Assembly: GCA_963791145.1 (NCBI GenBank) | Contig: CAWBRT010000004.1 | Coordinates: 11,217-75,216, forward strand | Direction of reading: 5' to 3' | Source: an uncultured Acidobacteriota bacterium | GTDB taxonomy: Bacteria; Acidobacteriota; Terriglobia; Terriglobales; Acidobacteriaceae | Length of the DNA: 64,000 nucleotides | Shown: positions 1 to 64,000 of the stretch, in pieces | Layout: every line of letters begins with the position of its first letter | How positions within the stretch are numbered: the stretch's first letter is position 1 | Notes under the pieces: model-generated | What the model was told of the DNA's origin: nothing | Databases searched by the model: none | Seen by the model: only the letters and a program-made list of their open reading frames with translations | Program-made: the position numbers and the translations under genes

Positions 1-2
1 CC

Positions 3-179
3 GAGCTGCGTCGAGTCTATCGGATCAATCAAGGCACCAAAGTAAGATTCGAGCGCATCAAGGGCGGGATCGCCGTCTACCCCAACTACGAGGACAGCAT
101 CAGCCAGGCGCGCGGCATTGCGGCAGGCCTTGGACTTCCTAATTGTGTTGATCGTGATCCCGAGCGTGAACTGGGATGA
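3..179 (+). CDS. Partial antitoxin (C-terminal end), runs off the window start; partner of the downstream PIN toxin
   Basis: Frame-3 translation reads ...VRFERIKGGIAVYPNYEDSISQARGIAAGL... and ends at a TGA that overlaps the ATG of the next gene (ATGA coupling). Confidence 0.45.
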   Translation, partial: ELRRVYRINQGTKVRFERIKGGIAVYPNYEDSISQARGIAAGLGLPNCVDRDPERELG

Positions 180-598
180 GACAGTACGTACTCGACGCCA
201 ATGCCTTGCTCCGATTCATCATCAACGCCGACGGCGCCGAGATGGTTGAAAAGGTCCTCAAAGAGGCCAGTGCCAGCGAAACGCGGGTCATGATGTCCGT
301 GGTGAACTGGGGCGAAGTGTATTACACAATGGCTCGCCGGATCGGACTAGCCAAAACCGATCAGCTATTGACCGAAACCTTGGAGAAGACACACTTGTGG
401 TTGATTCAAGTCGATCAGGAAAGTATCGCCAAGGTCGCTCGCCTGAAGGCACAAAATCACGACGTCCCATATGCAGATTGCTTCGCGGCAGCGCTCGCCG
501 GCAGCCGGCACGTCCTGGTCACCGCCGACGTCAAGCACTTCGAGCGAGTCCGAACCCCGAAACTACGCCTTCTGAAGTTGCCTCCGGCCAAGCAATAG
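176..598 (+). CDS. vapC: PIN-domain toxin (VapC family)
   Basis: 140 aa; N-terminal VLDANAL motif, later acidic residues and C-terminal LVTAD motif typical of a PIN fold; translationally coupled to the upstream small ORF. Confidence 0.75.
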   Translation: MRQYVLDANALLRFIINADGAEMVEKVLKEASASETRVMMSVVNWGEVYYTMARRIGLAKTDQLLTETLEKTHLWLIQVDQESIAKVARLKAQNHDVPYADCFAAALAGSRHVLVTADVKHFERVRTPKLRLLKLPPAKQ

Positions 599-879
599 GT
601 TTTCAACGCAATTGCGGAACGAGGGCTCGAGTGCGGCCCGCGGCTCGAGCGGCTGCAGCGCCGGCGCCAAGGGGAAGCAGTGCCGCCACCCGTCAACGCT
701 CACCTCTCGGTCGAACGACAGTAATCGGGATCAAGTCCCGCGTGGCAATCGCCCACTAGCGGTTGCCCGCGGGGCTGGCCAGCGTCATCAGTCCGTACCC
801 CGGCCCCGCAGCAACGCACATCTAAATCACCTCTGGGGTTACGGATTTACATGATTTGGGAGCAGCAGCATACGAGAGC

Positions 880-920
880 AGGAGCATTGTAATACAAGAT
901 ATTATTTTGTATTATTATGA
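880..920 (+). promoter_or_regulatory. Inverted-repeat operator immediately upstream of the RHH antitoxin gene
   Basis: tgtAATACAAgatattattTTGTATTattatgacatATG: AATACAA/TTGTATT inverted repeat spanning the -10 region to the start codon. Confidence 0.4.
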
Positions 921-923
921 CAT

Positions 924-1175
924 ATGAGCAGCACCGAAAAAACCATCAGCTTCCGTGCCGTCGCCGAAAAGATCACCGCGCTTGATTCGCTGGCCGCCGC
1001 GCAGAACCGTCCGCGTAGCTATCTCATCAATGAGGCGATCACCAACTACATCGAACTGCACGCCTACCAGGACGAGCTGGTGCGCAAGGGGTTGGAAGAG
1101 ATGCGGAAAGGCCACGTCTTAAGCCATGAGGAGATCATCAAGCGTCTCAAGCGAACGGGGCGAGCACGTAAATGA
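924..1175 (+). CDS. Ribbon-helix-helix antitoxin (ParD/CopG-like)
   Basis: 83 aa; N-terminal beta-strand followed by helices (KTISFRAVAEKITALDSLAAAQNRPRSYLINEAI); start of the next gene overlaps its stop codon. Confidence 0.7.
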   Translation: MSSTEKTISFRAVAEKITALDSLAAAQNRPRSYLINEAITNYIELHAYQDELVRKGLEEMRKGHVLSHEEIIKRLKRTGRARK

Positions 1176-1456
1176 TCGAATGGACCGAGCAGGCGGCCCG
1201 ACAACTGGATCAAGCTCACGATTACATCGCTCTCTCCAACAGCGAGGCGGTCGCCGCCCAGATTACGATGCGGATCGTAACTGGCATTCAACGGCTCGCT
1301 GCCTTCCCGATGTCGGGCAGACCAGGCCGGGTTCCGGGCACCCGTGAGCTGATCATCTCGGATAAGCCTTTTATCGCCGCCTACGCCATCAAAAAAGCCC
1401 GCATTGTGGTCCTCGCCATCTACCACGGCGCACAGCAATGGCCTGAATCCTTCTAA
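1172..1456 (+). CDS. RelE/ParE-family toxin
   Basis: 94 aa; size and position after the RHH gene; IIYRI-like IVVLAIYHGAQ C-terminus. Confidence 0.75.
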   Translation: MIEWTEQAARQLDQAHDYIALSNSEAVAAQITMRIVTGIQRLAAFPMSGRPGRVPGTRELIISDKPFIAAYAIKKARIVVLAIYHGAQQWPESF

Positions 1457-1678
1457 ACACAGGAATTGCCCCAGGAGCACGTTCCCCCAGCTCCGTTCTG
1501 CCACCCGTCAGCTCACCTCACGGTTGTAGGCCTGCTTCGCGCCTTAGTCATGCAGCCGGACATCCCTGACGCGCAAGCCATCGAACGTGCATCCTTCGCT
1601 ACGAACCCATGTTGCAGCGCCAACTATATCGAGCCATGGACGCACTGAGCGGATGCAGCGCCGGCGCCAAAATGCGGC

Positions 1679-1951
1679 TCAGCCTCCGCCCGCAACGGCC
1701 GCGACCAGCACCACTTGATCGCCAGATTTGACAGGCGCTTCCAACCTATCGGGTCCGATCAACTCGTCGTTCAGAAATACCGCCATAATCGGGTTGACAA
1801 CGCCATCCCGGATCCAAATCGAGCGTGCCAGTTGGGGGTGTCTGTCAGTCAGCGTTTCCAGAGCTTTCCTCACCGTATCCGCGGAAACGTAGACGCAGCT
1901 AACCCCGCCGATTCGCTCTTCAAGAAAGTGGGAAAGGCGGATTTGCACCAT
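1679..1951 (-). CDS. MoaD/ThiS-family sulfur-carrier protein
   Basis: Ends ...VAAVAGGG (C-terminal Gly-Gly); an AAGGAG RBS lies before the internal Met (MVQIRLSHF...); positioned immediately downstream of the AOR gene. Confidence 0.55.
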   Translation of the reverse strand: MVQIRLSHFLEERIGGVSCVYVSADTVRKALETLTDRHPQLARSIWIRDGVVNPIMAVFLNDELIGPDRLEAPVKSGDQVVLVAAVAGGG

Positions 1952-3774
1952 CGAGTGCCGCAATCTCCTTGTCAAAAACGGACCAGACCTGTTCGCTCAT
2001 GCTCGAGAAGAACTCGCGGGTAATGAATGGCCCCAGACCCAGGGTCTGATTGGGACGGTCGAAAACTTCGGAGGGTAGCGTGTAATCCGATCGCTCGAAG
2101 CCCTGCTTACGTTCCAGCCACAAGCCCCGCATGTAGGCGCGACGAACGGTGGCCAGCAATTCCGCGGCGGTGATCTCAAGTCCTATCTCATGCTTGAGAG
2201 CGTTGACCAGCAAATCGGGGCTTGTCCCATTGAAACTTGCAAAGTCCCGTCATGTCATCCCGCATCTGGTAGAGGCCGCGTTCGGTGATGGCCTTGACCC
2301 AATACTCCAAGGACATGTCTCGCTCAGCCAGCGGCAAAAGGAGAGTGGCCATCGACATGTGGCCGCCGGCGATGGCAAATGGATATCCCGGATTGGTATC
2401 GGGCAGGTAGGCCGGCAATTCCACTCCCTTGCAGTGCATGGCGTAACCGGTTTCTCCCACTTGCTCGGATAAGCCGTTTACGCCATGCCCGATCTCGGGA
2501 TACCGGCCCGCCGCCGTACCTTGAATCAGGTCCTTGACCTTTTCGACTTCGCCAAAGGTGGCCCCGTTGCAGATTGGTTTTTCGGGATGCCGCTCATTGT
2601 AGTCGAGCACATAGGAAATCGTGGCCCCGAGTGAGATCTGGTCCATTCCGTTGTGGTCGACCATGGAAAGAGCTCACATGCCTGGTTGGGATCGTGAATT
2701 CCCAGATTAGTCGACAGCAGATTCACGGGTTCATAATCGAACTTGGAGAGGAAGCGCCCGCGCTCGCCGGGCGCGGTCTTTTCGTAAAGTTCTTGTGGCA
2801 GTGGATGCCGCAACGGAAACACGATTCCGCCTTAATGTCGAATTGCGGCTCGACCTCGGGACGCGACATCAGCTCGGGTTTGCCGTCCCCCTTCGGCCTG
2901 AAATTGTTCTGCGGTAATAAGTTGACCGGCCCCAACATTTCGTTGCCGCTCCAGGTGCCGCCGAGCCCGCCTTTGTCCTTCTCGCGAAACTTGCGCGAGC
3001 CGGGGCCCGTGCCGATTTCGCGGTTGATGTCGCGGATCTCCGGCTTTACCCTCTAGCTGGTCGTGCGCCTGCGCCACGATGGCGATCACGTTCTTGTAGC
3101 CCAGCACGCTTCCCATGCCGCCGCGGCCCGCGAAGCGGCACTTGTCATCGCCCGATTTCAGAAGGTTTTCGGTGCTCAGCGCCACGGCGCCGAAATAGCA
3201 ACTCTGATAGTGTTCGCCGGCCGGCCCGATTACCGCAAAATGCGCATCGGCATATTCCTGCTTCAGAAGGTTAATTTTCTTGTAGCACGCAAGACCCAGC
3301 AGATGGCGGGCCGGCTTGAATTCCACCTTGGGTCCGTCGCCGCCACCGCGAATTACGATCATGATCGGCTCACTGGCGCGTCCCTCAAAAATCAGTTCGT
3401 CGAGCCCGGTCCATTTCAGTTTGGATCCGAACTTGTCGCTGCCTGCCGACCACATAGCGCCGGGCAGTCCCTTGTTGGAAACTTTCAGTGGACTGTAGGC
3501 CGAAAAGTAGGTCCGTAGCCCTGTCATGAGGCTCGAACCCGTCAGGATGCCGGTGTTCACGATAACGGGGTTTTCCGGTGAATAAGCCCGGGTAACAGTG
3601 CGCGCAGCCAGAAATTGAAGGGAGCGGCCCACCCCACCCAGAACCTCTTCCAGATTTTGGCAAGCAACCTCTGCGATGCGTATACCACGGGAAGACAAGT
3701 CAATCGTGCAGCGAGAATAAAAAACTGCCTTGGGATCGTTTCGTGTTTCGTTGAAAGATAAGCGCACGGCGCAT
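1920..3774 (-). pseudogene. Tungsten-type aldehyde:ferredoxin oxidoreductase (AOR) gene split over at least four frames
   Basis: AOR-like segments in the ORFs 2832-3857 (N-terminal domain: GIRIAEV...LGGVGRSLQFLAAR...IVIRGGGDGPK), 2526-2822, 2188-2664 and 1920-2213 (C-terminal domain); a poly-T tract sits near the N-terminus. Confidence 0.65.
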
Positions 3775-4421
3775 CGTCTCCTTCTCAATCGCAGCAAGGT
3801 CGCGCCCTGGGCTGGACGCTTTGTTGTCAAGAAACGAGACGACGATACTTCGACCACTTAGGCATGTCAAGCCGCTTGAGGGGGCGCGTCCTTATGATCT
3901 GCGGAACCGGCTTGATGCGCACCGGATTTTCAATTCGACACACCTGGCGGAGCAAACACCTGATCAGGCAAAGTCCAGGGTCCGTAAGCCAGCAAGGGCA
4001 ACCAAAGCAGCGAAAGGTGGGAAAAGGCCGGCGAGCGGTTGCCCGCGATTGCAGCTCCTGAGGCCGTGATAGCGCGAGGACTCACAGGATGTCGTGACAT
4101 ACGTCACATTCTGTATCACGCGCTCGCATGTATTATCGCGCAACTTTTGATTGTGTGTGGAAAATTGTGCTCTGAATATTCTTTGTTTTCGACCAACATG
4201 TCGTTTCGGGGTGATCGCCTGTCTAAGGGGCGCTGGCAATTCTGAAAAAGCGCTGGTTTTCCACGTGGACTGATCAAGAGAGGCAACAGACTTGGTCTGC
4301 GGGACATATTGGCGAATTCGCATGAACCGCGATCACGAACGGGTTTACGATCAGAGCTTTCCGACCAGTCTGCAGGGGATAAAGATCAAGCAATATCTAG
4401 CTCACAAAATAAGGGGGAAGT

Positions 4422-5648
4422 ATGTTCAATAGTAGGTTGAGGATCTTTGCCCTCGTATTGCTCATGGGTATTTTGGCTTTGAGTTCGACCATGGCTGAGG
4501 GTCAAAGCATCAAGGTTGGAGCGCTGTATCCTTTCAGCGGCCCGCTTGCCCTGCTTGGGGACGAGAGCTTCCGCGGGCTGGAAATTGCGATCGACGAGAT
4601 CAACGCCGCCGGCGGCATTCAAGGCGGCAAGAAAATCGAGATCGTGAAAGCAGATGGAGTTGACCCGAACGCCGCTGTGGGCGAGGCGCGGCGCCTTACC
4701 TCGGTCGCCGGCGTAAAGGTGATATTTGGGACGTATGCATCAACCATTGCCTTTGCCGCCAGCCAGGTGGCTGAATTGGCGGGCGTTCCCTACTTTGAAC
4801 TCGGCGCTATCTCTGATCCGATTACAGAACGCAAGTTCAAGTACACCTTCCGGACGAATCCCACCTCCAAAATGTTTGCCGCCACCATCGTCGATGTGAT
4901 TAACGATGCCATTGCTCCGGCTCTGAAGGTGAAGGCAAAGGACTTGAAGATCGCCATTATCCATGAGGACAGCCTCTATGGCACAACCGTCGCCGGCTAC
5001 CAAAAAGAGAGAGCCAAGGAAAAAGGTCTGAACGTTGTTGAGATTCTGCCCTACTCGAAGGACACGGTAGATATGTCGTCGCTCATCCTCCGGCTAAAAG
5101 GAGCTGGCGTCGACATCGTGCTGCAGACTTCTTACCTGAACGACTCGGTCCTTTTTTTCCGTCAGATGCACGAAGCTGGTTTTAAGCCGAAAGCCGTAAT
5201 CGGGGCTGGCGGTGGCTATTCGATGATAGACACTGTCAAAGCTGTAGGCGCCAAGAATGTTGAAGGCGCCTTCGATGTTGACTTCACCCAGTACCGCACC
5301 AATCCCAAGGCAGCCCCCGGCATCGCCGACTTTCTCAAGAAGTACAGGGCCAAGTACGGCACCGAGCCCAGGTCCGGGCACAGCCTTACCAACTACTTCG
5401 GTGCAAAAGCCATCTTCGCCGCCATCAACAAGGCCGGTTCCATGGACAAGGATGCCATTCGCACCCAGGTCATGAGCCTTGATATTCCGGCTGGAACCAC
5501 GGCCACCGGTTGGGGAGTGAAGTTCGGTCCTGATGGACAGAATACCCGCTGTGCGCCGTTCCTGATGCAGTGGCAGAACGGCGAACTGGTCACCGTGTAC
5601 CCGCCATCTGCGGCGGTTGCCAAGCTTAAGACCGGTGTGGGCATATAG
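4422..5648 (+). CDS. livK: Branched-chain amino-acid ABC transporter substrate-binding protein (LivK/LivJ family) with signal peptide
   Basis: 408 aa; N-terminal hydrophobic signal; type-I periplasmic binding fold motifs (GALYPFSGPLALLG, VKVIFGTYAS); AAGGGGGAAG RBS. Confidence 0.8.
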   Translation: MFNSRLRIFALVLLMGILALSSTMAEGQSIKVGALYPFSGPLALLGDESFRGLEIAIDEINAAGGIQGGKKIEIVKADGVDPNAAVGEARRLTSVAGVKVIFGTYASTIAFAASQVAELAGVPYFELGAISDPITERKFKYTFRTNPTSKMFAATIVDVINDAIAPALKVKAKDLKIAIIHEDSLYGTTVAGYQKERAKEKGLNVVEILPYSKDTVDMSSLILRLKGAGVDIVLQTSYLNDSVLFFRQMHEAGFKPKAVIGAGGGYSMIDTVKAVGAKNVEGAFDVDFTQYRTNPKAAPGIADFLKKYRAKYGTEPRSGHSLTNYFGAKAIFAAINKAGSMDKDAIRTQVMSLDIPAGTTATGWGVKFGPDGQNTRCAPFLMQWQNGELVTVYPPSAAVAKLKTGVGI

Positions 5649-5716
5649 TTTTCGCCGACGCTCCCGGGGGGACGCTAACGCGTCCCCTTTTCTCCTGACC
5701 GCAACGTCCAACAATT

Positions 5717-6589
5717 ATGGAAATTCTACTGCAGCTTGTGGTCAACGGCCTGTTACTGGGCGGCATGTATGCCATTGTGAGTGTCGGTCTGACCCTCATT
5801 TTTGGCGTGATTCGGGTGGCCAACTTCGCCCATGGCGAGCTGCTGATGATCGGTATGTACGCCGTTTATCTGCTGAATAAGTACCTGGGCCTTCATCCCT
5901 ATGTCGCGGCAGGCCCGGTGATTGTGCTGCTGTTTATCATCGGCGCTGCGATCCAGCGTTTTATCATTCAACCGCTGTTGAATTCCGATCCCGAAATCCA
6001 GATCTTCGCCACCGTCGGATTATCCACCGCACTGATGAACCTGGCGCTGCTGTTATTTGGCGCCAACATGGTTTCCGTGGGAGCTACGGGACTGCGCGAG
6101 GGCCTCAAGGTTGGACCGGTGCAGCTGATCTACGCGAATATCGTAATGTTCTTCATGGCCGTCCTGCTGGTCATCGGGTTGAACCTGTTTCTTACCCGGA
6201 CATACATGGGCCGCGCCATCCGCGCCACCTCCCAGAATCGCTTCGCAGCTCCGCTGATGGGTATTAACGTGAAGAAGGTGTATATCCTCACCTTCGGCAT
6301 CGGCGCCGCCTGCGTCGGGCTGGCTGCCGCGTTGGTGTCGCCGACGTATCCGGCTTTTCCCACGATCGGCACCTACTTCGTTCTCACCGCCTTTGTCGTC
6401 GTGGTTCTGGGAGGAATGGGGAGTCTGTACGGCGCCTTCGCCGGGTCCATGATTATTGGCGTGGTTGACTCGCTGAGCGGGTTCTACATTGCTCCGAACC
6501 TCAGGGAGGTCGTTTACTTCCTGATTTTCATCGTCATCCTTGTCGCACGACCCACAGGATTATTCGGTCTCGGCCGGGGAGCGGAATGA
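5717..6589 (+). CDS. livH: Branched-chain amino-acid ABC permease LivH
   Basis: 290 aa polytopic membrane protein; LivH-like ANFAHGELLMIG motif. Confidence 0.8.
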   Translation: MEILLQLVVNGLLLGGMYAIVSVGLTLIFGVIRVANFAHGELLMIGMYAVYLLNKYLGLHPYVAAGPVIVLLFIIGAAIQRFIIQPLLNSDPEIQIFATVGLSTALMNLALLLFGANMVSVGATGLREGLKVGPVQLIYANIVMFFMAVLLVIGLNLFLTRTYMGRAIRATSQNRFAAPLMGINVKKVYILTFGIGAACVGLAAALVSPTYPAFPTIGTYFVLTAFVVVVLGGMGSLYGAFAGSMIIGVVDSLSGFYIAPNLREVVYFLIFIVILVARPTGLFGLGRGAE

Positions 6590-6680
6590 CGAAACTCGAT
6601 TCTGTACTGTTTCCCAATTGCCATTCCCAAGGCAGATGCGCACGGATGCGGGTCGAGTTACAAAGAGGGACGTCGAACAA

Positions 6681-8519
6681 ATGAAGCAGGAAACTGTTGT
6701 CGGCGAGCGCTCCGTCCGTTCAAGCTGGGAGCTGCTGCGGACTCTCGTGGAGCCCAGGGTCTATCTCAGCGTAGTCGCTCTCTTAGTGCTGCTGGCGATT
6801 CCGATTGCGGTGGACTCTTCGTTTGTCTACCACGTTTTTGTCACCATCTGTTTGTATGGCGCGCTGGCCATCGCCTGGAATATTGTTGGCGGTTACGTGG
6901 GGCAGCTCTCGCTTGGCCATGCCAGTTTTTACGGCATCGGCGGATACACGTCGGTACTTTTGCTGGATCATTATCAGATTTCTCCTTGGCTCAGCATGTG
7001 GATTGGGGCTGCTTTGGCAGCATTAGTTGGGGTGGCCATCAGCTATCCATGCTTCCGGTTGCGCGGGCCATTCTTTGCTCTGGGCTCAATCGCCTTCCTG
7101 CAGGTCTTTCGGCTTCTGGTCGTGCATGAAAGCGCTCTGACCGGCGGAGCATCGGGCTTGATCGTGCCGCTGAATCTCGGATGGAAGTGGATGATCTTTC
7201 AGGAAAAGGAGCCGTACTTACTGATCGCCTTTGGATTCCTGTCCGTCAATCTTCTGATCTCGTTGGCCATCAGGAAATCGCGTTTCGGCTACCAAGCGCT
7301 GGCGGTTCGCGAGCGGGAAGATGCCGCCATGGCTGCCGGGATCAACACCGTCCGGGTCAAAGTCTTTGCCGTGCTGATCTCAGCAGCGCTCACGGCCATG
7401 GTGGGCTCGTTCCACGCCATGTACATGACCTTCATCGACCCTCCGACGATGTTTTCGCTGGAATTTTCCATACAGATCACCATGTTTGCCCTCATCGGCG
7501 GACTCGGCACGGTCGCCGGTCCGCTGGCCGGCACACTCTTGGTGGTTCCGCTGACCGAGTTGGCCCGAGGATGGTTGGGCGGTGCTGCCGGTGGGTTGCA
7601 CGGCTTCGTGTACGGAGTAGTGCTGCTGATCATCGTGTTGCTGCTGCCGGCGGGAATCGTTGGCCGCTTTGGACCTGCTATTTCAAGGTTAGTCAATCGC
7701 TTCCCGGGTACGCGCCCGATCGGTGAACCGGAGGTGATGGCGGACTTTCCCCGGATTGTGACCCATGTTGCCGAGGGCCAGCCTATGCTGTCGGCGAAGA
7801 ACATCGTCAAGCGCTTTGGCGGCTTGGCCGCGACCGACAACGTCACTATGGATTTGCGCAAAGGAGAGATTCTGGGACTGATCGGGCCGAACGGGGCGGG
7901 AAAGACAACGATCTTCAACCAGTTGTCGGGGTTTATCGTTCCGGACTCGGGGACGGTCGAGGTGATTAACGAGGCTGGCCATAAGGTCTCTCCCACGGCA
8001 CCCCACGAATTCGCCAAAGCAGGAATCGGGCGAACCTTTCAAATTGTTCAGCCCTTCGGCAAGCTCACAGTTTTGGAAAACATCGTGATCGGGGCGCTCC
8101 ACAAATGTCGCTCCACTTCCGACGCTCGTCTAAAGGCGCTCAAAGTTGCCCGGCAAGTGGGGCTTTACGAAGACCGGTACACGGTCGCCAACAACTTGAC
8201 CATCGGTGGCCTAAAGCGCCTTGAGGTGGCTCGGGTTCTGGCAATGGAGCCGCAGATTCTGCTTCTGGATGAGGTCATGGCCGGTCAGAATCTCACCGAT
8301 GTCAACCTCTCAGTGGAGATGATTCGCAAGATCCGCGACAAGGGTGTCACCGTCATCGCCATTGAGCACAACATGCATGCCATCATGAGGATATCCGATC
8401 GGGTTATCGTCTTTAACTCTGGGCGCATTATCGCCGAAGGGACTCCCGGGGAAGTGGCCCGAGATCCGGCAGTTATTGAAGCTTATTTGGGCGAGGAATA
8501 CATCCATGCTCAAGCTTAA
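6681..8519 (+). CDS. Fused LivM-type permease and LivG-type ATPase
   Basis: N-terminal ~330 aa polytopic permease; C-terminal Walker A GPNGAGKTT, signature LTIGGLKRLEVAR and Walker B LLLDEV; AGAGGGA RBS before the ATG at 6681. Confidence 0.75.
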   Translation: MKQETVVGERSVRSSWELLRTLVEPRVYLSVVALLVLLAIPIAVDSSFVYHVFVTICLYGALAIAWNIVGGYVGQLSLGHASFYGIGGYTSVLLLDHYQISPWLSMWIGAALAALVGVAISYPCFRLRGPFFALGSIAFLQVFRLLVVHESALTGGASGLIVPLNLGWKWMIFQEKEPYLLIAFGFLSVNLLISLAIRKSRFGYQALAVREREDAAMAAGINTVRVKVFAVLISAALTAMVGSFHAMYMTFIDPPTMFSLEFSIQITMFALIGGLGTVAGPLAGTLLVVPLTELARGWLGGAAGGLHGFVYGVVLLIIVLLLPAGIVGRFGPAISRLVNRFPGTRPIGEPEVMADFPRIVTHVAEGQPMLSAKNIVKRFGGLAATDNVTMDLRKGEILGLIGPNGAGKTTIFNQLSGFIVPDSGTVEVINEAGHKVSPTAPHEFAKAGIGRTFQIVQPFGKLTVLENIVIGALHKCRSTSDARLKALKVARQVGLYEDRYTVANNLTIGGLKRLEVARVLAMEPQILLLDEVMAGQNLTDVNLSVEMIRKIRDKGVTVIAIEHNMHAIMRISDRVIVFNSGRIIAEGTPGEVARDPAVIEAYLGEEYIHAQA

Positions 8520-9210
8520 TCACGTTCAGGCCGGATACGGCAAAGTCACGATTCTTAATGACGTGTCCATTGAGGTCGGAGAAGGCCAGGTGGTTACCAT
8601 CATCGGCGCAAATGGCGCCGGCAAGACAACGACGCTGCGCGCCATCTCGGGGCAAATTCCGATCACCGCCGGCGAGATTATCTTTGATGGCAAAGTCATC
8701 AGCGGATTGCCGGCGCATGAGGTGGTGAACCGCGGAATTACCATGGTGCCGGAAGCTCGCCAGTTGTTCCCCTTCATGAGTGTTTTGGATAACCTGATGC
8801 TTGGGGCATTTAAGCCCAGCGCACGGGATACGGCTGGCGAACGGCTTGAAGAAGTATTACAGCTTTTCCCCAGGGTGAAAGAGCGATTGAGATTGCAGGC
8901 AGGCGTCTTATCAGGAGGAGAGCAGCAGATGGTGGCCATTGCCCGGGGGCTTATGGCGAATCCCAAGCTGCTGATGTTTGACGAACCATCGCTTGGACTG
9001 TCGCCGCTGCTGGTGAAACAGGTTTTCGAAATCATTGACAAGATCGTGAGCATCGGCAAGACGGTCTTAATCGTCGAGCAGAATGTTTTCCACACGCTGA
9101 GAATTGCTGAGCGCGGTTACGTCATCGAAAATGGCCGGATCGTGATGGAAGACACAGGCGCCGCGTTGTTGGGCAATCCTCATGTAAAGACCGCTTACCT
9201 GGGGATATAG
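8505..9210 (+). CDS. livF: Branched-chain amino-acid ABC transporter ATP-binding protein LivF
   Basis: Walker A GANGAGKTT, signature LSGGEQQMVAIARGL and Walker B LMFDEPS. Confidence 0.85.
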
Positions 9211-9575
9211 CAGGTTACTGAAGAACGCGCCTCGGCACCGAGCGAGGCGCTCCGGAATGTGGAACTCAAAGGAAATCTCCGCAACCGCCGGCGATCTGAA
9301 CCTGCCAGAAATTCGTTTTCAGCAACCTGTTAGAGCAGTTCTTCTGCAAGGTGCATGCCCAATTCGACACCTAATCCTGAGCGACCGGCGGCCTACGTCC
9401 GGCGTGAGGAAGTTCAAGGATTACGCGGGCATGCTTGGTCGAAGGTAGTAGAATTTGGTCGCGCAAGAACAGCTCGACCTCGGGATGACCGCCTGGGGCT
9501 TTTCGACAGGGTTTGCACTCGGGCCTAAACGCAGCAAGCATCAGCAACCGGTCAGACACTCCGTCGTGTAGCAGG

Positions 9576-10400
9576 ATGAATATGCCCATCACGATAAACG
9601 GCGATACCCAACTCTACGCGATCATCGGCGACCCGATTTTCCAGGTCCATACCCCGGAGATGATGAACGGGCTTTTTGCGCGGGAGGGACTTAATGCCGT
9701 CATGGTCGCCATTCACGTTGCGCCGCAAGGATTCCAAGCGGCAGTGAAGGCGTTTCGTGTCATGAAGAACATGCGCGGCTTTATTGCGACCGTACCGCAC
9801 AAGCCAGCCGCTGCCGCCCTGTGCGATGAAATCGGAGAGACGGGCCGCGCCATCGGTGCAGTCAACGCTGTGCGGCGGGAAGCCGATGGAAGGCTGGTGG
9901 GGGAAATGTTTGACGGCGCCGGCTTTGTCGCTGGCCTGCGGGAGCACGGGCACTATCCTGCCGGCCTTCGCGTGCTGCTCCTGGGCGCGGGAGGCGCCGC
10001 CGCCGCTATGGCCTTCGCGCTGGCACAGGCCGGGGTGGCTTCTCTGACCATCGCCAATCGCACGCGTTCGAAGGCAGAGAGCATTCAGGCGCTGGTGAGG
10101 AAGTCTTTCCCCGACCGGATCGTCAAGGTAGGGGAGGCCGATCCCACCGGCCACGATCTGATCATCAATGCTACCTCTTTAGGAATGAAGCCCGACGATC
10201 CGCTGCCGCTCGATGCTTCTCTATTGACACCCGACATGAAGGTTGCCGAAGCCATTGCCAAGCCGGAGTTCACGCCGCTTTTGACTACGGCCAGGACCAA
10301 GGGCTGTATCGTGCACTCCGGGCGTCACATGCTCGAGATACAAGCAAACATGTGGATGGACCATTGGTGGCCGAAACAATCCGCGAAAAGCAAGGAATAA
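9576..10400 (+). CDS. Shikimate/quinate 5-dehydrogenase family oxidoreductase
   Basis: Substrate-domain motifs (NGDTQLYAIIGDPI, ATVPHK) and the Rossmann motif LLGAGGAAAAMAFAL. Confidence 0.65.
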   Translation: MNMPITINGDTQLYAIIGDPIFQVHTPEMMNGLFAREGLNAVMVAIHVAPQGFQAAVKAFRVMKNMRGFIATVPHKPAAAALCDEIGETGRAIGAVNAVRREADGRLVGEMFDGAGFVAGLREHGHYPAGLRVLLLGAGGAAAAMAFALAQAGVASLTIANRTRSKAESIQALVRKSFPDRIVKVGEADPTGHDLIINATSLGMKPDDPLPLDASLLTPDMKVAEAIAKPEFTPLLTTARTKGCIVHSGRHMLEIQANMWMDHWWPKQSAKSKE

Positions 10401-10473
10401 GAGAGGTGTTTTCCGAATGGTTGCTTAGAAGGACTGCTACGAACTTTATCCAAGTAAGGGAGGGATTTCAGCC

Positions 10474-11580
10474 ATGAAAAGAGAAGCTTGTGCCGTATTG
10501 CTGGAAGAGTTCAATAAGCCATTTCGCGTTAAGACATTTGAGATACCGGAGGTGAAGAAGGGGTGTGCCCTGGTCAAGGTCGAGTTCGGAGGCATTTGCG
10601 GAACCGATGGTCACCTCCAGCAGGGCAAGCTGCCGATTCCTCTACCTATCATTCTGGGCCACGAGGCTGTCGGAATCATCGCCGAACTCGGCGAGGGGGT
10701 GACCCAGGACGTTACCGGAAATCCGATTGCGGTGGGCGATCGAGTCATATGGGCGTCGAGTATTCCCTGCGGCCAATGCTACTGGTGTAAAATCGTCCGC
10801 GAACGCAATCTTTGCGCAACCCGCAAGGTTTACGGCATCAATCAGCCCGCTGACAAGTGGCCATTCATCTCCGGAAGTTGGGGAGAGTATGCCTATCTTC
10901 AGGAAGGATCCTGCATTATCAAGGTGCCCGAGGGGCTCACCGGCGAAGACGTGATTGCGCTCGGCTGCGCCGGTCCTACGGCTGTCAACGGCGTTATCTA
11001 TAACACAAAAGTAAGCCTGGGTGACACCGTGGTTGTCCAGGGATCAGGACCGGTGGGAGTCGCAGCGGCCATCTACGCCAGAATCTGCGGCGCCAAGAAG
11101 ATCATTATGGTCGGCGGGCCCGAGAACCGTCTCAAGGTTGCCAAAGACATGGGCATTGCCGATGTGACGTTCGACATTTTCACCATGACCGATGGAGCTG
11201 AGCGGATCAAGAGCGTTCTGGCGGAGACAACGGACAACCGGGGCGCGGACGTATGTCTGGAGTGTACCGGCACCCCGGCTGCGGTCCCGGAAGGTTTTGA
11301 AATGGTCCGGCGGAAAGCCCACTACCTGGTGCTTGGCCAGTACACTGACAAGGGGTCTACCCCAATCAATCCACATGTCATTACGAGAAAGGAATTGATC
11401 GTTACTGGTTCTTGGGCGAGGGCTGAGGTCCACGACGTGAAATACGTCGAGTCTCTTCCCGAAATAAAGAAACGAATCAACTTGGGCAGCCTGGTAACGT
11501 CATTTGCCATGAAGGATATCAACGAGGCGGTCGAAAGTGTCCGGGCAGGCAAGGTGATCAAGGCCGCTTTGAAATTCTGA
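10474..11580 (+). CDS. Zinc-dependent alcohol dehydrogenase (MDR superfamily)
   Basis: GHEAVG catalytic-zinc motif, a structural-zinc cysteine cluster (CGQCYWC) and the Rossmann motif VQGSGPVG. Confidence 0.8.
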   Translation: MKREACAVLLEEFNKPFRVKTFEIPEVKKGCALVKVEFGGICGTDGHLQQGKLPIPLPIILGHEAVGIIAELGEGVTQDVTGNPIAVGDRVIWASSIPCGQCYWCKIVRERNLCATRKVYGINQPADKWPFISGSWGEYAYLQEGSCIIKVPEGLTGEDVIALGCAGPTAVNGVIYNTKVSLGDTVVVQGSGPVGVAAAIYARICGAKKIIMVGGPENRLKVAKDMGIADVTFDIFTMTDGAERIKSVLAETTDNRGADVCLECTGTPAAVPEGFEMVRRKAHYLVLGQYTDKGSTPINPHVITRKELIVTGSWARAEVHDVKYVESLPEIKKRINLGSLVTSFAMKDINEAVESVRAGKVIKAALKF

Positions 11581-11673
11581 TCCGTTTCGAAAAGCTGCCG
11601 GGAGATTGCGGTTGTAGTTCTCGTCGCAGGAGCTATAACCGCGACGAATTACTCTTGGAGAAAGGAGGGCCAT

Positions 11674-12672
11674 TTGCATTCACAGCAGATGACCTACGTC
11701 AAGCTTAGGCAATACGGTCCGCCGGAGGGCTTGGTTGCCGACTATGCTGAAGTTCCCGCTCCCCGCGAAGGCGAGGTGTTGATCAAAGTGGCCGCCGCGG
11801 GCGTGAATCGGCCGGATGTGTTGCAGAGGCTCGGCATTTATGCGCCTCCGCCCGGAGCTTCCGATGTCTTGGGGCTGGAAGTGTCCGGCACCGTGGCTGC
11901 GCTCGGAGAGCATGTCCAAACGTGGAAGATCGGTGACAAGGTCTGTGCGCTGGTAGCTGGAGGCGGTTACGCTGAGTATTGTCTGGCCCCCGCTCCGCAG
12001 TGCCTCTCCGTGCCCAAAAGGCTCAGCATGGTTGAAGCAGCAGGCATTCCGGAAACGTTCTTCACCGTATGGACGAATGTTTTTGAACGTGGAAGGCTTC
12101 AGGCGGGAGAGAAGATCCTGATCCATGGAGGATCGAGCGGCATTGGCACCACCGCAATCCAGCTTGCGAAGCAGTTCGGGGCAGAGGTGTTCACCACCGC
12201 GGGCAGCGAAGATAAGTGCCTCTTTTGCAAGAAGCTGGGCGCCGACGTGGCGATCAACTATCGCACCAGCGATTTCGTCGAGGAGGTCAAGAAGCGCACT
12301 GGCGGAGATGGGGTCGATCTGATTCTCGATATGGTGGGTGGTCCCTACATCGAGAAGAACATCAAGTCGCTTAAGGTTGAAGGGCGCCTGGTGCAGATCG
12401 CCTTTTTGCAGGCGAGCAGGGTTACACTCGATTTCATGCCGATCATGTTGAAGCGCTTGACCTTCACCGGTTCCACGCTCCGTCCGCGCACGGTCGAGCA
12501 GAAATCCGAAATTGCGAAAGCGCTGAGGCAGAAGGTGTGGCCGCTTCTGGAAGCAGGGAAGGTGAAGCCGATCATCCACTCAACCTTTCCGCTCGCCGAG
12601 GCCGCCGCGGCGCATCGGCTGATGGAAAGCAGCCAGCACATCGGGAAAATCATACTGACGGTGGAATCATGA
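11674..12672 (+). CDS. NAD(P)H:quinone oxidoreductase (zeta-crystallin/Qor family, MDR)
   Basis: No zinc ligands; Rossmann motif IHGGSSGIGTTAIQLAK; typical Qor length and layout. Confidence 0.75.
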   Translation: MHSQQMTYVKLRQYGPPEGLVADYAEVPAPREGEVLIKVAAAGVNRPDVLQRLGIYAPPPGASDVLGLEVSGTVAALGEHVQTWKIGDKVCALVAGGGYAEYCLAPAPQCLSVPKRLSMVEAAGIPETFFTVWTNVFERGRLQAGEKILIHGGSSGIGTTAIQLAKQFGAEVFTTAGSEDKCLFCKKLGADVAINYRTSDFVEEVKKRTGGDGVDLILDMVGGPYIEKNIKSLKVEGRLVQIAFLQASRVTLDFMPIMLKRLTFTGSTLRPRTVEQKSEIAKALRQKVWPLLEAGKVKPIIHSTFPLAEAAAAHRLMESSQHIGKIILTVES

Positions 12673-13433
12673 AAAGCCATGCAAACAGGGTCGTACTGGT
12701 TACGGGCGCCGCCAGCGGCATCGGTCAAAGTATCGCCGAAGCGTTCGCTCAACATGGCGCGGCGGTCGGCGCGCTCGATTGCAACCTGGAGAGTCTGGAA
12801 CGCACGGTTGCCCGCTTGCGGTCGTGCGGATTGGCAGTTCACGGATGCCAGGCCAGCGTTGAAGATTTCGATTCGGTGAGTTCCGCCTGCGCCGAACTGG
12901 AAAAAGTCCTGGGCCCCATCGACACGATCATCAATAACGCGGGAATTTCACCCAAGCGCAACGGAGTCCGTGTAGCGACCTGGGACATGGACGTCGAGGA
13001 GTGGAAGCGGGTAGTTGATGTGAATCTTTCCGGTTGCTTCCACACGGTCCGGGTGGTGGCGCCCGGTATGGTCAAGCGGCGTTTCGGGCGCATCGTCAAC
13101 ATGTCGTCGGTCGCCGCCAAAGCTTATCTGACTATGGCAGCGGTGCATTACAGCACGACCAAGGCAGCCTTGATCGGCTTTACCCGACATCTGGCCGGCG
13201 AACTCGGTCCCTATGGAATCACGGCGAACGCCATGGCCCCTGGCCGCATCGATACTCCAATGATGCGCATGGTGGCGGACGAGGTCAATCAGAAAATCCT
13301 CTCGGAGACACCTCTGGGGCGTTTCGGCTTACCCCAGGACGTGGCTAGCCTCGCCCTGTTTCTGACCTCGGCCGATGCCGCTTTTATCACCGGCCAGGTG
13401 ATTGACGTTGCCGGCGGATGGTATATGACCTAA
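12669..13433 (+). CDS. Short-chain dehydrogenase/reductase (SDR family)
   Basis: TGAASGIG cofactor motif, NNAG, and a YSTTK catalytic Tyr-x3-Lys; ATGA overlap with the preceding gene. Confidence 0.85.
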   Translation: MKSHANRVVLVTGAASGIGQSIAEAFAQHGAAVGALDCNLESLERTVARLRSCGLAVHGCQASVEDFDSVSSACAELEKVLGPIDTIINNAGISPKRNGVRVATWDMDVEEWKRVVDVNLSGCFHTVRVVAPGMVKRRFGRIVNMSSVAAKAYLTMAAVHYSTTKAALIGFTRHLAGELGPYGITANAMAPGRIDTPMMRMVADEVNQKILSETPLGRFGLPQDVASLALFLTSADAAFITGQVIDVAGGWYMT

Positions 13434-13446
13434 GCCCCCTTGGATT

Positions 13447-13550
13447 GTAGGAGAGCGAGAGGAAGCCGCCTAAAGCCGGGCGGCTTTATTTTCCGGTATG
13501 TATCTCTGTGGTGGAGTGCTGAACCGAAGGTAAACCGCTGGATCCCACTG
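13447..13550. repeat. ~100-bp direct repeat, copy A (terminator hairpin plus conserved downstream segment)
   Basis: agcgagaggaagccgccNaaagcNgggcggcttt ... ctgaaccNNaggtaaaccgctgga, shared with 14505-14615 at roughly 75% identity. Confidence 0.5.
13458..13495 (+). terminator. Rho-independent terminator after the SDR gene
   Basis: GCCGCCtaaagccGGGCGGC hairpin followed by TTTATTTTCC. Confidence 0.55.
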
Positions 13551-13563
13551 TGTTCCTCGCAAG

Positions 13564-14222
13564 CTATTGATTAAGCCCGCGTTCGTTATAGGTCGCAAGT
13601 TGCAGCTCGAAAACAGCTTTGCGAATCCGACGCAGGTAGATTTCTCTGTTGTCCATAAATTCAAGGCCTACAGCATAGTTCGTCTTCTCAGCGCGGCACC
13701 GGCGGACCACTCCGTTTATGTAGACCATTTGCCCATGAAAATACATCTCCAAGACGATAAGTTCACCGAGGGCAGGCCTATCGCGCGCGATCAGACAAGC
13801 ACCCGATTTGGATAAATCTCGCAAAATGGCCGTTCGCCAAAGCTGACTATCCAGTTGGGAGTATCGTATTTCCACATCACCCATGAGTACGCGAACGGAA
13901 GCGCGGCGCTGAATCTTTTCACCTGCGGTAAGAGGTCTGAGCACGATTCTTGGGGGGCATGGGAGAGAATAGCAGTGATAACGGCTCTGCAAATTGTGAC
14001 CCCGGAGCTGCCCGGCTTCTGCAAGAGGGCTTTTGTGCCGACCTTGCAGCTCGATAAAAAGCTACCCGTCGAGTCTGTGATCATCAGTACAACCTTGTCA
14101 TTTCGAAGCTCGTTGATCACTGCGGTGTGCAAGTTTCCTGCATCGTCCTTTATGGACGCAAAGTCTCCCCCAGCTTTGGTACGAATTGCAACACGGTCAT
14201 TGATCTTAACTTGGCTCAGCAC
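13564..14222 (-). CDS. PilZ-domain protein; coding sequence spans two frames, so a probable frameshift near 13990
   Basis: C-terminal frame (13564-13992) carries the PilZ motifs RRASVRV ... DLSKSGACL; the N-terminal ~85 aa lie in the overlapping ORF 13791-14222. Confidence 0.5.
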
Positions 14223-14299
14223 TTGCTTGCGCCTTTTCTTTATCTCAGCAGTAACGGGAAGTATGACCTTTCTGCCAAAGAGTATTATCGGCAGCTGAC

Positions 14300-14464
14300 A
14301 TGGTTTCCATCACTCGGAGCGATTATTTTGGATACGAGCAGGAGGAAGCGCGAAAGATCCCGGGTGATGATCGCATACTCGCGGCCCAAGCCATCGTGGA
14401 GGGCATTACGCTGCTTACGAATGACCGTAAGCTTCGCGATTACCCAGGCCCAATACGGAAGGGG
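14300..14464 (+). pseudogene. C-terminal stub of a PIN-domain (VapC) toxin
   Basis: ...PGDDRILAAQAIVEGITLLTNDRKLRDYP matches the C-terminal helix/strand of PIN toxins (compare D-IAATA-LVT-D-F); no N-terminal half and no antitoxin are present. Confidence 0.4.
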
Positions 14465-14504
14465 TGATCGAATCTCAGGACCCCGGACACTCGGGTTTCA
14501 TTTT

Positions 14505-14615
14505 ATTCTAGCGAGAGGAAGCCGCCCAAAGCTGGGCGGCTTTTCCATTTGCGGTATTCCTCTTCCTGGGAGGCTGCTGAACCACAGGTAAACCGCTGGA
14601 CCTCAGACGTTGATG
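14505..14615. repeat. ~100-bp direct repeat, copy B (includes a perfect 8-bp-stem terminator hairpin GCCGCCCAaagcTGGGCGGC followed by TTTT)
   Basis: Shares the hairpin and downstream tail with copy A; lies just after the VapC stub. Confidence 0.5.
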
Positions 14616-15024
14616 GGTTCAGCTGGGCCTGCACTGCGGAGGTACGCTGGCCCAGCGAGGAAACTGTCGGTCCTATTGCTCGAATTGCGACTCGGGCGGT
14701 TAGCGGCGGCACCAGTTCACCTTGGCGTCGAGGCCGCAGGCGCTTGAGCTGACCATGGCGCCACACAGACGCAGAAGGTGGCTTTCACACGGAGGGTTCG
14801 GTCCCCAGCCTCGGGGCTGGCCATGTCTGGACGAGCTACTAGAGCGCGATGCTCAGGACTGCGCTGCAGCACTAAGCATGTCCTTCTGAACCAACTCCGG
14901 ACTGCGGTGGAGGTTGAACACCTCTTCGCCCGATCACGACGAAGCTGCTGAAGAATCGTCCATACTGGCCATCAAATTCTTCTTGCGTACTTACTTCGAA
15001 GGAGTGTACCTTATACGGTACATT

Positions 15025-15423
15025 GTGAAAACGAAGCGTCCAATTGCGGTACTCGGCAGTCGTGACGCTCCGCAGAAGCGGATCAGTGCCATCTTCTATC
15101 GAGCGGAGTCCGGAGGCGAGCCCGTTCGCGATTGGCTCAGGAGTCTTCGCAAGGAAGAGCGGAAATTGATAGGCAAGGACATTATGACTGTCGAGTTTGG
15201 GTGGCCCGTCGGGATGCCTGTGTCGCGGCCGCTTGGGCAAGGATTGCACGAAGTCAGAACGAATTTGCCGGGAAACAGGACTGCGCGAGTGTTGTTCTAC
15301 ATCGACCGACTCAACCGGATGGTGTTGCTCCACGGGTTTATCAAGAAGACGGCGGTAACGCCAGCGGACGATCTGAAGCTGGCACGCAGCAACAAAGCGA
15401 AACACCAGCGAGGACTGAAATGA
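15025..15423 (+). CDS. HigB-like toxin of the RelE/ParE superfamily (phage Gp49-like)
   Basis: GTG start; ...VLFYIDRLNRMVLLHGFIKKT motif typical of Gp49/HigB-type toxins; ATGA overlap with the downstream XRE gene. Confidence 0.6.
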   Translation: MKTKRPIAVLGSRDAPQKRISAIFYRAESGGEPVRDWLRSLRKEERKLIGKDIMTVEFGWPVGMPVSRPLGQGLHEVRTNLPGNRTARVLFYIDRLNRMVLLHGFIKKTAVTPADDLKLARSNKAKHQRGLK

Positions 15424-15827
15424 GCAGCACCAAGAGATTCGATCACAGTGGATCAGCGTTCGATAGCTTTCTCGAAGAAGAGGGTGTTCTTGCGGAGACT
15501 GAGGCCGTCGCGCTGAAGAGAGTGATCGCCTGGCAGATCGAGCAGGTAATGGCAGCCAAGAGAATCACCAAGAACGTCATGGCTAAGCGCCTCTTCACAA
15601 GCCGAACGCAGATTGATCGACTGCTCAACCCCTCTCACGTAGGCGTGAGCATCGAGACCATAGCGCGCGCAGCGAAGGCTGTCGGGAAACGAGTAATATT
15701 CCAGATTGTAGATGCAGAGATTGTTCACCACCGGTTCAAGGAGACCAAGAGTGGTGCAAAACTGACGCGCGGAAAGTCTGTAAGACCTGCGAAAACTCAG
15801 CGCAAGAATGTTGCCCGAGCCGGTTAG
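15420..15827 (+). CDS. XRE-family helix-turn-helix antitoxin (HigA-like)
   Basis: HTH segment ITKNVMAKRLFTSRTQIDRLLNPSHVGVSIETIARAAKAVG; coupled to the upstream toxin. Confidence 0.65.
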   Translation: MSSTKRFDHSGSAFDSFLEEEGVLAETEAVALKRVIAWQIEQVMAAKRITKNVMAKRLFTSRTQIDRLLNPSHVGVSIETIARAAKAVGKRVIFQIVDAEIVHHRFKETKSGAKLTRGKSVRPAKTQRKNVARAG

Positions 15828-16897
15828 CGGTTCTCGGCGCGACACGACTACAGATGGCTATCGACGCCAGCTTACCGAGCCAACAGAGCGGTGCGGAAAG
15901 GCACGCGCGGCTAAGCTTACACCTGAGCAGCGAAGTGAGAGCGCAAGGAAGGCAGCAATGGCCCGTTGGGAAGCTAAGCGTCGAGACAGGCAATAGCTGT
16001 ATTTTTGTGCAGGTGCGATGGAGCCGCCCATGTCTGGGAGGCTCTTTCCATTTATGGCCGCTTTTTCCCAGCAGGCCCTACGGAACGATCGCCCAATAGA
16101 TATTCATCTGGGCCAGTGCTTTGATGGCATGCCGATCTCGCTGCCAAAGAGCGACCTATTGGCGCCTACGCTGCAAGCGCTCAAGCCGGCTACGTCCTGT
16201 TCTTATTTAGAAAACCAAAACCACCTCGGCTACACCGTGCCGGCGCGACAAACCGAGATAGTGCGAAGCGCCGTGCTGCCGGGGCGGGCGTTCGAGCTGA
16301 CCCACAGCCGGTACAGCTGACGACACGAAACGACCTTCATGCCACAGCATCAGGTCTGTAGCCTCCCAGCCGGGTAAACGCGCCTAGGCAATTTGCAAGG
16401 CGGAAGCGGTGCGGGGATTGTAATCTCCTTATCCCAAGTGAAATCTGTTTTCCACAGCCTTCTATATTGACAAGCAATGTTACGCTTGTACCAGCTACGT
16501 GCTCCTTTTCGCCTGCGGCGACGCCCATCGTCCCGTTAAAGTGGAGGTCGCGAAGAGGTCACTGGTTCCTGGCGGCTCGGGGAGCCACCCGGGAAACAAA
16601 GGCTGAAGTTCCGTCCCCGGTGCGGATGAAGTCGACCGGTGAAATGCTCCCCCCATCCGATCTCGGTTGGTCTACACCAGTAGACTGCGCAAAATCCGAA
16701 AAACCTTAATTTAGCGTCCTGCTCGCAACCGCTGCGCAGCAGGTGAGCGCATTTCTCTGCCTAAAAAGGCAGAAGGGAGAAAATATGGACCCGCATGATG
16801 AATACCTGAGCTGAATGCTGACGCACAACCCAAGAACCCCGAGCAAAACGGGTCCTCAAATGGAGCAAACGGGAGCAAACCGAAGCGGCGACATACG

Positions 16898-17674
16898 ATG
16901 ACCGAAAAGCGGCTCAAGGCAAACCGCGAGAATGCGAAATGTTCGACAGGGCCACGCACTCCAGAAGGGAAGAGGGCCGCGTGTTTCAACGCCGTCAAGG
17001 ATGGCATCCTCGCAAAAGATGTTATCGGTTCGGGCCGAATCGTGGGCGAATCTTTGGAGGGAAATGTGGCCTTTGTTTCCGAGCTGGTTGAAGATTGCGA
17101 GCCGGTCGGGAAATTCGAGCGAGCATTAGCCGTGGATATTGCGGGCTACTTCATTTGTAAGCAGCGCGCTGATCGGGCTGAGCAGGCCGCAATCGAAATT
17201 GCACAGCGCGAGTCTGACTCAATGGAAACCATAGAATCATTGCAACGTAGTGCACTAGCGGCGAAGTTTCCAAAATCGTTGTCGGCCAGGGGGGATGTCC
17301 TTCGCTCACTAGTTGCGGTTCAGTACCTCATTAATCGTTGCGCAGAGGCCTTGCAGCAATTGGAATCGGGCCAGATTAACAAACATACATTGGGCGAACT
17401 GGACCGGTTCTTGGGGACTGATTTCGTCGATAGGATTGCGACACCTTCAGAGTTGCCCGGACTCTTCGCGGAGCTCAAGTCCGCATTGGAACAATCGGCG
17501 GCGGGGCTTCAAAAGAAGCGAGCCTTGCTCAAGTTGAGTAAGAGCCTACCTGAAGCTCTTGATCGCATCATCAGATACAAATCGATGGTCCATCGTCACC
17601 TAATGCAGACCATGCAACAGCTAGCCACACTACAACAATGCCGGCGGCAGCGGAAGGAGGAGCAAAATGACTGA
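16898..17674 (+). CDS. Hypothetical protein (258 aa, helical); no family recognised
   Basis: Long ORF with coding-like composition; stop overlaps the start of the next gene (ATGACTGA). Confidence 0.5.
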   Translation: MTEKRLKANRENAKCSTGPRTPEGKRAACFNAVKDGILAKDVIGSGRIVGESLEGNVAFVSELVEDCEPVGKFERALAVDIAGYFICKQRADRAEQAAIEIAQRESDSMETIESLQRSALAAKFPKSLSARGDVLRSLVAVQYLINRCAEALQQLESGQINKHTLGELDRFLGTDFVDRIATPSELPGLFAELKSALEQSAAGLQKKRALLKLSKSLPEALDRIIRYKSMVHRHLMQTMQQLATLQQCRRQRKEEQND

Positions 17675-18365
17675 CTCGCAAAAGGAAGTTAATGCAGATG
17701 AATTGGCGGTGCTTGAATGGCTTACGGATCATCTCCTAGCTAGTTTTGACCTTGAGGCCGAGATCGAGTATTTGAAGGTCAAGCACGAGCTTCAATCGTA
17801 CTCGCAAATGCCAAAATCACAACGGCCACAGCCGAGGTCAGCGGGCCAAGAATTTTCTGGGATCGATAGCAAACCAAAATATGATGGCATTCAGCGGTTC
17901 GAAATGACTGGCGAGGAGTGGCAGGCGTTAGCTGAAAGAGTACGAAAGAAGTGGGAGAAAAAACGAGATGAGGAGTTAGCCAAGAAAGCCAAGCAGGTGG
18001 AGCAGCAAGAAAATTCGTATACCACGGCTTCGGTTCCGGTGCCTACACTGCCTCCCGGACACGTAACCTGGGCGGAAGGACCTGTTCCCCCGCGGAGAGA
18101 CGGACCACCGGATACTAATAATTCGGCCATTCAGAAGCCAGCTTCTACACCACCTGCTTCGGAACCGAACACAACCAAGTCGTCGTTGCAACCAGCTACT
18201 CCCGAGTCGACTGGAAGGAGTGCTCCGGCGAGCCCCGAACTTCGGCCGCGAAACCCCCTCTTCGACGGACCAATTCGGTGGCGCCATTCGGATGAAACGC
18301 GCCGCGAACGCCTTTATGAGCGAGCACCGAATGGCGAAATTCGTGAACTTGATCCCCAGAATTAA
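17667..18365 (+). CDS. Hypothetical protein (232 aa) with a charged coiled-coil centre and Pro/Ser/Thr-rich tail
   Basis: Translationally coupled to 16898-17674. Confidence 0.45.
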   Translation: MTDSQKEVNADELAVLEWLTDHLLASFDLEAEIEYLKVKHELQSYSQMPKSQRPQPRSAGQEFSGIDSKPKYDGIQRFEMTGEEWQALAERVRKKWEKKRDEELAKKAKQVEQQENSYTTASVPVPTLPPGHVTWAEGPVPPRRDGPPDTNNSAIQKPASTPPASEPNTTKSSLQPATPESTGRSAPASPELRPRNPLFDGPIRWRHSDETRRERLYERAPNGEIRELDPQN

Positions 18366-18713
18366 GCTTGATTGATTTCGTACAGAGGGAGCCGAAAAAG
18401 GATTTTTCGGCCCCTCCTATTCCTGACACATACGAGCACAGGCCGCAAATGGGAAGCTGCGGCCGTGTTCGAGGCTACCCGTGATCCGGTTGCGAGTGCC
18501 GTTTTGATGGCGGCTATCGCCAGAAAACCAAGAGGAGTACAACAGTCCAAAGAGGCAAAGCGACCCACCAGCTTTGGGCGCGGGGCTGGCCAGCAGCATC
18601 TGTCCACAACCAGGAAAGCGAGAGAGAGGAGCTGTAAGACTGCTGCGAGGAGAAGAGCGTAGCCACGTGCTAGCCTCTTTGGGAGTCCACCGCAGTCGGT
18701 CGCGGAAAGTGGC

Positions 18714-19115
18714 CTACCAGATGGTGTCCACGACCTTTGCTGCCCGAATACACTCGTCGGCCGTGACCAATGGGCACCCTTCGATGATGGCGGTAGAACC
18801 GATCAAACGGTCGGCGGGGTCTTTCGGATAGTTTGCCGGGAGCCGTACAGCCAGGGCGGCAATTTCGGGGGTCAAGGGGCGGAGAATGACCCTTGAAACG
18901 GTTTCGCGGACAAACGACTCCACCGTGCCGGCAACATGGATGCGCCCATGCTGCGCGAGCCAGGCCAGCTCCCATAGTGTGATCGTCGCTACGGCGAGAG
19001 CGCTGCTCTGGCGTGCCTTGCGGATTGCTTCCCGGGCCTTCCTGGAGAGCCGTTTCGGCTCGGCAGCCATCCAGATGAGGGTGTGAGTGTCGAGCAGGAT
19101 CATTTGTTCTCCCAA
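18714..19115 (-). CDS. vapC: PIN-domain toxin VapC
   Basis: ILLDTHTLIW ... PADRLIGSTAIIEGCPLVTADE; classic PIN acidic residues. Confidence 0.8.
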   Translation of the reverse strand: MGEQMILLDTHTLIWMAAEPKRLSRKAREAIRKARQSSALAVATITLWELAWLAQHGRIHVAGTVESFVRETVSRVILRPLTPEIAALAVRLPANYPKDPADRLIGSTAIIEGCPLVTADECIRAAKVVDTIW

Positions 19116-19330
19116 TCTTCCAGCGGCGTGACGGGCGCGACGATGTCACCGAGAATCGTCACTTTTCCAGCCATATAGCCAAAAACCTCATCCCCGGTCG
19201 ATTCGGCCGGGACGAGCTTTGCCACCGGCTTGCCGTGCTTTGTAATCAGCACCGGCTCGCCGCTCTGCTGCACCTGGTTCATGATGGCAAGGCATTGAGA
19301 TTTGAAGTGACCTGCGGGTATTTCCTTCAT
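19100..19330 (-). CDS. Phd/YefM-family antitoxin
   Basis: 76 aa; ...GEPVLITKHGKPVAKLVP... is the Phd/YefM signature; overlaps the vapC start. Confidence 0.8.
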   Translation of the reverse strand: MKEIPAGHFKSQCLAIMNQVQQSGEPVLITKHGKPVAKLVPAESTGDEVFGYMAGKVTILGDIVAPVTPLEDWENK

Positions 19331-19380
19331 AAGTGGCGTACCTCAGGATAATGGCCATGGTCATAATATTATGGCCATAG
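19331..19380. promoter_or_regulatory. Palindromic operator upstream of phd-vapC
   Basis: ATAATGGCCATggtcATAATATTATGGCCATagCCAT: repeated self-complementary ATGGCCAT half-sites centred on an AATATT core. Confidence 0.45.
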
Positions 19381-19643
19381 CCATAAAGCAAGCATTTAAC
19401 GCGTCAGGCTGCTAAGTCACCGCAGGGACGTCTGCGCGAAGACGTCGGATAGTTCTTCTCCGGAGATTGGAGGCTGGGAAGACCGGTCTGCGGGATTCTG
19501 CGGATTCCTACTTGTGGCCGAGTCGCTCATTGATCGGGCTGTTTGATACGGTCGGCGATGGCTGTGGGCAGCAGTTCGTTGATTCAACCTCGCAGCCATT
19601 ATCGCGTGGCATTCAGCTTCTTGGCCACGAATCACCTTCAGTT

Positions 19644-19900
19644 TCAGTGATAATCCACGATTTCTACTTCGTAGGTGTCGCTCGCCCGACATTCAAAACA
19701 GATCTGCCATTGGTCATTGATGCGAACGCTGTGCTGTCCTTCCCGGTTGCCGTGCAGTTTCTCCAATAGCCCAATAAGCAGGGAAACCGCCACCGCAAAA
19801 GTAGTGGGTTATTCCCCAGCCCAGCACTCAATGCCTTCTTCAACGGAATGAATAACCCGGAAAGCTCTCCGTAGCGTTCATAAAAGGAAAAGGCCAGCAT
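19644..19900 (-). pseudogene. HigB-type (RelE-family killer) toxin gene with an internal frameshift; the downstream antitoxin is decayed
   Basis: C-terminus ...KLHGNREGQHSVRINDQWQICFECRASDTYEVEIVDYH* is the canonical HigB end; the N-terminal part (MLAFSFYERYG...GLGNNP) sits in another frame, joining near a TTTT run (~19770). Confidence 0.45.
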
Positions 19901-19937
19901 TGCCGCTGGCCTCCATCCCGGGAAAGAAGAATCCTGC

Positions 19938-20234
19938 CTACTTCTTCGGCGGCACGATTGCCTCCTTCGTCGCCTTCGCCAAATAGAATTTCGCCACCGT
20001 CTTCGCCTTAATCTTAATCGGCTCGCCGGTCCGGGGGTTACGACCCATCCGGGCTTTCCGCTGTACCTTCTTCAACCGCCCTAGGCCGGGAAGAACGAAT
20101 ACCCCGGTCTTCTTAGCCTGTGCTACCGCCAGTTCCGCCAGATAATTCAAAAAAGCCGCAGACTGCTTGTTGGTGATTTCGTTTTTCTCGGCCAGAAACC
20201 GAATCAACTGGGTCTTGGTCATTGTTGCTGCCAT
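19938..20234 (-). CDS. HU/IHF-family DNA-binding protein
   Basis: ...GRNPRTGEPIKIKAKTVAKF... is the HU arm motif; a lysine-rich C-terminal tail is present. Confidence 0.85.
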   Translation of the reverse strand: MAATMTKTQLIRFLAEKNEITNKQSAAFLNYLAELAVAQAKKTGVFVLPGLGRLKKVQRKARMGRNPRTGEPIKIKAKTVAKFYLAKATKEAIVPPKK

Positions 20235-20264
20235 TCAGGTGTCCTCCTTGTAGATCAAGCGAGA

Positions 20265-20519
20265 CTATTGTTTATTGAGCTTGTTTTTCCGTTCCTGCAG
20301 AGCCTGACGCTCTTTTTGCGCCTGTGCGGCTTGCGCGGAGTTTAGCTGTTTACCGCCGTACTGGGCATTGTGCCGGGCCACATCGTTCTTGAGTTGCTGC
20401 TGTTGCGCTTGTTTCGCGGCTTTCTGCTGCGTGTTATTCTTATCTTCAGCCAGCAGCATGGAAGCGCCTAGGAACAGAACGATCAGCAGCAGGAATGATG
20501 TGGCCTTCCCTCTGGTCAT
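20265..20519 (-). CDS. Small secreted Gln/Ala/Lys-rich protein of unknown function
   Basis: 84 aa; N-terminal signal peptide (FLLLIVLFLGASMLLA); low-complexity remainder. Confidence 0.4.
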   Translation of the reverse strand: MTRGKATSFLLLIVLFLGASMLLAEDKNNTQQKAAKQAQQQQLKNDVARHNAQYGGKQLNSAQAAQAQKERQALQERKNKLNKQ

Positions 20520-20989
20520 CTCCCCTCCTTCGTGAGGCGCTTTTGTGTAAACCGGCTAGGGGCCGCTTGCTTTAAAGTTTCACAAGTGCCACAACTCCGC
20601 AAGTGTATTTCTCGGCAGCCCTTTCCGACATGGGACCGAGTCGAAACCAGAAGGCGGGGGAGTGATTCCGAATCTATAGCTGTTTCCCACTCTTCTTCTC
20701 AAGACGGGCACTGAGCGGCGAAAGACCTTTCGTTGAAATCTGGTGGCACTGGCTTGAGGGAACTGTGAATCAGAAACTGCCACAAAAGCCCTGTGTGCGC
20801 TTGATGTTTTAACCTCCAAGCGACGGGATGGGCACCCCATCTGCCTACGATGTAGGGTTCGGCTAACCGAAGACGCCGACTACCTCGCACAAGCCGGGCA
20901 ACGCTTTCGGTAGGGCGTGAATCGATCTCGAAGATACCTACTACGCAGCGTTGCGGCTCTTGAACGGGAGCATGTCAGACCTTCGAGGT

Positions 20990-21175
20990 CGGACCGATCT
21001 CGGGGCTCGGCGAGTTTGAAACTAAGCCGATTCAGGCTGTATCTGCGAAGCACACGATCGCAGACCATCTCGATTGAGCTGCCTGGTCTTCAGGTGACCT
21101 TTGCCGGGGGCGAACGAATCCATACGGAGAATAGCTACAAGTACACCCCATGCCATGGTCTGCTCTCTCCTGCAG
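20990..21175 (+). pseudogene. Possible C-terminal remnant of an EgtD-type SAM-dependent histidine N-methyltransferase
   Basis: ...LQVTFAGGERIHTENSYKYTP resembles the EgtD C-terminal L-V-F--GE-I-TE-S-KF-PE motif; no intact upstream ORF. Confidence 0.25.
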
Positions 21176-21660
21176 GACGGAGGATTTGACTGGAACATAC
21201 CTGTGGACGGACTGGCGGAAAGGGCGGCACAGTCGGGGTCGTGACGATGAACCGTCCTGTATTTCATGAATGCGTCCGCCAGAAGGGCAGCGTGAGGGTA
21301 ATACACGAATACGAACTCGAAAGGCACACACAACGAACAAAGGAGAAGGAACATGAAGATCTTGATGGTGCTACGGCGGATTCTGGAGAGCATCAGAAGC
21401 GATTAATGCCTTCGAGCCAATGCTGGCAATTGAGAACAGCGCTCCAGCGGCTTTCGAATGGATAGTCCTCTGTGGGCCCAGGAACCCCAGGCAGTACAGG
21501 AGGAGGGACTGCTTGCAGTAAGTGGTCGTGCTGCACAAAGATTCGAGACTACGCCAGAGCAGGCGGGAGGTTCTGTTAATTAATGCAACCATTCTTTTGC
21601 AATTGCTATCGACAGAGTCAACACTTTGGCAAAATCTAGCATTAGTCAGGAGACCAAAGC

Positions 21661-21993
21661 ATGAAACAAATCGGTTGCTTATTGTTGCTCATTCTGTGTT
21701 TGAGTGTATGGATGTACGCGGCAGACTCAGACACGTCAATGGAGACCAGCGGCACGATCTGCAACACCCATTGCGTCATATACGGGCGAGACCTTTCCAG
21801 TTGCGACTCCAGCTGCACGGTCACCAGCGGTGAGGCTGTGCTTATTAACGATGCCGGCGAAGTCAAGAAGATCAAGAACCAGGAAATGTGTACAAGCCAC
21901 ATGGGCAAGCATGTAAAGATGACGGCTGTCCCAACAGAAAAGGACGGTGAGCAGTGGCTCCAAGTTAAGCAGCTCAACGATGATGCTCGCTAG
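21661..21993 (+). CDS. Small secreted Cys-rich protein (110 aa, 7 Cys after the signal peptide)
   Basis: AGGAGA RBS 8 nt before the ATG; signal peptide LLLLILCLSVWMYAADS; lower-GC region. Confidence 0.5.
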   Translation: MKQIGCLLLLILCLSVWMYAADSDTSMETSGTICNTHCVIYGRDLSSCDSSCTVTSGEAVLINDAGEVKKIKNQEMCTSHMGKHVKMTAVPTEKDGEQWLQVKQLNDDAR

Positions 21994-22387
21994 TTCGTAG
22001 CCACCGGGACTGCTTCTCCACGGGTTGTCTTCGTACTGATTGCAGTTGAACTCTTTCATCGTTGCAAGCTGCACGCGTTGGGACTGATGGGTTAGTCTCC
22101 CGGCCAGGTCAACGTGTCGCCCCAAGCGTTGACTGAAATCACCGAGTTCCTTATCGACATTCGCAATCGGCCCCCGGTCGGACTGTCGTCTGAAAAGACG
22201 TTGAGTTCAATCGGACGTGCCCAAAGGGGGGACACCGTGACCCAACCTGGTGCTACACAACGAGGCAGCGAGTTGGCAACTGACGCCGTGCCTTGGGAGG
22301 CTTTTCCTAAGCCAAAGACGCCTGGGTTTACTCGATCCGCGCGTCATTCAGGCCGCTGTGCTAACTGAGATAGGTAGGAGTCGAATC

Positions 22388-22999
22388 ATGCGCTTTGGCA
22401 TTGTGCCCGGAGGTACCTTTCCCGACTACGAGCTGCCCGATCACACGAGCAGACTGCGCAGGCTCAGCGAACTGCAGGGCGATGACCCGCTGATCCTCAC
22501 CCTCGCGCGCGGCAACTACTGCCCGAAGGAGCACCAGCAGCACCTGGAACTGGCCGCGTTCTACCCGAAGATCGCCGTGGCCTACACCCAGATCGCCACG
22601 ATCTCCACCGATGACCATCACACGCTCCAGGAGTTCCGTGCGTCGGTCGGCGCCCAGTGGACCTTCCTCTCCGACCCTGACCGAACGGTGCAGAAGGACC
22701 TCGACATCCAGGAGTACACCGACCCCGAGCACAACCCGATGATCCCGCACACGCTGGTGCTCAAGCCGGGCCTCGTGATCCACAGCATCTACAACGGCTA
22801 CTGGTTCTGGGGCCGCCCGTCGTTCATCGACCTCTGGCACGACCTGCGCGCCGTCACGCAGCGAGATCCGCCCCGACTGGGACCTGAGCACCCCGGGCTC
22901 CGCGAGGCTTGGAACGCGGGCGACTTCTCGCGCTTCCACGGGTGGAACAAACGGGCCGATGCGAAAGCGGCCCCGGTTGGACTGAAGAAGGAACGGTGA
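22388..22999 (+). CDS. AhpC/TSA (redoxin) family thioredoxin-fold protein
   Basis: GGAG RBS; CPKE-type active-site cysteine; thioredoxin-fold layout. Confidence 0.65.
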   Translation: MRFGIVPGGTFPDYELPDHTSRLRRLSELQGDDPLILTLARGNYCPKEHQQHLELAAFYPKIAVAYTQIATISTDDHHTLQEFRASVGAQWTFLSDPDRTVQKDLDIQEYTDPEHNPMIPHTLVLKPGLVIHSIYNGYWFWGRPSFIDLWHDLRAVTQRDPPRLGPEHPGLREAWNAGDFSRFHGWNKRADAKAAPVGLKKER

Positions 23000-23187
23000 C
23001 CGTAAGCCGCGAACCGGAACTCGCCTGCCAGACCGTCGTCGTACTCGGCGGTAGATTGGAGTCCGCATGGCAAAACTGACATATGTCAGGAAATCATTGC
23101 ACTGCTGGTCATCGGCCCCCACAACGATTTCATTTCCGAGAGAGGCAAGGTATTGGATCGCTTGAAGACTGCTACAGACGCAGATGA

Positions 23188-25013
23188 TTGTGTTCCTCAT
23201 ATGTTGCAAATCCTGAATACAGCGCGTCCAAGCGGAACGGGATGGCTAAACTACTGTCGGTGAACGTCGGACTTCCACGCGATATCGCAGTGGAAAGGCC
23301 GCACTGTGCACACCGGGATCTGGAAGAATCCGGTGCACGGCCGCTGTCGGGTCGGCCGGTTGAATCTGGCGGGAGACGGTCAAGGCGACTTGGCCGGGCA
23401 CGGGGGCGAGCATCGAGCCGTCTTCGTCTACCAGATTGAATCGTATCGCTATTGGCAGGAGCAGCTGAAGAGGACCGACTTCGTCCACGGACAGTTCGGC
23501 GAGAATTTCACGATCGAAGAGGATTGCCCGACGATGCGGTATGCATCGGCGACCGTTATCAGATCGGCAGCGCGCTGTTCGAGGTCACTCAACCTCGCGT
23601 CACTTGCTATCGCGTCGGCATTCGGATGAACGAGCCCCGGATGGCGGCATTGCTGACCTCCAGCGGACGGCCGGGGTTCTACTTCCGCGTTCTGCAGGAA
23701 GGCGAGGTGGGTGCGGGCGACGAAATCGTGAAGGTGGGAGAGGCGGAGGAGCGAATGACCGTCGCGGAGATCAACGCGCTCCTCTATTTGCCCAATCATG
23801 CACGCGATCGGCTGGAGCGCGCATTGCGGATCGAAGCGCTTTCGCCCGGATGGCGCTGGTTCGTTTGAGGCGTTACTGCAGAGCCCAACAACTGCCGCGG
23901 GAAGTGGAAACGCGGGGCTCGCGCCGGCAGCAGCCGCGCATCCGGCTGCACCAGGATTTCGGCCGCTCGCGGTGACGGCAATCGATCGCGAGTCTGCGGA
24001 CGTGCTCTCGTTGACGATGCAGAGCCCGGACGGTCATCCGCTGCCGACGGCTCTGCCGGGCCAGTACGTGGTTGTGCGTCTTCAGCCGACCGACCGGCGG
24101 CGCGCCGTTCTTTCGCAGCTACTCGCTCTCGGGTCCTCTCTCGGCGGAGCGCTATCGAATCAGCGTGAAGATCGAGCCGAATGGAGCGGCCGGAACCTAC
24201 CTGCGGGAGCATGTCCGTGTGGGCGATGCTCTCGACGTCAGCTCGCCGCGCGGAAGCTTCATTCTTGCAGTCGGGAGAGCGGCCGGTCGTGCTGCTCAGC
24301 GCGGGAATCGGGGCGACGCCTGTTCTGGCGATGCTGCACGCGCTGGCGGAGTCCCGCTCAGCACGGCAGGTCCTGTGGCTGCACGCCGCTCGCGATCGGC
24401 AACATCATCCATTCGCCGCCGAAGTCCGCCGCCTCATGCTCGCGCTCCCGCAACGGCCGCAGCTACGTTTGTTACAGCAGGCCGGGCCCCAACGACAAGA
24501 AGGGTGAGGATTTCGACGCTGCCGGTCACCTGTCGCGACCGGTGTTCGACGAGGTCGGTGTTCCACGAGAGGCGGACGTCTACCTCTGCGGGCCCAACTC
24601 GCTTCATGGCAGACATGAAAGAGGCGCTCACTACTATGGGTGTCGCGCCGGAGCGGATTCACGTCGAAATCTTCAACGGCAGCGAGTCGATGACTCCGGG
24701 CGTCGTCGGCGCAGCGAAGGCGAACTCCGCATGTGCCGCGTGACGACGGCAACACCGGTCCGCTGGTATCGTTCGCGCGCAGTGGCATCGCCGCACACTG
24801 GAAGGCGTCGGCTACCAGAGCATTTTAGAGCTGGCCGAGGCGTGTGATGTTCCGGTCCGTTGGTCGTGCCGGACCGGTGTTTGTCACAGCTGTGAGAGTG
24901 GTTTGGTTTCGGGGGCGGTCGTCTACGGGCCGGAGCCCCTCGAAAAGCCCGCCGACGGCAACCTTCTCATTTGCTGCTCGCAACCGGCCGGCGACGTCGT
25001 CATCGATTTGTGA
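23188..25013 (+). pseudogene. MOSC domain + FAD/NAD(P)-binding reductase + 2Fe-2S ferredoxin fusion gene, split over at least six frames
   Basis: MOSC motifs in 23188-23868 across three frames (GDGQGDLAGHGGEHRAVFVY; FEVTQPRVTCYRVG); FNR-like segments (RPLAVTAIDRESADV; RYRISVKIEPNGAAGTYL; VVLLSAGIGATPVLAML); ferredoxin CRTGVCHSCESG...LICCSQP at the end. Confidence 0.6.
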
Positions 25014-25149
25014 GCCTGACCGGGGTTCGGAAGAATCACACCTCTAACTTCCCATAACGCGGTTTTGGGCCCCTGCCCGTAGTGGAAGGAGAGGCTGACA
25101 AACGCCAGAGGCCGATAGCGGCCAGAGGGTCTCAGGCGGAGAATGATGG

Positions 25150-25947
25150 TCAACCTCGTGGCTGTGCCTGCCGTACCATCTCTACTAGAACGTCTCTGGT
25201 TTCCGCCGGACTGTTCACCTCCCGCAACAGCGCGATGCGGGCGCCACGCACGCCATCCGGAGTCTTCAGCCGCAGATGAAAGCCCAGGCGGTCGATCGAA
25301 GTCATGATTGCTTCCTGCGACTCGACGCCGGCGAAACTCCGCGCCAGCAGAATGAGCGCGTCTTTATGCTCGGCATTCATGTGTTGCGCGATTCCAGATG
25401 CGGCGTCAGCCAGCGGGTCGGGTTGGGCACGTTCATAGTCGTGTGCGGTGATCCAGCCCATTACGCCGAAGCCGCCCACGTAGTAAACGTCCACGACTTC
25501 CATGCGGTAAAAAGAAAAGTCTTCGTAATCTACCCAGTATTTGCTGTTCTCGTAGCGGGCCAGGTAGAGCTTGCGAGCTTCCGCAATCTCTGGCTGTTCT
25601 ATTGTTAGAACCCTGCCCAGTAGAGTAACCCTGGACGCGCCCAGCGGATCGCCGCTCGCGTCAGGTTGTGTTACCAGCAAACTGGCATGCGGGTTCGCCA
25701 ACAGATTGTGGGTGTGCATGGCCATCGTACTGATAAGAAAGATGGGGCGCCCCCGCTGGTCGGCTCCGTAGGGCATAACCGAACCGAAGGGAAAGCCCGG
25801 CTGCTTGCGTGAGAGGGTTGAGAGGCTCCCGATACGGCCCAAGTAGGCGAGGGTGCGAGCGCGCTCGGCGAACGAAGGCTCAGGCATAGCAGGCTGGCCA
25901 GTTGCCGGGCCACCGCCTGCGTGCTTTCCGGCCGATGAAGATGACAC
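25150..25947 (-). CDS. Pyridoxamine-5'-phosphate-oxidase-like FMN-binding protein with a DUF2470-type C-terminal domain (HugZ-like)
   Basis: GFPFGSVMPYGADQRGRPIFLIS...SLLV split-barrel motif. Confidence 0.55.
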   Translation of the reverse strand: MSSSSAGKHAGGGPATGQPAMPEPSFAERARTLAYLGRIGSLSTLSRKQPGFPFGSVMPYGADQRGRPIFLISTMAMHTHNLLANPHASLLVTQPDASGDPLGASRVTLLGRVLTIEQPEIAEARKLYLARYENSKYWVDYEDFSFYRMEVVDVYYVGGFGVMGWITAHDYERAQPDPLADAASGIAQHMNAEHKDALILLARSFAGVESQEAIMTSIDRLGFHLRLKTPDGVRGARIALLREVNSPAETRDVLVEMVRQAQPRG

Positions 25948-26059
25948 CTGACGATCTCCTGATCAACTCAACTTGGTCATTGTGAATAGATGCGCGAATG
26001 GGCCGCGGAGAACACCAAATGACGGGAACCCGTTTCGTTCCGCCCAGGTTAGTGAGTAC

Positions 26060-27226
26060 TTACAGCGCCGATCCCGCACATGCACCCGAGGCCCACGCCC
26101 ACTGGAAATTGAACCCTCCCAAGTGGCCGGTCACATCCACGACTTCTCCGATGAAGAATAGGCCGCGAACTTTGCGGCTCTCCATCGTCTTGGCCCACAG
26201 CTCGCCAGTATCCACTCCTCCGGCTGTTACCTCGGCTTTGTCATAGCCCTCGGTATCGGCCGGTGTGATCGCCCATTGATGTGCCTGAAGCTCCAGCGCC
26301 TCAAGTGCGGCGTTCGTCCAGTTCGCAGGGGTGTGCAGCTCAAGCCAGCGTTCCGCCAGCCGGTTCGGCAGAGCAGCGCGGAAAGCTCTCTTCGCCGCGC
26401 TTAGATCTCTGGACGAGTTTGAGTTGCGAAGCATCGCCGTAACATTCCTCTCGGGGGCCAGGTCAATCAGGATCGGCTGCAGCTTATTCCAATACGATGA
26501 GATTTGCAGGATAGCTGGCCCACTCAAGCCTCGATGCGTGATGAGCATCTTCTCGCGAAAACCCTGTTTGCCGGAGGACGCCACCACATCGGCCGCGACC
26601 CCAGCCAGGTCGCAGTAGCGCTCGCGGTCTTCGTCCCCTAGCACCAGCGGGACCAGCGCCGGCCGCATGGGACGAATCACCAACCCAAACTGACGTGCCA
26701 GCTCATATCCGAAGCCGGTAGCCCCCATCTTGGGAATAGATAGCCCGCCGGTTGCGACCACAACTGCTGGCGCATGAAACTCCTTCTCCCCCGCGCGCAC
26801 CACGAAGCGGGTATCGCGCCGAACCTCGTCGATCGCCGTATTTAGAAACAGTTGGACACCGGTGGTGCGGCACTCGCACTCCAGCATGCTCAAGATATCC
26901 TGGGACGAGCGGTCGCAAAATAACTGTCCCAATGTCTTTTCGTGGTAAGGAATACGGTGCTTCTCGACCAGGGCAATAAAGTCCGAAGGTGTGTATCGGG
27001 CCAGCGCGGATTTTGCGAAATGCGGGTTGTGAGAGATGAAATGCTCCGGTTGGCAGTAGATGTTGGTGAAGTTACAGCGGCCTCCGCCGGAAATAAGAAT
27101 CTTCTTGCCCGCCCGCTCGGCGCGCTCAAGCACGGCCACGCGCCGTCCGCGTTTGCCGGCTTCCACCGCGCACATTAAGCCGGCAGCTCCCGCGCCCAGA
27201 ACGATAGCATCAAAATTGTGAGTCAA
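26060..27226 (-). CDS. HI0933/BaiN-family FAD-dependent flavoprotein
   Basis: N-terminal FDAIVLGAGAAGLMCA and GGGRCNFTN motif. Confidence 0.8.
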   Translation of the reverse strand: MTHNFDAIVLGAGAAGLMCAVEAGKRGRRVAVLERAERAGKKILISGGGRCNFTNIYCQPEHFISHNPHFAKSALARYTPSDFIALVEKHRIPYHEKTLGQLFCDRSSQDILSMLECECRTTGVQLFLNTAIDEVRRDTRFVVRAGEKEFHAPAVVVATGGLSIPKMGATGFGYELARQFGLVIRPMRPALVPLVLGDEDRERYCDLAGVAADVVASSGKQGFREKMLITHRGLSGPAILQISSYWNKLQPILIDLAPERNVTAMLRNSNSSRDLSAAKRAFRAALPNRLAERWLELHTPANWTNAALEALELQAHQWAITPADTEGYDKAEVTAGGVDTGELWAKTMESRKVRGLFFIGEVVDVTGHLGGFNFQWAWASGACAGSAL

Positions 27227-27464
27227 GGAAACCTCAGCCGCTCAGGCCAGACCGTCGTCTTCAGTCTGTATTTTGCAACCGATAGCGCAAAACAGCAAAG
27301 GCACGAGCGCTAGTTACTTGCTCCACGGGATTTTAGTGTACCGGATACGGCGAGTGAAATGCTGGAGGATAGCTTTCTAGCGACCAAGAACAAACGCAAC
27401 GATGGTGTCACCACTCTTCCCGGTAGCAGCTTCCGCCCGCGCGAGAAGCTTTGCTTCGAGATCG

Positions 27465-27985
27465 TCAGTGTCTGCGTGGAGTTCGCACGCGGCGATCTGT
27501 TCCGTGGTCGCACCATGGAAGCAAAGTTCGCAAACACCGAAGCCGCCTTCCGAGGCGTAGCGGTGGTCCGAAGACGCGGCATGTCATCGGGACGCGCCGT
27601 ATACAGATCGCATGTGCCGGTCTTGGGATCAAGCACCGGGCAAGGTTCGTCATTGGCGAAGTCTTCGAAATCTTTGCCGATCCTCGTCGAGTATTCCTGT
27701 GGATGGGTCTCCCGGAAAGCCAGCGCGTAGGCGGCGTACTGCAGCACGGGCGCGCTGGCGCACCCGCTTCGCCCGCTCGGGATCCTGCTGCTCCAGTTCA
27801 GCCAGACCGTCTTGTAACCTGATGGCGTCCAGTTGCGTGATAGCGAACACCCCAATGCAGCACTGAGTACAGCCTGGGCGACACACCAGCCAGGGGCCGC
27901 TCCTGCGAGCGGAGTCTTCGAGCGCAGCGTCCACGATCTGCACCAGTTCACGGTCGGCACCGCGGAGTGACTCAGGGCTGCGCAT
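27465..27985 (-). pseudogene. YkgJ-family (UPF0153, CxxCxxCC) Fe-S/zinc cluster protein gene split over three frames
   Basis: CRPGCTQCC in the ORF 27650-27985, CPVLDPKTGTCDLYTARP in the 27310-28041 frame, and MTCRVFGP in the ORF 27465-27653. Confidence 0.45.
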
Positions 27986-28283
27986 GTCGACATCCTATCC
28001 CACCCACCCGCACAATGCGAGTGACCGCACGCCAGCAGCACACGTCACTCCATACGTTTAGGATGGGCCCATTGTGCGTTCCCCAAAAAACATACGGCCA
28101 CTTACTCCCGACGCATGTCGTGTCCATCTGCGCAGGCACCTCATTCCTGATTGACACCGTCAACAACACTTTCAGAAGCCGGGCCAGAAGTCAGGTTCTG
28201 GGAAGTCAGCCTTGGTCAGGAGGCGACAGCTCTGATTTCGCAAAATGCAGTCTCGGGATATCCCAGTACTGCTGCCAATGTCT

Positions 28284-29483
28284 TTACTTACTTATGGCCG
28301 CGATCGACTTGCCGGTTGGCAGAAGCCTGCGATAGATGCTCTCAATCTGTTGGTGGCTCAGCTTCTTGGGATTGTTCACTAAGAGCCTGGTTACTTTAAG
28401 GGCCGCCCGTGCGAGTCCATCGATGTCCTTGTCTTCGACACCATAGTCCCCCAAGTTCTGCGGTATTCTCAATTCGGCGATCCATTCCTGAATACGCCCA
28501 ATTACTGCTGAACCAAGGGTCGATGTATCCCCGTGCACACCCATTGCCTTCGCCACCTCGGCCATCCGTGGCTGAATCGCGTCGGCATTGAATTCCGTGA
28601 CATGCGGGAACAGCATCGAGTTGGAAACGCCGTGCGGAATCCCGAACTTCCCTCCCAATGGGTAAGCCAACGCGTGAACGGCGGCGGTGCCTGCCGACGT
28701 TATTGCCATTCCTCCATAAAGCGCTCCCAGCATCATTCCTTCTCTGGCCTCGAGGTTGTCGGGCTGTTTGTACGCGATCAAGATATTCCGGGAGACCAGC
28801 CGCATGCCCTCGATGGCGAACAGATCGGCGATAGGGTTCGCCTTCGTCGAGATAAAGGATTCGAACGAGTGGATGAACGCGTCCATGCCGGTGAATGCCG
28901 TCACGAACGGCGGGAGTCCTACGGTGACCAGCGCATCGATCAGGACGAGCGCGGGAAGGAGATACCGGCTGACAACACCGATCTTCAGTTCCTGTTCCGG
29001 CAGGGTAACAATAGCATTCGGGGTTGCTTCCGATCCGGTTCCCGCGGTGGTCGGGATGAGTACGGTCGGGATCCCGGGCTTTGCAACCAGGTTTACACCC
29101 AGCATGTCTTCCAGCTTTTGGCTGTTGGTGCGCAATACTGCCACCAGTTTCGTGGCATCCATGACACTGCCGCCGCCAAAGCCAATCAAGACATCGTAAT
29201 TCTCGCCCGCGGTCTGCCGGTGGACCTCTGTAACGTTCGCGGCGGTCGGTTCAGACAGAACACTATCAACTACGCTCACCGCAATGCCGGAGTTGCTCAA
29301 CTGCTGGACAATCTGATCCACCATGCCACTGTCTCTGAGTGACGGCTGCGTCAGAAGCAACACGCTTCTGGCACCCAGTGCAGATTGCAGTTCATGGCTT
29401 AACGTGGCCAAGCACCCCGAGCCCGCAACAATCTCGCTCGCCGTAGCAAACTTATACGGCTTCGATACGTTCTTGATCGACAT
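28284..29483 (-). CDS. Iron-containing alcohol dehydrogenase (Fe-ADH family)
   Basis: GFGGGSVMDATK and later histidine motifs (HGVSNSMLFPHVTEFN). Confidence 0.85.
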   Translation of the reverse strand: MSIKNVSKPYKFATASEIVAGSGCLATLSHELQSALGARSVLLLTQPSLRDSGMVDQIVQQLSNSGIAVSVVDSVLSEPTAANVTEVHRQTAGENYDVLIGFGGGSVMDATKLVAVLRTNSQKLEDMLGVNLVAKPGIPTVLIPTTAGTGSEATPNAIVTLPEQELKIGVVSRYLLPALVLIDALVTVGLPPFVTAFTGMDAFIHSFESFISTKANPIADLFAIEGMRLVSRNILIAYKQPDNLEAREGMMLGALYGGMAITSAGTAAVHALAYPLGGKFGIPHGVSNSMLFPHVTEFNADAIQPRMAEVAKAMGVHGDTSTLGSAVIGRIQEWIAELRIPQNLGDYGVEDKDIDGLARAALKVTRLLVNNPKKLSHQQIESIYRRLLPTGKSIAAISK

Positions 29484-29974
29484 CTCTCTGATCCTTCCCC
29501 GATCCTTCAGGCTTTCACAACAGTTTCCAGTAACCCGATCGGCAACACGTCATTCGGAGTGTCAGTTTGTCGCTTTGGCGAACCCTCCCAGCCCCTGATG
29601 AAACATTATTAGCGTCTTGGCGTTGTGATCAAGTATCAGGTGAACGCCAGGCAGGGGGTATTCAAACCCCGATACGGTTCTCCTATGCCGGTTTCGCAAA
29701 CCGCCGCCCCCTACCCTAAGCCACTCGGACATGTCTCGTCGGCGGCAGCCACCAGCCTTTGCACCGGTCAGGGAGGCCAGGTGCGGTAATGATGTGCCTG
29801 TCCAGTTCCTCAACTCCAACCGCTGCGGCCGCTGCTCCTGTAAGGCACCCCGATATTGTAACGGAAGCCATCCATCATGTCGGCGGCAAATCCTCAGCCG
29901 GAATCAGTCTGGTGCTACGAAAACGACAAGAGACGAACCTGGGTCAAGCGGCTTCGAGACAGCCGCTTGGAGGA

Positions 29975-30055
29975 CGCGATCCCGAAGTCGGCTTCTGGGA
30001 ACTCAGCCTCTGGCTTCCCAGAACGCGGTTTCGGGGTCCCGAAACCGAACCGCTT
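29975..30055. repeat. REP/MITE-like palindromic element, compact copy
   Basis: cccgaagtcggcttctgggaACTCAGcctctggCTTCCCAGAACGCGGTTTCGGGgtcccgaaaccg: two nested hairpins. Confidence 0.55.
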
Positions 30056-30176
30056 TATCGGCTTTGGCCCATGGCCAACGTCCATATCCTGACGTTTCGG
30101 TGCAACTGTCTGCGGGCAAAGGAAATTCAGGTCTTGACATATCACAATATGCAATTATAATATCGCAATCTGTTAT

Positions 30177-30725
30177 ATGAAACTAGGCGACAAGCTTCGC
30201 TACCTGCGCCTGATGGAAGGTACGCTTCGCGGCCTGGGCCGGGAGATGACCCAGCAGGAATTGGCGCGGGCTCTGAAGGCTGAGTCAGGCAAGAGCCTAA
30301 GCCAGTCATACTTGTCACAAATAGAAAATGGCGCTCGCCCCCACTTGACGAACTCTTCGCGTATGCTGCTCGCCAGGTTTTTCAAAGTGCATCCGGGATA
30401 TCTCGTGGACGACCCCGACGGGTATCACGCCGAGTTGTTGTCGGATTTGCGCGTCCTGGAAGACACCCTCGATCTGTGGCTAATCGCGGGCGCCGAACGT
30501 TTCCGCCGCGATCCGGAGATCCGCCACGCGCTGTTGCAGTTGGCCAAGCATGATGATTCGCGCAAATGCCTGGTCCTGCTGGCGGCAATCCTTGAGACTC
30601 CCAAACTCGTGGATCGCTTGATGGAAGTGCTGAAACCGGAGAGAGCGGTCGGGATGAGGGCAAACGCGCGCCAACCGAGTCAGAGCATCAGCGGCGCTAT
30701 CGTAGGGCCTGGGGGGAACCCATGA
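30177..30725 (+). CDS. XRE-family HTH transcriptional regulator with an uncharacterised C-terminal domain
   Basis: HTH segment TQQELARALKAESGKSLSQSYLSQIENGARPH; ATGA coupling to the next gene. Confidence 0.65.
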   Translation: MKLGDKLRYLRLMEGTLRGLGREMTQQELARALKAESGKSLSQSYLSQIENGARPHLTNSSRMLLARFFKVHPGYLVDDPDGYHAELLSDLRVLEDTLDLWLIAGAERFRRDPEIRHALLQLAKHDDSRKCLVLLAAILETPKLVDRLMEVLKPERAVGMRANARQPSQSISGAIVGPGGNP

Positions 30726-31363
30726 CGATTACTGACATGTACCTAATCTGCTTCATCGTGGGCCTGCTGTTGAGTCTGATCTCCTTTATCTTTGGCACGC
30801 TGCATCTCCACGCACAACTTCCGCTCATCGGACATGCTCCCCACCTGCCTCATGTTGGCCATACGGGTCCGCAATCTCCGCATGGCAGTGGCGGGTCAGA
30901 GGTGCCGCTGTTCAACTTCGGGACGGTAACCGCTTTTCTTGCCTGGTTTGGAGGTGTCGGGTACCTGTTGACACGGCACACCAGCCTGTATGCAGTTACG
31001 GCCGTTGTGCTCTCGTCGCTGGCAGGCGTCGTTGGTGCGGCTTTTGTCTTCCTGTTCGTCGCCAAGGTGCTGATGAAGCATGAGAAGAACCTGGACCCGG
31101 CGGACTACTCAATGATCGGCGTTCTCGGATTAGTAGTTAGCCCCATTCGTCAGGGTGGCACAGGTGAGATTGTTTACTCGCAGGAGGGCGTGCGGTGCGT
31201 AACTGGCGCACGAAGTGATGCGGAAGCGACGATTTCGAGGGGCGTGGAGGTAGTGGTGACGCGGTACGAAAAGGGAATTGCCTACGTTCGGCCATGGGAG
31301 GAGCTTTCCGCTTCGGGGCAGGGCGCCTCGAAGAACGATTCGGTACAAGTAAGGAGCGACTAG
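30722..31363 (+). CDS. NfeD-like membrane protein (short YuaF type)
   Basis: N-terminal TM helices and a C-terminal OB-like soluble domain (GTGEIVYSQEGVRCVTGARSDAEATISRGVEVVVTRYEKGIAYVRP); sits before an SPFH gene as in yuaF-floT. Confidence 0.55.
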   Translation: MTITDMYLICFIVGLLLSLISFIFGTLHLHAQLPLIGHAPHLPHVGHTGPQSPHGSGGSEVPLFNFGTVTAFLAWFGGVGYLLTRHTSLYAVTAVVLSSLAGVVGAAFVFLFVAKVLMKHEKNLDPADYSMIGVLGLVVSPIRQGGTGEIVYSQEGVRCVTGARSDAEATISRGVEVVVTRYEKGIAYVRPWEELSASGQGASKNDSVQVRSD

Positions 31364-31381
31364 CTCGCATCAAGGAGGCAC

Positions 31382-32852
31382 ATGCCATTCCAGATTCCAA
31401 TCGATGTCTGGATCATAGCTGGACTTTTGGTACTGGTTGTTCTAGCTCTCTTCGGGGTATTTGCGAAGCTGTACCGGAAAGCCGGCCCGCACGAGGCGCT
31501 GGTCGTCTTCGGCTTCCGCGGCACACGAATTGTGAAGGGGCACGGCACAGTTATTGTTCCGATGATTGAAAACGCCCTTCAGCTTTCGCTTGAACTGATG
31601 TCGTTCGACGTGGCGCCAAAACAGGACCTCTACACCAAGCAGGGCGTTGCCGTCACTGTGGAAGCGGTCGCGCAGATAAAGGTGAAGTCCGACCCCGAAT
31701 CGATATTAACCGCAGCCGAGCAATTCCTGACAAAAGATTCCGACCAACGGGAAGGCCTTATCCGCCTGGTGATGGAAGGCCACTTGCGCGGCATCATCGG
31801 GCAGCTGACGGTCGAAGAGATAGTCAAGCAACCCGAAATGGTCTCCGACCGCATGCGGTCCACCTGTGCTGATGACATGAGCAAGATGGGCCTGGAGGTG
31901 ATCTCGTTCACCATCAAGGAAGTCCGCGACAAGAATGAGTACATCACGAACATGGGCCGTCCCGACATCGCACGCATCAAGCGCGATGCCGATGTGGCCG
32001 GCGCGGAAGCGGAGCGTGACACAGCCATCAAGCGTGCCAATGCTCAGCGTGAGTCTGCCGTCGCCAAGGCGCAGGCGGATCAGGAACGAGTGATGGCCGA
32101 GACTGCTCTCGCTAGCCAAACAGGCGAAGCGCAGCGCGATCTCGACGATCAAGAAGGCTCAATACCTCGAGAGATCACGCAAGCGCCAACAGGCGCAGGC
32201 CGACAAGGCTTACGAGATCGCAGACTAACGTCATGCAGCAGCAGGTGGTGGTTGAGGCAGGTGAAGGTGCAGCAGGTGGAGAAGGAGCAGCAGATCAAGG
32301 TGCAGGAGGCCGAGATCGCGCGCCGCGAAAAGGAACTGATCGCAACGGTGCTGAAGGAGGCGGAGATCGAGCGCCAGCGCATCGAGACCCTGGCGCAAGC
32401 CGAGAAGCAACGCTTGACGATGGAGGCCGAAGGTAAGGCCGCATCGATTCGCGACCAGGGCGAAGCCGAAGCCGAGATCATCTTCAAGAAAGGTGAGGCC
32501 GAAGCGAAGGCCATGAACGTGAAGGCGGAAGCTTTCCAGGAGTACAACCAGGCGGCGGTCATCGATAAGCTGCATCACCGGCATGCCGGAAGTGGCTGCG
32601 CGCCTTGGCGACACCGCTGAGTCAAGTGGATCAAGCATCACCATGGTTTCCACAGGAAATGGAGCATCGGCAGGAGTGAACAAGATCACCGGTGACATTG
32701 CGCAAATGGCTGCGCAGGTTCCTGCGCTGTTCGAGGCGCTTTCCGGCATGAGCGTGCAGGAAATGCTCTCGAAGGTACGACTAATCGGAGACAAGTCTCC
32801 AAAGCCGGGGCGGGGCGATGACACGCCCGCATCCGGCGATTCGAAGAGATAA
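31382..32852 (+). pseudogene. Flotillin (SPFH/band-7, FloT-like) gene with several frameshifts
   Basis: SPFH domain intact in 31382-32100; the EA-repeat region (VKVQQVEKEQQIKVQEAEIARREKEL...) and the C-terminal VSTGNGASAGVNKITGDIAQM segment are in other frames, with three frame changes within ~130 bp around 32120-32240 and one near 32575. Confidence 0.65.
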
Positions 32853-32955
32853 CAATCACCCCAACAGACGTAAAGTAGCGCCTGTCGGGGACCCGGCCGT
32901 CGGGCGCACTCCTCGTCGAGGTTTTTCGGGGAAAGGCGCAGTAGAAGGAGGTTCT

Positions 32956-33627
32956 ATGGCACTGCTGGAAAGAGTCGCAACCCTGATTCGCGCAAACCTG
33001 AATGATCTGGTGGATCGTGCGGAAAACCCAGAGAAGATGATCAAGCAGATTATCCTCGACATGCAAAATCAGTTTATACAGGTGAAAACACAGGTGGCGA
33101 TTGCACTGGCCGACCTGCACCTGCTGGAGAAGAAAAAGCAGGAGTACGAGGCCGGCAATCTGGAATGGATGCACAAGGCCGAGTTGGCGGTGGAAAAACA
33201 GAGAGATGATCTGGCGCGGGGGGCGCTAGAACGAGCAATGTCTTTGTCCCAACTGGCAAAGAGCTTTGACGAGCAAATTGGCGACCAGAGGACACAAGTC
33301 GATCTCTTGAAGAGTGCGCTCCGTGATCTCGACCGCAAGATTACCGAAGCGCAGGCGAAAAGCGACCTGCTGATCGCTCAGCATAGACGTTCACGGGCCG
33401 TGAGCCGCGCCGCTGATGCCAACTTCAAGGCCGCGAATAAAAGCAAGTCGGGAGCACTCGACCGCTTGAAGACGACTATTCAGCAGGAGGAGGCAATCGG
33501 CCAGGCGAAAGTCGAGCTTTCTGGCCAGGAGATCGAGGAGAAATTCGCATCCCTGGAAAGGGAAGAGGAGATCGAGCGGCTACTGCGGGAAATCAAGACG
33601 AAGGCTCGCAAGGGCCTTACGGCGTAG
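32956..33627 (+). CDS. pspA: PspA/IM30-family protein (phage-shock protein A / Vipp1-like)
   Basis: GAAGGAGG RBS; N-terminus MALLERVATLIRANLNDLVDRAENPEKMIKQIILDM is the PspA signature; coiled-coil remainder. Confidence 0.8.
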   Translation: MALLERVATLIRANLNDLVDRAENPEKMIKQIILDMQNQFIQVKTQVAIALADLHLLEKKKQEYEAGNLEWMHKAELAVEKQRDDLARGALERAMSLSQLAKSFDEQIGDQRTQVDLLKSALRDLDRKITEAQAKSDLLIAQHRRSRAVSRAADANFKAANKSKSGALDRLKTTIQQEEAIGQAKVELSGQEIEEKFASLEREEEIERLLREIKTKARKGLTA

Positions 33628-33870
33628 GCGGTGAGTCTCACTCTTGGTCGGTTATTAGGCTTTTCTTATCCCGGATTCGGAGCGAACGGAAGAGATAGAA
33701 TGGGCCACTCGCGAGTGTTCGAAGGCGCATGGTTTGGTTGCCTGTCACGTAGCAGCTTGGCTATGCAGTCAGGTGTCGGCTGGTGAAAGATGTTGAGCCG
33801 CATTAACCGGTTACGACTCAGTGGGGGCTTTTGTCGTTTGATCCCTCAGGCCGAACTTTGGCGAGAAGTT

Positions 33871-34150
33871 GTCCCGAAGTCGGATTCTGGGAAGTTAGAA
33901 GATCTGGTGGCAGTTGCTGTCAATTGTGGGCAAGTGGCGCCAATCCGGGAACTGATCGAGAGCCGCCCGGATCAGTACCGATAAACGCCCCTTGATCCAT
34001 CTATTCGCGGCGGCCCGCGCGGTTCTGGATTCGCGGATGCCTAACCGACTTTTCGGTACTGATCAGCTTGGTCCCGGACTATACCTGGATCGACGACCAT
34101 CCGTCCAGCACCGTCGTTCCTAACTTCCCAGAACGCGGTTTCGGTGTCCC
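33871..34150. mobile_element. MITE-like element: same arms as the REP-like family, but separated by ~220 bp of unrelated sequence
   Basis: Left arm gtcccgaagtcggattctgggaagttag (33871-33898) and right arm cctaacttcccagaacgcggtttcggtgtccc (34119-34150) form an imperfect inverted repeat. Confidence 0.45.
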
Positions 34151-34329
34151 TGGAGATCATCAGCTTCCGCGCGAAGGGAGTACTTCAACAATTACTTCCG
34201 AGTTGTCGACTACTCAGACATGATTATCGCGTTTGCGATGTCATCGGAACGATCCGATAATGACTATTCGCCTGAAGGTTAGCTGGTCGGCGAGCCGATT
34301 CAACGGCCGATGAGCACGCGATCAGGCCC

Positions 34330-35106
34330 TTGACTATGAAGAAGCTCCCACGAAAAGCTCGACGCACGGGAAAGCCAGATCTGGGTTCAGCCCACGCGGA
34401 CCGGCATCCGCCTCATTTCTCCCGAGAGATTTCCGTCCTTTACGACGATGATGCCGTGGTCGCTCTCAACAAACCGCCCGGACTCTTATCTGTACCCATC
34501 AAAGGCTCCAAGGCTCCGTCCGCTTTGTCTCTGCTTAATGCAGATCTCAAGCTGAAGAGAGAACGGGCATTGGTGGTGCATCGAATCGATCGGTTCGTCT
34601 CCGGCGTTCTGCTGTTTGCTAAGACCAAGCGGGATCGCGATGCGCTGGTAAAACAGTTTCTCGACCATACTCCAGCACGGCACTATCTCGCGGTAGTGCG
34701 CGGGCGACTCGACGCTCCAACGGGGACGCTCGTACATTATTTTCGACGTGCAGGAGTCTTTCAACAGTTGCGAACGGCGAGAGATCCTCAAGCTGCTCGT
34801 GCCGAACTTCGATATTCCGTCGAACGCCTTTATGCCGATACTTCGCTTGTTCGGATTGAGTTGGGGACGGGACTGCAGAATCAGATCCGAGCACAATTCT
34901 CGGCCATGGGGCACCCGGTCATTGGTGATAGAAAATACCATCCGACGGAATCGTCAGAGCCGCTCATTGCTCGCGTTGCTCTTCATGCTGCGCATCTTCA
35001 GTTTGTTCATCCACGTTCTGGAGAGAGTATCTCGATCGATTGCAAATTGCCCGCCGACTTTCGGTATCTGCTTCGAGAATTGTCCCAATCAAACCGTGCG
35101 CACTGA
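34330..35106 (+). CDS. RluA-family pseudouridine synthase
   Basis: HRIDRFVSGVLLFAK catalytic-Asp motif (HRLD-type). Confidence 0.8.
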   Translation: MTMKKLPRKARRTGKPDLGSAHADRHPPHFSREISVLYDDDAVVALNKPPGLLSVPIKGSKAPSALSLLNADLKLKRERALVVHRIDRFVSGVLLFAKTKRDRDALVKQFLDHTPARHYLAVVRGRLDAPTGTLVHYFRRAGVFQQLRTARDPQAARAELRYSVERLYADTSLVRIELGTGLQNQIRAQFSAMGHPVIGDRKYHPTESSEPLIARVALHAAHLQFVHPRSGESISIDCKLPADFRYLLRELSQSNRAH

Positions 35107-35180
35107 TAGCTCTCGTATCAGCGGGTGGCGAGATGAGAATCGTGCCCCCGTCACGGGCAATCGGGAGGCTGTTTCGGACC

Positions 35181-35233
35181 CTGAAGCCTGGTTCAGGAAA
35201 GTTAGACCCAATCTTCCCAGAACGCGGTTTCTG
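35181..35233. repeat. REP-like palindromic element, compact copy
   Basis: ctgaagcctggttcaggaaagttag-acccaat-cttcccagaacgcggtttctg. Confidence 0.5.
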
Positions 35234-35347
35234 CAGTTCGCCATCATGCAGCAGGCAGGACAGGTGGAGAGATCGTTGGGATTGGTCGCGATCGCCGGAA
35301 AACTTCCAACCGGCGCCGACGAACCGCGTCCAGCGCAGCGTACCTGG

Positions 35348-36631
35348 TCACTGTGGCGGCATGAGCGGTTGCGTCACGCCATCCACGCCAGCCAGGCCGG
35401 CAATGACCAGAAACGCCCTTTGTGGTCCGAGGTAGGCGTTCGTGGGATCAAACCACTCGGCGGGTGAATGGCCAAGTCCGTCCGTCCCGCCGCAGCAAAG
35501 GGTAACTGCGGGTACCCCGATGCTGATTGGCAGGTTGGCGTTGGTGCTGCTCGCCGGGGCCAGTCGCGGCTCTTGCCCTATCATCCGTGTAGCCACCCAC
35601 GCGGCTTGAACTGCGGTTGCGTCCGGTAACTGCCCGCCGGCAGGGCGATCACCGACCAATTTCGCTTCAACCGTGACTCTCAGGTCGCTATTCCAGCGAG
35701 CGTTCTCCTCCTCTACGGCTTTTTCTAAGAACGGTAACATCTCGCTTTCGATCTTCAGCAGTTGTTGCGGACTGTTGGAACGGATATCGAGCAGCATGGT
35801 GGCATCCGCCGCAATCGCATTGACCGACGTCCCGCCCTTTACAATGCCCACCGTAAACGTCGTCTTCGGGTCAATGGGGGGGCGCACGTCCGCGATCTTG
35901 GCGATAGCGCGACCCATTGCATGAATGGCGCTCGGAATGCCAAACGCGCTAAAGCTATGGCCGCCCGGTCCGCTGAAGTGTACCTCATAGCGGTGACTGC
36001 CAGTCGCGAGATATCTAATGGTCTGCACTCCCGTGCCGTCCAGGCTTAGCGATGCCGCAATGTCCTTATGATCCCGAAAGAACGCCTTCATTCCCCGCAG
36101 ATCCCCCAACCCTTCTTCTCCGACTGTTCCGCAGAAGATAACGTCGCCAACCGTCCGGATGCCCGTAGCCTTGAACGCCCTGATGACCGAGAGCATCTCA
36201 GCCAACCCCCGCGAATTATCGGCGATTCCGGGGGCAAAGACCTTGCCGTCCTTCTCAACCGGGTTGGTGTTGGTGCCTTCGGGGAAGACCGTATCCAGAT
36301 GGGCTTCGACGAAGATCTTCGGGCCTTTTCCCGTTCCTGGAAGGAGGCCATACGCATTTCCTTCGCTGTCCACGCGGACATCTTTCAGGCCTAGCGCCAG
36401 CAATCGCTTCATATAATCCGCAGCGCGAGCGCCCTCCTTGAATGGCGGAGCCGGGATTGCGGCAATTTCTTTCTGCTCTGCCAGCGTCTTCGCATCGTCG
36501 TTCTTAAGAAACTCCAATCCTTGCTTGACCAGGGTGTTTGCCTGGAGCGCGGAAAACACGCTTTCAGTTTCGGCAGATATTGCCGGAGTGATTGTGTCGA
36601 GCGTCGAGCGGCCCACAACTGGGTCCTTCAT
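35348..36631 (-). CDS. M20-family metallopeptidase (peptidase T / deacylase-like)
   Basis: GGAGAGGA RBS before the ATG at 36631; metal-ligand motifs HLDTV, GIADNSRG, GEEG. Confidence 0.75.
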   Translation of the reverse strand: MKDPVVGRSTLDTITPAISAETESVFSALQANTLVKQGLEFLKNDDAKTLAEQKEIAAIPAPPFKEGARAADYMKRLLALGLKDVRVDSEGNAYGLLPGTGKGPKIFVEAHLDTVFPEGTNTNPVEKDGKVFAPGIADNSRGLAEMLSVIRAFKATGIRTVGDVIFCGTVGEEGLGDLRGMKAFFRDHKDIAASLSLDGTGVQTIRYLATGSHRYEVHFSGPGGHSFSAFGIPSAIHAMGRAIAKIADVRPPIDPKTTFTVGIVKGGTSVNAIAADATMLLDIRSNSPQQLLKIESEMLPFLEKAVEEENARWNSDLRVTVEAKLVGDRPAGGQLPDATAVQAAWVATRMIGQEPRLAPASSTNANLPISIGVPAVTLCCGGTDGLGHSPAEWFDPTNAYLGPQRAFLVIAGLAGVDGVTQPLMPPQ

Positions 36632-36733
36632 GGGAATCCTCTCCAGATCTGAATGAGAGCGTCCTTCATAGATTGGCTCCCACAATGCGTAACCGAGTGA
36701 ACCAGCGGAGTCGACAGGTTTTTCAGCAGCCTG

Positions 36734-37984
36734 TTAGAACAGCATGAACATGGCGACAATGACGGCGATGATCATGCCGGGAGCATTGCGTTTGGCTACC
36801 TCCATCGGGCTGATCCCGGCAATGGACGCGCAAATGATCGCCGATCCGGAGACAGGCGACATGGTTCGTCCAAGAGCGCCGCTCAGGGTGGCGAGGCTAC
36901 CCATGTTCACTATGCTGGTGCCGAACTGAGGGGCATGGGGCGATACCGCCTGATTGAACGCGAGGGCGCTGGCATCGCCTGAACCGGCGACAACCGAAAG
37001 CACAAAGGGACCGAAGCCGGCGGCGAGCTTTGCCATGGGGCCGGAATTGATCAGTAGATTGGTGAACGCCTTTACCAGGCCGATGGCTTCCATGCCGCCG
37101 ACGAAAACCCCGGCGGCGATAATGATTCCGATAATGCTGCCATAAGAGGAACCCATGCCCTCGAAGAAAATCTTGGTTACCTGGGTGGGGCTCTTGCGGG
37201 TGGCGGCAAGACCAATGAGCGCTCCGATCAGCATTGCGGGAGGCACGCCGATCTTCAGCGGGATTACACCAGTTGCCCCTGATAGCAGAATCAGCACCGG
37301 CAAAGCAGGTATGACAGCATAAAGCACGTTGGGTTTGAAACGCTCTCCGCCGGCGGCGGCACCGGGCTCAGCCACATACCCTTTGTTTTCTTTCAGCAGA
37401 TAAGCCATAACCGTTACGGACGTGGCCCCGATCAAGACAGCGACCATATCGGCCTTGGCGTGTACCCTGATGACGTCCATTACAGGTATTCCGGCGATGT
37501 TGGCCACAAACGGATTGTGCGCCAAGCCGGGGCTCAGCATGCTGCCGAACGTGCCGCAATAAACGGCGGCAGCCGCGGTCGCCGGATTAACGCCGGCGGC
37601 TATGAGGATCGGGATGAAGATCGTTCCTACCGCCGCGGAAACGCCGGCGGCGCTGGGCAAAGCGATATTAATGGCAAAGGTGCCCAGGGTTGCGCCGGGA
37701 ATCAGCAGCAGTCTCACTTTCCTCAGGCCATTGCCCACCAGATGAATTAGATGCTTGTCGCATCCGGTGTAATTCATGACCAACGCAAAGCCCATCACCG
37801 AGCAGATAGCCTGAATCAGGCCGGTGATAACCATGCTTTTGCTGAAAGCGTTAAGAGCGGCAAGAGGATTGCGTGCCAAGGTCGCCATCACGAGTCCGGC
37901 AGTGAACAAAACCATTCTCGTTTCGTAACGTTTGACCAGCAGGTAGATAGCGGCAAGCACGACGACAATACCGAGGAGAACCAT
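36734..37984 (-). CDS. Polytopic membrane transporter, DcuC-like anaerobic C4-dicarboxylate carrier family
   Basis: ~12 predicted TM segments, Gly/Ala-rich; GGAG RBS before the internal Met. Confidence 0.5.
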   Translation of the reverse strand: MVLLGIVVVLAAIYLLVKRYETRMVLFTAGLVMATLARNPLAALNAFSKSMVITGLIQAICSVMGFALVMNYTGCDKHLIHLVGNGLRKVRLLLIPGATLGTFAINIALPSAAGVSAAVGTIFIPILIAAGVNPATAAAAVYCGTFGSMLSPGLAHNPFVANIAGIPVMDVIRVHAKADMVAVLIGATSVTVMAYLLKENKGYVAEPGAAAGGERFKPNVLYAVIPALPVLILLSGATGVIPLKIGVPPAMLIGALIGLAATRKSPTQVTKIFFEGMGSSYGSIIGIIIAAGVFVGGMEAIGLVKAFTNLLINSGPMAKLAAGFGPFVLSVVAGSGDASALAFNQAVSPHAPQFGTSIVNMGSLATLSGALGRTMSPVSGSAIICASIAGISPMEVAKRNAPGMIIAVIVAMFMLF

Positions 37985-38470
37985 GCGCAATATCTCCGTC
38001 AAGACAGCGCCTCTCCACAAGTCTGTGCTGTAGGGCGTGACACTCCACCCACTCACGGCAGCGGCCAGAGCGGATTGGGTCCGCTTGCATATCAACGGGT
38101 AAGGCGCTTGGAACGCAATGATTACATGAATGGGTCTTGAGTAAAAGGAAGAATTGTTCCCGAATCGCGCCCCGGGCTTGATTACCTGTATTGAACACGC
38201 CCGATTCCGCGCATTCGACTACGATGCGCTTCCACGCCAAGCCCCGCCGCCCCGCCAGGCCTGTTCCCGGGCGGGTCGGGCCGTTGTTTGCGCAGAAACT
38301 GCGCGGGGATCAGAACGTAGTTTCGACAGAAGAGGCCTGCTTGATTGGCGCGAACTACAGGTATGATAAGTGGGAGTTTCCCAACACTGAAGGAATCACC
38401 GATACTCTAACTTCAGAGATGTGAGCCGCATTCTTTTTGGCGATTCAAGCTTCACGATTAAGGTCGGGAC

Positions 38471-40819
38471 ATGGTTGATACATCGCGTCGGAGCTTTTTC
38501 GAACGCGTTGGCTTGCGGGCACTTCCGTTTTTCGGCAAGGAATTCGCGACGTCGACCGCGGCACCGGCCAATGGGGAGGTGGCAGACTCGCCGGAACGCG
38601 TGGTGCGGACCTGCTCGACATTCGATTGCGGTGGCAACTGTGCCATTAAAGCGCACATCAAGGACGGCGTTCTAACGCGGATCAGCACCCGCCGCGACGA
38701 CGAAGTGGACGAGGACATGCCAGTCATGCGCGCCTGCGTGCGCGGCCGCGGCTATCGGCGATTCCTCTACAATCCGGATCGCCTCAAGTATCCGATGAAG
38801 CGGGTGGGCAGGCGCGGCGAAGGCAAGTTCGAGCGCATCTCGTGGGACGAAGCGACGGACATCATCGCCCGTGAATGGAAGCGCATCGGCGACAAGTACG
38901 GCCCAGCCTCACGCTTCTGCACCGTCAACACCGCCGAGAACGGCGGCGCCTATTCGGGCGTAATGATGACGAAACGCCTGCTCAACCTCACAGGAGGCCA
39001 TCTCGAACGCTACCACTCCGTCAGCCAAGGCAATTCGCTCGCCGCAACGCCCTACACCTACGGTGTCGCTGCCACGGGTAACAGCCTTGACACGCTGCTG
39101 GACACCAAGCTCGTCATCCTCTGGGGCCACAATCCGGTCGAGACGATCTTCGGTCACACGAACCACTATTTGCAGGAGATGAAGCGGCGCGGCATCAAGT
39201 TTATCGTCGTCGATCCGCGCTATTCGGATACGGTTGCCTCCTATGCCGACCAGTGGGTGCCGCTCCTGCCCACTACCGACAACGCCCTGATGGACGCGAT
39301 GGCGCACGTAATCGTCTCCGAGAACCTGCACGACAAGGCTTTCGTCGATACCTATTGCCTCGGGTTCGACGAGGACCACATGCCCGACGGTGTCCCGGCG
39401 GGCGAGTCGGTTGTCTCCTACCTGATGGGCAAAAAGGACGGCACGCCCAAGACGCCCGAGTGGGCGGAACGGATCTGCCGGGTTCCCGCCAACACCATCC
39501 GCCAGCTTGCCCGCGACTACGCTTCGGCCAAACCGGCCGCTCTCATGCAGGGCTGGGGTCCGCAGCGGCACGGCTGCGGCGAGCGTGCTGCCCGCGGTGC
39601 GACGCTGCTGGCGGCCATCACCGGCAACGTCGGCAAGCGCGGGGGCTGGGCATCCGGCCACGGCGGCTGCGCCCTCCGCAAGTTCACGGTCGAACCCGAC
39701 GTCGTTACCAATCCGGTCAAGGCATCCATCTCGATCATGAACTGGATGCAGGCGATCGAAGACGCGAGCAAGATCACGCCGGCGATAGGGCTGAAGGGCG
39801 CGCAGCAGCTCGACACCAATATCAAGATGATCTTCTCTGTGTCCGGGAACTACCTGGTTAATCAGAACCCCGACGTCAACGCCGCAGCCAGGCTTCTTGC
39901 TGACGAGAGCAAAGTCGAGTTCATTCTGTGCGCCGATCTCTACTTGACCCCGAGCGCCAAGTATGCCGATGTCCTCTTACCTGCCACCTCTTTTCTGGAA
40001 CAATGGAATCTGGGGATGGCTTGGATCATCGGAAATTATCTGACGCTCTCGGAAAAGCTGATCGAACCCCTCCATGAATGCCGCAACGCCTACGACTGGC
40101 TCACCGACGTCGCCCGCAAGCTCGGCGTCGAACAGCAGTTCACGCTTGGCCGCACGCAAAAGCAGTGGGTCGAGGCGATCGTGGCCGAGACGCGCGAGAA
40201 AATGCCCGACGAAGACATCCCGACCTTCGACGAATTCCTGACCAAGCGGGTGCACTACTTCAAGAACTCCACCAACTACATCGCCTTTCAGAAGCAGATC
40301 GAAGATCCGGCTCATCACAAGTTCCCGACGCCCTCCGGCAAGATCGAGCTGTTCTCGAAGCGGCTGTACGACATGAACGATCCCGAGATTCCGGCAATCC
40401 CCCACTATGTCGCCTCGTGGGAGGGACCGGAGGATCCGCTTACCAAGGCCTATCCGTTGCAGCTCATCACCTGGAAGGGACGAAACCGCGCCAACTCGAG
40501 CTTCCAGCTCAATCCCTGGGAGCAGGCGGTGCAGCCGCAGCAACTGTGGATTAATCCCCTCGATGCCGGCCGGCGCGGTTTGAAGAAGGGCGATCTCGTC
40601 CGCGTCTTCAACGGCCGCGGCGAGATGGAGATCGGTATTAATATCACACCACGCATCGTTCCTGGCGTCGTCGCGCTGCAGTCGGGCGCGTGGTGGCGTC
40701 CCGACAAGCACGGAATCGACCGCGGCGGATGCGCCAATGTCCTCACGTCGACACGCATGACGCCCCTGGCGCACGGAAACTCGCACCAGACCGTGCTGGT
40801 CGAGGTGAGGAAGGCCTGA
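38471..40819 (+). CDS. Molybdopterin oxidoreductase catalytic subunit (DMSO-reductase family, DmsA-like) with Tat signal
   Basis: N-terminal RRSFFERVGL Tat motif, Cys cluster (CSTFDCGGNC), and an MGD-family C-terminal domain. Confidence 0.85.
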   Translation: MVDTSRRSFFERVGLRALPFFGKEFATSTAAPANGEVADSPERVVRTCSTFDCGGNCAIKAHIKDGVLTRISTRRDDEVDEDMPVMRACVRGRGYRRFLYNPDRLKYPMKRVGRRGEGKFERISWDEATDIIAREWKRIGDKYGPASRFCTVNTAENGGAYSGVMMTKRLLNLTGGHLERYHSVSQGNSLAATPYTYGVAATGNSLDTLLDTKLVILWGHNPVETIFGHTNHYLQEMKRRGIKFIVVDPRYSDTVASYADQWVPLLPTTDNALMDAMAHVIVSENLHDKAFVDTYCLGFDEDHMPDGVPAGESVVSYLMGKKDGTPKTPEWAERICRVPANTIRQLARDYASAKPAALMQGWGPQRHGCGERAARGATLLAAITGNVGKRGGWASGHGGCALRKFTVEPDVVTNPVKASISIMNWMQAIEDASKITPAIGLKGAQQLDTNIKMIFSVSGNYLVNQNPDVNAAARLLADESKVEFILCADLYLTPSAKYADVLLPATSFLEQWNLGMAWIIGNYLTLSEKLIEPLHECRNAYDWLTDVARKLGVEQQFTLGRTQKQWVEAIVAETREKMPDEDIPTFDEFLTKRVHYFKNSTNYIAFQKQIEDPAHHKFPTPSGKIELFSKRLYDMNDPEIPAIPHYVASWEGPEDPLTKAYPLQLITWKGRNRANSSFQLNPWEQAVQPQQLWINPLDAGRRGLKKGDLVRVFNGRGEMEIGINITPRIVPGVVALQSGAWWRPDKHGIDRGGCANVLTSTRMTPLAHGNSHQTVLVEVRKA

Positions 40820-40829
40820 GGGTGGCGAC

Positions 40830-41402
40830 ATGGCAAGACAGCTTGGTTTTTACATCGAATCGAACATCTGCAGCGGCTGCAGCGCCTGCCAGGTCGCCTG
40901 CAAGGATAAGAACACCCTCGACGACGGTCGCGCCTTCCGCCGCGTCTTCGAGGTGAGCGGTGGCGGCTTCGCCAAATCGGGCGAGGGCTACGTCAACAAC
41001 GTGTTTGCCTACACCCTATCGATCTCGTGCAACCACTGCACGGATGCGATTTGCGTGCGCAATTGCCCGACCACCGCGATGACGAAACGCGCCGAGGACG
41101 GCGGCGTTTTCGTCGACACCAACAAGTGCGTCGGCTGCGGCTACTGTGCCTGGTCGTGTCCGTACGGCGCCCCGCAGATGAATACGGTCACCGGGCTGAT
41201 GTCGAAATGCGACTTCTGCGTCGAACTTCTCGCGAAGGGCGAGGATCCGGTCTGCGTTGCGACTTGTCCTCTCCACGCCATCAAGTACGGCGACATCGAG
41301 GAGCTTCGCGCCAGGTACGGAACGCTCGCCGATGCGCGCGGGCTGCCGTCCTCGACTATCACCAAGCCGAACCTGGTCATCAGACCCCATCTGGGCGCTT
41401 GA
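40830..41402 (+). CDS. 4Fe-4S ferredoxin subunit (DmsB-like)
   Basis: Four Cys clusters (CSGCSACQVAC, CNHCTDAICVRNC, CVGCGYCAWSC, CDFC...C). Confidence 0.85.
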   Translation: MARQLGFYIESNICSGCSACQVACKDKNTLDDGRAFRRVFEVSGGGFAKSGEGYVNNVFAYTLSISCNHCTDAICVRNCPTTAMTKRAEDGGVFVDTNKCVGCGYCAWSCPYGAPQMNTVTGLMSKCDFCVELLAKGEDPVCVATCPLHAIKYGDIEELRARYGTLADARGLPSSTITKPNLVIRPHLGA

Positions 41403-41415
41403 GGAGGCGACCGAC

Positions 41416-42288
41416 ATGCGCGATTGGTCCATCCTGATCTTCACGATCCTGTTCTCAACCGCCGTCGGACTGATCGGATTCGTGGTCTTATCCGGCGTCC
41501 TGCTGAAAGACGAACTCGATGCCGCTCACCAATATGCTGTCATGCTGAACCCGATGCTGATGGCCTGCGTTCTCGGGATTGTCGGCTTCACCGCTTCATT
41601 CCGGCATTTGGGCTATCCGTTCAACGCCCGCCACGCCCTGCGAGGTGTGGCATCGTCGGCGCTCAGCCGCGAGATCGCGATGGCCTGCTCCTTCGTGGCC
41701 GCCGTCGGCCTGACAACGTTGGTCGCGCTGCGATCCGGACGCGTCTCGCTGGCCGCCGTCGCCGGCTGCTTCCTGATTGGGCTGTGCGCCGTCTGGTTCA
41801 TGGGCGAGGTCTACCGCAAAACGTCGGTGCTGACTTGGACGCACGCCAACACCCACGTGATGTTCTTCGGCGGCTTGGTGGTGATGGGAGCCGTGCTCGG
41901 TCTCGCACTGGTCGGTCTAGCGGCCGGCCACATCGTCGGCCTCGTCAGCTTGCGCACGCTGTTCGGGTGGACGGCGGTCCTCGTCCTCATTGGCCTCGCC
42001 GCCCAGCTCGCTGTCATGCCGTCCTATGTGACGGCCATCGACACGAACCGGATGAATGCTGTGGTGAGCTATCCGCTGGAGCCGTTGGAGGTGTTTCGGA
42101 CGCATGCGGGTACTCGCTGCGTGCGCTGGATTATCAGCCTAGCTGGTGCTGCGACGCTGCTCTGCGCGGTCTGGAGGACGATCCGGTTCGGCGAGCCGGC
42201 CGGCTTCCCGTTGACGTTCGTCGCAGGGGTTCTGCTGTTCGGTGGCGAGATCCTCGGGCGTTACGTTTTCTATGCGATCCACGACTGA
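41416..42288 (+). CDS. Membrane anchor subunit (DmsC-like, ~8 TM)
   Basis: GAGGAGG RBS; hydrophobic throughout; third gene of the DmsABC-type operon. Confidence 0.65.
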   Translation: MRDWSILIFTILFSTAVGLIGFVVLSGVLLKDELDAAHQYAVMLNPMLMACVLGIVGFTASFRHLGYPFNARHALRGVASSALSREIAMACSFVAAVGLTTLVALRSGRVSLAAVAGCFLIGLCAVWFMGEVYRKTSVLTWTHANTHVMFFGGLVVMGAVLGLALVGLAAGHIVGLVSLRTLFGWTAVLVLIGLAAQLAVMPSYVTAIDTNRMNAVVSYPLEPLEVFRTHAGTRCVRWIISLAGAATLLCAVWRTIRFGEPAGFPLTFVAGVLLFGGEILGRYVFYAIHD

Positions 42289-42945
42289 GGACGCGCCGGC
42301 GTGGCTCGGATAGAGCTTCTTTTCAGTGATCTCCACGGAGCGTTCGGCCTTGATGGCCGCGAGCGTCGTCGACGCCAGGTCCGCGGCCGCCGCGTAGAAC
42401 ACGGCGGCATGATTGTCCGGCGCCATCGCCATCGCCGCCGTCTTCAGTTCGGCGAGATACAGAAATGCCCACGGCAGGACGTGCTCGCTCATAAGTTCAT
42501 CGAACACGTCCATGCGGTCCTTCGAGGCGAGCCATGCGCCGATCCAGCACAGCGTGCCGAAATGGTCTTTCGGGCCGTTGTCGGGATCGCGGAGCGTGAT
42601 CGCGTTCCGATCGAGGAACGTGTTTAGCGAGAATGTCGAGGCACCAAACAGGACCTTTTCCTGATCGAGGTAGACCGAGCCCCACGGTGGCGCCGGCAAC
42701 GCGGCCGGGCCGACGAAGAGATCCCGGAAAGCGGCGTGGAGGGCAGCACGCGCCTCGGCACTGTCCGCTGCCAACGGCGCCATCGCGTCGAATGCCGGTC
42801 CGACCTCGCCAGGACACGGCCAATCGCTAGCGCAGTCGCCATGAGCAAAGTCTGCCAAGGCCGGTTTCAGCGTCGGGTCGATGGGATCGAGGCGGAACAG
42901 GGCTCCCATGAGGTTGAGAGCTACGGCAATATCGGCGTTAGTCAT
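42139..42945 (-). CDS. TorD/DmsD-family redox-enzyme maturation chaperone
   Basis: TorD-like N-terminal helices (ALNLMGALFRLDPIDP...); the ORF as drawn overlaps dmsC by ~150 bp, so the C-terminus may be frameshifted. Confidence 0.55.
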   Translation of the reverse strand: MTNADIAVALNLMGALFRLDPIDPTLKPALADFAHGDCASDWPCPGEVGPAFDAMAPLAADSAEARAALHAAFRDLFVGPAALPAPPWGSVYLDQEKVLFGASTFSLNTFLDRNAITLRDPDNGPKDHFGTLCWIGAWLASKDRMDVFDELMSEHVLPWAFLYLAELKTAAMAMAPDNHAAVFYAAAADLASTTLAAIKAERSVEITEKKLYPSHAGASSVVDRIENVTPEDLATEQQNPCDERQREAGRLAEPDRPPDRAEQRRSTS

Positions 42946-42959
42946 CGCAGTGACTAGGG

Positions 42960-44762
42960 TCAGCGTACCTTCTGGGTGAACGCAGGAAGAGGCGAAGGCA
43001 CGATCGGTGCGGTCGGCGCCACTAGGTTCGCCTTCTTTAGAGAGAGTTCTTCGAACAGGATAGACGGAGCCACGAACGAACCTAACGCGAGAACATCTCC
43101 ACTGAAACTAGTCCCTCCGAAACCCGAGAAGATGGCAGTCATCATCGGGATATGCGGTCCCTGATAAACGGTAGCCTTGTCGCCTACAGCGCTGATGTCT
43201 TTGAACGACCTCGGCGTTAGAGAACTGATTTCCACCCCGCGCACGCGTTCCTCGTGTCCATCGGCAAAGAGTTTGTAGATTTCTATGCTGGAGCTGTTCA
43301 GAGCATCGGGGGTGCTGGCACCCCGAGTCCCCATACTGCTGGCAAAACGGGCAATCCAACTCAGCCCGCCTTCACTCACGCGCCGAACGACAATGCCGAA
43401 ATCGAAACCGCGCGCCTTCGCAAGCTGAAGTAAATGTTGTCGAAGCTCCGCGGGCGTTTCGCTCTTTTTCACGTTCAGAAACAGGTTTGAAGGCACAGCA
43501 CCGAACAATCCTTTACTGCCAGTGCTAGTTTTCGCTTCGGGTGTGGGTGTTCGTGTCGCAAGCAAGTTCTTGAGTATGCCAGCCTCTACTATGGTTACGT
43601 CCTGAGTGGGCACACCTTCATCATCGATAGCGTGGGTACCCAGCAAACTCACACCCGCAAAGGATTGCAGGTGTGGTTTATCGATGACATCCATAAACTC
43701 GGGCATCACACGTCCACCCAACTGATCGGTCAGCGGAGTTCCACCCATCTGCCCGAACAGCTGCGTCATCGCAGTCTCAAACTGCGGCTGATCGGTAAGC
43801 GGGAAGCGGGCAGCACCGATTGCAGGCGCGAATACATCTGCAAGAACTTCCCCTGCCGCTTCGCCTTCAAAGAGTACCGGACCATTGTATCTGTCGACCG
43901 TCGTGGCAATACGAAGGCTTAACAACCCGGTAGCCATGCTTTTTGCGCGTTCGACCAGTTCACTGGATCGGATTACGTCCATGCTGCGGCCGAAGACCGA
44001 AAACGAGTCTTCCACAGGGCTGTCGTCCGTAGCCCTGGTTATGGCTCGCACACGGACCGAGAAAATAGGTTCCGAACGGATAAAATTCGTACCTTCGCTG
44101 TTCAGGTACCGCGTGTAGAGATCGCGAAAAACGACATTGACCTCCGCGTCGATGATGTCTGGAGTGTTGCGGAACACCGCGGAAACATCCCGGGCCAGCT
44201 TTTCGGCGGCCGGACGGTCGAACTTTGCCTCCCGGCGCGGCTCGACCACCGAAATGGGTCCTTGTGGAGTAAAATCCGGCAGGCTGGTTTTGTACTTGCG
44301 ACTCTGTAGGACTGATCGTTTTGCCGCGAGTTCACCGGCTGCCTGCTTGTAGGCTTGGTCGGTTGCCAACCATATCTCCCGCCTGATCTGGTCGTAGTCG
44401 TCGTCCAGTGGAAGTGTGCGCGCCTGCGCCAACCTTCCCAAACGCGATCCGAAGCTCTGAACTGCCAGGAAATTTGTGTTATCGAATGCATAATCACCGG
44501 CACGAACCTGCACGTTCAGGGTTCGAGAATGCGCAGTGTTGCTGCTGGCCAGCGCGCCTAAAACCGCTTTAATGCTGATGATCGTGCTGTCATCCACGCG
44601 ATAGTCGATGTAGTAGGGCTTCTCCATGCCTGCCAGACGGAGTTGAGTCTTCGAACGCGCCATCTCGTCCGCCATGGCTTTAGCTACCATGTCATTTTGG
44701 GCAAACATATTTGGAACGGACGCCAGCAGCACGAATATCAGTGTCGCGATCGCAGATCCCAT
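42960..44762 (-). CDS. TldD/PmbA-family metallopeptidase with signal peptide
   Basis: CAGGAG RBS before the internal Met; signal peptide IATLIFVLLASVPNMFAQ; TldD/PmbA length and conserved C-terminal domain. Confidence 0.7.
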   Translation of the reverse strand: MGSAIATLIFVLLASVPNMFAQNDMVAKAMADEMARSKTQLRLAGMEKPYYIDYRVDDSTIISIKAVLGALASSNTAHSRTLNVQVRAGDYAFDNTNFLAVQSFGSRLGRLAQARTLPLDDDYDQIRREIWLATDQAYKQAAGELAAKRSVLQSRKYKTSLPDFTPQGPISVVEPRREAKFDRPAAEKLARDVSAVFRNTPDIIDAEVNVVFRDLYTRYLNSEGTNFIRSEPIFSVRVRAITRATDDSPVEDSFSVFGRSMDVIRSSELVERAKSMATGLLSLRIATTVDRYNGPVLFEGEAAGEVLADVFAPAIGAARFPLTDQPQFETAMTQLFGQMGGTPLTDQLGGRVMPEFMDVIDKPHLQSFAGVSLLGTHAIDDEGVPTQDVTIVEAGILKNLLATRTPTPEAKTSTGSKGLFGAVPSNLFLNVKKSETPAELRQHLLQLAKARGFDFGIVVRRVSEGGLSWIARFASSMGTRGASTPDALNSSSIEIYKLFADGHEERVRGVEISSLTPRSFKDISAVGDKATVYQGPHIPMMTAIFSGFGGTSFSGDVLALGSFVAPSILFEELSLKKANLVAPTAPIVPSPLPAFTQKVR

Positions 44763-44785
44763 TTTCGTACTCCTGTCGGTAGTGC

Positions 44786-46513
44786 TCACTTCGACGCTCC
44801 CGGTGGTGGTGGCAATATCGGCTTAGAGTCTTCGGATTTTTCTTTTCGCTGAACCTCGATCTGTTCGATCAGCAATCCAGGGGCGCTGGCCGAAACCGGT
44901 ACCCACCCGGATCTCGCACCGCAGACCCCGTTGAAAACTTCGGGACTGTCATCGGCCGCGGCAATCCGGCTGAAAGCGGTCAAGGGAGTCCCTATGAGAT
45001 CGAGGCCACGAACAAGTTCCTCGTGGCCGTCAGCGTAGATCCTGTACACGATTGTGGGCAGAACAGTAAAGGCGTTAGGTATCGTGCGGGATGTGAAGGT
45101 AAAACCACCCTCGATGTCGTCGAACAGCAGTCCATACGGATTTCCGGATTTCTTAAGCCGCTCGATTAACATCTTCTTCAGTGTTGCGCGAGACACCGCT
45201 TGTGACGCTTCGACAAGTAGGTTGGATTGCCGCGCTGACACTTGATATCCCTGTTGCCGGCGTCCGTGCGCGTTCGATTTTGTGAAACCGGCAACTGGCG
45301 AGCGTGATAAAAGGAAACTCTTGAATATCCCGTTCTCCACAATCGCTATACGGCTTGATTTCACGCCCTCATCATCGAAAGCATAGTATCCGACCAGATC
45401 GGTGCCGCGGAGCTGTTGCAAACTGGGATCAGAATAGACGGACAGGAACTTCGGCAGCACCGGCTGATTGATCTTATCTTTAAATGTCTGCGCGTCGTCG
45501 TCATCCTTCAGGCGGTCCCTCTCGATCCGATGTCCGAATATCTCGTGAAAAAAGACGGCGCTGGCTCGTCCTGAAAGAATTGCCGGCCCTGTATATGGCT
45601 CTACGACTGGCGCCTTCTGTAACGCGACGAGCGTTCGCAACATTTCCTTGATCGTCTTGAGGACCGTCTCCTCAGGCGGTATTCTCTCCGGCGTGAATGA
45701 CATAAAAATACGGTGTAGCGGAAGCACCTCACCGTCACTTGCCCGTATAGACGCCGAGATCGTGAGCCGGTACAAAGGCGTGGAAATCCTTATCGCGCTG
45801 CCGTCACTGCTAACATACCGCCGTGTTTCGAGTTCGCCGCTGGCTGAAACATCTGCGTTCAGAATGTCAGGGTTTCCGCGAAAAAGCTGCCCGAACCGCC
45901 GGACCTTGTCTTCCCACAGCTTTTGATCAAACGAGAACGGCGCATCCGGCTCAAGAAATCGCTGTGGCGGCGCCTTGGAGAAGTCCGGTGACCTGTCGCC
46001 GCCAGAAGACTTGATCTGGCGGTCAGCTTTCACGGCTTCCAATCGCTGTACGGCATTCCGGTAATAATTATCGGTCTCCAGCCACAAGGCCACCGATAAG
46101 CTTGCGGGATCGTTCTCCACCGGAACTGTGCCGGGAGTTTGGCCGAAGTTTGAGGTAACCACGGCACCGCGGGATACAGGATGAGTATTGTCCAGTTGGT
46201 AGTCGCCAACTCGCAGGTCGATATCAAGCAGTCTCGTCTCAATATCAGTGCTGGACGTGAGCGCACCAAAAGATGAGCGAACTGAGATCGCACGATTATC
46301 GGTCAACTGGTACGACAAGAAGTATGGCGGAACCGGCGTTTTTTTCAAGGTTTCGAACGAGCGGTTCAATTCCCGCGTCATGGTGACAAGCACAGGGTCA
46401 GACAGCTTGTGATCCTGCGCCTCGCCTGCAAGCGCGAACAATAGAACAGCAATTAGTCCTGCGGCACAGGTTCGCAAGCGCACCTCACAAACGCAAACTT
46501 TGAGAACTCGCAT
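44786..46513 (-). CDS. TldD/PmbA-family metallopeptidase with signal peptide (paralogue of the downstream gene)
   Basis: Paralogous layout; ...HEIFGHRIERD... carries a HExxxH-like motif. Confidence 0.7.
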   Translation of the reverse strand: MRVLKVCVCEVRLRTCAAGLIAVLLFALAGEAQDHKLSDPVLVTMTRELNRSFETLKKTPVPPYFLSYQLTDNRAISVRSSFGALTSSTDIETRLLDIDLRVGDYQLDNTHPVSRGAVVTSNFGQTPGTVPVENDPASLSVALWLETDNYYRNAVQRLEAVKADRQIKSSGGDRSPDFSKAPPQRFLEPDAPFSFDQKLWEDKVRRFGQLFRGNPDILNADVSASGELETRRYVSSDGSAIRISTPLYRLTISASIRASDGEVLPLHRIFMSFTPERIPPEETVLKTIKEMLRTLVALQKAPVVEPYTGPAILSGRASAVFFHEIFGHRIERDRLKDDDDAQTFKDKINQPVLPKFLSVYSDPSLQQLRGTDLVGYYAFDDEGVKSSRIAIVENGIFKSFLLSRSPVAGFTKSNAHGRRQQGYQVSARQSNLLVEASQAVSRATLKKMLIERLKKSGNPYGLLFDDIEGGFTFTSRTIPNAFTVLPTIVYRIYADGHEELVRGLDLIGTPLTAFSRIAAADDSPEVFNGVCGARSGWVPVSASAPGLLIEQIEVQRKEKSEDSKPILPPPPGASK

Positions 46514-46842
46514 ACTGTCCGCCAGTGCCTGCAAGACGCAGTCGACTACGCTCGCCAGGCGCGAGAAACTCTCGCACGCATGATACGCGGTGTTCCCGTG
46601 TAGAGGAAGTGAATTTCATGCTCGTTTTCGCGGGACCATTCAACGACCGCACCGTCCATTCGCCCCTTCCGCGAGCATCGTGTCGAGCCGGTCGCGTCGG
46701 ACGAAGGGGCCTGAAGTCTTAGGGCCTGTCGGAAGTTTTGCAGCGCTTGCGAGTGAGCGGGCAAAATCTGCAGCAATTGCGCAGCAAGCGAGAGGTTCCA
46801 GACAATGTTGGAGTCAGTACGTGATCGGAGGAGAATAATATC

Positions 46843-46871
46843 TCCCTCCCTTGAAAGGGAGGGAGGGATAA
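46843..46871 (-). terminator. Hairpin terminator after the hydrolase gene
   Basis: CTCCCTCCCttgaaaGGGAGGGAG perfect 9-bp stem. Confidence 0.5.
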
Positions 46872-46882
46872 AATCTATTTTG

Positions 46883-48166
46883 TTAGCTTCTTACGAGCTT
46901 CTCGACGAACCAGTCGGAGATGTAGGCCATCCCAATTGTCATGTTGTCGCCCATAGTATGCTCGCTGCCGCCTTCTTCGCGAGTAAAGATCTTTAGGGTT
47001 TTGTCTTTACTGCCCACGGCCGCAAACTCCTTGCGAGCGGTTTCCATTGAGATCTGTGCATCCGCCTCGCCATGCGTCAGGAGGAACGGGCACTCGATCT
47101 TCTGGGCAACACCTTCCAGGGTAAATGGCTCGAGCTTCTTTAGCGCCTGATCCAGTGTATCTACCCCCATAAACCAGGTAATGTGTTCGCCAGGGACCGA
47201 TAGTGAGGTCTTGAATGCCGCGTCTATGCGGCTCTTCCACACAGCATGGTAGTCGTACTGGGCTCCCCAGGCAACGCACGCCTTGAACCGTTTTTCGAAG
47301 GCAGCGGCACGGGGCGCAAAGTATCCACCCAGACTAATGCCCACGACGCCGATTCTGCCTTTGTTCACGTCAGCCCTCTTCTCCAGGTAGTCGATTGCCG
47401 CACCACCTGCGACTTCGGAATCGTGCCGGGCCGGCATCCCGCGAAAACGGATGGCTTCGCCGTTGCCGGGTGCGTCGATAATCAGGCAGGCCATACCGCG
47501 TTTGGCAAACTCCGGCACGCCTCGGAAATACTGGAGCTCTTTGGTAATATCCAGGCCATCAAAGAAGACAATGGTTGGCAATTTGGCGTCCGCGTCCCGC
47601 CTTTTCACGAAATAGGCTGGCAGGCTTTTGCCGCCCTCGAAGGGGACCTCTACTGCCTCGATTGAAAGGAAGGAAACGTCGGGAATTCCTTTCTTGAAGA
47701 GTTCCACCGCCCGGGCATAGGCTCGCTGCGTTTCCTGGGTCCGGGGCTGCCGCAACCTTTCTCCGATCTGAATGTAGTTAGCGGCGCGCATATAAGCGTT
47801 TGAGGCAGTTTGTATGTTTCTCTTCTCTTTTGCCTGTTCGGCTAGCAGAGCGACGCGCTCTCCCATCTTGTTCCATTCGGCGAACCAGGCGGCATTGTCG
47901 CCCGCCTTGCCATGCAGGGCAGAGCAAACTTTATAGACTTCACCCATGTCACCTCCGCCCCACGCGAAGCCACCGATTGTACTGCGGACAGAAGAGGACC
48001 AAGTATAGTTCCCCGGAAACATCATGAAGGTCTCAGGTGGAGTTTTTACTTCGGCCGCCTTGGCGAAGGGCGAAGCTCCTGCTAGAGTGGCTCCCGCGAC
48101 GGTGGCTGCCCCTAGGGCCAGAAAATCTCTCCTTTTAATTTTCTTTCCATTTTTGCCGTGGTTCAT
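46883..48166 (-). CDS. Tat-exported alpha/beta-hydrolase-fold protein
   Basis: GAGGGAGGGAAGG RBS; RRDFLALGAATVAGA Tat signal; nucleophile elbow GISLGG. Confidence 0.65.
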   Translation of the reverse strand: MNHGKNGKKIKRRDFLALGAATVAGATLAGASPFAKAAEVKTPPETFMMFPGNYTWSSSVRSTIGGFAWGGGDMGEVYKVCSALHGKAGDNAAWFAEWNKMGERVALLAEQAKEKRNIQTASNAYMRAANYIQIGERLRQPRTQETQRAYARAVELFKKGIPDVSFLSIEAVEVPFEGGKSLPAYFVKRRDADAKLPTIVFFDGLDITKELQYFRGVPEFAKRGMACLIIDAPGNGEAIRFRGMPARHDSEVAGGAAIDYLEKRADVNKGRIGVVGISLGGYFAPRAAAFEKRFKACVAWGAQYDYHAVWKSRIDAAFKTSLSVPGEHITWFMGVDTLDQALKKLEPFTLEGVAQKIECPFLLTHGEADAQISMETARKEFAAVGSKDKTLKIFTREEGGSEHTMGDNMTIGMAYISDWFVEKLVRS

Positions 48167-48329
48167 ACGGTTCCTTCCCTCCCTCGAAACAAACGATATG
48201 CTGACAATTTGCAAATGCCTCGATGAACATATTGCACTCATCGACGTAGCTGAATCAATGGCAGCAGGCTCCTGAGGTCCCTGCTGTGAACTCATCTCAT
48301 GCTTTTCGCAGCCATTCCGATGGCCTTAA

Positions 48330-48635
48330 TTATCTTTGTATAGCGGTGCAGCGACATAGATTTCCCGAAATAGCATCTTTAATCTCATCTTCTGACGGCT
48401 TTGGATTCTTATCCAACAAAACCTTCGCGGTCAAAACCATGCCCGGCGTACAGTACCCGCACTGTATGGCGCCAGCTTCGGTAAAGGCCTGCTGAATAGG
48501 ATGAAGATGCTGCTCGTCCCCCAGCCCTTCGATGGTCAGCACTTTCTTGCCGGCGACGGTTGCCGTCAGCAGGATGCAAGTGCGCACCGATTTGCCGTCA
48601 ATTATGACAGTGCAGGTTTGCCGGGCCTTGGGCAA
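48330..48635 (-). pseudogene. C-terminal two-thirds of a CoxS-type [2Fe-2S] small subunit of molybdo-hydroxylases; the N-terminal ~45 aa are missing
   Basis: ...QTCTVIIDGKSVRTCILLTATVAGKKVLTIEGL...QCGYCTPG...GNLCRCT matches CoxS from the CGAC motif onward; no ATG (begins at TTG); no large-subunit gene adjacent. Confidence 0.55.
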
Positions 48636-48790
48636 AGGTGATACCGCACTCCAGAAGGAAACCGCGGATCTGGTTGATCAGCGCTGTGCGACGATGTACC
48701 AGCCAGTCTCGCACCGTGATGAAGCGCTGCAACTCGCGGGGACACCTTCCGCTGGTACCAAGAAAAGAGGTGTCGCCGGAGTCTTCGTTA
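48636..48790 (-). mobile_element. IS110-family transposase fragment (~45 aa) fused in frame upstream of the CoxS stub
   Basis: Minus-strand translation ...ELQRFITVRDWLVHRRTALINQIRGFLLECGITFAQGPA matches the conserved RTxLINQLRGLLxEFGI region of IS110 transposases. Confidence 0.45.
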
Positions 48791-49720
48791 TTACCAGACC
48801 GTCAATGTCATGTTGTCGATCCATTCGTGGATTGCTGTCCCCGAAGAATTCCCGTCAAGCTGGGCTTCAGTCCCTATTGTCGGCCCCCAGCCATTACTCA
48901 GGGCGGAATACGTGGCATTTAGCACAGTGGGATTTCCGTCGATCACTAGCGTCTGATAGGTATAAGTGTGATTCGCGAGACTGCTGGTGACGTACAGTTG
49001 GACGTGATGCCACGTGTTTACCGTCCAACCGCAAGGCAGGGCTGGAGAGACGGCTACCCATCTATTGCCAGCAGAGTCCCACAACCGCCAAATCTTGCCA
49101 TCGGCGTAATCACACTGGATGGACATATCGTATTTGTAGCCGTTTACATACCAGTCGGGATCATATTCAAAAGCCTGAACGCCATCAGTGTTGTCTGTAT
49201 AAATCCAGAAATCCTCTAGCAAATGCGAGATCGAGTTTACCAAGGCTGCATCGGTACTGTTGTGCCACCAAAAAAGAGCGTTGGCACCAGCGCCTGCCGA
49301 AGAAATCTCCATGCTCGCCCCGCTCAAAGAGGGGGTAGTCTGGTTTAAAGCAGCAAAGTACGAGCTATTTCCTGAGCCGCCAGCGCAACTCGATGCGTTA
49401 CAGCTACCTGTGAGAGCAACTGATTGAAGATTAGAGAACACGCTTGCATTCGCCGGGGGAGTCGGCAAAACGGACGCCGCTCCCGAGGCACCGGAGGTCG
49501 TCGCCGTTGAGCCCGAAGTTGTCGTAGCGGGCGTCGTAGGTGACGAGGCTGGACTACTTGGAGTTGACGAGCCAGAACTCGACGCTGGTGTCAGTGCCGC
49601 CGAAGCTGGATTATTTTGCGACGAGGAAACTGCATTTGGGCTTCCACCGCAACCCACCAAATACATCGATAAACCAACTATCAAGCCGACTAGAAGGAGT
49701 CGAACTGCTGCTCTGCTCAC
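48791..49720 (-). CDS. Lipoprotein with a Ser/Thr/Pro-rich linker and an uncharacterised C-terminal domain
   Basis: AGGAGG RBS then GTG start; lipobox LVGC; long S/T/P-rich linker. Confidence 0.55.
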   Translation of the reverse strand: MSRAAVRLLLVGLIVGLSMYLVGCGGSPNAVSSSQNNPASAALTPASSSGSSTPSSPASSPTTPATTTSGSTATTSGASGAASVLPTPPANASVFSNLQSVALTGSCNASSCAGGSGNSSYFAALNQTTPSLSGASMEISSAGAGANALFWWHNSTDAALVNSISHLLEDFWIYTDNTDGVQAFEYDPDWYVNGYKYDMSIQCDYADGKIWRLWDSAGNRWVAVSPALPCGWTVNTWHHVQLYVTSSLANHTYTYQTLVIDGNPTVLNATYSALSNGWGPTIGTEAQLDGNSSGTAIHEWIDNMTLTVW

Positions 49721-49886
49721 TAAGACCCTCCTGAGAAGTTCTGGAGTGAACAGAGAGTACGGGTCTGTTTAGCTTCTTAACATCGGTACTTGTATTTAGA
49801 ACTGCTGGGGTTGCACCCCTAGCATGCGATTTATCGCCATTATCTGTCTCTAGGTGGCGCTCTTAGCGGTCACGACCCATTGCAAC

Positions 49887-50258
49887 TCATAAGAGATTTG
49901 ATTGCATGTGCGCATACAGGCGGTACGATTTTGGAACGCACGCCAAGAAAGGTTGGCCATATACCACCGGGTGATGTCGCGGCTGGCATCCGGACACGAA
50001 CTTGGTTGCAGATTGGTCGTTGAGTGTTGGCGACCTCGTAGGCAACTCCCGAAAGTGGATCTGGGAATAATGTTCCGGGTGCAGGATGATCTGGTGACCT
50101 GTTGGTGTATGTACTATGTACTCGGGCGACAATGCCACATAGGTGCCTTTCCCGTGCCGATAACCATTAATTTTGCAAAATGAAGCCATTGAGCTCTCCG
50201 CCGTCAAATACTCGCCATTGAGATCCATCAGACGCGGAGCGACCAATCGCCGGAGCAA
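49887..50258 (-). CDS. Hypothetical protein (123 aa)
   Basis: ORF only; no recognisable motif. Confidence 0.25.
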   Translation of the reverse strand: MLRRLVAPRLMDLNGEYLTAESSMASFCKINGYRHGKGTYVALSPEYIVHTPTGHQIILHPEHYSQIHFRELPTRSPTLNDQSATKFVSGCQPRHHPVVYGQPFLACVPKSYRLYAHMQSNLL

Positions 50259-50529
50259 CTGCTTTTGCGCGCGACTTCGGACGTCTTCGCGATATCTACT
50301 GTAGAACGCTGATCAAAAGTAAAACAGGTAGACGGTGGTTCGCGGCACAGAAGATCCAATGCGAGTGCAAGCACTCACACGCACTTCGCGGAAGATGCGC
50401 TTCCAGTGCGGTATTTGTTGCAATACTGTTGTGCCAGATTGAAATTTTCCGGCGTCGTTGTTTGTCAAAAACACTTGCTAATTCAGAGTCACTCATTCAA
50501 AATCTTCGTACCGAGAGGAGTCCATCGAG

Positions 50530-51213
50530 ATGATGCGGAAAGTAGTGTCGCTCGTAATGTGTCTGCTTCTTCCAGGCTTGCTTCTGGCCGGGAATCCAGG
50601 CGCCGGAATCGGCAATTTCGTTGGCGATGTTGCCTTGAATGGTCGCTCTGTGCCGCCGAGTACCGCTGTTTTTCCCGGAGACAAACTCGTCACGGGACGT
50701 AATGCTTCCGCGTACATTACTCGCCCGGGCTTCACCATGGCGGTTGATAGTGAATCCTCGGCGCAGTTGCTGGCCGAAGGTGCGCGAGTGCTCAGCGGGA
50801 GCTCGGTGGTCACCCTGAAGCCGGGGAACGTAGTTGAATATGATGACCTTCATATCAGCGCTGCTTCTGATAGCGCGAGGGTGCGAATTGTGTCGCGTCC
50901 AGGCTCGCAGATGATCGCCTCGCTCCAAGGCACTCTGAAGGTCAGCGACACCTCCGGAATGATCACCGTTCCACAGGGTCATGCGCTTTTGGCGAAGCCC
51001 TTGGATCCGCCTCCTAACTTGGGGGATCAGCCCGACAAATCCTCGCCGCCGGCGGGCGCCATAAAAAAAGGTGTTGCGCTTAAGAAATGGGTAATGATCT
51101 TTGGATCGGCCGGTGCCGCAGGTGGTGTCGGCGCATGGGCTGCGGTTCAGTCCTCGAACAAGAACACCAATATCAACAACATTAATTCGTCGATTAGTCC
51201 TTCCGTGCCGTGA
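50530..51213 (+). CDS. Secreted hypothetical protein (227 aa)
   Basis: GAGAGGAG RBS; signal peptide VVSLVMCLLLPGLLLAG; followed by a terminator. Confidence 0.5.
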   Translation: MMRKVVSLVMCLLLPGLLLAGNPGAGIGNFVGDVALNGRSVPPSTAVFPGDKLVTGRNASAYITRPGFTMAVDSESSAQLLAEGARVLSGSSVVTLKPGNVVEYDDLHISAASDSARVRIVSRPGSQMIASLQGTLKVSDTSGMITVPQGHALLAKPLDPPPNLGDQPDKSSPPAGAIKKGVALKKWVMIFGSAGAAGGVGAWAAVQSSNKNTNINNINSSISPSVP

Positions 51214-51227
51214 GTTTGTAAACGCTC

Positions 51228-51262
51228 TCGACCAAAAGCCCTCGCTTCGGCGAGGGTTTCTG
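51228..51262 (+). terminator. Rho-independent terminator
   Basis: aaagCCCTCGCttcgGCGAGGGtttctgctttct. Confidence 0.6.
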
Positions 51263-51290
51263 CTTTCTGAAGAGATTTTCGCGAATCCTT

Positions 51291-51322
51291 AATTAGGGGA
51301 TGTGAGAATTAGGGGATGTGAG
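51291..51322. repeat. 16-bp tandem direct repeat, two units
   Basis: aattaggggatgtgag aattaggggatgtgag. Confidence 0.6.
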
Positions 51323-51556
51323 CACCGCATTCGCAAGCGCTGCCCCGCCAGATAGTGGAACCGAGCGTGGCGGGACACCAGCAGCTTAGCTCATGTCCCG
51401 GCCATCTCGCCTTCGAATCAGCGTAAGCTCTTCTTCGTCAGTCGATTATGATGTGGATAGTAACTAAGCCAGTGGCGGAAAAGCTTAACTGTGTGATGGG
51501 CGCCTAATTAGTGCACAAGCGTAAAAGATCTGAGTATTAATGAATTTTGCTTAATA

Positions 51557-51585
51557 AACCCTCGCACTGCGAGGGTTTTTGCATT
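51557..51585 (+). terminator. Second terminator with the same stem as 51228-51262
   Basis: aaaCCCTCGCactGCGAGGGtttttgcattt. Confidence 0.55.
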
Positions 51586-51779
51586 TCGGCCGCAACGCGA
51601 GGATCAACCAGTTCTCCTTGCGCTTCGTTCAATTCATCATTAACGTACTGGTAACGAGGTCGTGGGGCATAAGCAAGAGAATTTGTGCTCGGCGTTGTTG
51701 CATCCAACAACTCGACGTACCCTTCGGCTTCGACGCGCTACTCAATTTTGTATGGACCCTGGTTAATAGGAGAGGCCCT

Positions 51780-53456
51780 GTGCGTCGTTTGGGGATCGGA
51801 TTGTTGTTGCTGTGCAGTATGAGCGCTGTTGCAGCGCCCCCGCCGCCGAACCGCGGCGAGCTCTCACCCGCCTTGCAGCAAATCGTTGACCGAATCATCA
51901 GCCGTGAGCACGCGCTTATGGTCGCCTTGAAGTCCTTTTCGCCGTTGGCGGAAACCTATATCCAGGAAATGCGCCCGGACAGGGACCTGGGTTACGCCCC
52001 TGCGCGTGACTATTACTTCATGGCCAAGCTCGACCTGCGGAACGGATTGCGGGAAGAATCGTTTGAGAAGCGGAAAGGAGCATTCACTCTCCAGGGCTTC
52101 TGGAAGCCTCTGGAAAAGCCGTTCAACCTCCGCACGGCGAATTTGAACAGCGTGGGAATTGCCATTCAGCCGCTGGTGATCGACCTCAAGGCGTTCGATA
52201 GGGCGCATTACGACTTCAGTTTCGTGGGGCGGGAGTTCCTGGGCAAAGTTCGCACCCTGGTATTCGATGTCGCGCCCCGTAAGCACGCAGGCAACGGGCG
52301 CTTTGTTGGCCGCATTTGGGTCGAAGACGTTGATTACAACGTGGTGCGCTTTAACGGAACCTACAAAGGAGCGCCGCATTTCACCAGCTATGTGCATTTC
52401 GACAGCTGGAGGGCAAACGTCAACGGGCGGCAGTGGCTCCCGGCCTATGTCTACCTGGAAGAATCGGATCTCGTGGCGGGATTCCGTCATGTGCGCATCA
52501 AGGGGGAGACAACGGTCTGGGGTTACGGCCTGCAGTCGGGACGCAAACAGCAGGAGTTGACCGATATCATCGCCGATTCGAGCATTGATGACCGCAGCGA
52601 AAGCGCGCCGGACTATTCGCCCGTGCAGCGCCAACGGCTATGGGAAAGACAGGCCGAGGACAACGTCATCGAGCGGTTGCAGAAGGCCGGGCTGGTGGCC
52701 CCCAGCGGCGATGTCAGTAAAGTTCTGGAAACGGTCATCAACAACCTGGAAGTTACCAACAATCTGAACATTGAGCCGCCGGTGCGTGCCCGCGTTCTGC
52801 TGACCTCGCAACTGGAGACGTTTACCGTCGGCCATACCATCGTCATCAACCGTGGACTGGTGGACGTTCTGCCGGATGAAGCGAGTCTGGCCATGATGTT
52901 GGCGCACGAACTTGCGCATATCGTGCTCGGCCATCAACTGGAGACCAAGTACGCATTCAGTGACCGCCTGCAGTTTCCCGATTGGGAGGCGTTTCGCCGG
53001 TTACAGCTGAAACGCGACAGAAGAGAGGAAGACGAGGCCGACGGCAAAGCGATGGCCCTGCTCAAGAACTCGCCCTACGCCGACAGGCTGGCCAGCGTCG
53101 GGCTGTTCTTGCGTGAGCTGTCCAACGAGGCGCCGCGGCTGAGCAATCTGTTGAGCCCGCATTTGGGAAATCGCCTGGTCAAGGGGCGCGAGTTGCCGCG
53201 ACTGGCCGAAATCATGCGTTCGGCGCCTCCGCTGCGCCGGCAGGACGTGGCTCAGGTCGCCGCCCTTCCCCTGGGCAGCCGCCTCAAGGTGGATCCCTGG
53301 GACGCGCACATCGAATTGATGAAAACTGCTCCCACCGCGCTGCTGGCGGCGCGTGAGAAAAGGCCGTTCGAGGTAACTCCAGTAATTCAGAACTTAACGC
53401 GAAAGACCGAACCCTCTCAAAAGAACGAGGTCGTCGTCGGCCAGGGAGGCGAATGA
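51780..53456 (+). CDS. Secreted zinc metallopeptidase (HExxH, M48-like) with a large N-terminal domain of unknown function
   Basis: AGGAGA RBS then GTG start; signal peptide LGIGLLLLCSMSAVAAP; MMLAHELAHIVLGH zinc-binding motif. Confidence 0.55.
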   Translation: MRRLGIGLLLLCSMSAVAAPPPPNRGELSPALQQIVDRIISREHALMVALKSFSPLAETYIQEMRPDRDLGYAPARDYYFMAKLDLRNGLREESFEKRKGAFTLQGFWKPLEKPFNLRTANLNSVGIAIQPLVIDLKAFDRAHYDFSFVGREFLGKVRTLVFDVAPRKHAGNGRFVGRIWVEDVDYNVVRFNGTYKGAPHFTSYVHFDSWRANVNGRQWLPAYVYLEESDLVAGFRHVRIKGETTVWGYGLQSGRKQQELTDIIADSSIDDRSESAPDYSPVQRQRLWERQAEDNVIERLQKAGLVAPSGDVSKVLETVINNLEVTNNLNIEPPVRARVLLTSQLETFTVGHTIVINRGLVDVLPDEASLAMMLAHELAHIVLGHQLETKYAFSDRLQFPDWEAFRRLQLKRDRREEDEADGKAMALLKNSPYADRLASVGLFLRELSNEAPRLSNLLSPHLGNRLVKGRELPRLAEIMRSAPPLRRQDVAQVAALPLGSRLKVDPWDAHIELMKTAPTALLAAREKRPFEVTPVIQNLTRKTEPSQKNEVVVGQGGE

Positions 53457-54013
53457 GAAAGAAATCATGGTGTGGAGCAGGGCCGGCGGCGCTATTACTT
53501 GCGTGCTCCGTCTGCTTTGGTCAAGCCATCCCCTCGGCAGAAACTCCGGGAAGGCACTATGAAGCGTGGGGGGGATTCTCCAAATTACGCGGCGATTTTG
53601 GCACCGATCACAAGGCGACAGGCTGGATCGGTGGATTCACCCTGCGCCTGAACCCGTACCTTGGTTTCGATGCGACTGCCACCGGCAACTACGCCACGGC
53701 CAATGACGGACGCCCCACGAATGTGCACACGGTTCTGCTGACGCCGCGCTTCAGCGTGCCGGTCTGGCGCATCTCACCTTTCATTCACGCCGGACTTGGC
53801 GTGGCCCGCTGGAAAGAGGCGGGGTTTGGCAACGTCGGCGGCCCGCTGCCGGATCGGGCGCCGCTGAGTATCGCCAAAACCGTTGGGGTGGGCATCGACT
53901 TGCGAATCAACAAGCACTTCAGCCTGCGGGGCGAAGGCGACTACATCAAGACAACTTTTCTGAGCGGAGATAACGGCCTGGTTTCAGGCGGCATTGTGTA
54001 CCGCTTCCGCTGA
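53453..54013 (+). CDS. Outer-membrane beta-barrel protein (OmpW/OmpA-like small barrel)
   Basis: Signal peptide, alternating amphipathic strands, C-terminal ...GGIVYRFR aromatic end. Confidence 0.6.
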   Translation: MRKKSWCGAGPAALLLACSVCFGQAIPSAETPGRHYEAWGGFSKLRGDFGTDHKATGWIGGFTLRLNPYLGFDATATGNYATANDGRPTNVHTVLLTPRFSVPVWRISPFIHAGLGVARWKEAGFGNVGGPLPDRAPLSIAKTVGVGIDLRINKHFSLRGEGDYIKTTFLSGDNGLVSGGIVYRFR

Positions 54014-54136
54014 AGAAACCACGGAGGCAGGAATATGTCCGCCGCAAAAACAGAATCCAGATCGGAGGACCAGAAGGCGTGAGGGATCGCTCCAGGCGGA
54101 TCCCCGGACCGGGTTAAGTCATCTGATCTCTTCTTC

Positions 54137-54535
54137 TTATCGGGCAAGGTGAGGCAAATGCGCGAGCAACCTCCGCAAGGGCTGCAAACGCCCGCCCTGA
54201 GCGGATTGCGCACAAGGACCCGAGGAAGCAGCTGTAGACTTGAGCTGCTCGAGTTTGGATGCCGCGGGCGGGTAATCCTGCGCGGCGCAACGCTGGTACC
54301 ATTCAAGCGCATGCTCGAGATCGCCTCGTTTTTCGAGGCTGGCCCCAACGATGTACTGTGCCGGAGCCCATCCCTCCAGCGCCAGTGCAGCGATTGCATC
54401 CCAATCATGCGATTCCAGCAAAGTACGCTTCGAAGGCGTTGCTCCGGCGCCCAACTCATCCAGACAGGCTTGTTCCGCTAAGAAAGGGTTGGCGGACTCT
54501 GCTCCAGCCAAGGGATTACCGACACCACTGGCCAT
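54137..54535 (-). CDS. Possible Sel1/TPR-like repeat protein
   Basis: Sel1-like stretch YIVGASLEKRGDLEHALEWYQRCAAQDYPPAASKL; weak call. Confidence 0.3.
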   Translation of the reverse strand: MASGVGNPLAGAESANPFLAEQACLDELGAGATPSKRTLLESHDWDAIAALALEGWAPAQYIVGASLEKRGDLEHALEWYQRCAAQDYPPAASKLEQLKSTAASSGPCAQSAQGGRLQPLRRLLAHLPHLAR

Positions 54536-54869
54536 TGGGGTTCCTCCGAATACATCATCGGCAGAGTCTACAGTTTTCTTTAATCACCGAACCAGTTACG
54601 AAGGTAATGGCGACGGAGGGACATGTCCTTTATCCGTGGCGGTCCGGAATCTGCCGTAGAAGAACCGCTTCCCGGCTCGATATTCATTGGCTAAACGCTT
54701 GTTTTCCTCGGCCTCCAGTTGTGGCAGTGCTCCCCGCAGCAACCGGCCAGCTTGACACTTTTCCACAGCCCGGTTATTTCCCCGATTCCAGTTGTCGCGA
54801 AATTCGTAGTTATGCGAAGCAACCCGGCTACAATAAGTGGTATTTTACCCGATAAGGGGAGTTTTACCG

Positions 54870-55898
54870 ATGGCAGGAGTCTGGGCAAGACGGTGGCTGT
54901 TGTGCGTGTCATTAGTCCTGAGTGGGTCCGTGTTGGCTGGAGCGGATGTCGCCGTGCTGCTGGAAGAGCCCTTTGGAGACCTTGGAAAGGTCAGCCCTAT
55001 GGGCCACGCGGCCATTTACATGGCCCGCGTCTGCGCCAGCTCCCCCGTAGTTCTACGCCGCTGCGAGGCCGGTGAAACTGGCGTGGTGATCAGCCGGTAT
55101 CACAGAGTCGGCGGATACGACTGGATTGCCATTCCGCTGCTGCCTTATCTATACGCGGTTGACGATGCCAAACAGATTCCGCAGTCAGTCACGCCGGACT
55201 CTGTAGAGGCGCTGCGGGATGGATACCGGAGAAGTCATCTGCGGGAAATCGTGCCGGACGCTTCGGGCGGCGGAATGCCCCGCGGCGACTGGATTCAGCT
55301 AGTCGGTTCCTCCTATGATCGCAAGATTTACGGCTTCCTGGTGGAGACCAGCGTAGAACAGGACGAGGAGTTCATCCACGAGTTCAATACCAGAAAGAAC
55401 AAGAGGCGCTTCAACCTTCTCTTCCACAATTGCGCTGATTTCTCCGCGGGTGTGCTGAACTTCTACTATCCCCACGCGGTGCACCGTAGTTTCCTCGCCG
55501 ATGCCGGCATCATGACCCCCAAGCAGGTCGCGCGATCGCTGGTGCGCTATAAACGCCGTCATCCGGATCTGTTGTTTTCAACTTTTGAGATTCCACAAAT
55601 TCCGGGCAGCATGCGGCGGAGCCGCTCGGTCGACGGCGTACTGGAGGCCTTTATTAAGACCAAGAAGTACTCGTTGCCGCTCGCCGTGCTGCACCCGTTC
55701 GTGATTTCCGGCGTGGCGGCGGCGTATCTGACCGAAGGGCGTTTTAAGCCGGGACGCAATGCCCTGGTTCTTGACCTCACGCCTGGGGCGCAGGTTCCGC
55801 TATTGGCGGAGAACTTGGAGTCCGTTCAGGGGTTGAATCTCGCTGAGATTCAAAGGGTCGGGAACGCATGCCGCCGTCCTCACGTCCTCTCACCATGA
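54870..55898 (+). CDS. Secreted protein with an LRAT/NlpC-P60-type H...NCxxF motif (DUF4105-like)
   Basis: Signal peptide WLLCVSLVLSGSVLAGA; SPMGHAAIY and LLFHNCADFSAGVLNF motifs. Confidence 0.4.
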   Translation: MAGVWARRWLLCVSLVLSGSVLAGADVAVLLEEPFGDLGKVSPMGHAAIYMARVCASSPVVLRRCEAGETGVVISRYHRVGGYDWIAIPLLPYLYAVDDAKQIPQSVTPDSVEALRDGYRRSHLREIVPDASGGGMPRGDWIQLVGSSYDRKIYGFLVETSVEQDEEFIHEFNTRKNKRRFNLLFHNCADFSAGVLNFYYPHAVHRSFLADAGIMTPKQVARSLVRYKRRHPDLLFSTFEIPQIPGSMRRSRSVDGVLEAFIKTKKYSLPLAVLHPFVISGVAAAYLTEGRFKPGRNALVLDLTPGAQVPLLAENLESVQGLNLAEIQRVGNACRRPHVLSP

Positions 55899-55984
55899 AG
55901 AACATGATTGAGGGTTAGCAGGCTTTCCACTATCGTCTTTCAGGGACGTGGCAGCAGGGAAGCGTCCACCCTGGAGCAGCAAAT

Positions 55985-57490
55985 ATGGAAATAAAAAATG
56001 TTGGCAGGTCAACGCTGACCCGGCGCAGCCTTTTGCAGCAGGCCGGCGGCGTAATCGCCGCGGTAACGATTTCGCCGGTCGTGGGCAGCGCCGCCGAACC
56101 AACAATCGCGGCGGCAAGCAAAACGGCGGGGCAGAGCGCGGCCATGGAAAAGCTCAGCAGTTACATGGGCAAAGCGCAGGCGCGCGCCCTGCCTGCCGAA
56201 GTCGTCGAGAAGGCGAAGCACCACATCCTCGATACCTTCGCCGCCATGGTTTCCGGCATCGAACTGCCGCCGGGGCAGGTGGCACTCAAGTTTGCCCGCG
56301 CCCAGGCGGGCGCGACGACTGCGACGGTTGTCGGTTCCAACATCGTCTGCGGCCCGATCGAGGCGGCGATGGTCAACGGAATGCTCGCCCACTCGGACGA
56401 AACCGACGACTCGCACGCCCCTTCTCACTGCCATCCCGGCTGCGGCATCGTTCCCGCAGCCTTGGCCACCGGCGAACAGTTTGGCATCAGCGGTACGCAC
56501 TTCCTGCGCGCCGTCATGCTGGGCTGGGACGTGGGAACACGCGTCACCATGAACCTCGGCGGCGTCGATTGGGAAAAGCAGACGCACCGCAGCACGCACA
56601 GCATTGCCAACACGTTCGGCGCATCGGCTGCCGCCGGTTGTGCCGCCGGGCTTAACGCCAGGCAGATGCGCTGGCTGCTCGACTACGCCGCCCAACAGGC
56701 TTCGGGGTTGCTGGCCTGGCAGCGCGACAGCGACCATATCCAGAAATCTCTGGTCTTTGGCGGCTTTCCGGCCCGTAACGGGGTCAGCGCCGCTCTCATT
56801 ATCCAGTTGGGCGGCACCGGCGTAAGCGACATCTTCACCGGGGCCGACAATTTCCTGCTCGGGCAGGCTTCCAAAGGCGGACCGGATGGATTGATCGACA
56901 AACTGGGCGAGCGCTATGAAGTAACGCGCACGAATATCAAGAAGTGGACGGTCGGGTCGCCCATTCAAGCGGTGCTGGATGCGATCGAGATTCTGCAGAA
57001 ACGGCACTCGTTCGATGCCGGCCAGGTACGTTCGGTGGTGGTGCGCCTGGGCACCAGCGCAGCCAAGACGGTGAACAACCGGGAGATTCCCGACATCAAC
57101 GTGCAGCACCTGACGGCCATCATGCTGCTCGACAAGACGGTTTCATTCCGGGCGGCGCATGATCTGGCCCGTGTGCACGATCCGGCGGTGATGCGCGAAC
57201 GCGCCAAGGTACAGCTTGTTCCGGATGAAGAGATGGAGCGTAATCTTCCGCGGCGTGATGCCTCGGTCGAAATCACTCTGAATGACGGAACAAAACTCAA
57301 GGAACTCGTGACGGCCGTGCGCGGCACCGCCCAGAATCCCATGACTCGCGAAGAGGTTGTCGCCAAAGCGCGCGACCTTATAACGCCCGTGCTCGGGGCG
57401 GCTGCATCCTCAGGGCTAATTGACAAGGTTATGGCAATCGATGAGGTGAAGAACATCCGCGAACTGCGTCCGTTGCTGCAGCAGGCATGA
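55985..57490 (+). CDS. MmgE/PrpD-family protein with a twin-arginine (Tat) signal
   Basis: N-terminus TRRSLLQQAGGVIAAVTISPVVGSAA; MmgE/PrpD motifs (AHSDETDDSH..HPGCGIVPAALA). Confidence 0.8.
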   Translation: MEIKNVGRSTLTRRSLLQQAGGVIAAVTISPVVGSAAEPTIAAASKTAGQSAAMEKLSSYMGKAQARALPAEVVEKAKHHILDTFAAMVSGIELPPGQVALKFARAQAGATTATVVGSNIVCGPIEAAMVNGMLAHSDETDDSHAPSHCHPGCGIVPAALATGEQFGISGTHFLRAVMLGWDVGTRVTMNLGGVDWEKQTHRSTHSIANTFGASAAAGCAAGLNARQMRWLLDYAAQQASGLLAWQRDSDHIQKSLVFGGFPARNGVSAALIIQLGGTGVSDIFTGADNFLLGQASKGGPDGLIDKLGERYEVTRTNIKKWTVGSPIQAVLDAIEILQKRHSFDAGQVRSVVVRLGTSAAKTVNNREIPDINVQHLTAIMLLDKTVSFRAAHDLARVHDPAVMRERAKVQLVPDEEMERNLPRRDASVEITLNDGTKLKELVTAVRGTAQNPMTREEVVAKARDLITPVLGAAASSGLIDKVMAIDEVKNIRELRPLLQQA

Positions 57491-57667
57491 CACGGCAGCA
57501 CGGTGATTTTCCGCGTAATCGAGGGCTCTGCAGCGGATTCAAAGTGGCTGTACCCTCGCTATCACCGCCGGGCTGATCGCCCGGCTACGGCACGGGGTAT
57601 ACCTGCCGCGAATCCGGTCTAAGCACCCACCGGGTAGCTGTGACGACGGCGGGATAGTTGTTGTGCA

Positions 57668-58882
57668 TTACTCCTCGGCGGGATAGGCTCCATTCCAGAC
57701 AATCCTTCGATAATTCTCGGGGTCGGTAGCTCCCTCCGTGCTGAAGAGCAGGACGCGGGAGTTCCGGTCAAGCCGCAGGGCGGCGCGCGCATCCCGCAGG
57801 GTATCCGCCGTCAACAATGCGGCCAGCAACCCGGCAGTAACCGCGCCGGATTCGCCCGAGATAATGCGCGGGTCTTCAGCGAGAGGATTCCCCAACAGGC
57901 GCATCCCGTTAGCAGCCACCCAATCCGGGCAAGAGAAGAACATCTCGCTGTAGTCTCGCAGAAGCTCCCAGGCAGGCGGGCTCGGCTCGCCGCAGGCGAG
58001 ACCGGCCATGATGGTTGCCATCTCTCCCCGCACAGCCCTGGGGCGGCCGTCGCTCGCCGCGGCCGAGCGATAGAAGCAGTTGGCTTCGTTGGGCTCGACA
58101 ATGACGGTCGTCGGACGCTCGCCGCCGAATACCTCGACGAAATAGCCCTGGATAGCGGCGGCAAACGATCCCACTCCCGCCTGCAGGAAAACGTGCGTTG
58201 GCTTCTCGACACCAAGGCTGTGCAATTGCTCCATCGCTTCCGCAGCCATGGTTCCGTAGCCTTGCATGATCCAGGTTGGAATCTCACGGTACCCATCCCA
58301 TGCCGTGTCCTGCACTTGAATCCAGCCGCGGTTGTGGGCGTTTTCCGCGGCCAGGCGCACGGCGTCATCGTAGTTGCCTTCGATGATGGAAGCCAATGCA
58401 CCTTCGGCGCGTATATTTTCCAGCCGGGCGGACGCCGTACCCTTCGGCATGTAAATCACCGCCGCCTGCTGCAACTGCCGCGCCGTCCACGCGACGCCTC
58501 GGCCGTGGTTGCCATCGGTAGCCGCGATGAAGGTGATCTCGCCCAGCTTCCGGCGCAGCTCCGGCGAGACCAGCCGGCTGTAATCAAGCTCGCTGAGATC
58601 GATCCCCAGGCGGCTCGACAGATGCTTGGCGAGGGCATACGACGCGCCCAGAACTTTGAAGGCATTAAGGCCGAAGCGAAAGGATTCGTCTTTGACAAAG
58701 ATGCCGGCGATTCCCAACCGTCCGGCCAGGGCTGCCAGGCTGCGAAGCGGGGTTTCGGCATATTGCGGGAAACTGCGGTGGAACGACCGTGCAGCCTCCG
58801 CCTCACGCGCACTGAAAAGCGAGGTGCGCGCTCCGCTGGGCTTGCGCATCGTGTTTGCGGTCCAAGCTATACGGTTATCCAT
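57668..58882 (-). CDS. Diaminopropionate ammonia-lyase (PLP-dependent, fold type II)
   Basis: PLP lysine region FKVLGASYA; DpaL-like length; glycine loop GVGSFAAA. Confidence 0.7.
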   Translation of the reverse strand: MDNRIAWTANTMRKPSGARTSLFSAREAEAARSFHRSFPQYAETPLRSLAALAGRLGIAGIFVKDESFRFGLNAFKVLGASYALAKHLSSRLGIDLSELDYSRLVSPELRRKLGEITFIAATDGNHGRGVAWTARQLQQAAVIYMPKGTASARLENIRAEGALASIIEGNYDDAVRLAAENAHNRGWIQVQDTAWDGYREIPTWIMQGYGTMAAEAMEQLHSLGVEKPTHVFLQAGVGSFAAAIQGYFVEVFGGERPTTVIVEPNEANCFYRSAAASDGRPRAVRGEMATIMAGLACGEPSPPAWELLRDYSEMFFSCPDWVAANGMRLLGNPLAEDPRIISGESGAVTAGLLAALLTADTLRDARAALRLDRNSRVLLFSTEGATDPENYRRIVWNGAYPAEE

Positions 58883-58984
58883 AGATGTGTTTGTATTTGG
58901 CTTTATCCGGAATCCCCTACGCACATCTTTCTTCGTGTGCCTGAGGGGGAGCCATGCCGCTCGCAACCGGGCAGGCGGCCCGAA

Positions 58985-60262
58985 TTAGCGGTACAGATCC
59001 TCCCTGGTCAGCGGCAGCTCTGTTTGTCCGCGCTCGGGCTTGCTGAGCAGCAATTGATATATGCTCAAGCGGCCGCGCCGGAAGCCGTGCGCCGAACCCG
59101 CCATGTAGATACGCCAGGTACGATAGACGACGTCATCGGTGAGGCGGCGCGCATCATCGACCCGCGCCTCCAACCGGTTCACCCAATGGCGAAGCGTCAT
59201 AGCATAATGCAGGCGCAGGTTCTCGACGTCAATTACCTCGAATCCGCAGCTTTCGGCCGCGCTTACGGTAGCGAGCAGCGGCACCAGTTCGCCGTCTGGA
59301 AAAACGTATTTCTCTACAAACGACGGACCCCTTCGCCGGTAGGTTGCCGAAGCCGCAATGCCGTGATTGAGGAATAGGCCTTGCGGGCGCAGCAAGCGCC
59401 AGGCTTGCTCGAAATACTCCAGCAGCAGCGATTCGCCAACATGCTCGAACATGCCAACGCTGACCAGTTTGTCAAAGGATTCGGATTGAGGAACTTCCCT
59501 GTAGTCGCACAAATCTACCTGGCAGCGGTCGGCCACTCCCGCCTCGTGAATGCGCCGGCGAGCCAGTTCGACTTGAGAGGAGCTCAAGGTGATGCCGTGG
59601 GCATAGACGCCGTAATTTTTGGCTGCGTAAATGAGCAGACCGCCCCATCCGCAGCCGACATCAAGCAGACGCTCTCCCGGCTTGAGGCGCAATTTGCGGC
59701 AGATGTGATCCAGCTTCTGCTCCTGCGCGGTGTCGAGGTCGTCGTCGAGAGAGCGGAAATAGGCGCAGGAATACGTCATGGACCGGTCGAGGAAGAGAGC
59801 GTAAAAATCATTGGAAAGGTCGTAGTGATAGGAAATGGCGGCCCGGTCGCGCTCCCTGGAATGGATGCTGCCGGCCAGCTCCGCCGCTCCGCGTTTGGCG
59901 GTGAAACGCGCCGGCACGGCTGCAAGGGCGCGCAACTTCAGCTTGGCACTTAGGGGCAAGGGTTCGGCCAGCAAGCCCTCGACGAACTCGAAGGCGGCTT
60001 CGATGTCGCCTTCAATATCGAAATCGTCGTAGATATAGGCTTCGCCGAGTGACAGCTCGCTGGGAGAGAGCAGCAATTCCCGCAGCGCGCCTGGGTTCTT
60101 CAGCACAATGGTGAAGCGGGGCCGCTCCGCCTTACCCCACAGGGTTCCGTCCCAAAGCCGCACACAATAGCCGTTGCCGGAGACTCTGCAGGCCAGTCGT
60201 TCAAGATATCGAATGGCAGTTCCGACAGTCTCGCTGTTCGGAGCCGTCGCGTTAGAGGTCAT
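58985..60262 (-). CDS. Cyclopropane-fatty-acyl-phospholipid synthase family SAM-dependent methyltransferase
   Basis: YDLSNDFYALFLDRSMTYSCAYF and SAM-binding motif LLDVGCGWGGL. Confidence 0.8.
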   Translation of the reverse strand: MTSNATAPNSETVGTAIRYLERLACRVSGNGYCVRLWDGTLWGKAERPRFTIVLKNPGALRELLLSPSELSLGEAYIYDDFDIEGDIEAAFEFVEGLLAEPLPLSAKLKLRALAAVPARFTAKRGAAELAGSIHSRERDRAAISYHYDLSNDFYALFLDRSMTYSCAYFRSLDDDLDTAQEQKLDHICRKLRLKPGERLLDVGCGWGGLLIYAAKNYGVYAHGITLSSSQVELARRRIHEAGVADRCQVDLCDYREVPQSESFDKLVSVGMFEHVGESLLLEYFEQAWRLLRPQGLFLNHGIAASATYRRRGPSFVEKYVFPDGELVPLLATVSAAESCGFEVIDVENLRLHYAMTLRHWVNRLEARVDDARRLTDDVVYRTWRIYMAGSAHGFRRGRLSIYQLLLSKPERGQTELPLTREDLYR

Positions 60263-60537
60263 GGTATTCCTCCTCTATCGCAAGCTCGAATTGAGAAACT
60301 CTCAACATCTATGCTAGCGAAAAATACCGCCGGGGAAAAGCCTTAAGCAGGTTAATACCGGCATGGAACGGGTTGCCAACCACGAATGGCGAGTGACTGA
60401 GAGGATAGGTAGTGCCGCAGCGTGCGCTAAAGCAGGCAGGCAAGCAGTGAGTTACGGGCGGCAGATGCAGGTTGCTGTTGGTGTAAACTGATTTCGCCCC
60501 AGCAGACGCAGAGAGAGCTGCCTGGGACCCCATAGTG

Positions 60538-60575
60538 GCCCTGTAGCTCAGATGGATAGAGCAGCGGTTTCCTAA
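60538..60575 (+). pseudogene. 5' half of tRNA-Arg(CCT): acceptor 5' strand, D-arm, anticodon stem 5' strand and anticodon loop only
   Basis: GCCCTGTAGCTCAGATGGATAGAGCAGCGGTTTCCTAA then non-pairing AAACTATAACC; no T-arm (GGTTCGAATCC-like) within the next 400 nt. Confidence 0.5.
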
Positions 60576-60735
60576 AAACTATAACCCTCGCTGGCTCAAT
60601 CATTTACAACGAGTTACAACTGTCAATGTGAACCAATTACGGGTCAAACTGGAGCGTTTTGGGCACGTCTGAAAACTACTGTGTACCGGATCGTGTACTA
60701 GATTGTGCGCTGTGAGATCATGCGGTTGGTGAAAC

Positions 60736-62037
60736 ATGACTGACCCCCAAAAAGGTGCGCGGCAGGAGAACAAACTCTCAAAGCAAGAGATCAGTCCGCA
60801 CGAGAGTATCGCGGAGAACATCGATCAACTCTTGCATGTGCCGGAAACAAACGCCGACGTTCATCTTGGGGATGTGAACGACGTTTTGTCGGAAGGTAAT
60901 TCGATCAGCGCAAAGATCAAGACTCTCCAAGCGACGAACGAAATTGCGGCACAACGGCTAAAGGAATGCTTGGGAAGCGACCCAAATGCGACCATGCCGT
61001 TGACACAACAACTCCAGCGCCTCATTGCCGATCAGGCCCAGGAAATCAAAGAATTGGAACGGGCTGAATTCCGAAGTCGTGTTCTTTCAACTCTGCGACA
61101 GCCTCAATACAGCGCATTGCGGGATGTTTTTGGCTCAGTTGTTGAGATGCGGCTAAAGTCCTCGACTTCAGAGTCCTCTTTAATCCGGCTTTTAGCCTCA
61201 AACTTGGCCCATTTGCTGCGATCGATTAACGATCTGTGCGCCTCGTACATTCGGGCTTTGGGAGATAGCGAAAAGGCGCGAGGAAAGTGCGAAGCTGATT
61301 TGCGAAAACGGGCTAAGAAGGACGCAGATTCCAAGTTCAGTGGAGCTTTTGGCGATTTCTTCGCGGAGATGGCAGCGGTTTCTGAACTCAGCAAAATGGG
61401 CGTCACTGAGTTTGAGCCTGTATTAACAGGCGTAAACGAATCAGTCGATTATCGGGCGAAGCGTGCGGGAAAGGATGTGTGTATCGAAGTCAAAAACATC
61501 CGCGCACCTATTACGATCTTTGACTTTTGCGCAGACGAGCTTCGACGGCTTCATGCTGAAGCTCCAACTGATTATCCATTCCGACTCACGGTTCGCTGTG
61601 AAACGGATAACACCATTACGGCGGCACAACAGGATGCAATCACTACATATCTTGCTTCTGTGAAGGGCCGCAAGGTTCCGTTTGAGGATTCGCTTAAACT
61701 TGAGCATGGCGTTAGGGTCGTACTCACGGTTAGGGCTGGATCGGGACAGGCGATGCAACTCAGGGCAATGCGAGTGGATGCTCCCGATACACTGAACATC
61801 GAAGGCTTCTTGAACAAGGTGCACGATAAAACGATTAAAGCAATGCAGCAGTTCGACAGCTCAGGTTGTTCAACACAACTGCTGGTCCTGAATATTATGA
61901 CCCCGATGGCGAGTCTGGATCAGACCTATGTTGACGCGGCCAGAGAACAGGTCCGGCAGGATTCAAACTCGACTGTCGAACCTGTGATCCTTTTCTATCA
62001 TGCCTTGATTCTCGATGAAGGAACCGACTCCGATTAG
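60736..62037 (+). CDS. Hypothetical protein (433 aa): helical/coiled-coil N-terminal half and a possible PD-(D/E)xK nuclease-like core
   Basis: Lower GC than surroundings; motif pattern E(AEMAAV)...D(SVDYR)...E-V-K(CIEVKN) in residues ~215-260. Confidence 0.45.
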   Translation: MTDPQKGARQENKLSKQEISPHESIAENIDQLLHVPETNADVHLGDVNDVLSEGNSISAKIKTLQATNEIAAQRLKECLGSDPNATMPLTQQLQRLIADQAQEIKELERAEFRSRVLSTLRQPQYSALRDVFGSVVEMRLKSSTSESSLIRLLASNLAHLLRSINDLCASYIRALGDSEKARGKCEADLRKRAKKDADSKFSGAFGDFFAEMAAVSELSKMGVTEFEPVLTGVNESVDYRAKRAGKDVCIEVKNIRAPITIFDFCADELRRLHAEAPTDYPFRLTVRCETDNTITAAQQDAITTYLASVKGRKVPFEDSLKLEHGVRVVLTVRAGSGQAMQLRAMRVDAPDTLNIEGFLNKVHDKTIKAMQQFDSSGCSTQLLVLNIMTPMASLDQTYVDAAREQVRQDSNSTVEPVILFYHALILDEGTDSD

Positions 62038-62067
62038 CCCCGCTAGATATGAATTGATGCACTTCTG

Positions 62068-62229
62068 TTAGCCATTGTCTCTCGGTGGAGGCGGTGGCCA
62101 AGGTTCGGGCCGGTCAATCTTTTCGATTCGGTCCCTAGTTCTTCCGGGAGGTTCGCTTCGAGGGGGTTGCGACGGCGGTGGTGGTGGCGGTGGTGGTGGT
62201 GGCTCCGGTGGTTTGCGTCTATCATTCAT
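62068..62229 (-). CDS. Small Pro-rich ORF encoded over a GGT/GGC microsatellite; may be non-coding
   Basis: Poly-Pro run from (GGT/GGC)n at 62160-62215; start abuts the stop of the upstream gene. Confidence 0.2.
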   Translation of the reverse strand: MNDRRKPPEPPPPPPPPPPSQPPRSEPPGRTRDRIEKIDRPEPWPPPPPRDNG

Positions 62230-62714
62230 TGTAAGCCTCGCATCCGTTTGACTTCCGCTGCCGCTTTCCATCGCAGTCTCTCACTGTACGGAAGTCGTGT
62301 TTCATCAACCTTGGCCTGCCTATCGCGGATTGCCTCGAATTGCTTCCAGTTCCTCAGCTCCCTCAAATCGTTGTCCTGTTCCCAAAGAAGCTCGTATTTG
62401 TTGAGAAGCTCTTTCCAGGTACCGACCAGCGATGACATCTTTTTGAGCTTTTCTGACGAACACAAGAGCGGATACGCAATGGAAGCAATGCACGCGACAG
62501 CAGAGAATACCTTCCAATAGAGCGGATGAGCAGACCAGATGCTCCAGCCCGCAACAGTACCCGAAGCAGAAACGGCGATTAGAACCCTGAAAGCAATGTC
62601 AAACCGCACGTACCGGCGCGACAATGCCAACCAGTAGCAAACATTAAGATGTGCGTCAAGCATCGCGTTCCAAAGCGCGATTCGATGATCGGGGGCTGGC
62701 GTTGCGGAACTCAA
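62226..62714 (-). CDS. Small membrane protein with two N-terminal TM helices and a charged cytoplasmic tail
   Basis: Hydrophobic segments LIAVSASGTVAGWSIW and VFSAVACIASIAYPLL, followed by a charged helical C-terminus. Confidence 0.4.
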   Translation of the reverse strand: MSSATPAPDHRIALWNAMLDAHLNVCYWLALSRRYVRFDIAFRVLIAVSASGTVAGWSIWSAHPLYWKVFSAVACIASIAYPLLCSSEKLKKMSSLVGTWKELLNKYELLWEQDNDLRELRNWKQFEAIRDRQAKVDETRLPYSERLRWKAAAEVKRMRGLQ

Positions 62715-62736
62715 TGGTACAGCCTCTCGCTACCTG

Positions 62737-63156
62737 TCATTCGCAGTGACCAGTAAACCAAGGGTAATTCGGCTGAATATTACTATTAAAGCATTGTAAT
62801 TCGTATAAGAGAAATTCAGCAGTATCCACTTCGTCAGGTTCAAAGAACGCGACGAGCCCGGCCCGCTGTCGGTCTAATGCCGCGAACAGCAAGCGTTCCA
62901 CAAACAGCGATTGCTCTTCGGTAATTTCAAACGTCATTATTGAATCGGTATTGCGGGCCGCGTACTGATCCAGCAGCGGAATCCAGATATTCACCCATTC
63001 GTGCTCGGAAAATGTGAGATCGGTTTTTGTTTCACGCGCTACGCCGAAAACACAGGCAAGCACACACGCCTCTTCGCTATTGGGGTTAAGCTCAAGACTT
63101 CGGGGAGGGGGCATACAATCCGGCCTCGTATCTGCGCTGAACGCAATCGGATTCAT
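62737..63156 (-). CDS. Hypothetical protein (~140 aa)
   Basis: Start inferred at MNPIAF..., 3 nt after the stop of the upstream small ORF. Confidence 0.3.
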   Translation of the reverse strand: MNPIAFSADTRPDCMPPPRSLELNPNSEEACVLACVFGVARETKTDLTFSEHEWVNIWIPLLDQYAARNTDSIMTFEITEEQSLFVERLLFAALDRQRAGLVAFFEPDEVDTAEFLLYELQCFNSNIQPNYPWFTGHCE

Positions 63157-63323
63157 TCTGCCGATTTCTTGCGCTGGGCAATCGCCCTTTCGTGCTTGAT
63201 GCTGATTTCGTGGATGGGGCGTTTCGCGGCCCACTCCGCCCGCGTCAACGGAGCACTGATGAATCCGCAATCTGGGCACGTGTAGTGCATTGCGCCTGCG
63301 GGGTGCTTCTTTCTTCTCGCCAT
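63153..63323 (-). CDS. Small basic protein with a C-P-D-C putative zinc-ribbon motif (56 aa)
   Basis: MARRKKHPAGAMHYTCPDCGF...; first gene of a four-gene minus-strand string. Confidence 0.3.
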   Translation of the reverse strand: MARRKKHPAGAMHYTCPDCGFISAPLTRAEWAAKRPIHEISIKHERAIAQRKKSAE

Positions 63324-63858
63324 GCCGGAAGCATACAACGACCCCGCCGAATGCCAAGTATCAAGAATGTGACTGTTCAATTTAGGTGCAATAGCGCCCT
63401 TCCTTGGGCACAGGCGAGCGATGTTTACCATTAAGACTCCACTTTGATTTTTGCTGAGCGTGCGCTGATCCATCGACCATGATCTAGCCAGCCCTGCCCT
63501 CCCCCGCCGTCCACACCCGGCTGGTGCGATCCTAACGCAGCCTTTCCCTGAGAAAGTGAAAAACCGATGTACATAATTTGTTCTGTCCCTAAGCGGCCAA
63601 GACCCGCACCCAGAGCAGGTGAGGCAAGCTGGCCAACGCAACAGGTGGTTGTTGGAATCGCACAGGTTTTTTTGAAACTTGCTGCTAAGAAGCCGACAAA
63701 AAGAGGGCTGGACGCTGATGAGGTCGTTGGGCTTCTCAAGGACATGTTCGGCCCGCTCTTCAAAATCTGACCGCTCACCATGAGCCTCCGCAGAGTGTTG
63801 GCGGGGGCTTTTTATTGCGCTGTATTGGCGAGAAAATCTGGTGTAAGCTCCTGAGAAC

Positions 63859-64000
63859 ATGGCCAATTCTGAGGCAGGCACAAAGCGGGCGGGGCGGCCC
63901 TCATCGCTTCTGGATACGCGGGTAATCTACTGCGGCGACAATCTGGAGCAGTTGCGAAACTGCCCGACGCCTGCATTGACCTGATCTACATCGATCCGCC
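63859..64000 (+). CDS. N-terminus of an N6-adenine/N4-cytosine DNA methyltransferase; runs off the window and contains one homopolymer frameshift
   Basis: ...VIYCGDNLEQLR then, after a -1 shift at CGAAACTG (~63935), KLPDACIDLIYIDPP, the canonical MTase N-terminal motif. Confidence 0.55.

What the first reader, a model, noticed from the sequence alone, without database searches (positions are those of the whole stretch)
13440..19930. TA-dense accessory island with layered insertions and decay
Within 6.5 kb there is a PilZ gene bracketed by ~100-bp direct repeats with a VapC C-terminal stub beside it. These are followed by HigB(Gp49)/HigA(XRE), the unknown pair, Phd/VapC with a palindromic operator, and a frameshifted HigB whose antitoxin partner is reduced to about 20 codons ending in the Phd operator. 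The remnants suggest successive insertions of TA cassettes into one another.
Basis: partly seen in the sequence, partly recalled or inferred. Interest (0 to 1): 0.55.

Follow-up and report, generated by a model that had tools for sequence, protein, structure and literature searches.

The report
Patchwork toxin-antitoxin locus after a conserved operon

Summary
Most listed elements are real. These are the PilZ gene, a PIN/VapC C-terminal stub, a ~95-nt direct repeat (79% identity, E 7e-17), Gp49-like toxin + XRE, an overlapping unknown pair, and Phd+VapC with a palindrome. The "frameshifted HigB with a 20-codon HigA stub" is wrong. What exists is a 155-bp higBA fragment (19612-19766): the last ~40 higB codons plus the first 5-6 higA codons, 93.5% identical to a metagenome higBA locus, with abrupt ends.

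The organism is a Terriglobia bacterium. Homology with three related genomes stops at 13435-13439, just after the SDR stop codon, and at least three different contents follow it. Phd-VapC is a compact 704-bp module (18689-19392), 86.5% identical to a copy in an unrelated context. One contig from another sample matches 14686-14790 (99%) and 18576-31 (94.6%). Between those flanks it carries a divergent unknown pair and no Gp49/XRE.

So the mosaic, turnover and decay are supported. Literal nesting is not shown, because the Phd-VapC module edge lies 219 nt from the higA breakpoint. No integrase, tRNA, attC site or empty site was found. The PilZ gene is itself frame-disrupted at a C6 run. This is an ordinary TA-rich flexible locus.

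The parts
13434..13440 (.). Left edge of the variable region: homology with three related genomes ends here, 2-6 bp after the SDR stop codon (13431-13433)
   Evidence: blastn: L002 is 93.9% identical up to 13439; L003 and L004 are 78% identical up to 13435. Four-way alignment.
13454..13547 (+). Direct repeat copy 1, containing a terminator-like hairpin (13463-13486) followed by a T-run
   Evidence: the repeat finder D2/D3 and I6; blastn 79% identity over 91 nt, E 7e-17; nhmmer.
13564..13992 (-). PilZ domain ORF (c-di-GMP-binding motifs RRASVR and DLSKSG intact)
   Evidence: Pfam PF07238 E 1e-12; translation.
13993..14222 (-). Upstream coding segment in another frame. It probably encodes the N-terminal domain of the same PilZ gene, with the frame changing at the C6 run 13952-13957
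   Evidence: Codon-usage score +0.171 against -0.34 in the other frames, like core genes. The continuation of that frame into the PilZ domain scores -0.055. Sequence. No homologue found.
14351..14467 (+). PIN/VapC C-terminal relic of about 35-40 codons, lacking the first three catalytic acidic positions
   Evidence: Pfam PIN positions 87-118 of 120, E 1.7e-4. tblastn with the window's VapC aligns only residues 98-120.
14510..14605 (+). Direct repeat copy 2 (hairpin 14519-14542 followed by a T-run)
14686..14790 (.). Non-coding segment shared at 99% identity with contig L109 from another sample; left flank of the replaceable segment
   Evidence: blastn L109 1-105 against the window.
15025..15423 (+). 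Gp49-like (RelE/ParE-superfamily, HigB-like) toxin gene; the GTG start is inferred
   Evidence: Pfam PF05973 E 1.6e-15; phrog_2523 2.4e-14. Plasmid homologues up to 61% identity are annotated as RelE/ParE toxin followed by an XRE regulator. Start-codon survey.
15420..15827 (+). XRE-type HTH antitoxin candidate, overlapping the toxin stop by 4 nt (ATGA)
   Evidence: Pfam HTH_26 1.1e-4 and HTH_37 7e-4; PHROG HTH families.
15808..15996 (+). Small ORF with a KARAAKLTPEQRSE..ARW motif; poor coding score, possibly a gene fragment
   Evidence: phrog_2384 positions 7-39 of 338, E 5e-6; coding score -0.108.
16008..16057 (+). Weak third copy of the hairpin part of the repeat
   Evidence: nhmmer E 0.021; alignment A3.
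16898..17674 (+). unkA: member of a large uncharacterised all-helical family with the invariant N-terminal motif A-N..N...STGPRT..GK
   Evidence: 5496 cluster representatives at E<=1e-3; alignment A2; AF2 pLDDT 83, all-alpha; no specific fold match.
17667..18365 (+). unkB: overlaps unkA by 8 nt and is largely low-complexity. Its N-terminal ~100 aa are conserved in the partner of the closest unkA homologue
   Evidence: blastp against the L109 partner: 36% identity, E 8e-16. No family hit.
18576..18631 (.). Segment shared at 94.6% identity with the other end of L109; right flank of the replaceable segment 14791-18575
18689..19392 (-). Phd-VapC module: VapC 18714-19103, Phd 19100-19330, operator palindrome 19351-19384
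   Evidence: 86.5% nt identity over 712 nt with L105, which has a different genomic context. The operator core is conserved. Pfam. The four PIN acidic residues D5, E45, D98 and D115 were read from the translation.
19612..19766 (-). Doubly truncated higBA fragment: higB codons ~53-93 (stop at 19644-19646), a 15-nt spacer, and the first 5-6 codons of higA (GTG at 19626-19628)
   Evidence: 93.5% identity over 155 nt with L024, E 1e-61, with abrupt loss of homology on both sides. PF05015 positions 53-91 of 91. 67.5% aa identity to residues 54-93 of an Agrobacterium HigB.
19889..20234 (-). HU/IHF-type DNA-binding protein gene (19938-20234) and its terminator (19889-19914). This is the nominal right neighbour; it is not shown to be the true right boundary
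   Evidence: Pfam PF00216 2e-22; terminator scan; strong coding score +0.257.
21022..21150 (+). EgtD-like methyltransferase fragment, showing that gene decay continues to the right of the reported interval
   Evidence: Pfam PF10017 positions 231-272 of 304, E 2.3e-6, in a six-frame scan of the gaps.

Best explanation
The interval is the core of a flexible (strain-variable) chromosomal locus. It starts directly after the last gene of a conserved oxidoreductase operon in a Terriglobia (Acidobacteriota) genome. It is a mosaic of small self-contained modules that were gained, replaced and partly deleted by recombination.

Shown:
- The break of synteny at the SDR stop.
- The sharp module edges.
- The same modules occurring in other contexts.
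- The truncated state of the PIN and higBA pieces.

Inferred:
- The two intact operons act as classical type II addiction modules. These are the Gp49/RelE-like toxin with an XRE antitoxin, and the Phd antitoxin with the VapC PIN RNase.
- In such modules a stable toxin is neutralised by a labile antitoxin. The complex autorepresses transcription, here at the conserved palindrome upstream of phd.
- That makes these modules hard to lose, so they persist while neighbouring DNA erodes into non-functional debris: the PIN tail, the 155-bp higBA piece, the frame-disrupted PilZ gene, and the EgtD-like fragment further right.
- The ~95-nt repeats are duplicated terminator-containing junction sequences. 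They may have served as substrates for homologous recombination, but they are not target-site duplications.

The unknown pair is a lineage-variable two-gene module of unknown function that occupies the same position in another strain.
For: Organism and left boundary:
- L002 (Terriglobia MAG) is 93.9% identical up to 13439. L003 and L004 (Acidobacteriota MAGs) are 78% identical up to 13435. At least three different downstream contents follow in the four genomes.

Modules:
- Phd-VapC 18689-19392 is 86.5% identical to L105, where it sits next to a xanthine/uracil permease gene.
- This VapC type has 3489 relatives at E<=1e-20; several source records name Terriglobales.
- The higBA fragment 19612-19766 is 93.5% identical to L024, and the homology ends abruptly on both sides.

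Replacement:
- The ends of L109 match 14686-14790 (99%) and 18576-18631 (94.6%). Between them L109 holds 2.17 kb with an unkA at 54% aa identity, an unkB at 36%, and no Gp49/XRE.

Gene identities.

Foreign-looking codon usage and lower GC in several island genes.

Another TA cluster lies at 176-1456, so TA modules are frequent in this genome.

General knowledge: TA loci are mobile, enriched in genomic islands, can stabilise them, and can decay (review PMC2654758).
Against: - No empty site or conspecific genome covering both flanks was found, so the right boundary and the order of events are unknown.
- No integrase, transposase, tRNA or recognisable att/attC site explains how the modules move.
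- The replacement evidence rests on one 2.3-kb contig with short matching ends.
- Several comparison contigs, and perhaps the window itself, may come from long-read assemblies. Homopolymer errors in such assemblies could create the PilZ frame change.
- No function of any TA pair has been tested.
Confidence: 0.7

Rival explanations
1. Strict nesting. Each cassette was inserted into the previous one: Phd-VapC landed inside higA, and the PilZ segment landed inside a vapBC operon and duplicated about 100 bp of target.
For: - Truncated genes lie beside intact modules: the PIN tail next to the PilZ gene, and the higBA fragment next to Phd-VapC.
- Direct repeats bracket the PilZ gene and the PIN stub.
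Against: - The Phd-VapC module edge (19392) and the higA breakpoint (19612) are 219 nt apart, with no homology to either partner.
- higB is also truncated on its far side, at 19766. An insertion into higA does not explain that.
- The repeats are only 79% identical, carry a terminator hairpin, and have a weaker third copy at 16008-16057.
Confidence: 0.2
2. A single decayed integrative element (a prophage or ICE remnant), with the ~95-nt repeats as its attL/attR.
For: - An abrupt left edge next to a repeat copy.
- Gp49-like and XRE genes are common in phages.
- GC is somewhat lower than in the flanks.
Against: - No integrase, no tRNA, and no phage structural or replication genes.
- The repeats bracket only about 1 kb, not the whole region.
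- The repeat cores are absent from 2.9 million viral contigs, and Gp49 has no close viral relative there.
- Sub-modules have independent relatives in unrelated contexts.
Confidence: 0.05
3. An integron-like cassette array without an integrase (a CALIN), with the repeated elements acting as attC-like recombination sites.
For: - Three related hairpin-containing elements lie at the 3' ends of consecutive plus-strand units: after the SDR gene, after the PIN stub, and after the XRE/small ORF.
- TA cassettes are typical of chromosomal integrons (general knowledge; PMC2654758).
Against: - No RYYYAAC...GTTRRRY hairpin pairs were found in a direct scan of 13300-20300.
- The hairpins are short, GC-rich and followed by T-runs, as intrinsic terminators are.
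- No integron integrase was seen, and the genes are in mixed orientations.
- No copy of the element occurs in about 1 Mb of related loci.
Confidence: 0.04
4. The mosaic and the frame disruptions are largely artefacts of metagenome assembly: strain chimeras and homopolymer errors.
For: - The PilZ frame change lies at a C6 run.
- L105 shows two compensating 1-nt indels in phd, which hints at error-prone long-read assemblies among these data.
- Exact products of HU, Phd and XRE were not on record, although unkA was.
Against: - An independent assembly (L001) reproduces 15895-18399 at 100% identity.
- The breakpoints in L002, L105 and L109 lie inside those contigs, not at their ends.
- Truncations such as the 155-bp higBA piece are not the kind of error that assemblers make.
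Confidence: 0.1

Closest known systems
Type II toxin-antitoxin operon pairing a Phd/YefM-family antitoxin with a VapC (PIN-domain RNase) toxin
   Same: The order is antitoxin first, with a 4-nt ATGA overlap. The Phd N-terminal domain and a complete PIN domain with four acidic residues are present. A palindrome upstream of the antitoxin is conserved in a relative.
   Different: Nothing unusual was seen. Activity, RNA target and autoregulation are untested.
HigB-like / Gp49 (RelE/ParE superfamily) toxin with an XRE (HigA-like) antitoxin, in toxin-first order
   Same: A Gp49 domain toxin is followed by an overlapping HTH gene. Plasmid homologues are annotated in exactly this way.
   Different: The toxin has no ATG start and an N-terminal extension must be assumed. 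The antitoxin has a long basic tail and is followed by an overlapping small ORF of doubtful status.
HigB (PF05015) / HigA addiction module
   Same: The fragment at 19612-19766 is 93.5% identical in DNA to a higB-higA locus and keeps the toxin C-terminus, the spacer and the antitoxin start.
   Different: Only 155 bp remain. It lacks the toxin N-terminal half and more than 90% of the antitoxin, so it is a relic and not a member in working order.
TA-rich genomic islands and TA-stabilised chromosomal cassette arrays such as Vibrio superintegrons
   Same: Several TA modules are clustered in accessory DNA. Modules recur in different contexts, repeated elements lie at unit junctions, and decayed copies are present (PMC2654758).
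   Different: There is no integrase and there are no attC sites. The locus is much smaller, with mixed gene orientations.
Flexible genomic islands / replacement hot spots at a fixed chromosomal position between conserved genes (general knowledge of prokaryotic pangenomes)
   Same: The edge at the end of the operon is conserved, with at least three different contents in four related genomes. A divergent allele of the unknown pair sits between near-identical flanks.
   Different: The right-hand conserved flank has not been identified, and only a few short comparison contigs exist.

Membership tests
Type II TA, Phd/YefM-VapC | PIN domain toxin with the conserved acidic residues | tested here: met
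   PF01850 E 1.5e-16 over profile positions 1-116 of 120. D5, E45, D98 and D115 were read in the translation.
Type II TA, Phd/YefM-VapC | Small antitoxin gene immediately upstream, translationally coupled | tested here: met
   PF02604 1.1e-10 and TIGR01552 1.8e-9. The ATGA overlap at 19100-19103 is visible in the sequence.
Type II TA, Phd/YefM-VapC | Autoregulatory operator (an inverted repeat in the promoter) | tested here: inconclusive
   The palindrome 19351-19384 has 20-nt arms with 90% complementarity, and its core is conserved in L105. Binding and repression cannot be tested here.
Type II TA, Phd/YefM-VapC | Toxin toxicity neutralised by the antitoxin | not testable with these tools
   Needs expression assays.
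Type II TA, Gp49(HigB-like)-XRE | RelE/ParE-superfamily Gp49 domain toxin followed by an HTH antitoxin in one operon | tested here: met
   PF05973 1.6e-15; HTH_26 and HTH_37; 4-nt overlap. Plasmid homologues are annotated as RelE/ParE toxin followed by an XRE regulator.
HigB(PF05015)-HigA module | Full-length toxin (~92 aa) and full-length HigA (~100 aa) | tested here: not met
   Only profile positions 53-91 of 91 and 17 nt of higA remain. Homology to L024 ends at 19766 and at 19612.
PilZ c-di-GMP receptor | PilZ domain with RxxxR and (D/N)xSxxG motifs in an uninterrupted reading frame | tested here: inconclusive
   The domain and both motifs are present. However, a coding upstream segment lies in another frame, with the switch at a C6 run. 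This may be a real frameshift or a sequencing error.
Integrative genomic island / prophage remnant | Integrase or recombinase gene, and a tRNA or att-site boundary | tested here: not met
   No tRNA in the window. No recombinase domain in the island ORFs, in a six-frame scan of four of the five gaps (plus strand only in the fourth), or in ORFs from 25 to 35 kb.
Integrative genomic island / prophage remnant | Absent from close relatives at the same site | tested here: met
   L002, L003 and L004 diverge from the window just after the SDR stop and carry none of the island genes. This is tested for the left side only.
Integron cassette array / CALIN | attC sites (R''/R' boxes in an imperfect hairpin) after the cassettes | tested here: not met
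   A direct pattern-plus-folding scan found 0 candidates in 13300-20300. This was a crude test and not the IntegronFinder model.
Integron cassette array / CALIN | IntI integrase with attI nearby | not tested
   No tyrosine-recombinase hit among the ORFs scanned. The rest of the genome is not available.

The most novel reading that the evidence does not exclude
Two things together could mark an integrase-independent cassette-exchange site. First, the terminator-bearing ~95-nt repeat: its first copy lies 15 nt inside the left edge of the variable region, and related copies follow consecutive units. Second, the near-identical flanks that enclose divergent versions of the unknown pair. At such a site the unkA/unkB module would be a new kind of selfish or defence element under diversifying replacement. 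unkA belongs to a family with more than 5000 cluster representatives, an invariant STGPRT..GK motif, no Pfam entry and no fold match.
Probability: 0.07. Interest if true: 0.6.

Novelty: new member of a known kind. Interest (0 to 1): 0.25.

Why it matters
The region has modest value. It is a clean, small example of how toxin-antitoxin modules behave as compact (~700 bp) transferable units in soil Acidobacteriota, and of how they leave sharply bounded relics at a recombination hot spot at the end of an operon. It also corrects two misreadings: the 'frameshifted' HigB and the HigA stub at the operator. It also points to a large uncharacterised protein family (unkA) that sits in variable regions. 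None of this would surprise a specialist. TA clustering in accessory DNA, TA mobility and TA decay are all well documented.

Tried and rejected
- Empty-site search. The genome-contig scan with the SDR gene gave only three syntenic relatives, all of which diverge just after the SDR stop. The metagenome scan with the AhpC-like right-flank gene returned 80 loci, none syntenic.
- Exact look-ups of HU, VapC (133-aa version), Phd and XRE were not on record.
- HigB N-terminal half and HigA stub. Local alignments against shuffled controls were not significant. The many 58-aa 'HigB' database entries looked like a short form, but at least one (L020) is a miscalled GTG start.
- The idea that the PIN stub keeps an N-terminal 'AIILDTS' motif, implying an internal deletion, was not recovered by tblastn.
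- A six-frame Pfam scan of four of the five gene-free gaps (plus strand only in the fourth) found only the EgtD-like fragment.
- Rfam gave nothing at gathering thresholds or at E<=1, and there are no tRNAs.
- The attC-like pattern scan found none.
- The repeat cores are absent from viral contigs, and Gp49 has no close viral relative.
- The fused PilZ protein had no PDB or plasmid homologue. Its single-sequence AlphaFold model was useless (pLDDT 38.7).

Full report
**Observation**

I mapped all ORFs, repeats and composition for 11.5-22 kb and scanned the candidate proteins against Pfam, PADLOC, NCBIfam and PHROGs.

- A PilZ-domain ORF at 13564-13992(-), E 1e-12, with both c-di-GMP motifs.
- A 55-codon ORF at 14300-14467(+) whose residues 18-49 match PIN profile positions 87-118 of 120. 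Only VapC residues ~98-120 can be aligned.
- A direct repeat at 13454-13547 and 14510-14605, with 79% identity and blastn E 7e-17. There are only two full copies in 64 kb, and they bracket those two genes.
- A Gp49-like toxin at 15025-15423 (E 1.6e-15) overlapping an XRE gene at 15420-15827.
- Two overlapping ORFs with no family hit, 16898-17674 and 17667-18365.
- Phd (19100-19330) overlapping VapC (18714-19103), downstream of the palindrome at 19351-19384.

**What does not hold: the HigB/HigA description**

The HigB-like match covers only profile positions 53-91 of 91.

The closest relative found (P0001, 88% aa identity) lies on contig L024. DNA alignment shows 93.5% identity over exactly 155 nt (window 19612-19766, E 1e-61), and the homology stops abruptly on both sides.

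That piece comprises the last ~40 higB codons, the stop, a 15-nt spacer, and GTG GCC AAG AAG CTG AA, which are the first 5-6 codons of higA.

No frame of 19767-19940 resembles a HigB N-terminal half (p >= 0.07 against shuffles).

So the gene is truncated at both ends, not frameshifted. The real higA remnant lies about 220 nt from the operator.

The many 58-aa 'HigB' proteins in the database looked like a short form. In L020, the one locus checked, the full-length reading frame starts at GTG, so that entry is a miscalled start.

Upstream of the PilZ domain, in another frame, 13996-14222(-) has a codon-usage score of +0.171. Its alternative frames score -0.34, and core genes score +0.15 to +0.26. 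The continuation of that frame across the PilZ domain scores -0.055.

The two frames meet at a C6 run, 13952-13957. The PilZ gene is therefore probably a two-domain gene of about 219 aa interrupted by a 1-nt indel. That indel could be real, or it could be a homopolymer error.

I could not confirm the N-terminal domain by homology or structure.

**Organism and boundary**

A genome scan with the SDR protein returned one Terriglobia MAG contig (L002, 93.9% nt identity) and two Acidobacteriota MAG contigs (L003 and L004, 78%).

The upstream ABC / shikimate-DH / ADH / QOR / SDR genes are syntenic in L003 and L004. L002 covers only ADH, QOR and SDR. All three lose homology with the window within 2-6 bp after the SDR stop codon.

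The downstream contents differ:
- L002 has unrelated non-coding DNA.
- L003 and L004 share an XRE-cupin regulator and then differ from each other.

The first copy of the repeat starts 15 nt inside the window-specific DNA.

The right boundary could not be defined. A metagenome scan with the AhpC-like gene at 22250-22999 gave 80 loci without synteny. An EgtD-like methyltransferase fragment at ~21022-21150 shows that decay continues to the right of HU.

**Modularity**

VapC has thousands of close relatives; several source records name Terriglobales. The best one (92% aa identity) lies on L105, next to a xanthine/uracil permease gene.

Nucleotide homology with the window (86.5%) covers exactly 18689-19392. 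That span runs from 8 nt upstream of the palindrome to 25 nt past the vapC stop. Phd-VapC is thus a ~704-bp unit that occurs in different contexts.

Its edge (19392) does not touch the higA breakpoint (19612). The 219 nt between them match nothing I could search.

**Replacement between conserved flanks**

The closest homologue of unkA (P0122, 54% aa identity) lies on the Logan contig L109, together with a partner that resembles unkB over its first ~100 residues (36% identity, E 8e-16).

The two ends of L109 match window 14686-14790 (99%) and 18576-18631 (94.6%).

Hence, in another sample, the 3785-nt segment 14791-18575 is replaced by 2170 nt. The window's segment holds Gp49/XRE, the small ORFs and unkAB. 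The replacement carries a divergent unkAB and no Gp49/XRE. This is the clearest sign of turnover at the locus, although it rests on a single short contig.

An independent assembly (L001) reproduces 15895-18399 at 100% identity.

**The repeats**

Each copy begins with a GC-rich hairpin followed by a T-run (AAGCCGCCyAAAGCyGGGCGGCTTTT), which is an intrinsic-terminator shape. About 55 nt of further homology follows.

A third, weaker copy of the hairpin part lies at 16008-16057, after the XRE/small ORF (nhmmer E 0.02).

None occurs in about 1 Mb of related loci or in the viral contigs. A direct scan for attC-like R''/R' hairpins found none.

I read them as duplicated terminator-containing junction sequences. 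They could serve homologous recombination. They are neither a fresh target-site duplication nor integron sites.

**The unknown pair**

unkA belongs to a very large family: 5496 cluster representatives at E <= 1e-3. It has no Pfam model. It has an invariant N-terminal motif (A-N..N...STGPRT..GK...N...HG) and a conserved C-terminal RYE...R helix.

Three distant homologues sit alone in variable contexts. One is beside an HTH/PDDEXK/HNH cluster and one is beside a PemK TA pair. None has an unkB-like partner. The function remains unknown, and I do not claim that the pair is a TA system.

**Mechanism**

What is shown:
- The synteny break at the SDR stop.
- The module edges.
- The recurrence of modules in other contexts.
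- The truncations.

What is inferred from established knowledge of type II TA systems (review PMC2654758):
- Gp49/XRE and Phd/VapC act as addiction modules with autorepression.
- This favours their retention while adjacent DNA is deleted or replaced.
- The PIN tail and the higBA piece are inactive debris.

How the modules move is not explained. There is no integrase, transposase or tRNA in or near the locus.

**Caveats**

- The window and some comparison contigs may derive from long-read metagenome assemblies. Single-base frame changes in the PilZ gene and in the L105 phd should therefore not be over-read.
- Neither the order of events nor strict nesting can be established without conspecific genomes.

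**Verdict**

The region is real and mosaic, but it is an ordinary TA-rich flexible locus. Interest is low to moderate.

Noticed in passing
window 176-1456: A second TA cluster lies at the left end of the window. It contains a full VapC/PIN gene (176-598, E 1.5e-11) and an RHH antitoxin (924-1175) overlapping a ParE toxin (1172-1456, E 4e-16). TA modules are therefore frequent throughout this genome, not only in the reported interval.
   Followed up: partly
window 21022-21150 (+): An EgtD-like histidine methyltransferase fragment (PF10017 positions 231-272 of 304, E 2.3e-6) lies in a 1.1-kb stretch without intact genes (20520-21660). Gene decay extends to the right of HU.
   Followed up: partly
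window 25044-25078, 28181-28209, 30014-30035, 33873-33898, 34119-34144, 35213-35231; also L002 3223-3258: A dispersed ~25-nt motif, CCGAAACCGCGTTCTGGGAAGTTAG, occurs at least six times in 10 kb of the window and in the tail of the related contig L002. Some copies are perfect over 19-26 nt. It could be a regulatory site or a REP-like element.
   Followed up: no
window 643-687 (-), 752-794 (+), 770-781, 14812-14823, 18581-18592: The intergenic DNA between the VapC and ParDE genes at the window start weakly resembles the two flanks of the replaceable segment (E about 1e-5 each). The 12-mer CGGGGCTGGCCA occurs three times (0.04 expected): at 770, 14812 and 18581. This may be a short junction repeat associated with TA modules.
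   Followed up: partly
L024 1-330: In the closest higBA relative, higB is itself out of frame near codon 15. VIKSFRSPATERLF reads in one frame and the rest in another, which looks like a ~14-nt deletion relative to the L020-type gene. Its higA is intact. This would be a toxin-first pattern of decay.
   Followed up: no
L020 2880-3177 and proteins P0002, P0005, P0011 etc.: Many database 'HigB' proteins of exactly 58 aa start at a conserved internal Met. In L020 the full-length frame starts with GTG about 34 codons upstream, so at least that 58-aa entry is a start-site miscall.
   Followed up: partly
window 16898-17674; alignment A2: unkA represents a very large uncharacterised family: 5496 cluster representatives, typically about 300 aa. 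It has an invariant STGPRT..GK motif and no Pfam, PHROG, PADLOC or NCBIfam model. Five relatives were found among the viral contigs.
   Followed up: partly
L105 9776-10000: The phd gene of the related Phd-VapC module carries two 1-nt deletions about 45 nt apart that restore the frame. These are either real compensating changes or long-read homopolymer errors.
   Followed up: no
window 15808-15996 (+): A small ORF overlapping the XRE stop has the motif GKARAAKLTPEQRSESARKAAMARW. It matches the N-terminus (positions 7-39 of 338) of phrog_2384, a PHROG family of unknown function (E 5e-6), but its coding score is poor. It is possibly a 5' gene fragment.
   Followed up: no

Follow-up and report, generated by a model that had tools for sequence, protein, structure and literature searches.

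What is the function of a pair of overlapping genes located between two toxin-antitoxin modules in the genome of an uncultured member of the Acidobacteriaceae? In type II toxin-antitoxin systems, expression of the toxin arrests growth and a cognate protein antitoxin neutralises it by direct binding. The original prediction for the pair was that it may represent a new system of this type or an abortive-infection system. We have examined the two genes, their relatives and their surroundings, starting from the 64,000 nucleotides of DNA in which they are located (hereafter the window).

A coupled gene pair in a toxin-antitoxin cluster

The first gene, ORF1 (positions 16898 to 17674, forward strand), starts with ATG and encodes a basic (pI 8.9), all-helical protein of 258 amino acids. 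The second gene, ORF2 (17667 to 18365, forward strand), also starts with ATG and encodes an acidic (pI 5.6), mostly disordered protein of 232 amino acids. The ORF listing and the sequence agree on both lengths and on an overlap of 8 nucleotides, ATGACTGA (17667 to 17674), as had been predicted. The overlap is part of a translational-coupling junction (17656 to 17674, forward strand), in which a GGAGG sequence at 17656 to 17660 precedes the ATG codon of ORF2 by 6 nucleotides. A GGAGG-like Shine-Dalgarno sequence followed by ATGGCTGA or ATGGCTAA is present in the related contig L002 and in the two copies, A and B, on a third related contig, L001. Since the layout is identical at all three of the other ORF2 homologues, each of which is located behind an ORF1 homologue, the junction is not a chance arrangement.

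A stable hairpin, likely the end of the transcription unit, is located 20 nucleotides past the ORF2 stop codon (18385 to 18416, forward strand); it has a minimum free energy of -20.8 kcal/mol (z = -3.15, with none of 200 shuffled sequences folding equally well) and is not followed by a U-run. Upstream of the pair, a promoter scan yielded no sigma-70 consensus and there was no recognisable palindromic operator or promoter, while no RNA genes were identified in the window with Rfam or by a tRNA scan.

On the upstream side, the pair is preceded by a HigB-like and HTH antitoxin-like gene pair (14914 to 15827, forward strand), consisting of a Gp49/HigB-like ORF at 14914 to 15423 (PF05973, E = 1.6e-15) and a gene for an HTH protein at 15420 to 15827, which overlap by 4 nucleotides. 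On the downstream side, genes for VapC (PIN domain, 18714 to 19115) and Phd/YefM (19100 to 19330) form a pair on the reverse strand (18714 to 19330; E = 1.5e-16 and 1.1e-10). The setting is thus the one originally described, and the stretch is indeed richer in AT, with a GC content of 0.49-0.53 over positions 17000 to 18000 versus 0.55-0.61 on each side. At third codon positions, ORF1 and ORF2 have GC contents of 0.58 and 0.50, respectively, as compared to 0.65-0.72 for the core genes in the window, and the codon usage of the cassette is atypical.

The arrangement resembles that of HigB/HigA-type toxin-antitoxin systems in that two small genes on the same strand are coupled, with a basic first and an acidic, partly disordered second product, and in that the pair is located in a toxin-antitoxin cluster, varies among strains and decays as a unit. 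The two genes could encode a hitherto unrecognised toxin-antitoxin system of type II or an abortive-infection pair, with ORF1 as the basic effector and ORF2 as the acidic and labile antidote, produced in a fixed ratio because of the coupling. The flanking modules and the conservation of the junction speak for such a system, but proteins of 230-260 amino acids are large for a type II pair, ORF2 lacks a DNA-binding domain and the upstream region lacks an operator or promoter that can be recognised. Moreover, neither partner showed homology to any of the toxin and antitoxin superfamilies considered (RelE/ParE, PIN, MazF, HipA, Doc/Fic, HEPN, GNAT and Zeta; Phd, RHH, HTH, AbrB and others), the proteins of the window had no match to the PADLOC defence HMMs at E <= 1, and there was no likeness to any toxin, antitoxin, Abi or defence model or fold. 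With these and the observations on relatives described below, we consider a toxin-antitoxin or abortive-infection function unlikely, while still a serious contender.

Allele replacement and decay in related strains

The pair is located in a segment that varies among strains (14791 to 18575), which includes the HigBA genes, a gap of about 1 kb and the pair itself, and whose flanks are shared with the related strain L002. Positions 1-105 of L002 correspond to 14686-14790 of the window (99% identity) and positions 2276-2331 to 18576-18631 (95% identity), the shared flanks being short (105 and 56 nucleotides) because the L002 contig is just 2.3 kb in size. Between them, L002 contains a segment of 2.2 kb with only a divergent version of the pair; this interior matches the window solely within the pair, at 68-77% identity, and the breakpoints are sharp. 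Hence, the allele of the pair that L002 carries between the near-identical flanks has diverged strongly. The contig L001 contains its two copies of the pair within a dense array of toxin-antitoxin genes, and both genes of copy B are decayed.

Fast divergence of alleles between conserved flanks, the location of both L001 copies in the array and the joint decay of the two genes are in line with a toxin-antitoxin or abortive-infection function. The duplication and replacement of the cassette seen in L001 and the window would also speak for mobile genes. A third possibility is that the two proteins are an ordinary, non-selfish cellular pair, one being, for instance, a coiled-coil protein with a nucleoid-associated, regulatory or scaffolding role and the other its adaptor, in which case the proximity to toxin-antitoxin genes would be coincidental; the replacement of the allele between identical flanks, the decay of one L001 copy and the atypical base composition at third codon positions all argue against it.

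A direct repeat of 95 nucleotides is present at two cassette borders (positions 13454 and 14510), with a partial copy at 16012. The repeat consists of a terminator-like hairpin and a non-palindromic tail and is not attC-like, which argues against an integron cassette; no integrase gene was found among the ORFs annotated in positions 1-24 kb of the window.

ORF2 is restricted to a narrow lineage

A search with ORF2 against 5.8 billion protein clusters, in which scoring covered the 8,000 candidates with the most words in common, recovered only the protein itself and P0244, P0245 and P0246, all of which adjoin ORF1 homologues. The identities between ORF2 and its homologues were 42% and 36% (BLASTP). 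Neither ORF2 nor close relatives of ORF1 were found in scans of JGI metagenomes, and a plasmid collection yielded no match to ORF2. The pair is a rare, lineage-restricted cassette. The expectation that the pairing should be conserved across genomes was borne out among close relatives, where each of the four copies of ORF2 is coupled to an ORF1 homologue through the 8-nucleotide overlap, but not for the wider ORF1 family. The recovery of ORF2 from three samples only in this search argues against a toxin-antitoxin or abortive-infection pair, and such an extremely narrow distribution is also difficult to reconcile with an ordinary cellular pair.

The charged coiled coil and Pro/Ser/Thr-rich tail attributed to ORF2 were recovered in the AlphaFold2 model (pLDDT 52), which contains helices at residues 10-26, 29-45 and 82-117 while the remainder has pLDDT values below 50. 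The first two helices form an acidic helical hairpin (residues 10-48; 17694 to 17810, forward strand) with the consensus ELAVLxWL...EAEIxYL...ELQ.YSQ.P in alignment A4, and residues 1-48 have a pI of 4.2. A second conserved module, at residues 68-117 (17868 to 18017, forward strand; alignments A4 and A5), consists of KPKYDGIQRFEMTGEEWQALAERV and a helix rich in Lys and Glu at residues 82-117 (pLDDT 74-80), with R77, F78, W85 and A87 invariant in A5. The disordered tail (residues 118-232; 18018 to 18362, forward strand) contains 37% Pro, Ser and Thr, has mostly pLDDT values below 50 and is present in L001 and L002 but poorly conserved. The charges of ORF1 (pI 8.9) and of the N-terminal hairpin of ORF2 (pI 4.2) are complementary, as in many toxin-antitoxin pairs, and the extensive disorder of ORF2 would also suit an antitoxin. 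We infer that ORF2 is a lineage-private acidic modulator of ORF1.

ORF1 belongs to a very large unnamed family

As was predicted from its sequence, ORF1 is modelled as an all-helical protein (AlphaFold2, pLDDT 82). Nor could either protein be assigned to a named family, since there were no significant matches in Pfam, NCBIfam, PADLOC or PHROGs, and for ORF1 none in PDB either. In the prediction, ORF1 folds as a coiled coil or helical hairpin of a generic kind, such as an ordinary cellular protein might have, and nothing in the model corresponds to a nuclease, recombinase or reverse transcriptase in fold or motif.

A search with the single ORF1 sequence identified 100 homologues. With a profile built from an alignment of 34 family members (A1), we identified 49,713 clusters (at 50% identity) with E <= 1e-3, of which 32,970 had E <= 1e-10 and 8,128 had E <= 1e-30. 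The profile matched P0001 over profile positions 8-262 with E = 5.9e-60, a score obtained partly by construction because P0001 is among the 34 sequences; independent support comes from the single-sequence search. The family signature is ANRxNAxxSTGPRTPEGK..NAxKHG in the N-terminal region, followed by helical hairpins and, at the C terminus, by a RYE...LQ..R helix. Residues N12, S16, T17, G18, P19, R20, T21, G24 and K25 are invariant in A1.

ORF1 is a divergent member of this STGPRTPEGK-motif family. It matches the profile over its full length and contains the signature motif at residues 8-40 (ANRENAKCSTGPRTPEGKRAACFNAVKDGILAK; 16919 to 17017, forward strand), a region modelled with low confidence (pLDDT 46-68), with all nine invariant residues. 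It also contains the conserved helix (E..P.G..E...R.E) within a helical segment at residues 51-100 (17048 to 17197, forward strand; pLDDT 86-98), where the consensus is ED..F..L...L.P.G..E..LVE.IA..WRL.R..R.E. and E51, P69, E74 and R90 are nearly invariant in A1. The C-terminal helix, with the consensus RYE..l.R.L.R....L..LQ..R. in A1, is found at residues 226-254 (RYKSMVHRHLMQTMQQLATLQQCRRQR; 17573 to 17659, forward strand; pLDDT 90-98). The near-invariant His35 is replaced by Asp in ORF1 and P0002, so that KHG reads KDG in the ORF1 subclade while at least 90% of family members retain His, and ORF1 also lacks the Trp of WRLxR. Because two near-invariant residues are gone, ORF1 may have lost the activity of the family.

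Family members were mostly from metagenome-assembled genomes of Acidobacteriota, Planctomycetota, Verrucomicrobiota and Chloroflexota, and all those named in the sources were hypothetical proteins, except for P0054, which is labelled as a DNA primase at JGI. No Pfam or NCBIfam model and no known fold covers the family, literature searches for the motif strings retrieved no papers, and canonical members produced only weak coiled-coil noise against PADLOC (best E = 0.0016). No Pfam domain was found in ten long members (468-755 amino acids), and a domain fusion with ORF2 was rejected because their extensions show no homology to it. In these respects the family resembles other unannotated "dark" families from uncultivated phyla of soil and sediment, but it stands out by its size (about 50,000 clusters at 50% identity) and by the number of copies per genome.

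Judging from the basic and invariant character of the N-terminal motif, ORF1 probably binds nucleic acid. It may resemble coiled-coil nucleic-acid-binding proteins, such as the KfrA-like plasmid proteins, and arginine-rich-motif proteins such as lambda N, with which it shares a short, basic and conserved N-terminal segment followed by long helices that would suit oligomerisation. However, there is no detectable homology to these proteins, and the STGPRT..GK..N..HG motif is not an HTH, AT-hook or arginine-rich motif.

Family genes are solitary and multi-copy

Typical members of the ORF1 family are free-standing single genes. None of 80 genome loci of the family contained an ORF2 homologue, no protein family recurred upstream or downstream, and there was no enrichment of toxin-antitoxin or defence genes among the immediate neighbours. 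We rejected a coupled partner at L007 and L011, where the downstream genes encode housekeeping enzymes, and at L010, L047, L069 and L020, where the apparently coupled ORFs are probably spurious because of their extreme Arg/Gly-rich composition, weak bias at third codon positions and repetitive sequence. A gene for an HNH_3 endonuclease was found behind the family gene only in three copies of one planctomycete and was likewise rejected as a partner. That family members almost always stand alone, with no conserved partner, sets them apart from HigB/HigA-type systems and argues against the pair being a toxin-antitoxin or abortive-infection system. Since the wider family is solitary, ORF1-type proteins in general would need no protein antidote.

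Dispersed, near-identical and intact copies were found within genomes of Acidobacteriota, Planctomycetota and other phyla, with at least nine loci in the Bryobacterales genome CBDEGI01, six in CBDCHL01 and four in each of three further genomes. In one genome, at least nine dispersed copies are 89-97% identical over a sharp-edged unit of 1.2 kb, and similar units are present in six further genomes of different phyla. DNA identity between copies extends over only about 0.7-1.4 kb surrounding the gene, and the genes that flank the copies are random housekeeping genes. The dN/dS ratios of 0.06-0.32 indicate purifying selection, and some paralogues are separated by dS values of only about 0.05, whereas orthologous copies in two genomes yielded dS values of 0.11-0.15.

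In size (about 1.2 kb), sharp edges, dispersal, near-identity, intactness and purifying selection the units resemble insertion sequences, although this is a trait of the family and not of the copy in the window, which is the only one within the 64 kb. Such features would be explained if the family genes are the core of unrecognised small, single-gene mobile elements, whose protein drives or is required for its own dissemination, with ORF2 as a lineage-specific accessory and the copy in the window as one that has landed in the island. Unlike insertion sequences, however, the family encodes an all-helical protein with no Pfam or NCBIfam match and no transposase or recombinase of the DDE, DEDD, HUH, serine or tyrosine types. 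Three units were searched for terminal inverted repeats and had none, no target-site duplications were visible in a boundary alignment of 11 copies and no presence/absence polymorphism of copies was observed. At least two copies are located at orthologous positions in two Bryobacterales genomes, and in each of six samples P0045 is flanked by the genes for cytochrome c and RNase J. Hardly any family members are found on viral contigs or plasmids, with only 5 matches to the ORF1 family among the former and one weak match to ORF1 in the plasmid collection, and a phage collection yielded no match to ORF1. The orthologous positions and the lack of terminal inverted repeats and target-site duplications speak against mobility, and we consider it improbable that the genes are mobile elements of this type.

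Gene conversion among old paralogues would give the same pattern, and concerted evolution explains the multi-copy units equally well. The copy pattern is that of a selfish or mobile gene, or of paralogues held alike by gene conversion, and is unlike that of an operon component. If the copy number is due to duplication and gene conversion, the purifying selection and the stable location of P0045 would also suit the ordinary cellular pair considered above, but many near-identical copies per genome are unusual for a regulator, and we regard that explanation as very unlikely.

A proposed horizontally exchanged accessory cassette

Since members of the ORF1 family are as a rule solitary and present many times in a genome, the pair is probably a horizontally moving accessory cassette rather than a demonstrated toxin-antitoxin system. 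The fuller interpretation that we favour, although tentatively and with somewhat less than even confidence, is that of a horizontally exchanged, selfish-type accessory cassette whose core gene comes from a very large unnamed family. In its favour are the size and signature of that family and its lack of a known fold, the dispersed multi-copy units and their changing neighbours, the rarity and strict coupling of ORF2, the replacement of the allele between shared flanks, the joint decay in copy B of L001, the low GC content at third codon positions, the complementary charges and the disorder of ORF2. The loss of two near-invariant residues from ORF1, the features of the units that speak against mobility and the shortness of the flanks shared with L002 count against it. 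In such a cassette, the invariant basic N-terminal motif of ORF1 would bind nucleic acid or a conserved cellular machine, and the helical hairpins would mediate its oligomerisation. The acidic N-terminal hairpin of ORF2 may bind ORF1 and thereby mask or modulate it, the Shine-Dalgarno sequence and overlap would ensure tight 1:1 synthesis of the two proteins, and the disordered tail would make ORF2 the more labile partner. The logic of the pair would then be addiction-like, and the gene for the effector would precede that for its partner, as it does in HigBA.

A bolder and rather doubtful extension is that the ORF1 family represents a new class of selfish elements, each consisting of one autonomous gene, that is found in Acidobacteriota, Planctomycetota and phyla related to them, with the pair being a derived two-component version in a toxin-antitoxin island. 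Such elements could spread, or stay uniform, by means of a helical nucleic-acid-binding protein instead of a classical transposase.

With its invariant N-terminal motif and a copy pattern like that of insertion sequences, the ORF1 family is among the bigger unannotated protein families of environmental bacteria. If it does represent a new type of gene that is selfish or mobile, or a new module for binding nucleic acids, annotations could be given to tens of thousands of hypothetical proteins in phyla of soil and sediment. ORF2, which may be a natural binder or modulator of a protein of the ORF1 type, offers a handle for experiments, and the two alleles between identical flanks provide a ready test of specificity.

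Sequences upstream of family genes

An Rfam scan of 12 loci of the family identified no RNA genes. Structure in the leader was rejected as a trait of the family: it is pronounced in the Bryobacterales units only, and among 81 leaders the mean z was -1.0, with 25% of them below -2. Tandem repeats of heptamers located upstream of the planctomycete copies are not specific to the gene and are a general feature of the intergenic DNA in those genomes.

Organization of the gene pair

The original prediction described two overlapping genes, for proteins of 258 and 232 aa, between HigB/HigA-like and Phd/VapC modules in an AT-rich stretch, and all of this agreed with our annotation. The first gene, ORF1 (16898..17674, + strand), and the second, ORF2 (17667..18365, + strand), overlap by ATGACTGA, and a GGAGG sequence at 17656-17660, within the 3' end of ORF1, is located 6 nt before the ORF2 start. 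Upstream of the pair is a Gp49/HigB-like ORF (PF05973, E 1.6e-15) that shares a 4-nt overlap with the gene for an HTH protein (15420 to 15827), and downstream are a PIN/VapC and a Phd/YefM gene on the opposite strand. The GC content is 0.49-0.53 over the pair as compared to 0.55-0.61 in the surroundings, and the GC3 values of ORF1 (0.58) and ORF2 (0.50) are lower than those of the transporter, dehydrogenase, VapC and HU genes in the window (0.65-0.72). Past the ORF2 stop codon, the sequence folds into a stable hairpin (-20.8 kcal/mol, z -3.15).

Neither protein had been placed in a nameable family, and searches of both against Pfam, NCBIfam, PADLOC and PHROGs likewise yielded no significant match; the same was true for ten canonical relatives of ORF1. 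A sequence-profile search of the PDB gave no match. By these comparisons, neither protein belongs to a described family. The AlphaFold2 model of ORF1, inferred with 34 homologues as input, is confident (pLDDT 82) and consists entirely of helices with long hairpins, as expected from the original reading of the protein as helical. The ORF2 model is poor (pLDDT 52), with a short helical hairpin at residues 10-45 and a single long charged helix at residues 82-117, and the other half is disordered and rich in Pro, Ser and Thr; both the charged helix and the PST-rich tail had been anticipated.

Variation between strains

L002, a contig of a related strain from a different sample, aligns with the window at both of its ends, to 14686-14790 (99%) and to 18576-18631 (95%). 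The alignments break off sharply, and the shared flanks are short only because the contig is short. Between these flanks, L002 contains 2.2 kb with a divergent pair only and the window 3.8 kb with HigBA, a gap of about 1 kb and its own pair; similarity between the two interiors is confined to parts of the pair (68-77%). The cassette alleles are far more divergent than their flanks. This divergence and the low GC3 argue for horizontal exchange or else for very rapid evolution. The cassette is strain-variable and atypical in composition.

The gap between HigA and ORF1 (15828-16897) has no counterpart in L002 and contains no convincing gene; a 96-100-aa ORF (16018/16030-16320) is called here in the Logan assembly, and the gap may hold decayed cassette remnants. 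A second related contig, L001 (1-7493 = ENA ERZ25039509 contig_83688), contains a TA-type array of MazE/PIN, DUF2442/DUF4160, two HigB/HTH pairs, HepT-like and DUF2283 genes plus two ORF1/ORF2 pairs, one of which is decayed. The L001 MazE/PIN segment (1462-2059) and window positions 1-598 share 92% identity, so another copy of the pair may be located just upstream of the window start.

The ORF1 family

A single-sequence search with ORF1 retrieved 100 homologues, none of which contained a Pfam domain except P0095, with a SEC-C motif. Wherever the source names them, they are called 'hypothetical protein', the exception being P0054, labelled 'DNA primase' by JGI. Three parts of the alignment are conserved: the N-terminal motif ANRxNAxxSTGPRTPEGK..NAxKHG, in which nine residues are invariant, a helix (ED..L.P.G..E..LVE.IA..WRL.R..R.E), and a C-terminal helix (RYE..L.R.L.R...L..LQ..R) preceded by a variable helical middle. 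The motif strings gave no match in a literature search covering 8 million papers. The window's ORF1 is a divergent member; in this protein and its closest relative, P0002, Asp replaces the near-invariant His of KHG, and the window's ORF1 also has no Trp at the WRLxR position.

A profile search covering 1.84 billion cluster representatives identified 49,713 clusters at E<=1e-3, 32,970 at E<=1e-10 and 8,128 at E<=1e-30. Contigs from one genome per species gave more than 599 matches to the peptide STGPRTPEG, among which 361 relatives were confirmed, with hosts in Bryobacterales, Terriglobia, several Planctomycetota orders, Verrucomicrobiota, Anaerolineae, Armatimonadota, Zixibacteria, Rubrobacter and Kuenenia. 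Hardly any members occur in viral contigs (5 matches in 2.9 million), in phages or in plasmids (a single weak match).

Copy numbers and contexts were counted from 80 retrieved loci. Of these loci, the Bryobacterales genome CBDEGI01 contributes at least nine, CBDCHL01 six, and three other genomes four each. The CBDEGI01 copies are separated by megabases and are 89-97% identical in DNA sequence across a 1.2-kb unit with sharp edges, composed of a leader of ~180 nt, an 894-nt gene and a trailer of ~140 nt. Likewise, in six more genomes from different phyla, similarity is limited to 0.7-1.4 kb around the gene. The copies are intact, with dN/dS values of 0.06-0.32, indicating purifying selection. 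No recurrent Pfam family was found among the genes immediately up- and downstream of about 64 loci, where the neighbours are random housekeeping genes. The family to which ORF1 belongs is thus giant and unnamed, and its genes are usually solo and multi-copy.

We looked for terminal inverted repeats and target duplications of the units and found none; two copies occupy orthologous positions in two related genomes, and one divergent member has an identical context in six samples. Solo, dispersed and near-identical copies with these properties therefore fit two readings, a gene that is selfish or mobile by an unrecognised mechanism, or dispersed paralogues of old origin homogenised by gene conversion. 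That the family drives a mobile element of an unrecognised kind seems improbable to us.

The sole local exception to the random neighbours is an HNH_3 (homing-type) endonuclease gene 3' of three repeated copies in the Planctomycetota MAG MFD03726.bin.2.7 (L012 5937-6770, L014 5535-6830, L036 5917-6723), which may be spreading among paralogous copies. Other seemingly coupled downstream ORFs were rejected as partners, being housekeeping enzymes or probably spurious; one of these (L020 ~5950-6050) translates to VAQLVEQRTENPCVAGSTPALP, which we take to resemble tRNA-gene read-through, and a tRNA gene may follow this copy immediately. In two Bryobacterales genomes, the 1.2-kb single-gene unit is seen at L041 4818-6030, with equivalents in L043, L046, L060, L061, L065, L074, L075, L081, L083 and L085. 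Its leader folds strongly (-46 to -60 kcal/mol, z -4 to -9), with a GC-rich hairpin and a T-run directly 5' of the ribosome-binding site. REP-like hairpins close the trailer, and two hairpin classes are located directly to the left of the unit. In an Isosphaeraceae MAG, a perfect, REP-like palindromic arm of 34-37 nt occurs three times directly 3' of the gene (L048 1332-1467). Tandem heptamer repeats of various motifs, frequent in the intergenic DNA of these Planctomycetota genomes (for example L027 4941-4965, L077 4947-4979, L012 5901-5938), were rejected as a family feature since they occur in its leaders but also elsewhere.

ORF2 as a partner of ORF1

An ORF2-alone search and a profile search of 5.8 billion protein clusters recovered only ORF2 itself and three homologues (P0244, P0245 and P0246), but scoring in the profile search was confined to the 8,000 candidates with the most shared words, and homologues may have escaped it. 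Scans of JGI metagenomes found neither an ORF2 homologue nor a close ORF1 relative. Every ORF2 homologue is located directly 3' of one of the closest relatives of ORF1. Identities to the L002 pair are 54% for ORF1 and 36% for ORF2, and the two L001 copies both fall within 6 kb inside the dense TA array. A GGAGG-like Shine-Dalgarno sequence followed by ATG(A/G)CT(G/A)A is present at all four junctions. ORF1 of the second L001 copy lacks the first ~92 codons, motif included, and its ORF2 is frameshifted; the two genes have decayed jointly. The pair is thus a true coupled unit, but its conservation is limited to this very narrow lineage; the ORF1 family at large is usually solo.

The conserved parts of ORF2 are an acidic hairpin (residues 10-48; pI 4.2 for residues 1-48) and the module KPKxDGIxRFExTxEEWxAIAxRV, with a weakly conserved tail, and ORF1 is basic (pI 8.9 as a whole, 9.8 over residues 1-45). 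These charges, the disorder of ORF2, the coupling, the joint decay and the setting among TA genes fit the earlier suggestion of a new toxin-antitoxin or abortive infection pair. However, tens of thousands of ORF1-type proteins have no partner, and neither member of the pair resembles a known toxin, antitoxin or defence protein, and we consider a true pair of this type rather doubtful. Tentatively, we prefer to view the pair as a selfish-type accessory cassette in which ORF1 has a private modulator. The invariant basic motif of ORF1 would bind nucleic acid or a conserved cellular machine, its helices could mediate oligomerisation, and the acidic hairpin of ORF2 would bind and modulate ORF1. The architecture is shared with two-gene addiction-like cassettes. 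An ordinary cellular function of the pair is, in our opinion, very improbable. By itself the pair is a modest finding; it exposed a family that is large, unannotated and unusual in behaviour, and that would be categorically new if it proved to be a class of selfish elements.

Other features of the window

The wider window is ordinary chromosome, with a MazE/PIN pair (1-600) and, elsewhere, a Liv-type ABC transporter, several dehydrogenases, PilZ and HU. An aldehyde:ferredoxin oxidoreductase gene on the - strand is divided between two ORFs, for the C-terminal (2188-2664) and N-terminal (2832-3857) domains, and is probably disrupted. A direct repeat of ~95 nt (13454-13547 and 14510-14605, with a partial copy at 16012-16045) marks the borders of small gene blocks, namely the PilZ block, HigBA and the region 5' of the pair. 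Between the two copies, the first 34 nt, a terminator-like hairpin (AAGCCGCC..GGGCGGCTTT), are 94% identical and the following 58 nt 74%; the repeat is not attC-like. Adjoining HigBA, a 55-aa ORF (14300-14467, +) resembles by eye the C-terminal end of PIN/VapC (ILAAQAIVEGITLLTNDRKL) and is probably a TA remnant. A second low-GC stretch (21250-22000, GC 0.49) contains an ORF (21661-21993) for a 110-aa protein that has several cysteines and an N-terminus resembling a signal peptide.

Follow-up and report, generated by a model that had tools for sequence, protein, structure and literature searches.

The window analyzed here, 64,000 nucleotides of a contig from an uncultured Acidobacteriota bacterium, carries five copies of a palindromic repeat (here, E0 to E4), all on the + strand, all intergenic, and all within positions 25,012-35,234. 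E0 is located in the convergent gap between an ORF at 23798-24847 (+) and a CREG/PNPOx-like gene at 25150-25947 (-), while E1 lies antisense to both of its neighbors, a hypothetical gene (27310-28041, -) and an Fe-ADH gene (28284-29483, -). E2 occupies the divergent gap between Fe-ADH (-) and an XRE operon (+), with a perfect sigma-70 promoter (site at 30134) about 100 nt downstream of it, and E4 occupies the convergent gap between RluA (+) and an M20 peptidase gene (-). The original prediction had listed three copies, at 29975-30055, 33871-34150, and 35181-35233; these were found there as E2, E3, and E4, but two more exist in the window (25012-25069 and 28183-28257). The features are as follows.

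25012-25069, + strand: E0, singlet; degenerate M2-like module, then R box 25048-25069, cTTCCCATAACGCGGTTTTGGG
28183-28257, + strand: E1, medium doublet; L box 28184-28205, 30-nt spacer, decayed R box 28236-28257, TTTCGCAAAATGCAGTCTCGGG
29978-30038, + strand: E2, compact doublet; L box 29981-30002, 11-nt loop, R box 30014-30035 (exact consensus)
33873-33985, - strand: E3, left half; L box 33873-33894, inverted M4-M2-like module, inner repeat arm 33970-33984
33986-34049, no strand: E3, center; between inner inverted-repeat arms 33970-33984 and 34050-34064
34050-34145, + strand: E3, right half; inner repeat arm, M4-M2 module (about 34074-34123), R box 34124-34145
34146-34170, + strand: T module, GTCCCTGGAGATCATCAGCTTCCGC, directly after the E3 R box
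34180-34220, + strand: partial second M4-M2' module, ATTACTTCCGAGTTGTCGACTACTCAGAC, without an R box
35177-35234, + strand: E4, compact doublet; degenerate L box 35180-35201, 11-nt loop, R box 35213-35234 (exact 18-mer)

The family is built from a small set of parts. The core is the R box, a recurring motif of 18 to 22 nt (TTCCCAGAACGCGGTTTCGGG) that in its 21- to 22-nt form (cTTCCCAGAACGCGGTTTCGGG) is itself weakly palindromic; modules M4-M2 (..TTACTTCCGAGTTGCCGACCACTCGCCCAGAA..) usually stand before it, and module T (GGACCCTGGAGATGATCTGCTGCCCC) often comes after it. The order M4, M2, R, T is constant, while the combinations vary, giving a mosaic. The L box (CCCGAAGTCnnnTTCTGGGAA) represents a fixed variant of the R box in inverted orientation; when paired, L and R give an approximately 20-bp hairpin that includes a 2x2 internal loop and two positions that are invariably G-T/G-U. 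In L-R doublets the spacers range from 9 to 229 nt, and 84% of the stem positions are paired. Most family members, however, have an R box without an L box within 330 nt, and each box is also able to fold on itself (as in locus L026). A composite repeat of 376 to 398 nt, found with different flanks in loci L004 and L042, ends in an R box and lacks an L box at the opposite end.

The palindromic arms far exceed chance, with about four matches each in the window against 0.00 to 0.02 expected from shuffled sequences. For the R arm TTCCCAGAACGCGGTTTCGG, the matches at 30015 and 34125 are exact, that at 35214 has one mismatch, and that at 25049 has two (n = 4 versus 0.02 expected); the L arm CCCGAAGTCGGnTTCTGGGAA is matched exactly at 29981 and 33873 and with two mismatches at 28184 (0.00 expected). 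Arms shared by every copy had been proposed, which is true of the R arm at 35181-35233 but not of its L arm, a degenerate sequence with 6 of 22 mismatches. The 7-nt arm spacing of this copy and of 29975-30055 is correct under the arm definition used at that time. E0, whose R box has two mismatches in a 20-mer, is matched by nhmmer at 25032-25074 (E value, 9e-8). E1, which retains an L box with two mismatches, was identified through alignment with an intact orthologue in L026 (about 2560-2640), where the R box is still near-canonical. Between these orthologues the R box has 7 of 22 positions changed while the flanks differ by 9%; family copies decay as selfish DNA does.

E3 had been described as a 280-bp copy in which arms of about 28 bp enclose a 220-bp insert. 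The wide spacing holds (221 nt between 25-nt arms in a repeat search), but the limit of the inverted similarity does not, as it extends about 110 nt inward from each side. The right half is matched by nhmmer at 34074-34179 (E value, 1.7e-17) and is 91% identical to L078 over 57 nt. The left half, read on the - strand, aligns with M4-M2-box singlets of other genomes (nhmmer match at 33955-33885, E value 0.025), and 33924-33955 matches the M2 module of L018 in reverse. The stretch beside the L arm thus repeats, in inverted orientation, the M4-M2 module beside the R arm and is not a foreign insert, which makes E3 an inverted doublet whose two members are long M4-M2-box units. The inner inverted-repeat arms are 93% complementary, and no homologue of the center (33986-34049) was found in any of the loci compared. 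The compact copies are most simply read as center-deleted forms of such long doublets. Because a T module directly follows the R box here and in seven other loci (L052, L053, L055, L060, L063, L064, and L087), the element extends past its "terminal" arm. The M4-M2' module beyond it also precedes RluA, at the matching position, in the orthologous contigs L090 and L091; in L088 it is less well conserved. When the copies were folded as RNA, E2 (-39.3 kcal/mol on the + strand, z = -4.8) and the 291-nt long form of E3 (z = -3.3) were better than shuffled sequences, but E4 was not (z = -1.4).

A search for the arm consensus beyond the window recovered the R box in about 40 genomic contexts in Korobacteraceae/Terriglobia metagenome-assembled genomes (MAGs) and JGI metagenome contigs. 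The exact 18-mer with family-type flanks is present at 10 loci of seven Acidobacteriota MAGs (L003, L004, L005, L018, L026, L030, L031, L035, L037, and L038) and in 42 of 46 metagenome loci, together representing 41 distinct contexts. No protein family recurs in the flanks, so the repeat is dispersed rather than gene linked; the distance and orientation of the element relative to genes are not fixed, and the upstream gene is codirectional in about two-thirds of cases, a trend that is not significant. The proposal of a REP-like palindromic family is thereby supported: the repeat is intergenic, hairpin forming, and multicopy in some 40 nonhomologous contexts of related Acidobacteriota. Representative MAGs contain one to three exact 18-mers each, so that the copy number per genome seems low, but MAGs underassemble repeats. 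Adjacent family copies are co-oriented in all 16 pairs. Many contigs stop at or within an element, as expected for a multicopy repeat; L090 and L091 both start inside the M4-M2' module. Homology to close relatives tends to stop at element edges (window versus L026 at 28258, just after the R box; window versus L090 at about 35165, just before E4; and L055 versus L064), although these breakpoints may be short-read assembly artifacts at repeats or reflect that only element-bearing loci were examined.

The original prediction likened E3 to a MITE with terminal inverted repeats (TIRs) of about 28 bp. In that case, the family would derive by deletion from a DDE-type insertion sequence (IS) whose transposase mobilizes it and generates target-site duplications (TSDs). 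Inverted arms of about 22 to 28 nt, a size of 58 to 280 bp, noncoding sequence, multiple copies, and the composite with differing flanks agree with this. Neisseria Correia elements include shorter, internally deleted variants beside full-length ones. Correia/NEMIS MITEs (60 to 300 bp, intergenic, with inverted arms) thus resemble the family in this respect also. However, MITE TIRs are bounded by TSDs, whereas none flank any of 14 doublets; the arms are not termini, as M2 inside and T outside are conserved; most copies have the R box alone; and the far end of the composite lacks an L box. No transposase or integrase was found among the 53 ORFs of the window, and no transposase lies next to the elements. 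Nor was a full-length IS with L/R ends found, whether in the window itself, in related loci totaling about 0.7 Mb, or in plasmids and viral contigs, the last two having no match. This origin, already disfavored, is improbable. It is less probable again that the copies are cassette-type recombination sites, attC-like or other, that part exchangeable gene blocks and are acted on by a site-specific recombinase. As in integrons and CALINs, co-oriented imperfect palindromes with an unpaired internal spacer and a variable terminal loop (here, 9 to 229 nt) separate single genes or operons, as the five copies do within 10 kb; co-orientation holds wherever it can be checked, homology ends at element edges, and the gene order in L089 differs (HI0933-RluA-ADH). 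Yet the copies lack R''/R' core sites (RYYYAAC/GTTRRRY), the window encodes no integrase or recombinase, the breakpoints may be artifactual as noted above, and the enclosed genes are housekeeping genes on both strands, with their own promoters and conserved orthologues.

Least probable of all is a structured noncoding RNA family (a multicopy small RNA or ribozyme) transcribed from the + strand. The G-U wobbles favor that strand as RNA, the long form of E3 folds better than shuffled sequences, and, in a small stem that surrounds the M2 loop TGCCGACC, the base pairs differ between copies (GAGT/ACTC, GAATC/GATTC, and GTGAGT/ACTCAC). However, low folding energies follow trivially from inverted repeats, the L/R stem shows no more covariation than shuffles do (81/500), RNAalifold applied to 22 M2-R units gave no consensus structure, and Rfam gave no match for the window (gathering threshold), for 24.9 to 35.4 kb (E value of ≤10), or for 16 related loci. 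There is also no associated promoter, the nearest lying downstream of E2. A host cis element is unlikely, too, though not as remote. In that case the R box, together with M2 and T, would serve a host protein as a binding site or processing signal (a nucleoid protein or regulator site, or a determinant of transcript ends or RNA stability) kept by selection and not by transposition. The 18-mer is identical among several species with 10 to 20% divergence in coding DNA, which could equally reflect selection for a host function. Positions are kept in orthologues (E1 in L026 and M4-M2' upstream of RluA), neighboring copies are strictly co-oriented, the upstream genes tend, not significantly, to be codirectional, and the two wobbles stabilize the + strand with RNA parameters only (E2, -39.3 [+ strand] versus -34.9 kcal/mol; with DNA parameters, -17.8 [+ strand] versus -19.0). 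On the other hand, the genic setting varies without a recurrent neighbor, the divergent gap that holds E2 places it upstream of the XRE promoter, E1 runs antisense to both flanking genes, and the E1 R box decays faster than its flanks. Mosaic, truncated, and center-deleted forms are typical of selfish repeats.

We consider it reasonably probable that the five copies belong to a mosaic palindromic intergenic repeat family of the REP/BIME type with REPIN-like doublets, specific to Korobacteraceae/Terriglobia and probably nonautonomous. E. coli REPs occur as two fixed variant types, Y and Z, and classical REPs reach hundreds of copies. REPs and BIMEs of E. coli and other Enterobacteria resemble the present family in being short imperfect palindromes confined to intergenic regions, in pairing two fixed variants in inverted orientation (Y/Z there, L/R boxes here), in their few conserved linker motifs and mosaic arrangements, in the absence of target duplications, and in occurring as singlets, doublets, and clusters. 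In contrast, our family is unrelated in sequence, has no GTAG/CGTC foot in its elements, has a much lower apparent copy number, consists of longer units (about 60 to 110 nt including M4-M2) with strictly co-oriented neighbors, and has no linked RAYT. It shares with REPIN-RAYT systems (Bertels and Rainey 2011, PMC3116915; PMC3337134) inverted doublets of a REP-like unit plus spacer that form a long hairpin, singlets read as remnants, and a master sequence conserved in related species; however, the REPIN spacer is fixed, whereas ours is highly variable (9 to 229 nt), and the defining feature of those systems, a single-copy RAYT with the repeat at its flanks, was not found for our family.

Precedents exist in the same phylum and, in one case, the same family: the class 3 TnpA_Y1 "REPtron-like" repeats of Solibacter usitatus, with about 600 copies (PMC6006769), and the TIRtrons/TIRYT of Koribacter versatilis, a repeated TIR family tied to a Y1 transposase (PMC3733652). 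These too are intergenic hairpins in many copies for which HUH/Y1 handling has been proposed. Their sequences differ from ours: the class 3 repeats (C[CA]GAGCCGCGACCGTnAGGGAGCGG; Table S1 of PMC6006769), the repeats of the aba_1552 clade (GTATCAGGGCACGGCTTCAGCCGTGCC), and the GGGGCACCCC-type ends of the aba_3477 clade are all absent from the window. The repeats flanking the two Koribacter RAYT clades sampled (aba_1552 type, L092-L099; aba_3477 type, L100-L109) are unrelated to the family, no R or L box or other family member was found near them, and a Y1 transposase motif scan of all loci gave no match. No filled and empty orthologous site was captured among the loci compared, so mobility is something that we infer. 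The nonautonomous units may spread or be homogenized as single-stranded hairpins on which an enzyme encoded by the host acts in trans; the most plausible candidate is an HUH/Y1 (RAYT-like) transposase. Such handling would produce no target duplication and would favor one strand. The family is small, previously uncatalogued, and located between genes of Acidobacteria from peat soil. It can be compared with the REP/BIME repeats of E. coli and is of interest mainly for specialists in bacterial repeats. As a by-product, its hairpins probably form stem-loops at transcript ends, as REPs do.

The repeat family is built around a core of 21 to 22 nt (the R box) and its fixed inverted variant (the L box, or left arm). 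The right arm TTCCCAGAACGCGGTTTCGG occurs exactly at 30015 and 34125, with one mismatch at 35214 and with two at 25049; these four matches in the window compare with 0.02 expected from shuffled sequences. For the left arm CCCGAAGTCGGnTTCTGGGAA, the sites at 29981 and 33873 match perfectly and the one at 28184 differs at two positions (0.00 expected). The arms thus recur far above chance, and repeat finding clusters the same sites identically (families D1 and D2; inverted pair I19). Three copies had been proposed, and all three sites are real, but the count was incomplete: a sensitive profile search gives five elements in the 64-kb window and none further. All five are on the + strand, confined to 25,012-35,234, and intergenic between Pfam-supported genes, as follows.

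25012-25069, + strand: copy E0, with a two-mismatch right arm
28183-28257, + strand: copy E1, a doublet with a decayed right box
29978-30038, + strand: copy E2, a compact hairpin
33873-34145, + strand: copy E3, the 280-bp copy
35177-35234, + strand: copy E4, with a degenerate left arm

A weak L-like match at 61069, which lacks a partner and is missed by the family hidden Markov model (HMM), was dropped for these reasons. The predicted folding holds for E2, a near-perfect hairpin (z = -4.8, with an RNA folding energy of -39.3 kcal/mol), but not for E4, which folds no better than shuffled sequences. E1, seemingly a lone left arm, was recognized as a full doublet by alignment with the orthologous locus L026, a contig of a Korobacteraceae MAG that is 91% identical to the window over 2.6 kb; 7 of the 22 positions of the right box have decayed in the window, and the box is intact in L026. 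Another related locus, L005, is 94% identical to the window over 3 kb. The source of the window is a close relative of the family-bearing MAGs.

The family extends beyond the window. An exact scan for the 18-mer TTCCCAGAACGCGGTTTC over one genome per species (1.2e12 positions) returned 41 matches, against about 17 expected by chance according to our own arithmetic. Most of these lie in coding sequences of unrelated phyla, with similarity limited to the 18-mer itself. The 18-mer together with the family flanks was found at 10 loci in seven Acidobacteriota MAGs, labeled Korobacteraceae, Terriglobia, or “uncultured Acidobacteriota,” and in a metagenome scan 42 of 46 loci proved to be family members. 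Removal of duplicates left 41 distinct genomic contexts. Because the neighboring proteins form no recurrent family, the repeat is considered dispersed rather than gene linked. Plasmids and viral contigs gave no family match, and a literature search with the box sequences gave no relevant one. In a given genome, REPs and REPINs typically number from tens to hundreds. Here, a representative MAG contains one to three exact 18-mers versus five copies in the 64-kb window, and MAGs under-assemble repeats.

Both boxes are partly self-complementary, and those of L026 fold singly. When all copies are aligned on the R box, conservation extends past the arms, and the majority lack a left arm within 330 nt. 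In such copies, a module designated M2 (TTGCCGACCACTCGCCCAGAAACACACCGCTGGC) lies directly 5' of the R box and is preceded by module M4 (GTAGTTCCACGATTACTTCCG). Module T (GGACCCTGGAGATGATCTGCTGCCCC) immediately follows the R box in many copies, at least eight of them independent. The order M4-M2-R-T recurs and is duplicated in tandem in L055, and additional modules can be attached upstream; M4, M2, T, and a further module of 250 nt are also seen in varied arrangements. A composite of about 380 to 400 nt, ending with the R box, is present in L004 (4438-4813) and L042 (2847-3244) as well as in L003 and L081. The L004 and L042 composites are 82% identical, have different flanks, and contain other hairpin modules, for example, AATTCCCTGCTAACAGGGAA and ATCAGGGAATTAGATTTCCCTGAT. 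The T module was also considered as a sigma-54 promoter and rejected, since its spacing, read from the sequence, is GG-N9-GC and not N10.

The reverse complement of the L box, TTCCCAGAAnCCGACTTCGGG, differs from the R box, TTCCCAGAACGCGGTTTCGGG, in the same way in 14 of 14 distinct L-R doublets. Owing to these differences, the hairpin has a 2x2 internal loop and two positions that are invariably G-T/G-U; 84% of the stem cells over the 14 doublets are paired. On its left side the hairpin foot has the sequence GG(T/G)CCCGAAG, and on its right side TTTCGGGG(A/T)CC.

According to the original prediction, the 280-bp copy E3 carries an insert of 220 bp. The sequence between its arms is not foreign, however. 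An M4-M2 module occupies the final 50 nt ahead of the R box; it is 91% identical to L078 over 57 nt and is matched by the family HMM (34074-34179; E = 1.7e-17). On the opposite strand, the first 60 to 110 nt following the L box align with M4-M2-box units, as is also shown by BLAST, which matches the L018 M2 module in reverse, and by a minus-strand HMM match (33955-33885). An inner inverted repeat of 15 nt (33970-33984 and 34050-34064; 93% complementary) prolongs the symmetry, and the central ~65 nt have no homologue in the fetched loci. Because both halves match M4-M2-box units and the inner repeat continues the symmetry, E3 is an inverted doublet in which two long units surround this center. 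Another long doublet, with a spacer of 169 nt, is found in L048, and medium doublets with spacers of 25 to 45 nt are found in L031, L055, L075, L053, and E1 of the window. Doublet spacers share common starts (CTCAGCC..TGGTCAG) and common ends (..CTCTGGC), and in the compact copies the loop of 11 nt consists of CTCAGCC followed directly by TCTGG. The compact hairpins are therefore read as probable center-deleted derivatives, a direction of change that we infer, and E3 would not be the product of an insertion.

The same anatomy bears on the proposed MITE-like reading of E3, which is not supported. No direct repeat indicative of a target-site duplication borders any of the 14 doublets. The arms are not termini, since T lies beyond the R box and most copies have no L box. 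No transposase is encoded among the 53 open reading frames (ORFs) of the window, and an autonomous insertion sequence with the same ends was not found in the window, about 0.7 Mb of related loci, plasmids, or viral contigs.

A structured RNA was likewise sought. At the gathering score, Rfam 15 matched neither the window nor any of 16 related loci, and at E ≤ 10 no match overlaps an element. RNAalifold found no consensus structure in 22 M2-R units, and covariation in the L/R stem was no better than in shuffles (81 of 500 reach the observed value). The wobble pairs stabilize the + strand with RNA parameters and not with DNA parameters, a folding asymmetry that is suggestive and does not decide between RNA and single-stranded DNA. 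E2 sits in a divergent gap, ~100 nt upstream of a perfect sigma-70 consensus (TTGACA, 16 nt, TATAAT; 12 of 12 positions) at 30134-30161 (+), which ends 16 nt before the start of an XRE-type gene (30177). Element orientation shows no significant bias relative to the direction of the flanking genes, as far as crude ORF calls allow.

Repeat families linked to Y1 transposases exist in Acidobacteria, as described in passages of PMC6006769 and PMC3733652, the latter of which gives GTAG (or CGTC) as a tetranucleotide conserved at the hairpin foot in REPs and REPINs. The hairpin foot of the present family differs in having neither GTAG nor CGTC; GTAG is present in some M4 modules only, ~55 nt from the foot. 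The Y1_Tnp domain (PF01797) is absent from the window ORFs, and a motif scan of the family loci found no Y1 motifs. Two RAYT-like proteins of Koribacter versatilis, rebuilt from a supplement and used as queries, gave thousands of homologues, of which 16 encoding loci were taken. RAYT genes of the aba_1552 clade are always flanked by GTATCAGGGCACGGCTTCAGCCGTGCC, those of the aba_3477 clade have flanking ends of the GGGGCACCCC type, and the published class-3 repeats differ again from both; none of the three repeat types is present in the window. Neither an R box nor an L box was found in the 16 RAYT loci, which are not known to derive from family-bearing genomes. That no cognate enzyme was found is the chief weakness of a REP/REPIN classification.

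These loci contain repeats of their own. The aba_1552-clade genes are flanked by a highly conserved, distinct REP, GTATCAGGGCACGGCTTC(C)AGCCGTGCC, with one or two copies upstream of the RAYT gene and a single inverted one downstream, which makes this arrangement a textbook REPtron. The sites are as follows.

L092, 9941-9962: REP of the aba_1552 clade
L092, 10499-10520: REP of the aba_1552 clade
L094 and L097, ~1850-1990: REP of the aba_1552 clade
L094 and L097, ~2500-2540: REP of the aba_1552 clade

Downstream of an aba_3477-type Y1 transposase gene, tandem units of ~100 nt with GGTCCTTCGACTTCGCGCC...CGCTCAGGATGACAG (L105, 1700-2150; L102, 3950-4190) represent another acidobacterial repeat family.

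Adjacent family elements, 1 to 11 kb apart, are co-oriented in 16 of 16 pairs, some of which rest on weak L-box matches with four to five mismatches. The pairs come from the window and from L026, L030, L035, L038, L043, L047, L048, L053, L055, L060, L064, and L075. Agreement of orientation with GC skew is not significant (20 of 32). About one-third of the loci have a second copy within a few kilobases, despite the few exact copies per MAG. Close relatives lose homology to one another at element edges (window/L026 at 28258, window/L090 at ~35165, and L055/L064 at L055 position 157), and several short contigs start or stop inside an element; L090 and L091 start at window positions 34191 and 34198. 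Such edge breaks may reflect either recombination at the repeats or breaks and misjoins of short-read assembly. Taken together, co-orientation, clustering, and edge breaks fit a strand-specific, replication-coupled spread with recombination at repeats, and all three could also arise from short-read assembly breaking or misjoining at repeats. A cassette-like arrangement, in which co-oriented, clustered hairpins serve as recombination sites bounding exchangeable gene blocks without integron signatures, would account for homology stopping exactly at element edges and for five copies each delimiting one gene or operon within 10 kb. We regard it as very improbable: the outer stems are CCCGAAGTC and GGTTTCGGG, with no R'' RYYYAAC or R' GTTRRRY core; GTTAG/CTAAC is confined to the inner arm side of some copies; and the window encodes no integrase or tyrosine recombinase. 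Moreover, integron cassettes are co-oriented and promoterless, whereas the enclosed housekeeping genes here run in both directions and carry promoters of their own (sigma-70 for the XRE operon).

Among the fetched loci, no pair of filled and empty orthologous sites was found, the sole result being an indel of 95 nt beside an element (L047 6463-6557 versus L031 2762/2763), which starts 10 nt outside an R box, in contigs 99% identical. Gene order around RluA also varies. In L089 (6582-13521; RluA 78% identical), an HI0933-like gene (-) is followed by RluA (+) and a fragmented Fe-ADH gene (-), with a resolvase-ParG-HTH cluster near this region; in the window, HI0933 and RluA are separated by 7 kb that includes ADH and the flotillin operon. 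Elsewhere in the window, a direct repeat of ~92 nt (13454-13547 and 14510-14605; 1,056 nt apart; 79% identical over 91 nt) has at its start a hairpin resembling a terminator, AAGCCGCC..GGGCGGCTTTTTT; a PilZ-domain gene (13564-13992, -) is flanked by the repeat. The homology with L005 ends at 13439, just short of this repeat, and L005 has an R-box singlet 216 nt past the end of homology, where the window has none.

The finding itself is real. As the original prediction had it, the family is REP-like, with short, partly self-complementary boxes in intergenic sites, inverted doublets, and many contexts. The doublets form long hairpins as in REPINs, including the 280-bp copy, with a spacer that is variable, unlike that of typical REPINs. 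BIMEs combine two REP variants in alternating orientation, joined in various ways by a small number of conserved linker motifs; the mosaic of a few conserved pieces seen here, with L- and R-box variants and linker modules, resembles the BIMEs of Escherichia coli. The family is best filed as a new, uncatalogued Korobacteraceae family of REP/BIME-type palindromic intergenic repeats with REPIN-like doublets, as it stands an ordinary case of a known element type. Acidobacteria are abundant in soils and peat, and their genetics is little studied. The repeat offers a marker for Korobacteraceae genomes, an explanation of assembly breaks in Korobacteraceae MAGs, and a starting point from which to search for the enzyme maintaining repeats of this sort. 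Should the strict co-orientation and the association with synteny breakpoints hold in long-read genomes, it would provide a good model of strand-specific (replication-coupled) repeat spread and of repeats shaping gene order outside Proteobacteria.

Apart from the repeats, the window contains an aldehyde:ferredoxin oxidoreductase gene (2188-3857, -) in two ORFs (AFOR_N, 2832-3857; AFOR_C, 2188-2664), a split that may indicate a frameshift, a pseudogene, or an error in sequencing.

Follow-up and report, generated by a model that had tools for sequence, protein, structure and literature searches.

A conserved operon encoding an XRE-family regulator, NfeD, flotillin and PspA in Terriglobia

A gene neighbourhood combining HTH, NfeD, band7/FloT and PspA proteins has been described for Acidobacteriota by Popp et al. 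(2022; mSystems, PMC9239133). There, HTH regulators are encoded within the PspA operon and NfeD is a partner; the four-gene neighbourhood, including its association with an XRE-type protein, is thus already known for this phylum. The network predicted there agrees with the operon examined here in both composition and phylum. It is resolved at the level of Pfam domains and covers 19 PspA neighbourhoods, 11 of them with a band7_Flot domain, while the present analysis extends to at least 80 loci. The details added here are the gene order, the regulator family with its homology to EspR, the putative operators and the translational coupling, none of which was found in the text of that paper. A literature search on Acidobacteria with flotillin and phage shock protein gave no match.

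Outside the Acidobacteriota, the pspA-ydjGHI (samGHI) operon of B. subtilis likewise encodes PspA together with an SPFH protein and membrane anchors, and the SPFH protein YdjI is required for recruitment of PspA to the membrane (PMC8581546). In that operon, however, pspA comes first, the SPFH protein is soluble and not a membrane-anchored flotillin of the FloT type, and the anchors are YdjG and YdjH, the latter with a TPM domain (Ravi et al., PMC11237479). Also, its transcription is under sigma-W, whereas the operon studied here encodes an XRE protein of its own. A short three-helix NfeD protein with a C-terminal soluble domain is encoded directly upstream of a FloT-type flotillin in yuaF-floT of B. 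subtilis and yqiJ-yqiK of E. coli, as is the case here, and the YqiJ/YuaF plus band-7/flotillin pair was reported from some PspA operons (Ravi et al., PMC11237479). Unlike in yuaF-floT and yqiJ-yqiK, the present pair is placed between a dedicated regulator gene and pspA, and its NfeD is only distantly related to YuaF (E=4e-5, by profile only).

The mycobacterial clgR-pspA-pspM(-pspN) operon also begins with a gene for a small Cro/XRE-type HTH regulator. ClgR is autoregulated and reportedly modulated via a PspA-ClgR complex (PMC13622631, PMC11237479). It is, however, an activator confined to Actinobacteria, its operon is devoid of NfeD and flotillin genes, and it was not returned for the present regulator by the PDB profile search or by NCBIfam. 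The closest solved relative is instead EspR of M. tuberculosis (PDB 3QF3, 3R1F, 3QWG and 4NDW), which has the same two-domain layout of an HTH domain and a C-terminal helical domain. EspR is an autoregulated dimer of dimers (PMC3315491). It differs in regulating ESX-1 secretion genes from distant sites and in behaving as a nucleoid-associated protein, and its genomic context is unrelated to that described below.

The window, as we call the whole 64-kb stretch of DNA analysed, carries four genes in one order, namely those for an XRE/HTH regulator, NfeD, flotillin and PspA. The initial annotation had identified them as an XRE protein, a YuaF-type NfeD, a FloT-like protein and PspA; all open reading frames are present where it placed them, and domain and profile matches confirmed each identity. 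A tblastn comparison with species-level Acidobacteriota loci, in which the genes were checked wherever the contig was long enough, revealed the same order and strand in 80 of 80 cases. The order was unchanged in L002, the closest relative, in L003 and L004, and also in a family member with only 42% identity (L087); it is invariant throughout the entire family of the regulator. This family is compact (502 clusters at 50% identity) and is encoded by at least 596 species genomes. Over the 80 loci compared, the regulator is 65–85% identical, which nearly matches the conservation of the flotillin, and the identities of the module proteins fall together from locus to locus. The copy in the window is an ordinary member of an operon present in hundreds of soil Acidobacteria. 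PADLOC returned no defence-system match for the module. Its breadth and the conservation of the regulator near that of the flotillin suggest a core envelope function.

The genes around the module differ in every relative examined. The neighbours in the window code for a CxxCxxCC-domain protein, an Fe-alcohol dehydrogenase, a pseudouridine synthase and an M20 peptidase (Pfam), and those flanking genes that were tested are housekeeping enzymes. Ordinary chromosomal synteny with relatives therefore holds for the gene order but not for the flanks. Dissimilar flanks are to be expected at protein identities of 65–85%, and the occurrence within one phylum, in at least 596 species and with identities falling together, fits vertical descent with eroded synteny.

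Palindromic repeats occur on both sides of the module. On the left, an imperfect REP-like hairpin with two 32-nt arms (29975–30041) folds at −42.4 kcal/mol (z=−2.84). On the right, the same family is represented by two inverted arms of 25 nt each (33874–33898 and 34120–34144), 221 nt apart in a MITE-like layout; they are situated in the 702-nt spacer that precedes the gene for the pseudouridine synthase. Further members were found at 25048, 28187 and 35214. In total, the family comprises seven half-sites, distributed over five consecutive intergenic regions from 25 to 35 kb, against 0–0.09 expected by chance. The flanking REP-like elements noted previously are therefore real and far above chance, but they are not specific to the module. 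No RNA family was assigned to the repeats by Rfam, searched with the whole window and both long spacers. A reading of the repeat motif as a sigma-54 promoter was rejected, as inspection by eye gave no match to TGGCAC-N5-TTGC.

These repeats had led to the proposal of a portable cassette, in which the palindromes would mark the limits of a four-gene unit that is mobile or exchanged horizontally. The dissimilar flanks in all relatives would agree with such a unit, as would the limits of similarity to L002 (about 29992 and 33630), which are close to the repeat positions. We nevertheless consider it very improbable. L003 and L004 lack the repeats, and the orthologous site of L002 has kept no more than a diverged right arm; in the window, the repeats fill five successive intergenic regions instead of just the module edges. 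An exact 21-mer of the repeat is present in 26 metagenome contigs without any module gene, in about 15 unrelated contexts, and the right arm together with about 35 nt of subterminal sequence recurs in unrelated contigs. A tRNA search of the whole 64 kb was negative, GC content is 0.57 in module and flanks alike, and no integrase or transposase domain was detected by Pfam in the tested flanking genes. The wide distribution within a single phylum, with identities of the module proteins falling together, also argues against exchange. The repeats are probably a dispersed intergenic element unrelated to the operon. The locus is thus, with high probability, a chromosomal, vertically inherited four-gene operon of Terriglobia serving membrane maintenance or the envelope-stress response, with autorepression as proposed below and with frameshifts of artefactual origin.

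The regulator gene (30177–30725, forward strand) encodes a protein of 182 aa. Pfam assigned HTH_3 to residues 22–76 (27.8 bits against a cut-off of 23; E=2.6e-6). The predicted architecture consists of an N-terminal HTH domain (1–80), a linker, a C-terminal four-helix domain (93–152) and a disordered tail. EspR was matched by the family profile over residues 23–86 with E=2.3e-9 and by the single sequence with 5e-6. The AF2 model has a pLDDT of 85, with a confident four-helix C-terminal domain, and the best 14 matches in a PDB fold search with this model were all EspR. The N-terminal domain superposes on that of EspR with a TM score of 0.71 and an rmsd of 3.7 Å; the full-length superposition is loose (TM 0.5–0.57 per target; rmsd 8–12 Å), as is the alignment of the C-terminal domains. 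Judged by profile and predicted fold, the regulator is a homolog of M. tuberculosis EspR in its N-terminal HTH domain.

Upstream of the regulator gene, we identified a sigma-70-type promoter (30134–30161, forward strand) composed of TTGACA (30134–30139), a 16-nt spacer and TATAAT (30156–30161). It matches the consensus at 12 of 12 positions and is the sole such match between 29400 and 34400. With its end 15 nt before the ATG of the regulator gene, the promoter leaves room for a very short leader at most, and a Shine-Dalgarno sequence is lacking. The same layout is shared by relatives. Two 15-bp palindromes are embedded in this region as putative operators: O1 (ATCACAATATGCAAT; 30141–30155) in the spacer between −35 and −10, and O2 (ATCGCAATCTGTTAT; 30162–30176) between the −10 hexamer and the start codon. 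The consensus of the operator family is ATTGCAAnTTGCAAT. O1 is the best site of the window with 20.2 bits, and O2, located 21 bp from it, scores 18.1 bits; the next best site reaches 9.4, and O1 and O2 are the sole sites within the 64 kb. Exactly two operator matches upstream of the start were present in 75 of 82 loci, a count that is partly circular because the matrix was trained on the upstream regions it scored. This circularity does not extend to the exact spacing, which was 21 bp in 75 of 75 loci, or to the absence of sites elsewhere, with only three matches outside that upstream position in 1.01 Mb of related loci.

The position of these palindromes, from which repression is deduced, makes it likely that the regulator represses its own promoter. 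Two palindromes 21 bp apart would also fit a tetramer. The relationship to EspR, the closest solved relative, offers a different reading, since EspR binds DNA atypically and is mainly an activator or nucleoid protein. It has many binding loci and turns on espACD from remote sites (PMC3315491); ClgR, too, activates its own psp operon (PMC13622631). The regulator would then be an activator or an EspR-like architectural protein of the nucleoid, or would mainly control genes elsewhere. This appears unlikely, because operators that cover the spacer, the −10 hexamer and the start region of a 12/12 promoter have the geometry of a repressor, because no further operator is present in the window or, apart from the three matches mentioned, in 1 Mb of related loci, and because the regulator was never seen away from the module in the loci compared.

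The nfeD gene (30722–31363, forward strand) codes for a short YuaF-type protein of 213 aa; it contains three hydrophobic segments, its first loop is rich in His, and its C-terminal domain is of the OB-fold type. A profile of 13 NfeD family members matched the soluble domain of YuaF (PDB 2K14) with E=4.2e-5 over residues 123–195, covering that domain over its whole length, while the single sequence stayed under the threshold (PF01957, E=0.4; 2K14, E=0.38). A precomputed match to PF25842 (NfeD_TM) exists for an identical protein. No ClpP-type protease domain was detected in NfeD by Pfam. The TGA stop codon of the regulator gene (30723–30725) overlaps the ATG of nfeD (30722–30724) in the sequence ATGA. 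The translational coupling of these two genes suggested by the initial annotation is borne out by this 4-nt overlap, which can be read directly from the sequence and is kept in 62 of 81 loci. The flotillin gene begins 18 nt downstream of nfeD.

The last gene (32956–33627, forward strand) encodes a PspA/IM30 family protein of 223 aa and is preceded by GAAGGAGG; the correct initiation codon is the ATG at 32956, and the gene does not begin at 32818. The PspA_IM30 domain was recognized with 104.5 bits (Pfam cut-off, 33.9) over profile positions 2–217 of 220, and an independent Logan contig encodes the exact product. A search 3' of pspA gave no intrinsic terminator. The PspA equivalog model TIGR02977 was not reached (115.8 bits against a cut-off of 242.95) and the neighbouring genes are not pspF, pspB or pspC, so an assignment to the classical proteobacterial Psp system was rejected.

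Taken with the known systems, these features lead us to propose the following scheme. Two regulator dimers, assembled as a dimer of dimers in the manner of EspR, would bind O1 and O2 on the same face of the DNA and block access to the spacer, the −10 hexamer and the transcription start; the operon would thereby repress itself. Its mRNA would be nearly leaderless. The ATGA overlap would link translation of NfeD to that of the regulator, while flotillin and PspA would be translated from strong Shine-Dalgarno sites of their own. The three-helix membrane protein NfeD would partner the membrane-anchored flotillin, as in yuaF-floT, and the SPFH scaffold would bring the ESCRT-III-like PspA to damaged membrane, as YdjI does in B. 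subtilis. As a best guess, derepression would depend on PspA or NfeD signalling to the C-terminal helical domain of the regulator through a protein-protein interaction, by analogy with PspA-PspF and PspA-ClgR.

A more elaborate version, which we regard as doubtful, would make the regulator a membrane-stress sensor that acts by partner switching. PspA or the cytoplasmic part of NfeD would bind the conserved C-terminal four-helix domain of the regulator, the conserved translational coupling would fix the ratio of regulator to NfeD, and recruitment of PspA to damaged membrane by the NfeD-flotillin scaffold would alter occupancy of the operators. If true, this would be a self-contained four-gene circuit of sensing and repair, and, next to PspF and ClgR, the third independently evolved link between PspA and transcription.

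Terriglobia rank among the most abundant bacteria of soils. To our knowledge, the maintenance of their membranes in acidic and fluctuating soils has been little studied. The promoter-operator design and the EspR homology provide a testable handle in cultured members of Terriglobus or Silvibacterium, with Terriglobus sp. 2YAB30_2 and Silvibacterium bohemicum S15 among the carriers, and both would help to clarify the control of the PspA response in bacteria other than Proteobacteria, Firmicutes and Actinobacteria.

The flotillin gene (31382–32852, forward strand) encodes a FloT-like protein with Band_7 and Flot domains, of about 487 aa once corrected for the insertions that interrupt it. Band_7 was detected with 106 bits (Pfam). 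The NCBIfam FloT model was matched by two pieces from the window, at model positions 2–407 and 412–475, and the score of 241.8 bits against a cut-off of 700 identifies the protein as a family member and not as an equivalog of B. subtilis FloT. The corrected flotillin is free of stop codons and 87–89% identical to intact homologs. Identity to intact proteins of 484–487 aa is 87–88% over 98–100% of its length, and homologs at this level carry PF01145 and PF15975.

The insertions form two tight clusters. The first (32148–32259), with positions read from the alignment to L002, comprises single-nucleotide insertions at 32148, 32220 and 32259 and an in-frame insertion of three nucleotides at 32177–32179. 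The three changes of frame noted initially thus correspond to three +1 insertions within 112 bp. The second cluster (32572–32634) consists of +1 insertions at 32572 and 32598 and a +2 insertion at 32633–32634, which gives six frameshifting insertions in total. An independent, 99.6% identical contig (L005) lacks the insertions of the second cluster and reads through in frame. It differs from the window only within 32572–32690 and at one base in the remaining ~3.2 kb compared. Of two observations that would count against the initial reading, the same flanks in relatives and an intact flotillin, the second was thus made in near-identical sequence where L005 provides coverage; the first cluster is outside this coverage, and a 170-aa reconstructed query for it gave no near-identical independent sequence (best identity, 79–81%).

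The broken reading frame is most likely an assembly error and not biology. The absence of the three 3' insertions from L005, together with frameshifts in other genes of the window (AOR and MOSC), points to such an artefact. Six frameshifting insertions could also mark a genuine pseudogene of the source strain, and a look-up of the exact 412-aa product of the frameshifted reading frame returned no record, while three neighbouring products are on record, as would be expected if the source record annotates the gene as a pseudogene. A pseudogene is nonetheless improbable. The frame is open in L005, with differences confined to the narrow interval given above, the corrected protein is stop-free and close to intact homologs, and changes that are clustered, consist of insertions only and avoid homopolymers are unlike gradual decay. 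Similar damage affects not only other genes of the window but also other MAGs, with multiple frameshifts in the flotillin genes of L034, L060 and L066. Programmed ribosomal frameshifting or other recoding would draw on the fact that the original frame returns after the first three +1 insertions and that frame 1 is open to 32620. It is extremely improbable, as six events in a single gene do not resemble recoding, the sites show no visible slippery motif, the gene is uninterrupted in homologs and three of the events are missing in the near-identical contig. With an assembly error as the preferred explanation, the practical message for the window is one of quality control, in that the broken flotillin should not be taken as gene loss. 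The second cluster and the in-frame 3-nt insertion are additional to what the initial annotation had recorded.

The XRE regulator–NfeD–flotillin–PspA module at 30177–33627 is a known kind of locus, of which the copy in the window is an ordinary member, as follows from several earlier reports. The Psp network of Acidobacteriota was reconstructed in silico by Popp et al. 2022 (PMC9239133), while PspA operons with band-7/flotillin and YqiJ/YuaF proteins, as well as the ClgR–PspA operon of Actinobacteria, were described by Ravi et al. 2024 (PMC11237479). In B. subtilis, membrane recruitment of PspA requires the SPFH protein YdjI (PMC8581546). In mycobacteria, pspA shares its operon with the gene for the XRE-type regulator ClgR, which reportedly acts in a PspA–ClgR complex (PMC13622631). 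Added here from sequence comparison are an invariant gene order, homology of the regulator to EspR, a putative dual-operator promoter with a short leader, and a conserved translational overlap. The initial annotation is partly confirmed as an observation and partly supported in its interpretation.

ORF calling identified four ORFs on one strand. The regulator gene (30177–30725) codes for a protein with an HTH_3 domain above the Pfam threshold; the NfeD gene (30722–31363) was assigned by an NfeD_TM match and a family profile match to YuaF; the flotillin gene, starting at 31382, matched Band_7 (106 bits) and the FloT model; and the gene at 32956–33627 encodes a PspA/IM30 protein (104.5 bits). 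The gene calls made previously were correct. The single NfeD sequence fell below the NfeD threshold (E=0.4 for PF01957 and E=0.38 for YuaF); a 13-member family profile matched the soluble domain of B. subtilis YuaF (PDB 2K14) over its full length with E=4.2e-5, and the NfeD_TM match was precomputed for a protein identical to the NfeD of the window. The proposed coupling of regulator and NfeD also holds: the NfeD ATG overlaps the TGA stop of the regulator gene (ATGA), and this type of 4-nt overlap is kept in 62 of 81 loci. The loop between membrane helices 1 and 2 of NfeD (30800–30910, residues ~28–60) is His-rich (HLHAQLPLIGHAPHLPHVGHTG...) in all aligned relatives and variable in length; the segment may respond to metal or pH.

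Conservation of the regulator is unusually high, with 76–93% identity to its 120 best clusters, the query's own cluster (100%) aside. Since just 502 clusters at 50% identity were found among 1.84 billion proteins, the family is compact. With each species represented by one genome, a scan detected at least 596 carriers; the best 80 carrier loci were nearly all labelled as Acidobacteriaceae, Terriglobales or Bryobacterales, and cultured Terriglobus and Silvibacterium are among them. In these 80 loci, tblastn located regulator, NfeD, flotillin and PspA in this order on a single strand wherever the contig was long enough, the sole exception being locus L078, in which NfeD was not detected. Even the locus of a 42%-identical family member (L087) keeps this order, with one extra gene inserted. 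In some relatives the operon contains inserted genes, among them DUF4019 and small ORFs. Locus L003 carries a DUF4019 protein gene (9507–9920) and a 54-aa ORF before pspA (11531–11695), L087 encodes a 250-aa protein without a Pfam match after the regulator (6604–7356), and L009, L016 and L047 contain inserts of 1–1.7 kb between NfeD and flotillin. Shared flanks in relatives, which the initial annotation would have read as ordinary synteny, were not observed: by tblastn, the flanking genes of the window were common to none of the 80 loci.

From 29400 to 34400, a full 12/12 match to the sigma-70 promoter consensus occurs once, as TTGACA-16-TATAAT at 30134–30161. Just 15 nt separate this promoter from the regulator ATG, and they contain no Shine-Dalgarno sequence. 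Relatives share the upstream design: TTGACA is followed by a 15-bp palindrome (consensus ATTGCAAnTTGCAAT), and a –10-like hexamer by another palindrome that precedes the ATG. A matrix built from the relatives' upstream sites gave 20.2 and 18.1 bits at window positions 30141 and 30162, and at most 9.4 bits elsewhere in 64 kb. Exactly two sites, always spaced by 21 bp, precede the start in 75 of 82 loci (1.01 Mb) and one site does so in the other seven, with only three weak matches elsewhere. As the matrix was trained on the same regions it scored, weight is placed on the invariant spacing and on the absence of sites elsewhere. The putative operators overlie the spacer and start region of the consensus promoter, which suggests autorepression. 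The ~90 nt between the right arm of the upstream repeat and the –35 hexamer (30042–30133) are ~85–90% identical to positions ~760–845 of L002, a relative with the same gene order. The palindrome GGTTTCGGGGTCCCGAAACC in this segment might serve as an additional regulatory site, or the similarity may just reflect recent common ancestry.

The regulator family profile matched M. tuberculosis EspR over the HTH domain with E=2.3e-9 (5e-6 for the single sequence). The AlphaFold2 model (mean pLDDT 85) predicts an HTH domain (1–80), a flexible linker, a four-helix C-terminal domain (93–152) and a disordered tail. EspR chains filled the first 14 places among its PDB matches, ahead of CapH, DdrO, CI and SinR. 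EspR is an autoregulated two-domain HTH protein with C-terminal dimerisation and dimer-of-dimers binding (PMC3315491); two palindromes two helical turns apart would fit an EspR-type tetramer. Sensing of membrane state through direct contact of the regulator with PspA or NfeD is a rather doubtful possibility.

Frame changes in the flotillin gene were analysed by three-frame translation and DNA alignment to L002, the closest intact homolog (85% DNA and 89% protein identity). The three changes reported initially correspond to +1 insertions at 32148, 32220 and 32259, accompanied by an in-frame +3 at 32177–32179; a second cluster was also found at 32572 (+1), 32598 (+1) and 32633–32634 (+2). All changes are insertions, none inside homopolymer runs, and the frame-joined reconstruction shares, over 98–100% of its own length, 87–88% identity with intact flotillins of 484–487 aa. 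Regulator, NfeD and PspA proteins identical to those of the window are encoded on two short contigs that were assembled independently from run ERR11523656. One (L001) corresponds to 29920–31651 with one mismatch. The other (L005) corresponds to 32524–34153, differs only inside 32572–32690 and has none of the three insertions in the second cluster, so that the 3' part of flotillin is in frame; the first cluster lies outside it. Other window genes are also frameshifted. An aldehyde:ferredoxin oxidoreductase gene (1920–3857, minus strand) is broken over at least four reading frames, with AFOR_N in 2832–3857 and AFOR_C positions 23–83, 120–280 and 286–345 in three other ORFs; the damage is of the same kind as in flotillin. 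A MOSC/YiiM gene (23264–23868, plus strand) is spread over two frames, with MOSC positions 4–47 in 23264–23629 and positions 45–119 plus the YiiM 3-alpha domain in 23440–23868. Three further MAG loci likewise have a multiply frameshifted flotillin gene, broken over two, three or more frames (L034, 8248–9665; L060, 8275–9578; L066, 1903–2648). Taken together, these findings make errors in the consensus of the source assembly the most likely origin of the frame changes. As the near-identical contigs cover the second cluster and not the first, a slim chance is kept for a real pseudogene. Some metagenome assemblies may be prone to errors in the flotillin gene. Several truncated flotillin ORFs were also seen on very long contigs (P0432, P0444, P0466 and P0484).

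The proposal of a portable cassette bounded by REP-like repeats was not sustained, as the repeats are dispersed and occur in unrelated contexts. The motif TTCCCAGAAC...TTC, present at 25048, 28187, 29984/30015, 33876, 34125 and 35214, fills five successive intergenic regions and occurs nowhere else in the window (~0.1 expected by chance). The core CTTCCCAGAACGCGGTTTCGG was found at 33874–34144, 25048, 28187 and 35177–35233 and in metagenome contigs L090–L115. Folding is clearly more stable than in shuffled sequences for the copy at 29975–30041 alone (z=–2.84); the copy at 33874–34144 resembles an element of 271 bp whose terminal inverted repeats measure 25 nt. Among relatives, L003 and L004 lack the pattern, and in L002 the orthologous position has kept only a diverged right arm. 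The exact 21-mer was detected in 26 metagenome contigs in ~15 different contexts, none with module genes or other similarity to the window; ~35 nt adjoining the right arm are conserved in unrelated contigs of peat or soil metagenomes (L094, L098 and L110). No Rfam family matched the repeats, which appear to form a dispersed REP/MITE-like family. The 64-kb window has no tRNA gene, GC content does not shift between the module and its flanks, and none of the tested flanking genes was a mobility gene. A small overlapping ORF pair at 18714–19330 (minus strand), which by eye resembles a PIN/VapC toxin and its antitoxin, lies among small genes in a region of lower GC and adjoins an HU-like gene (19938–20234).
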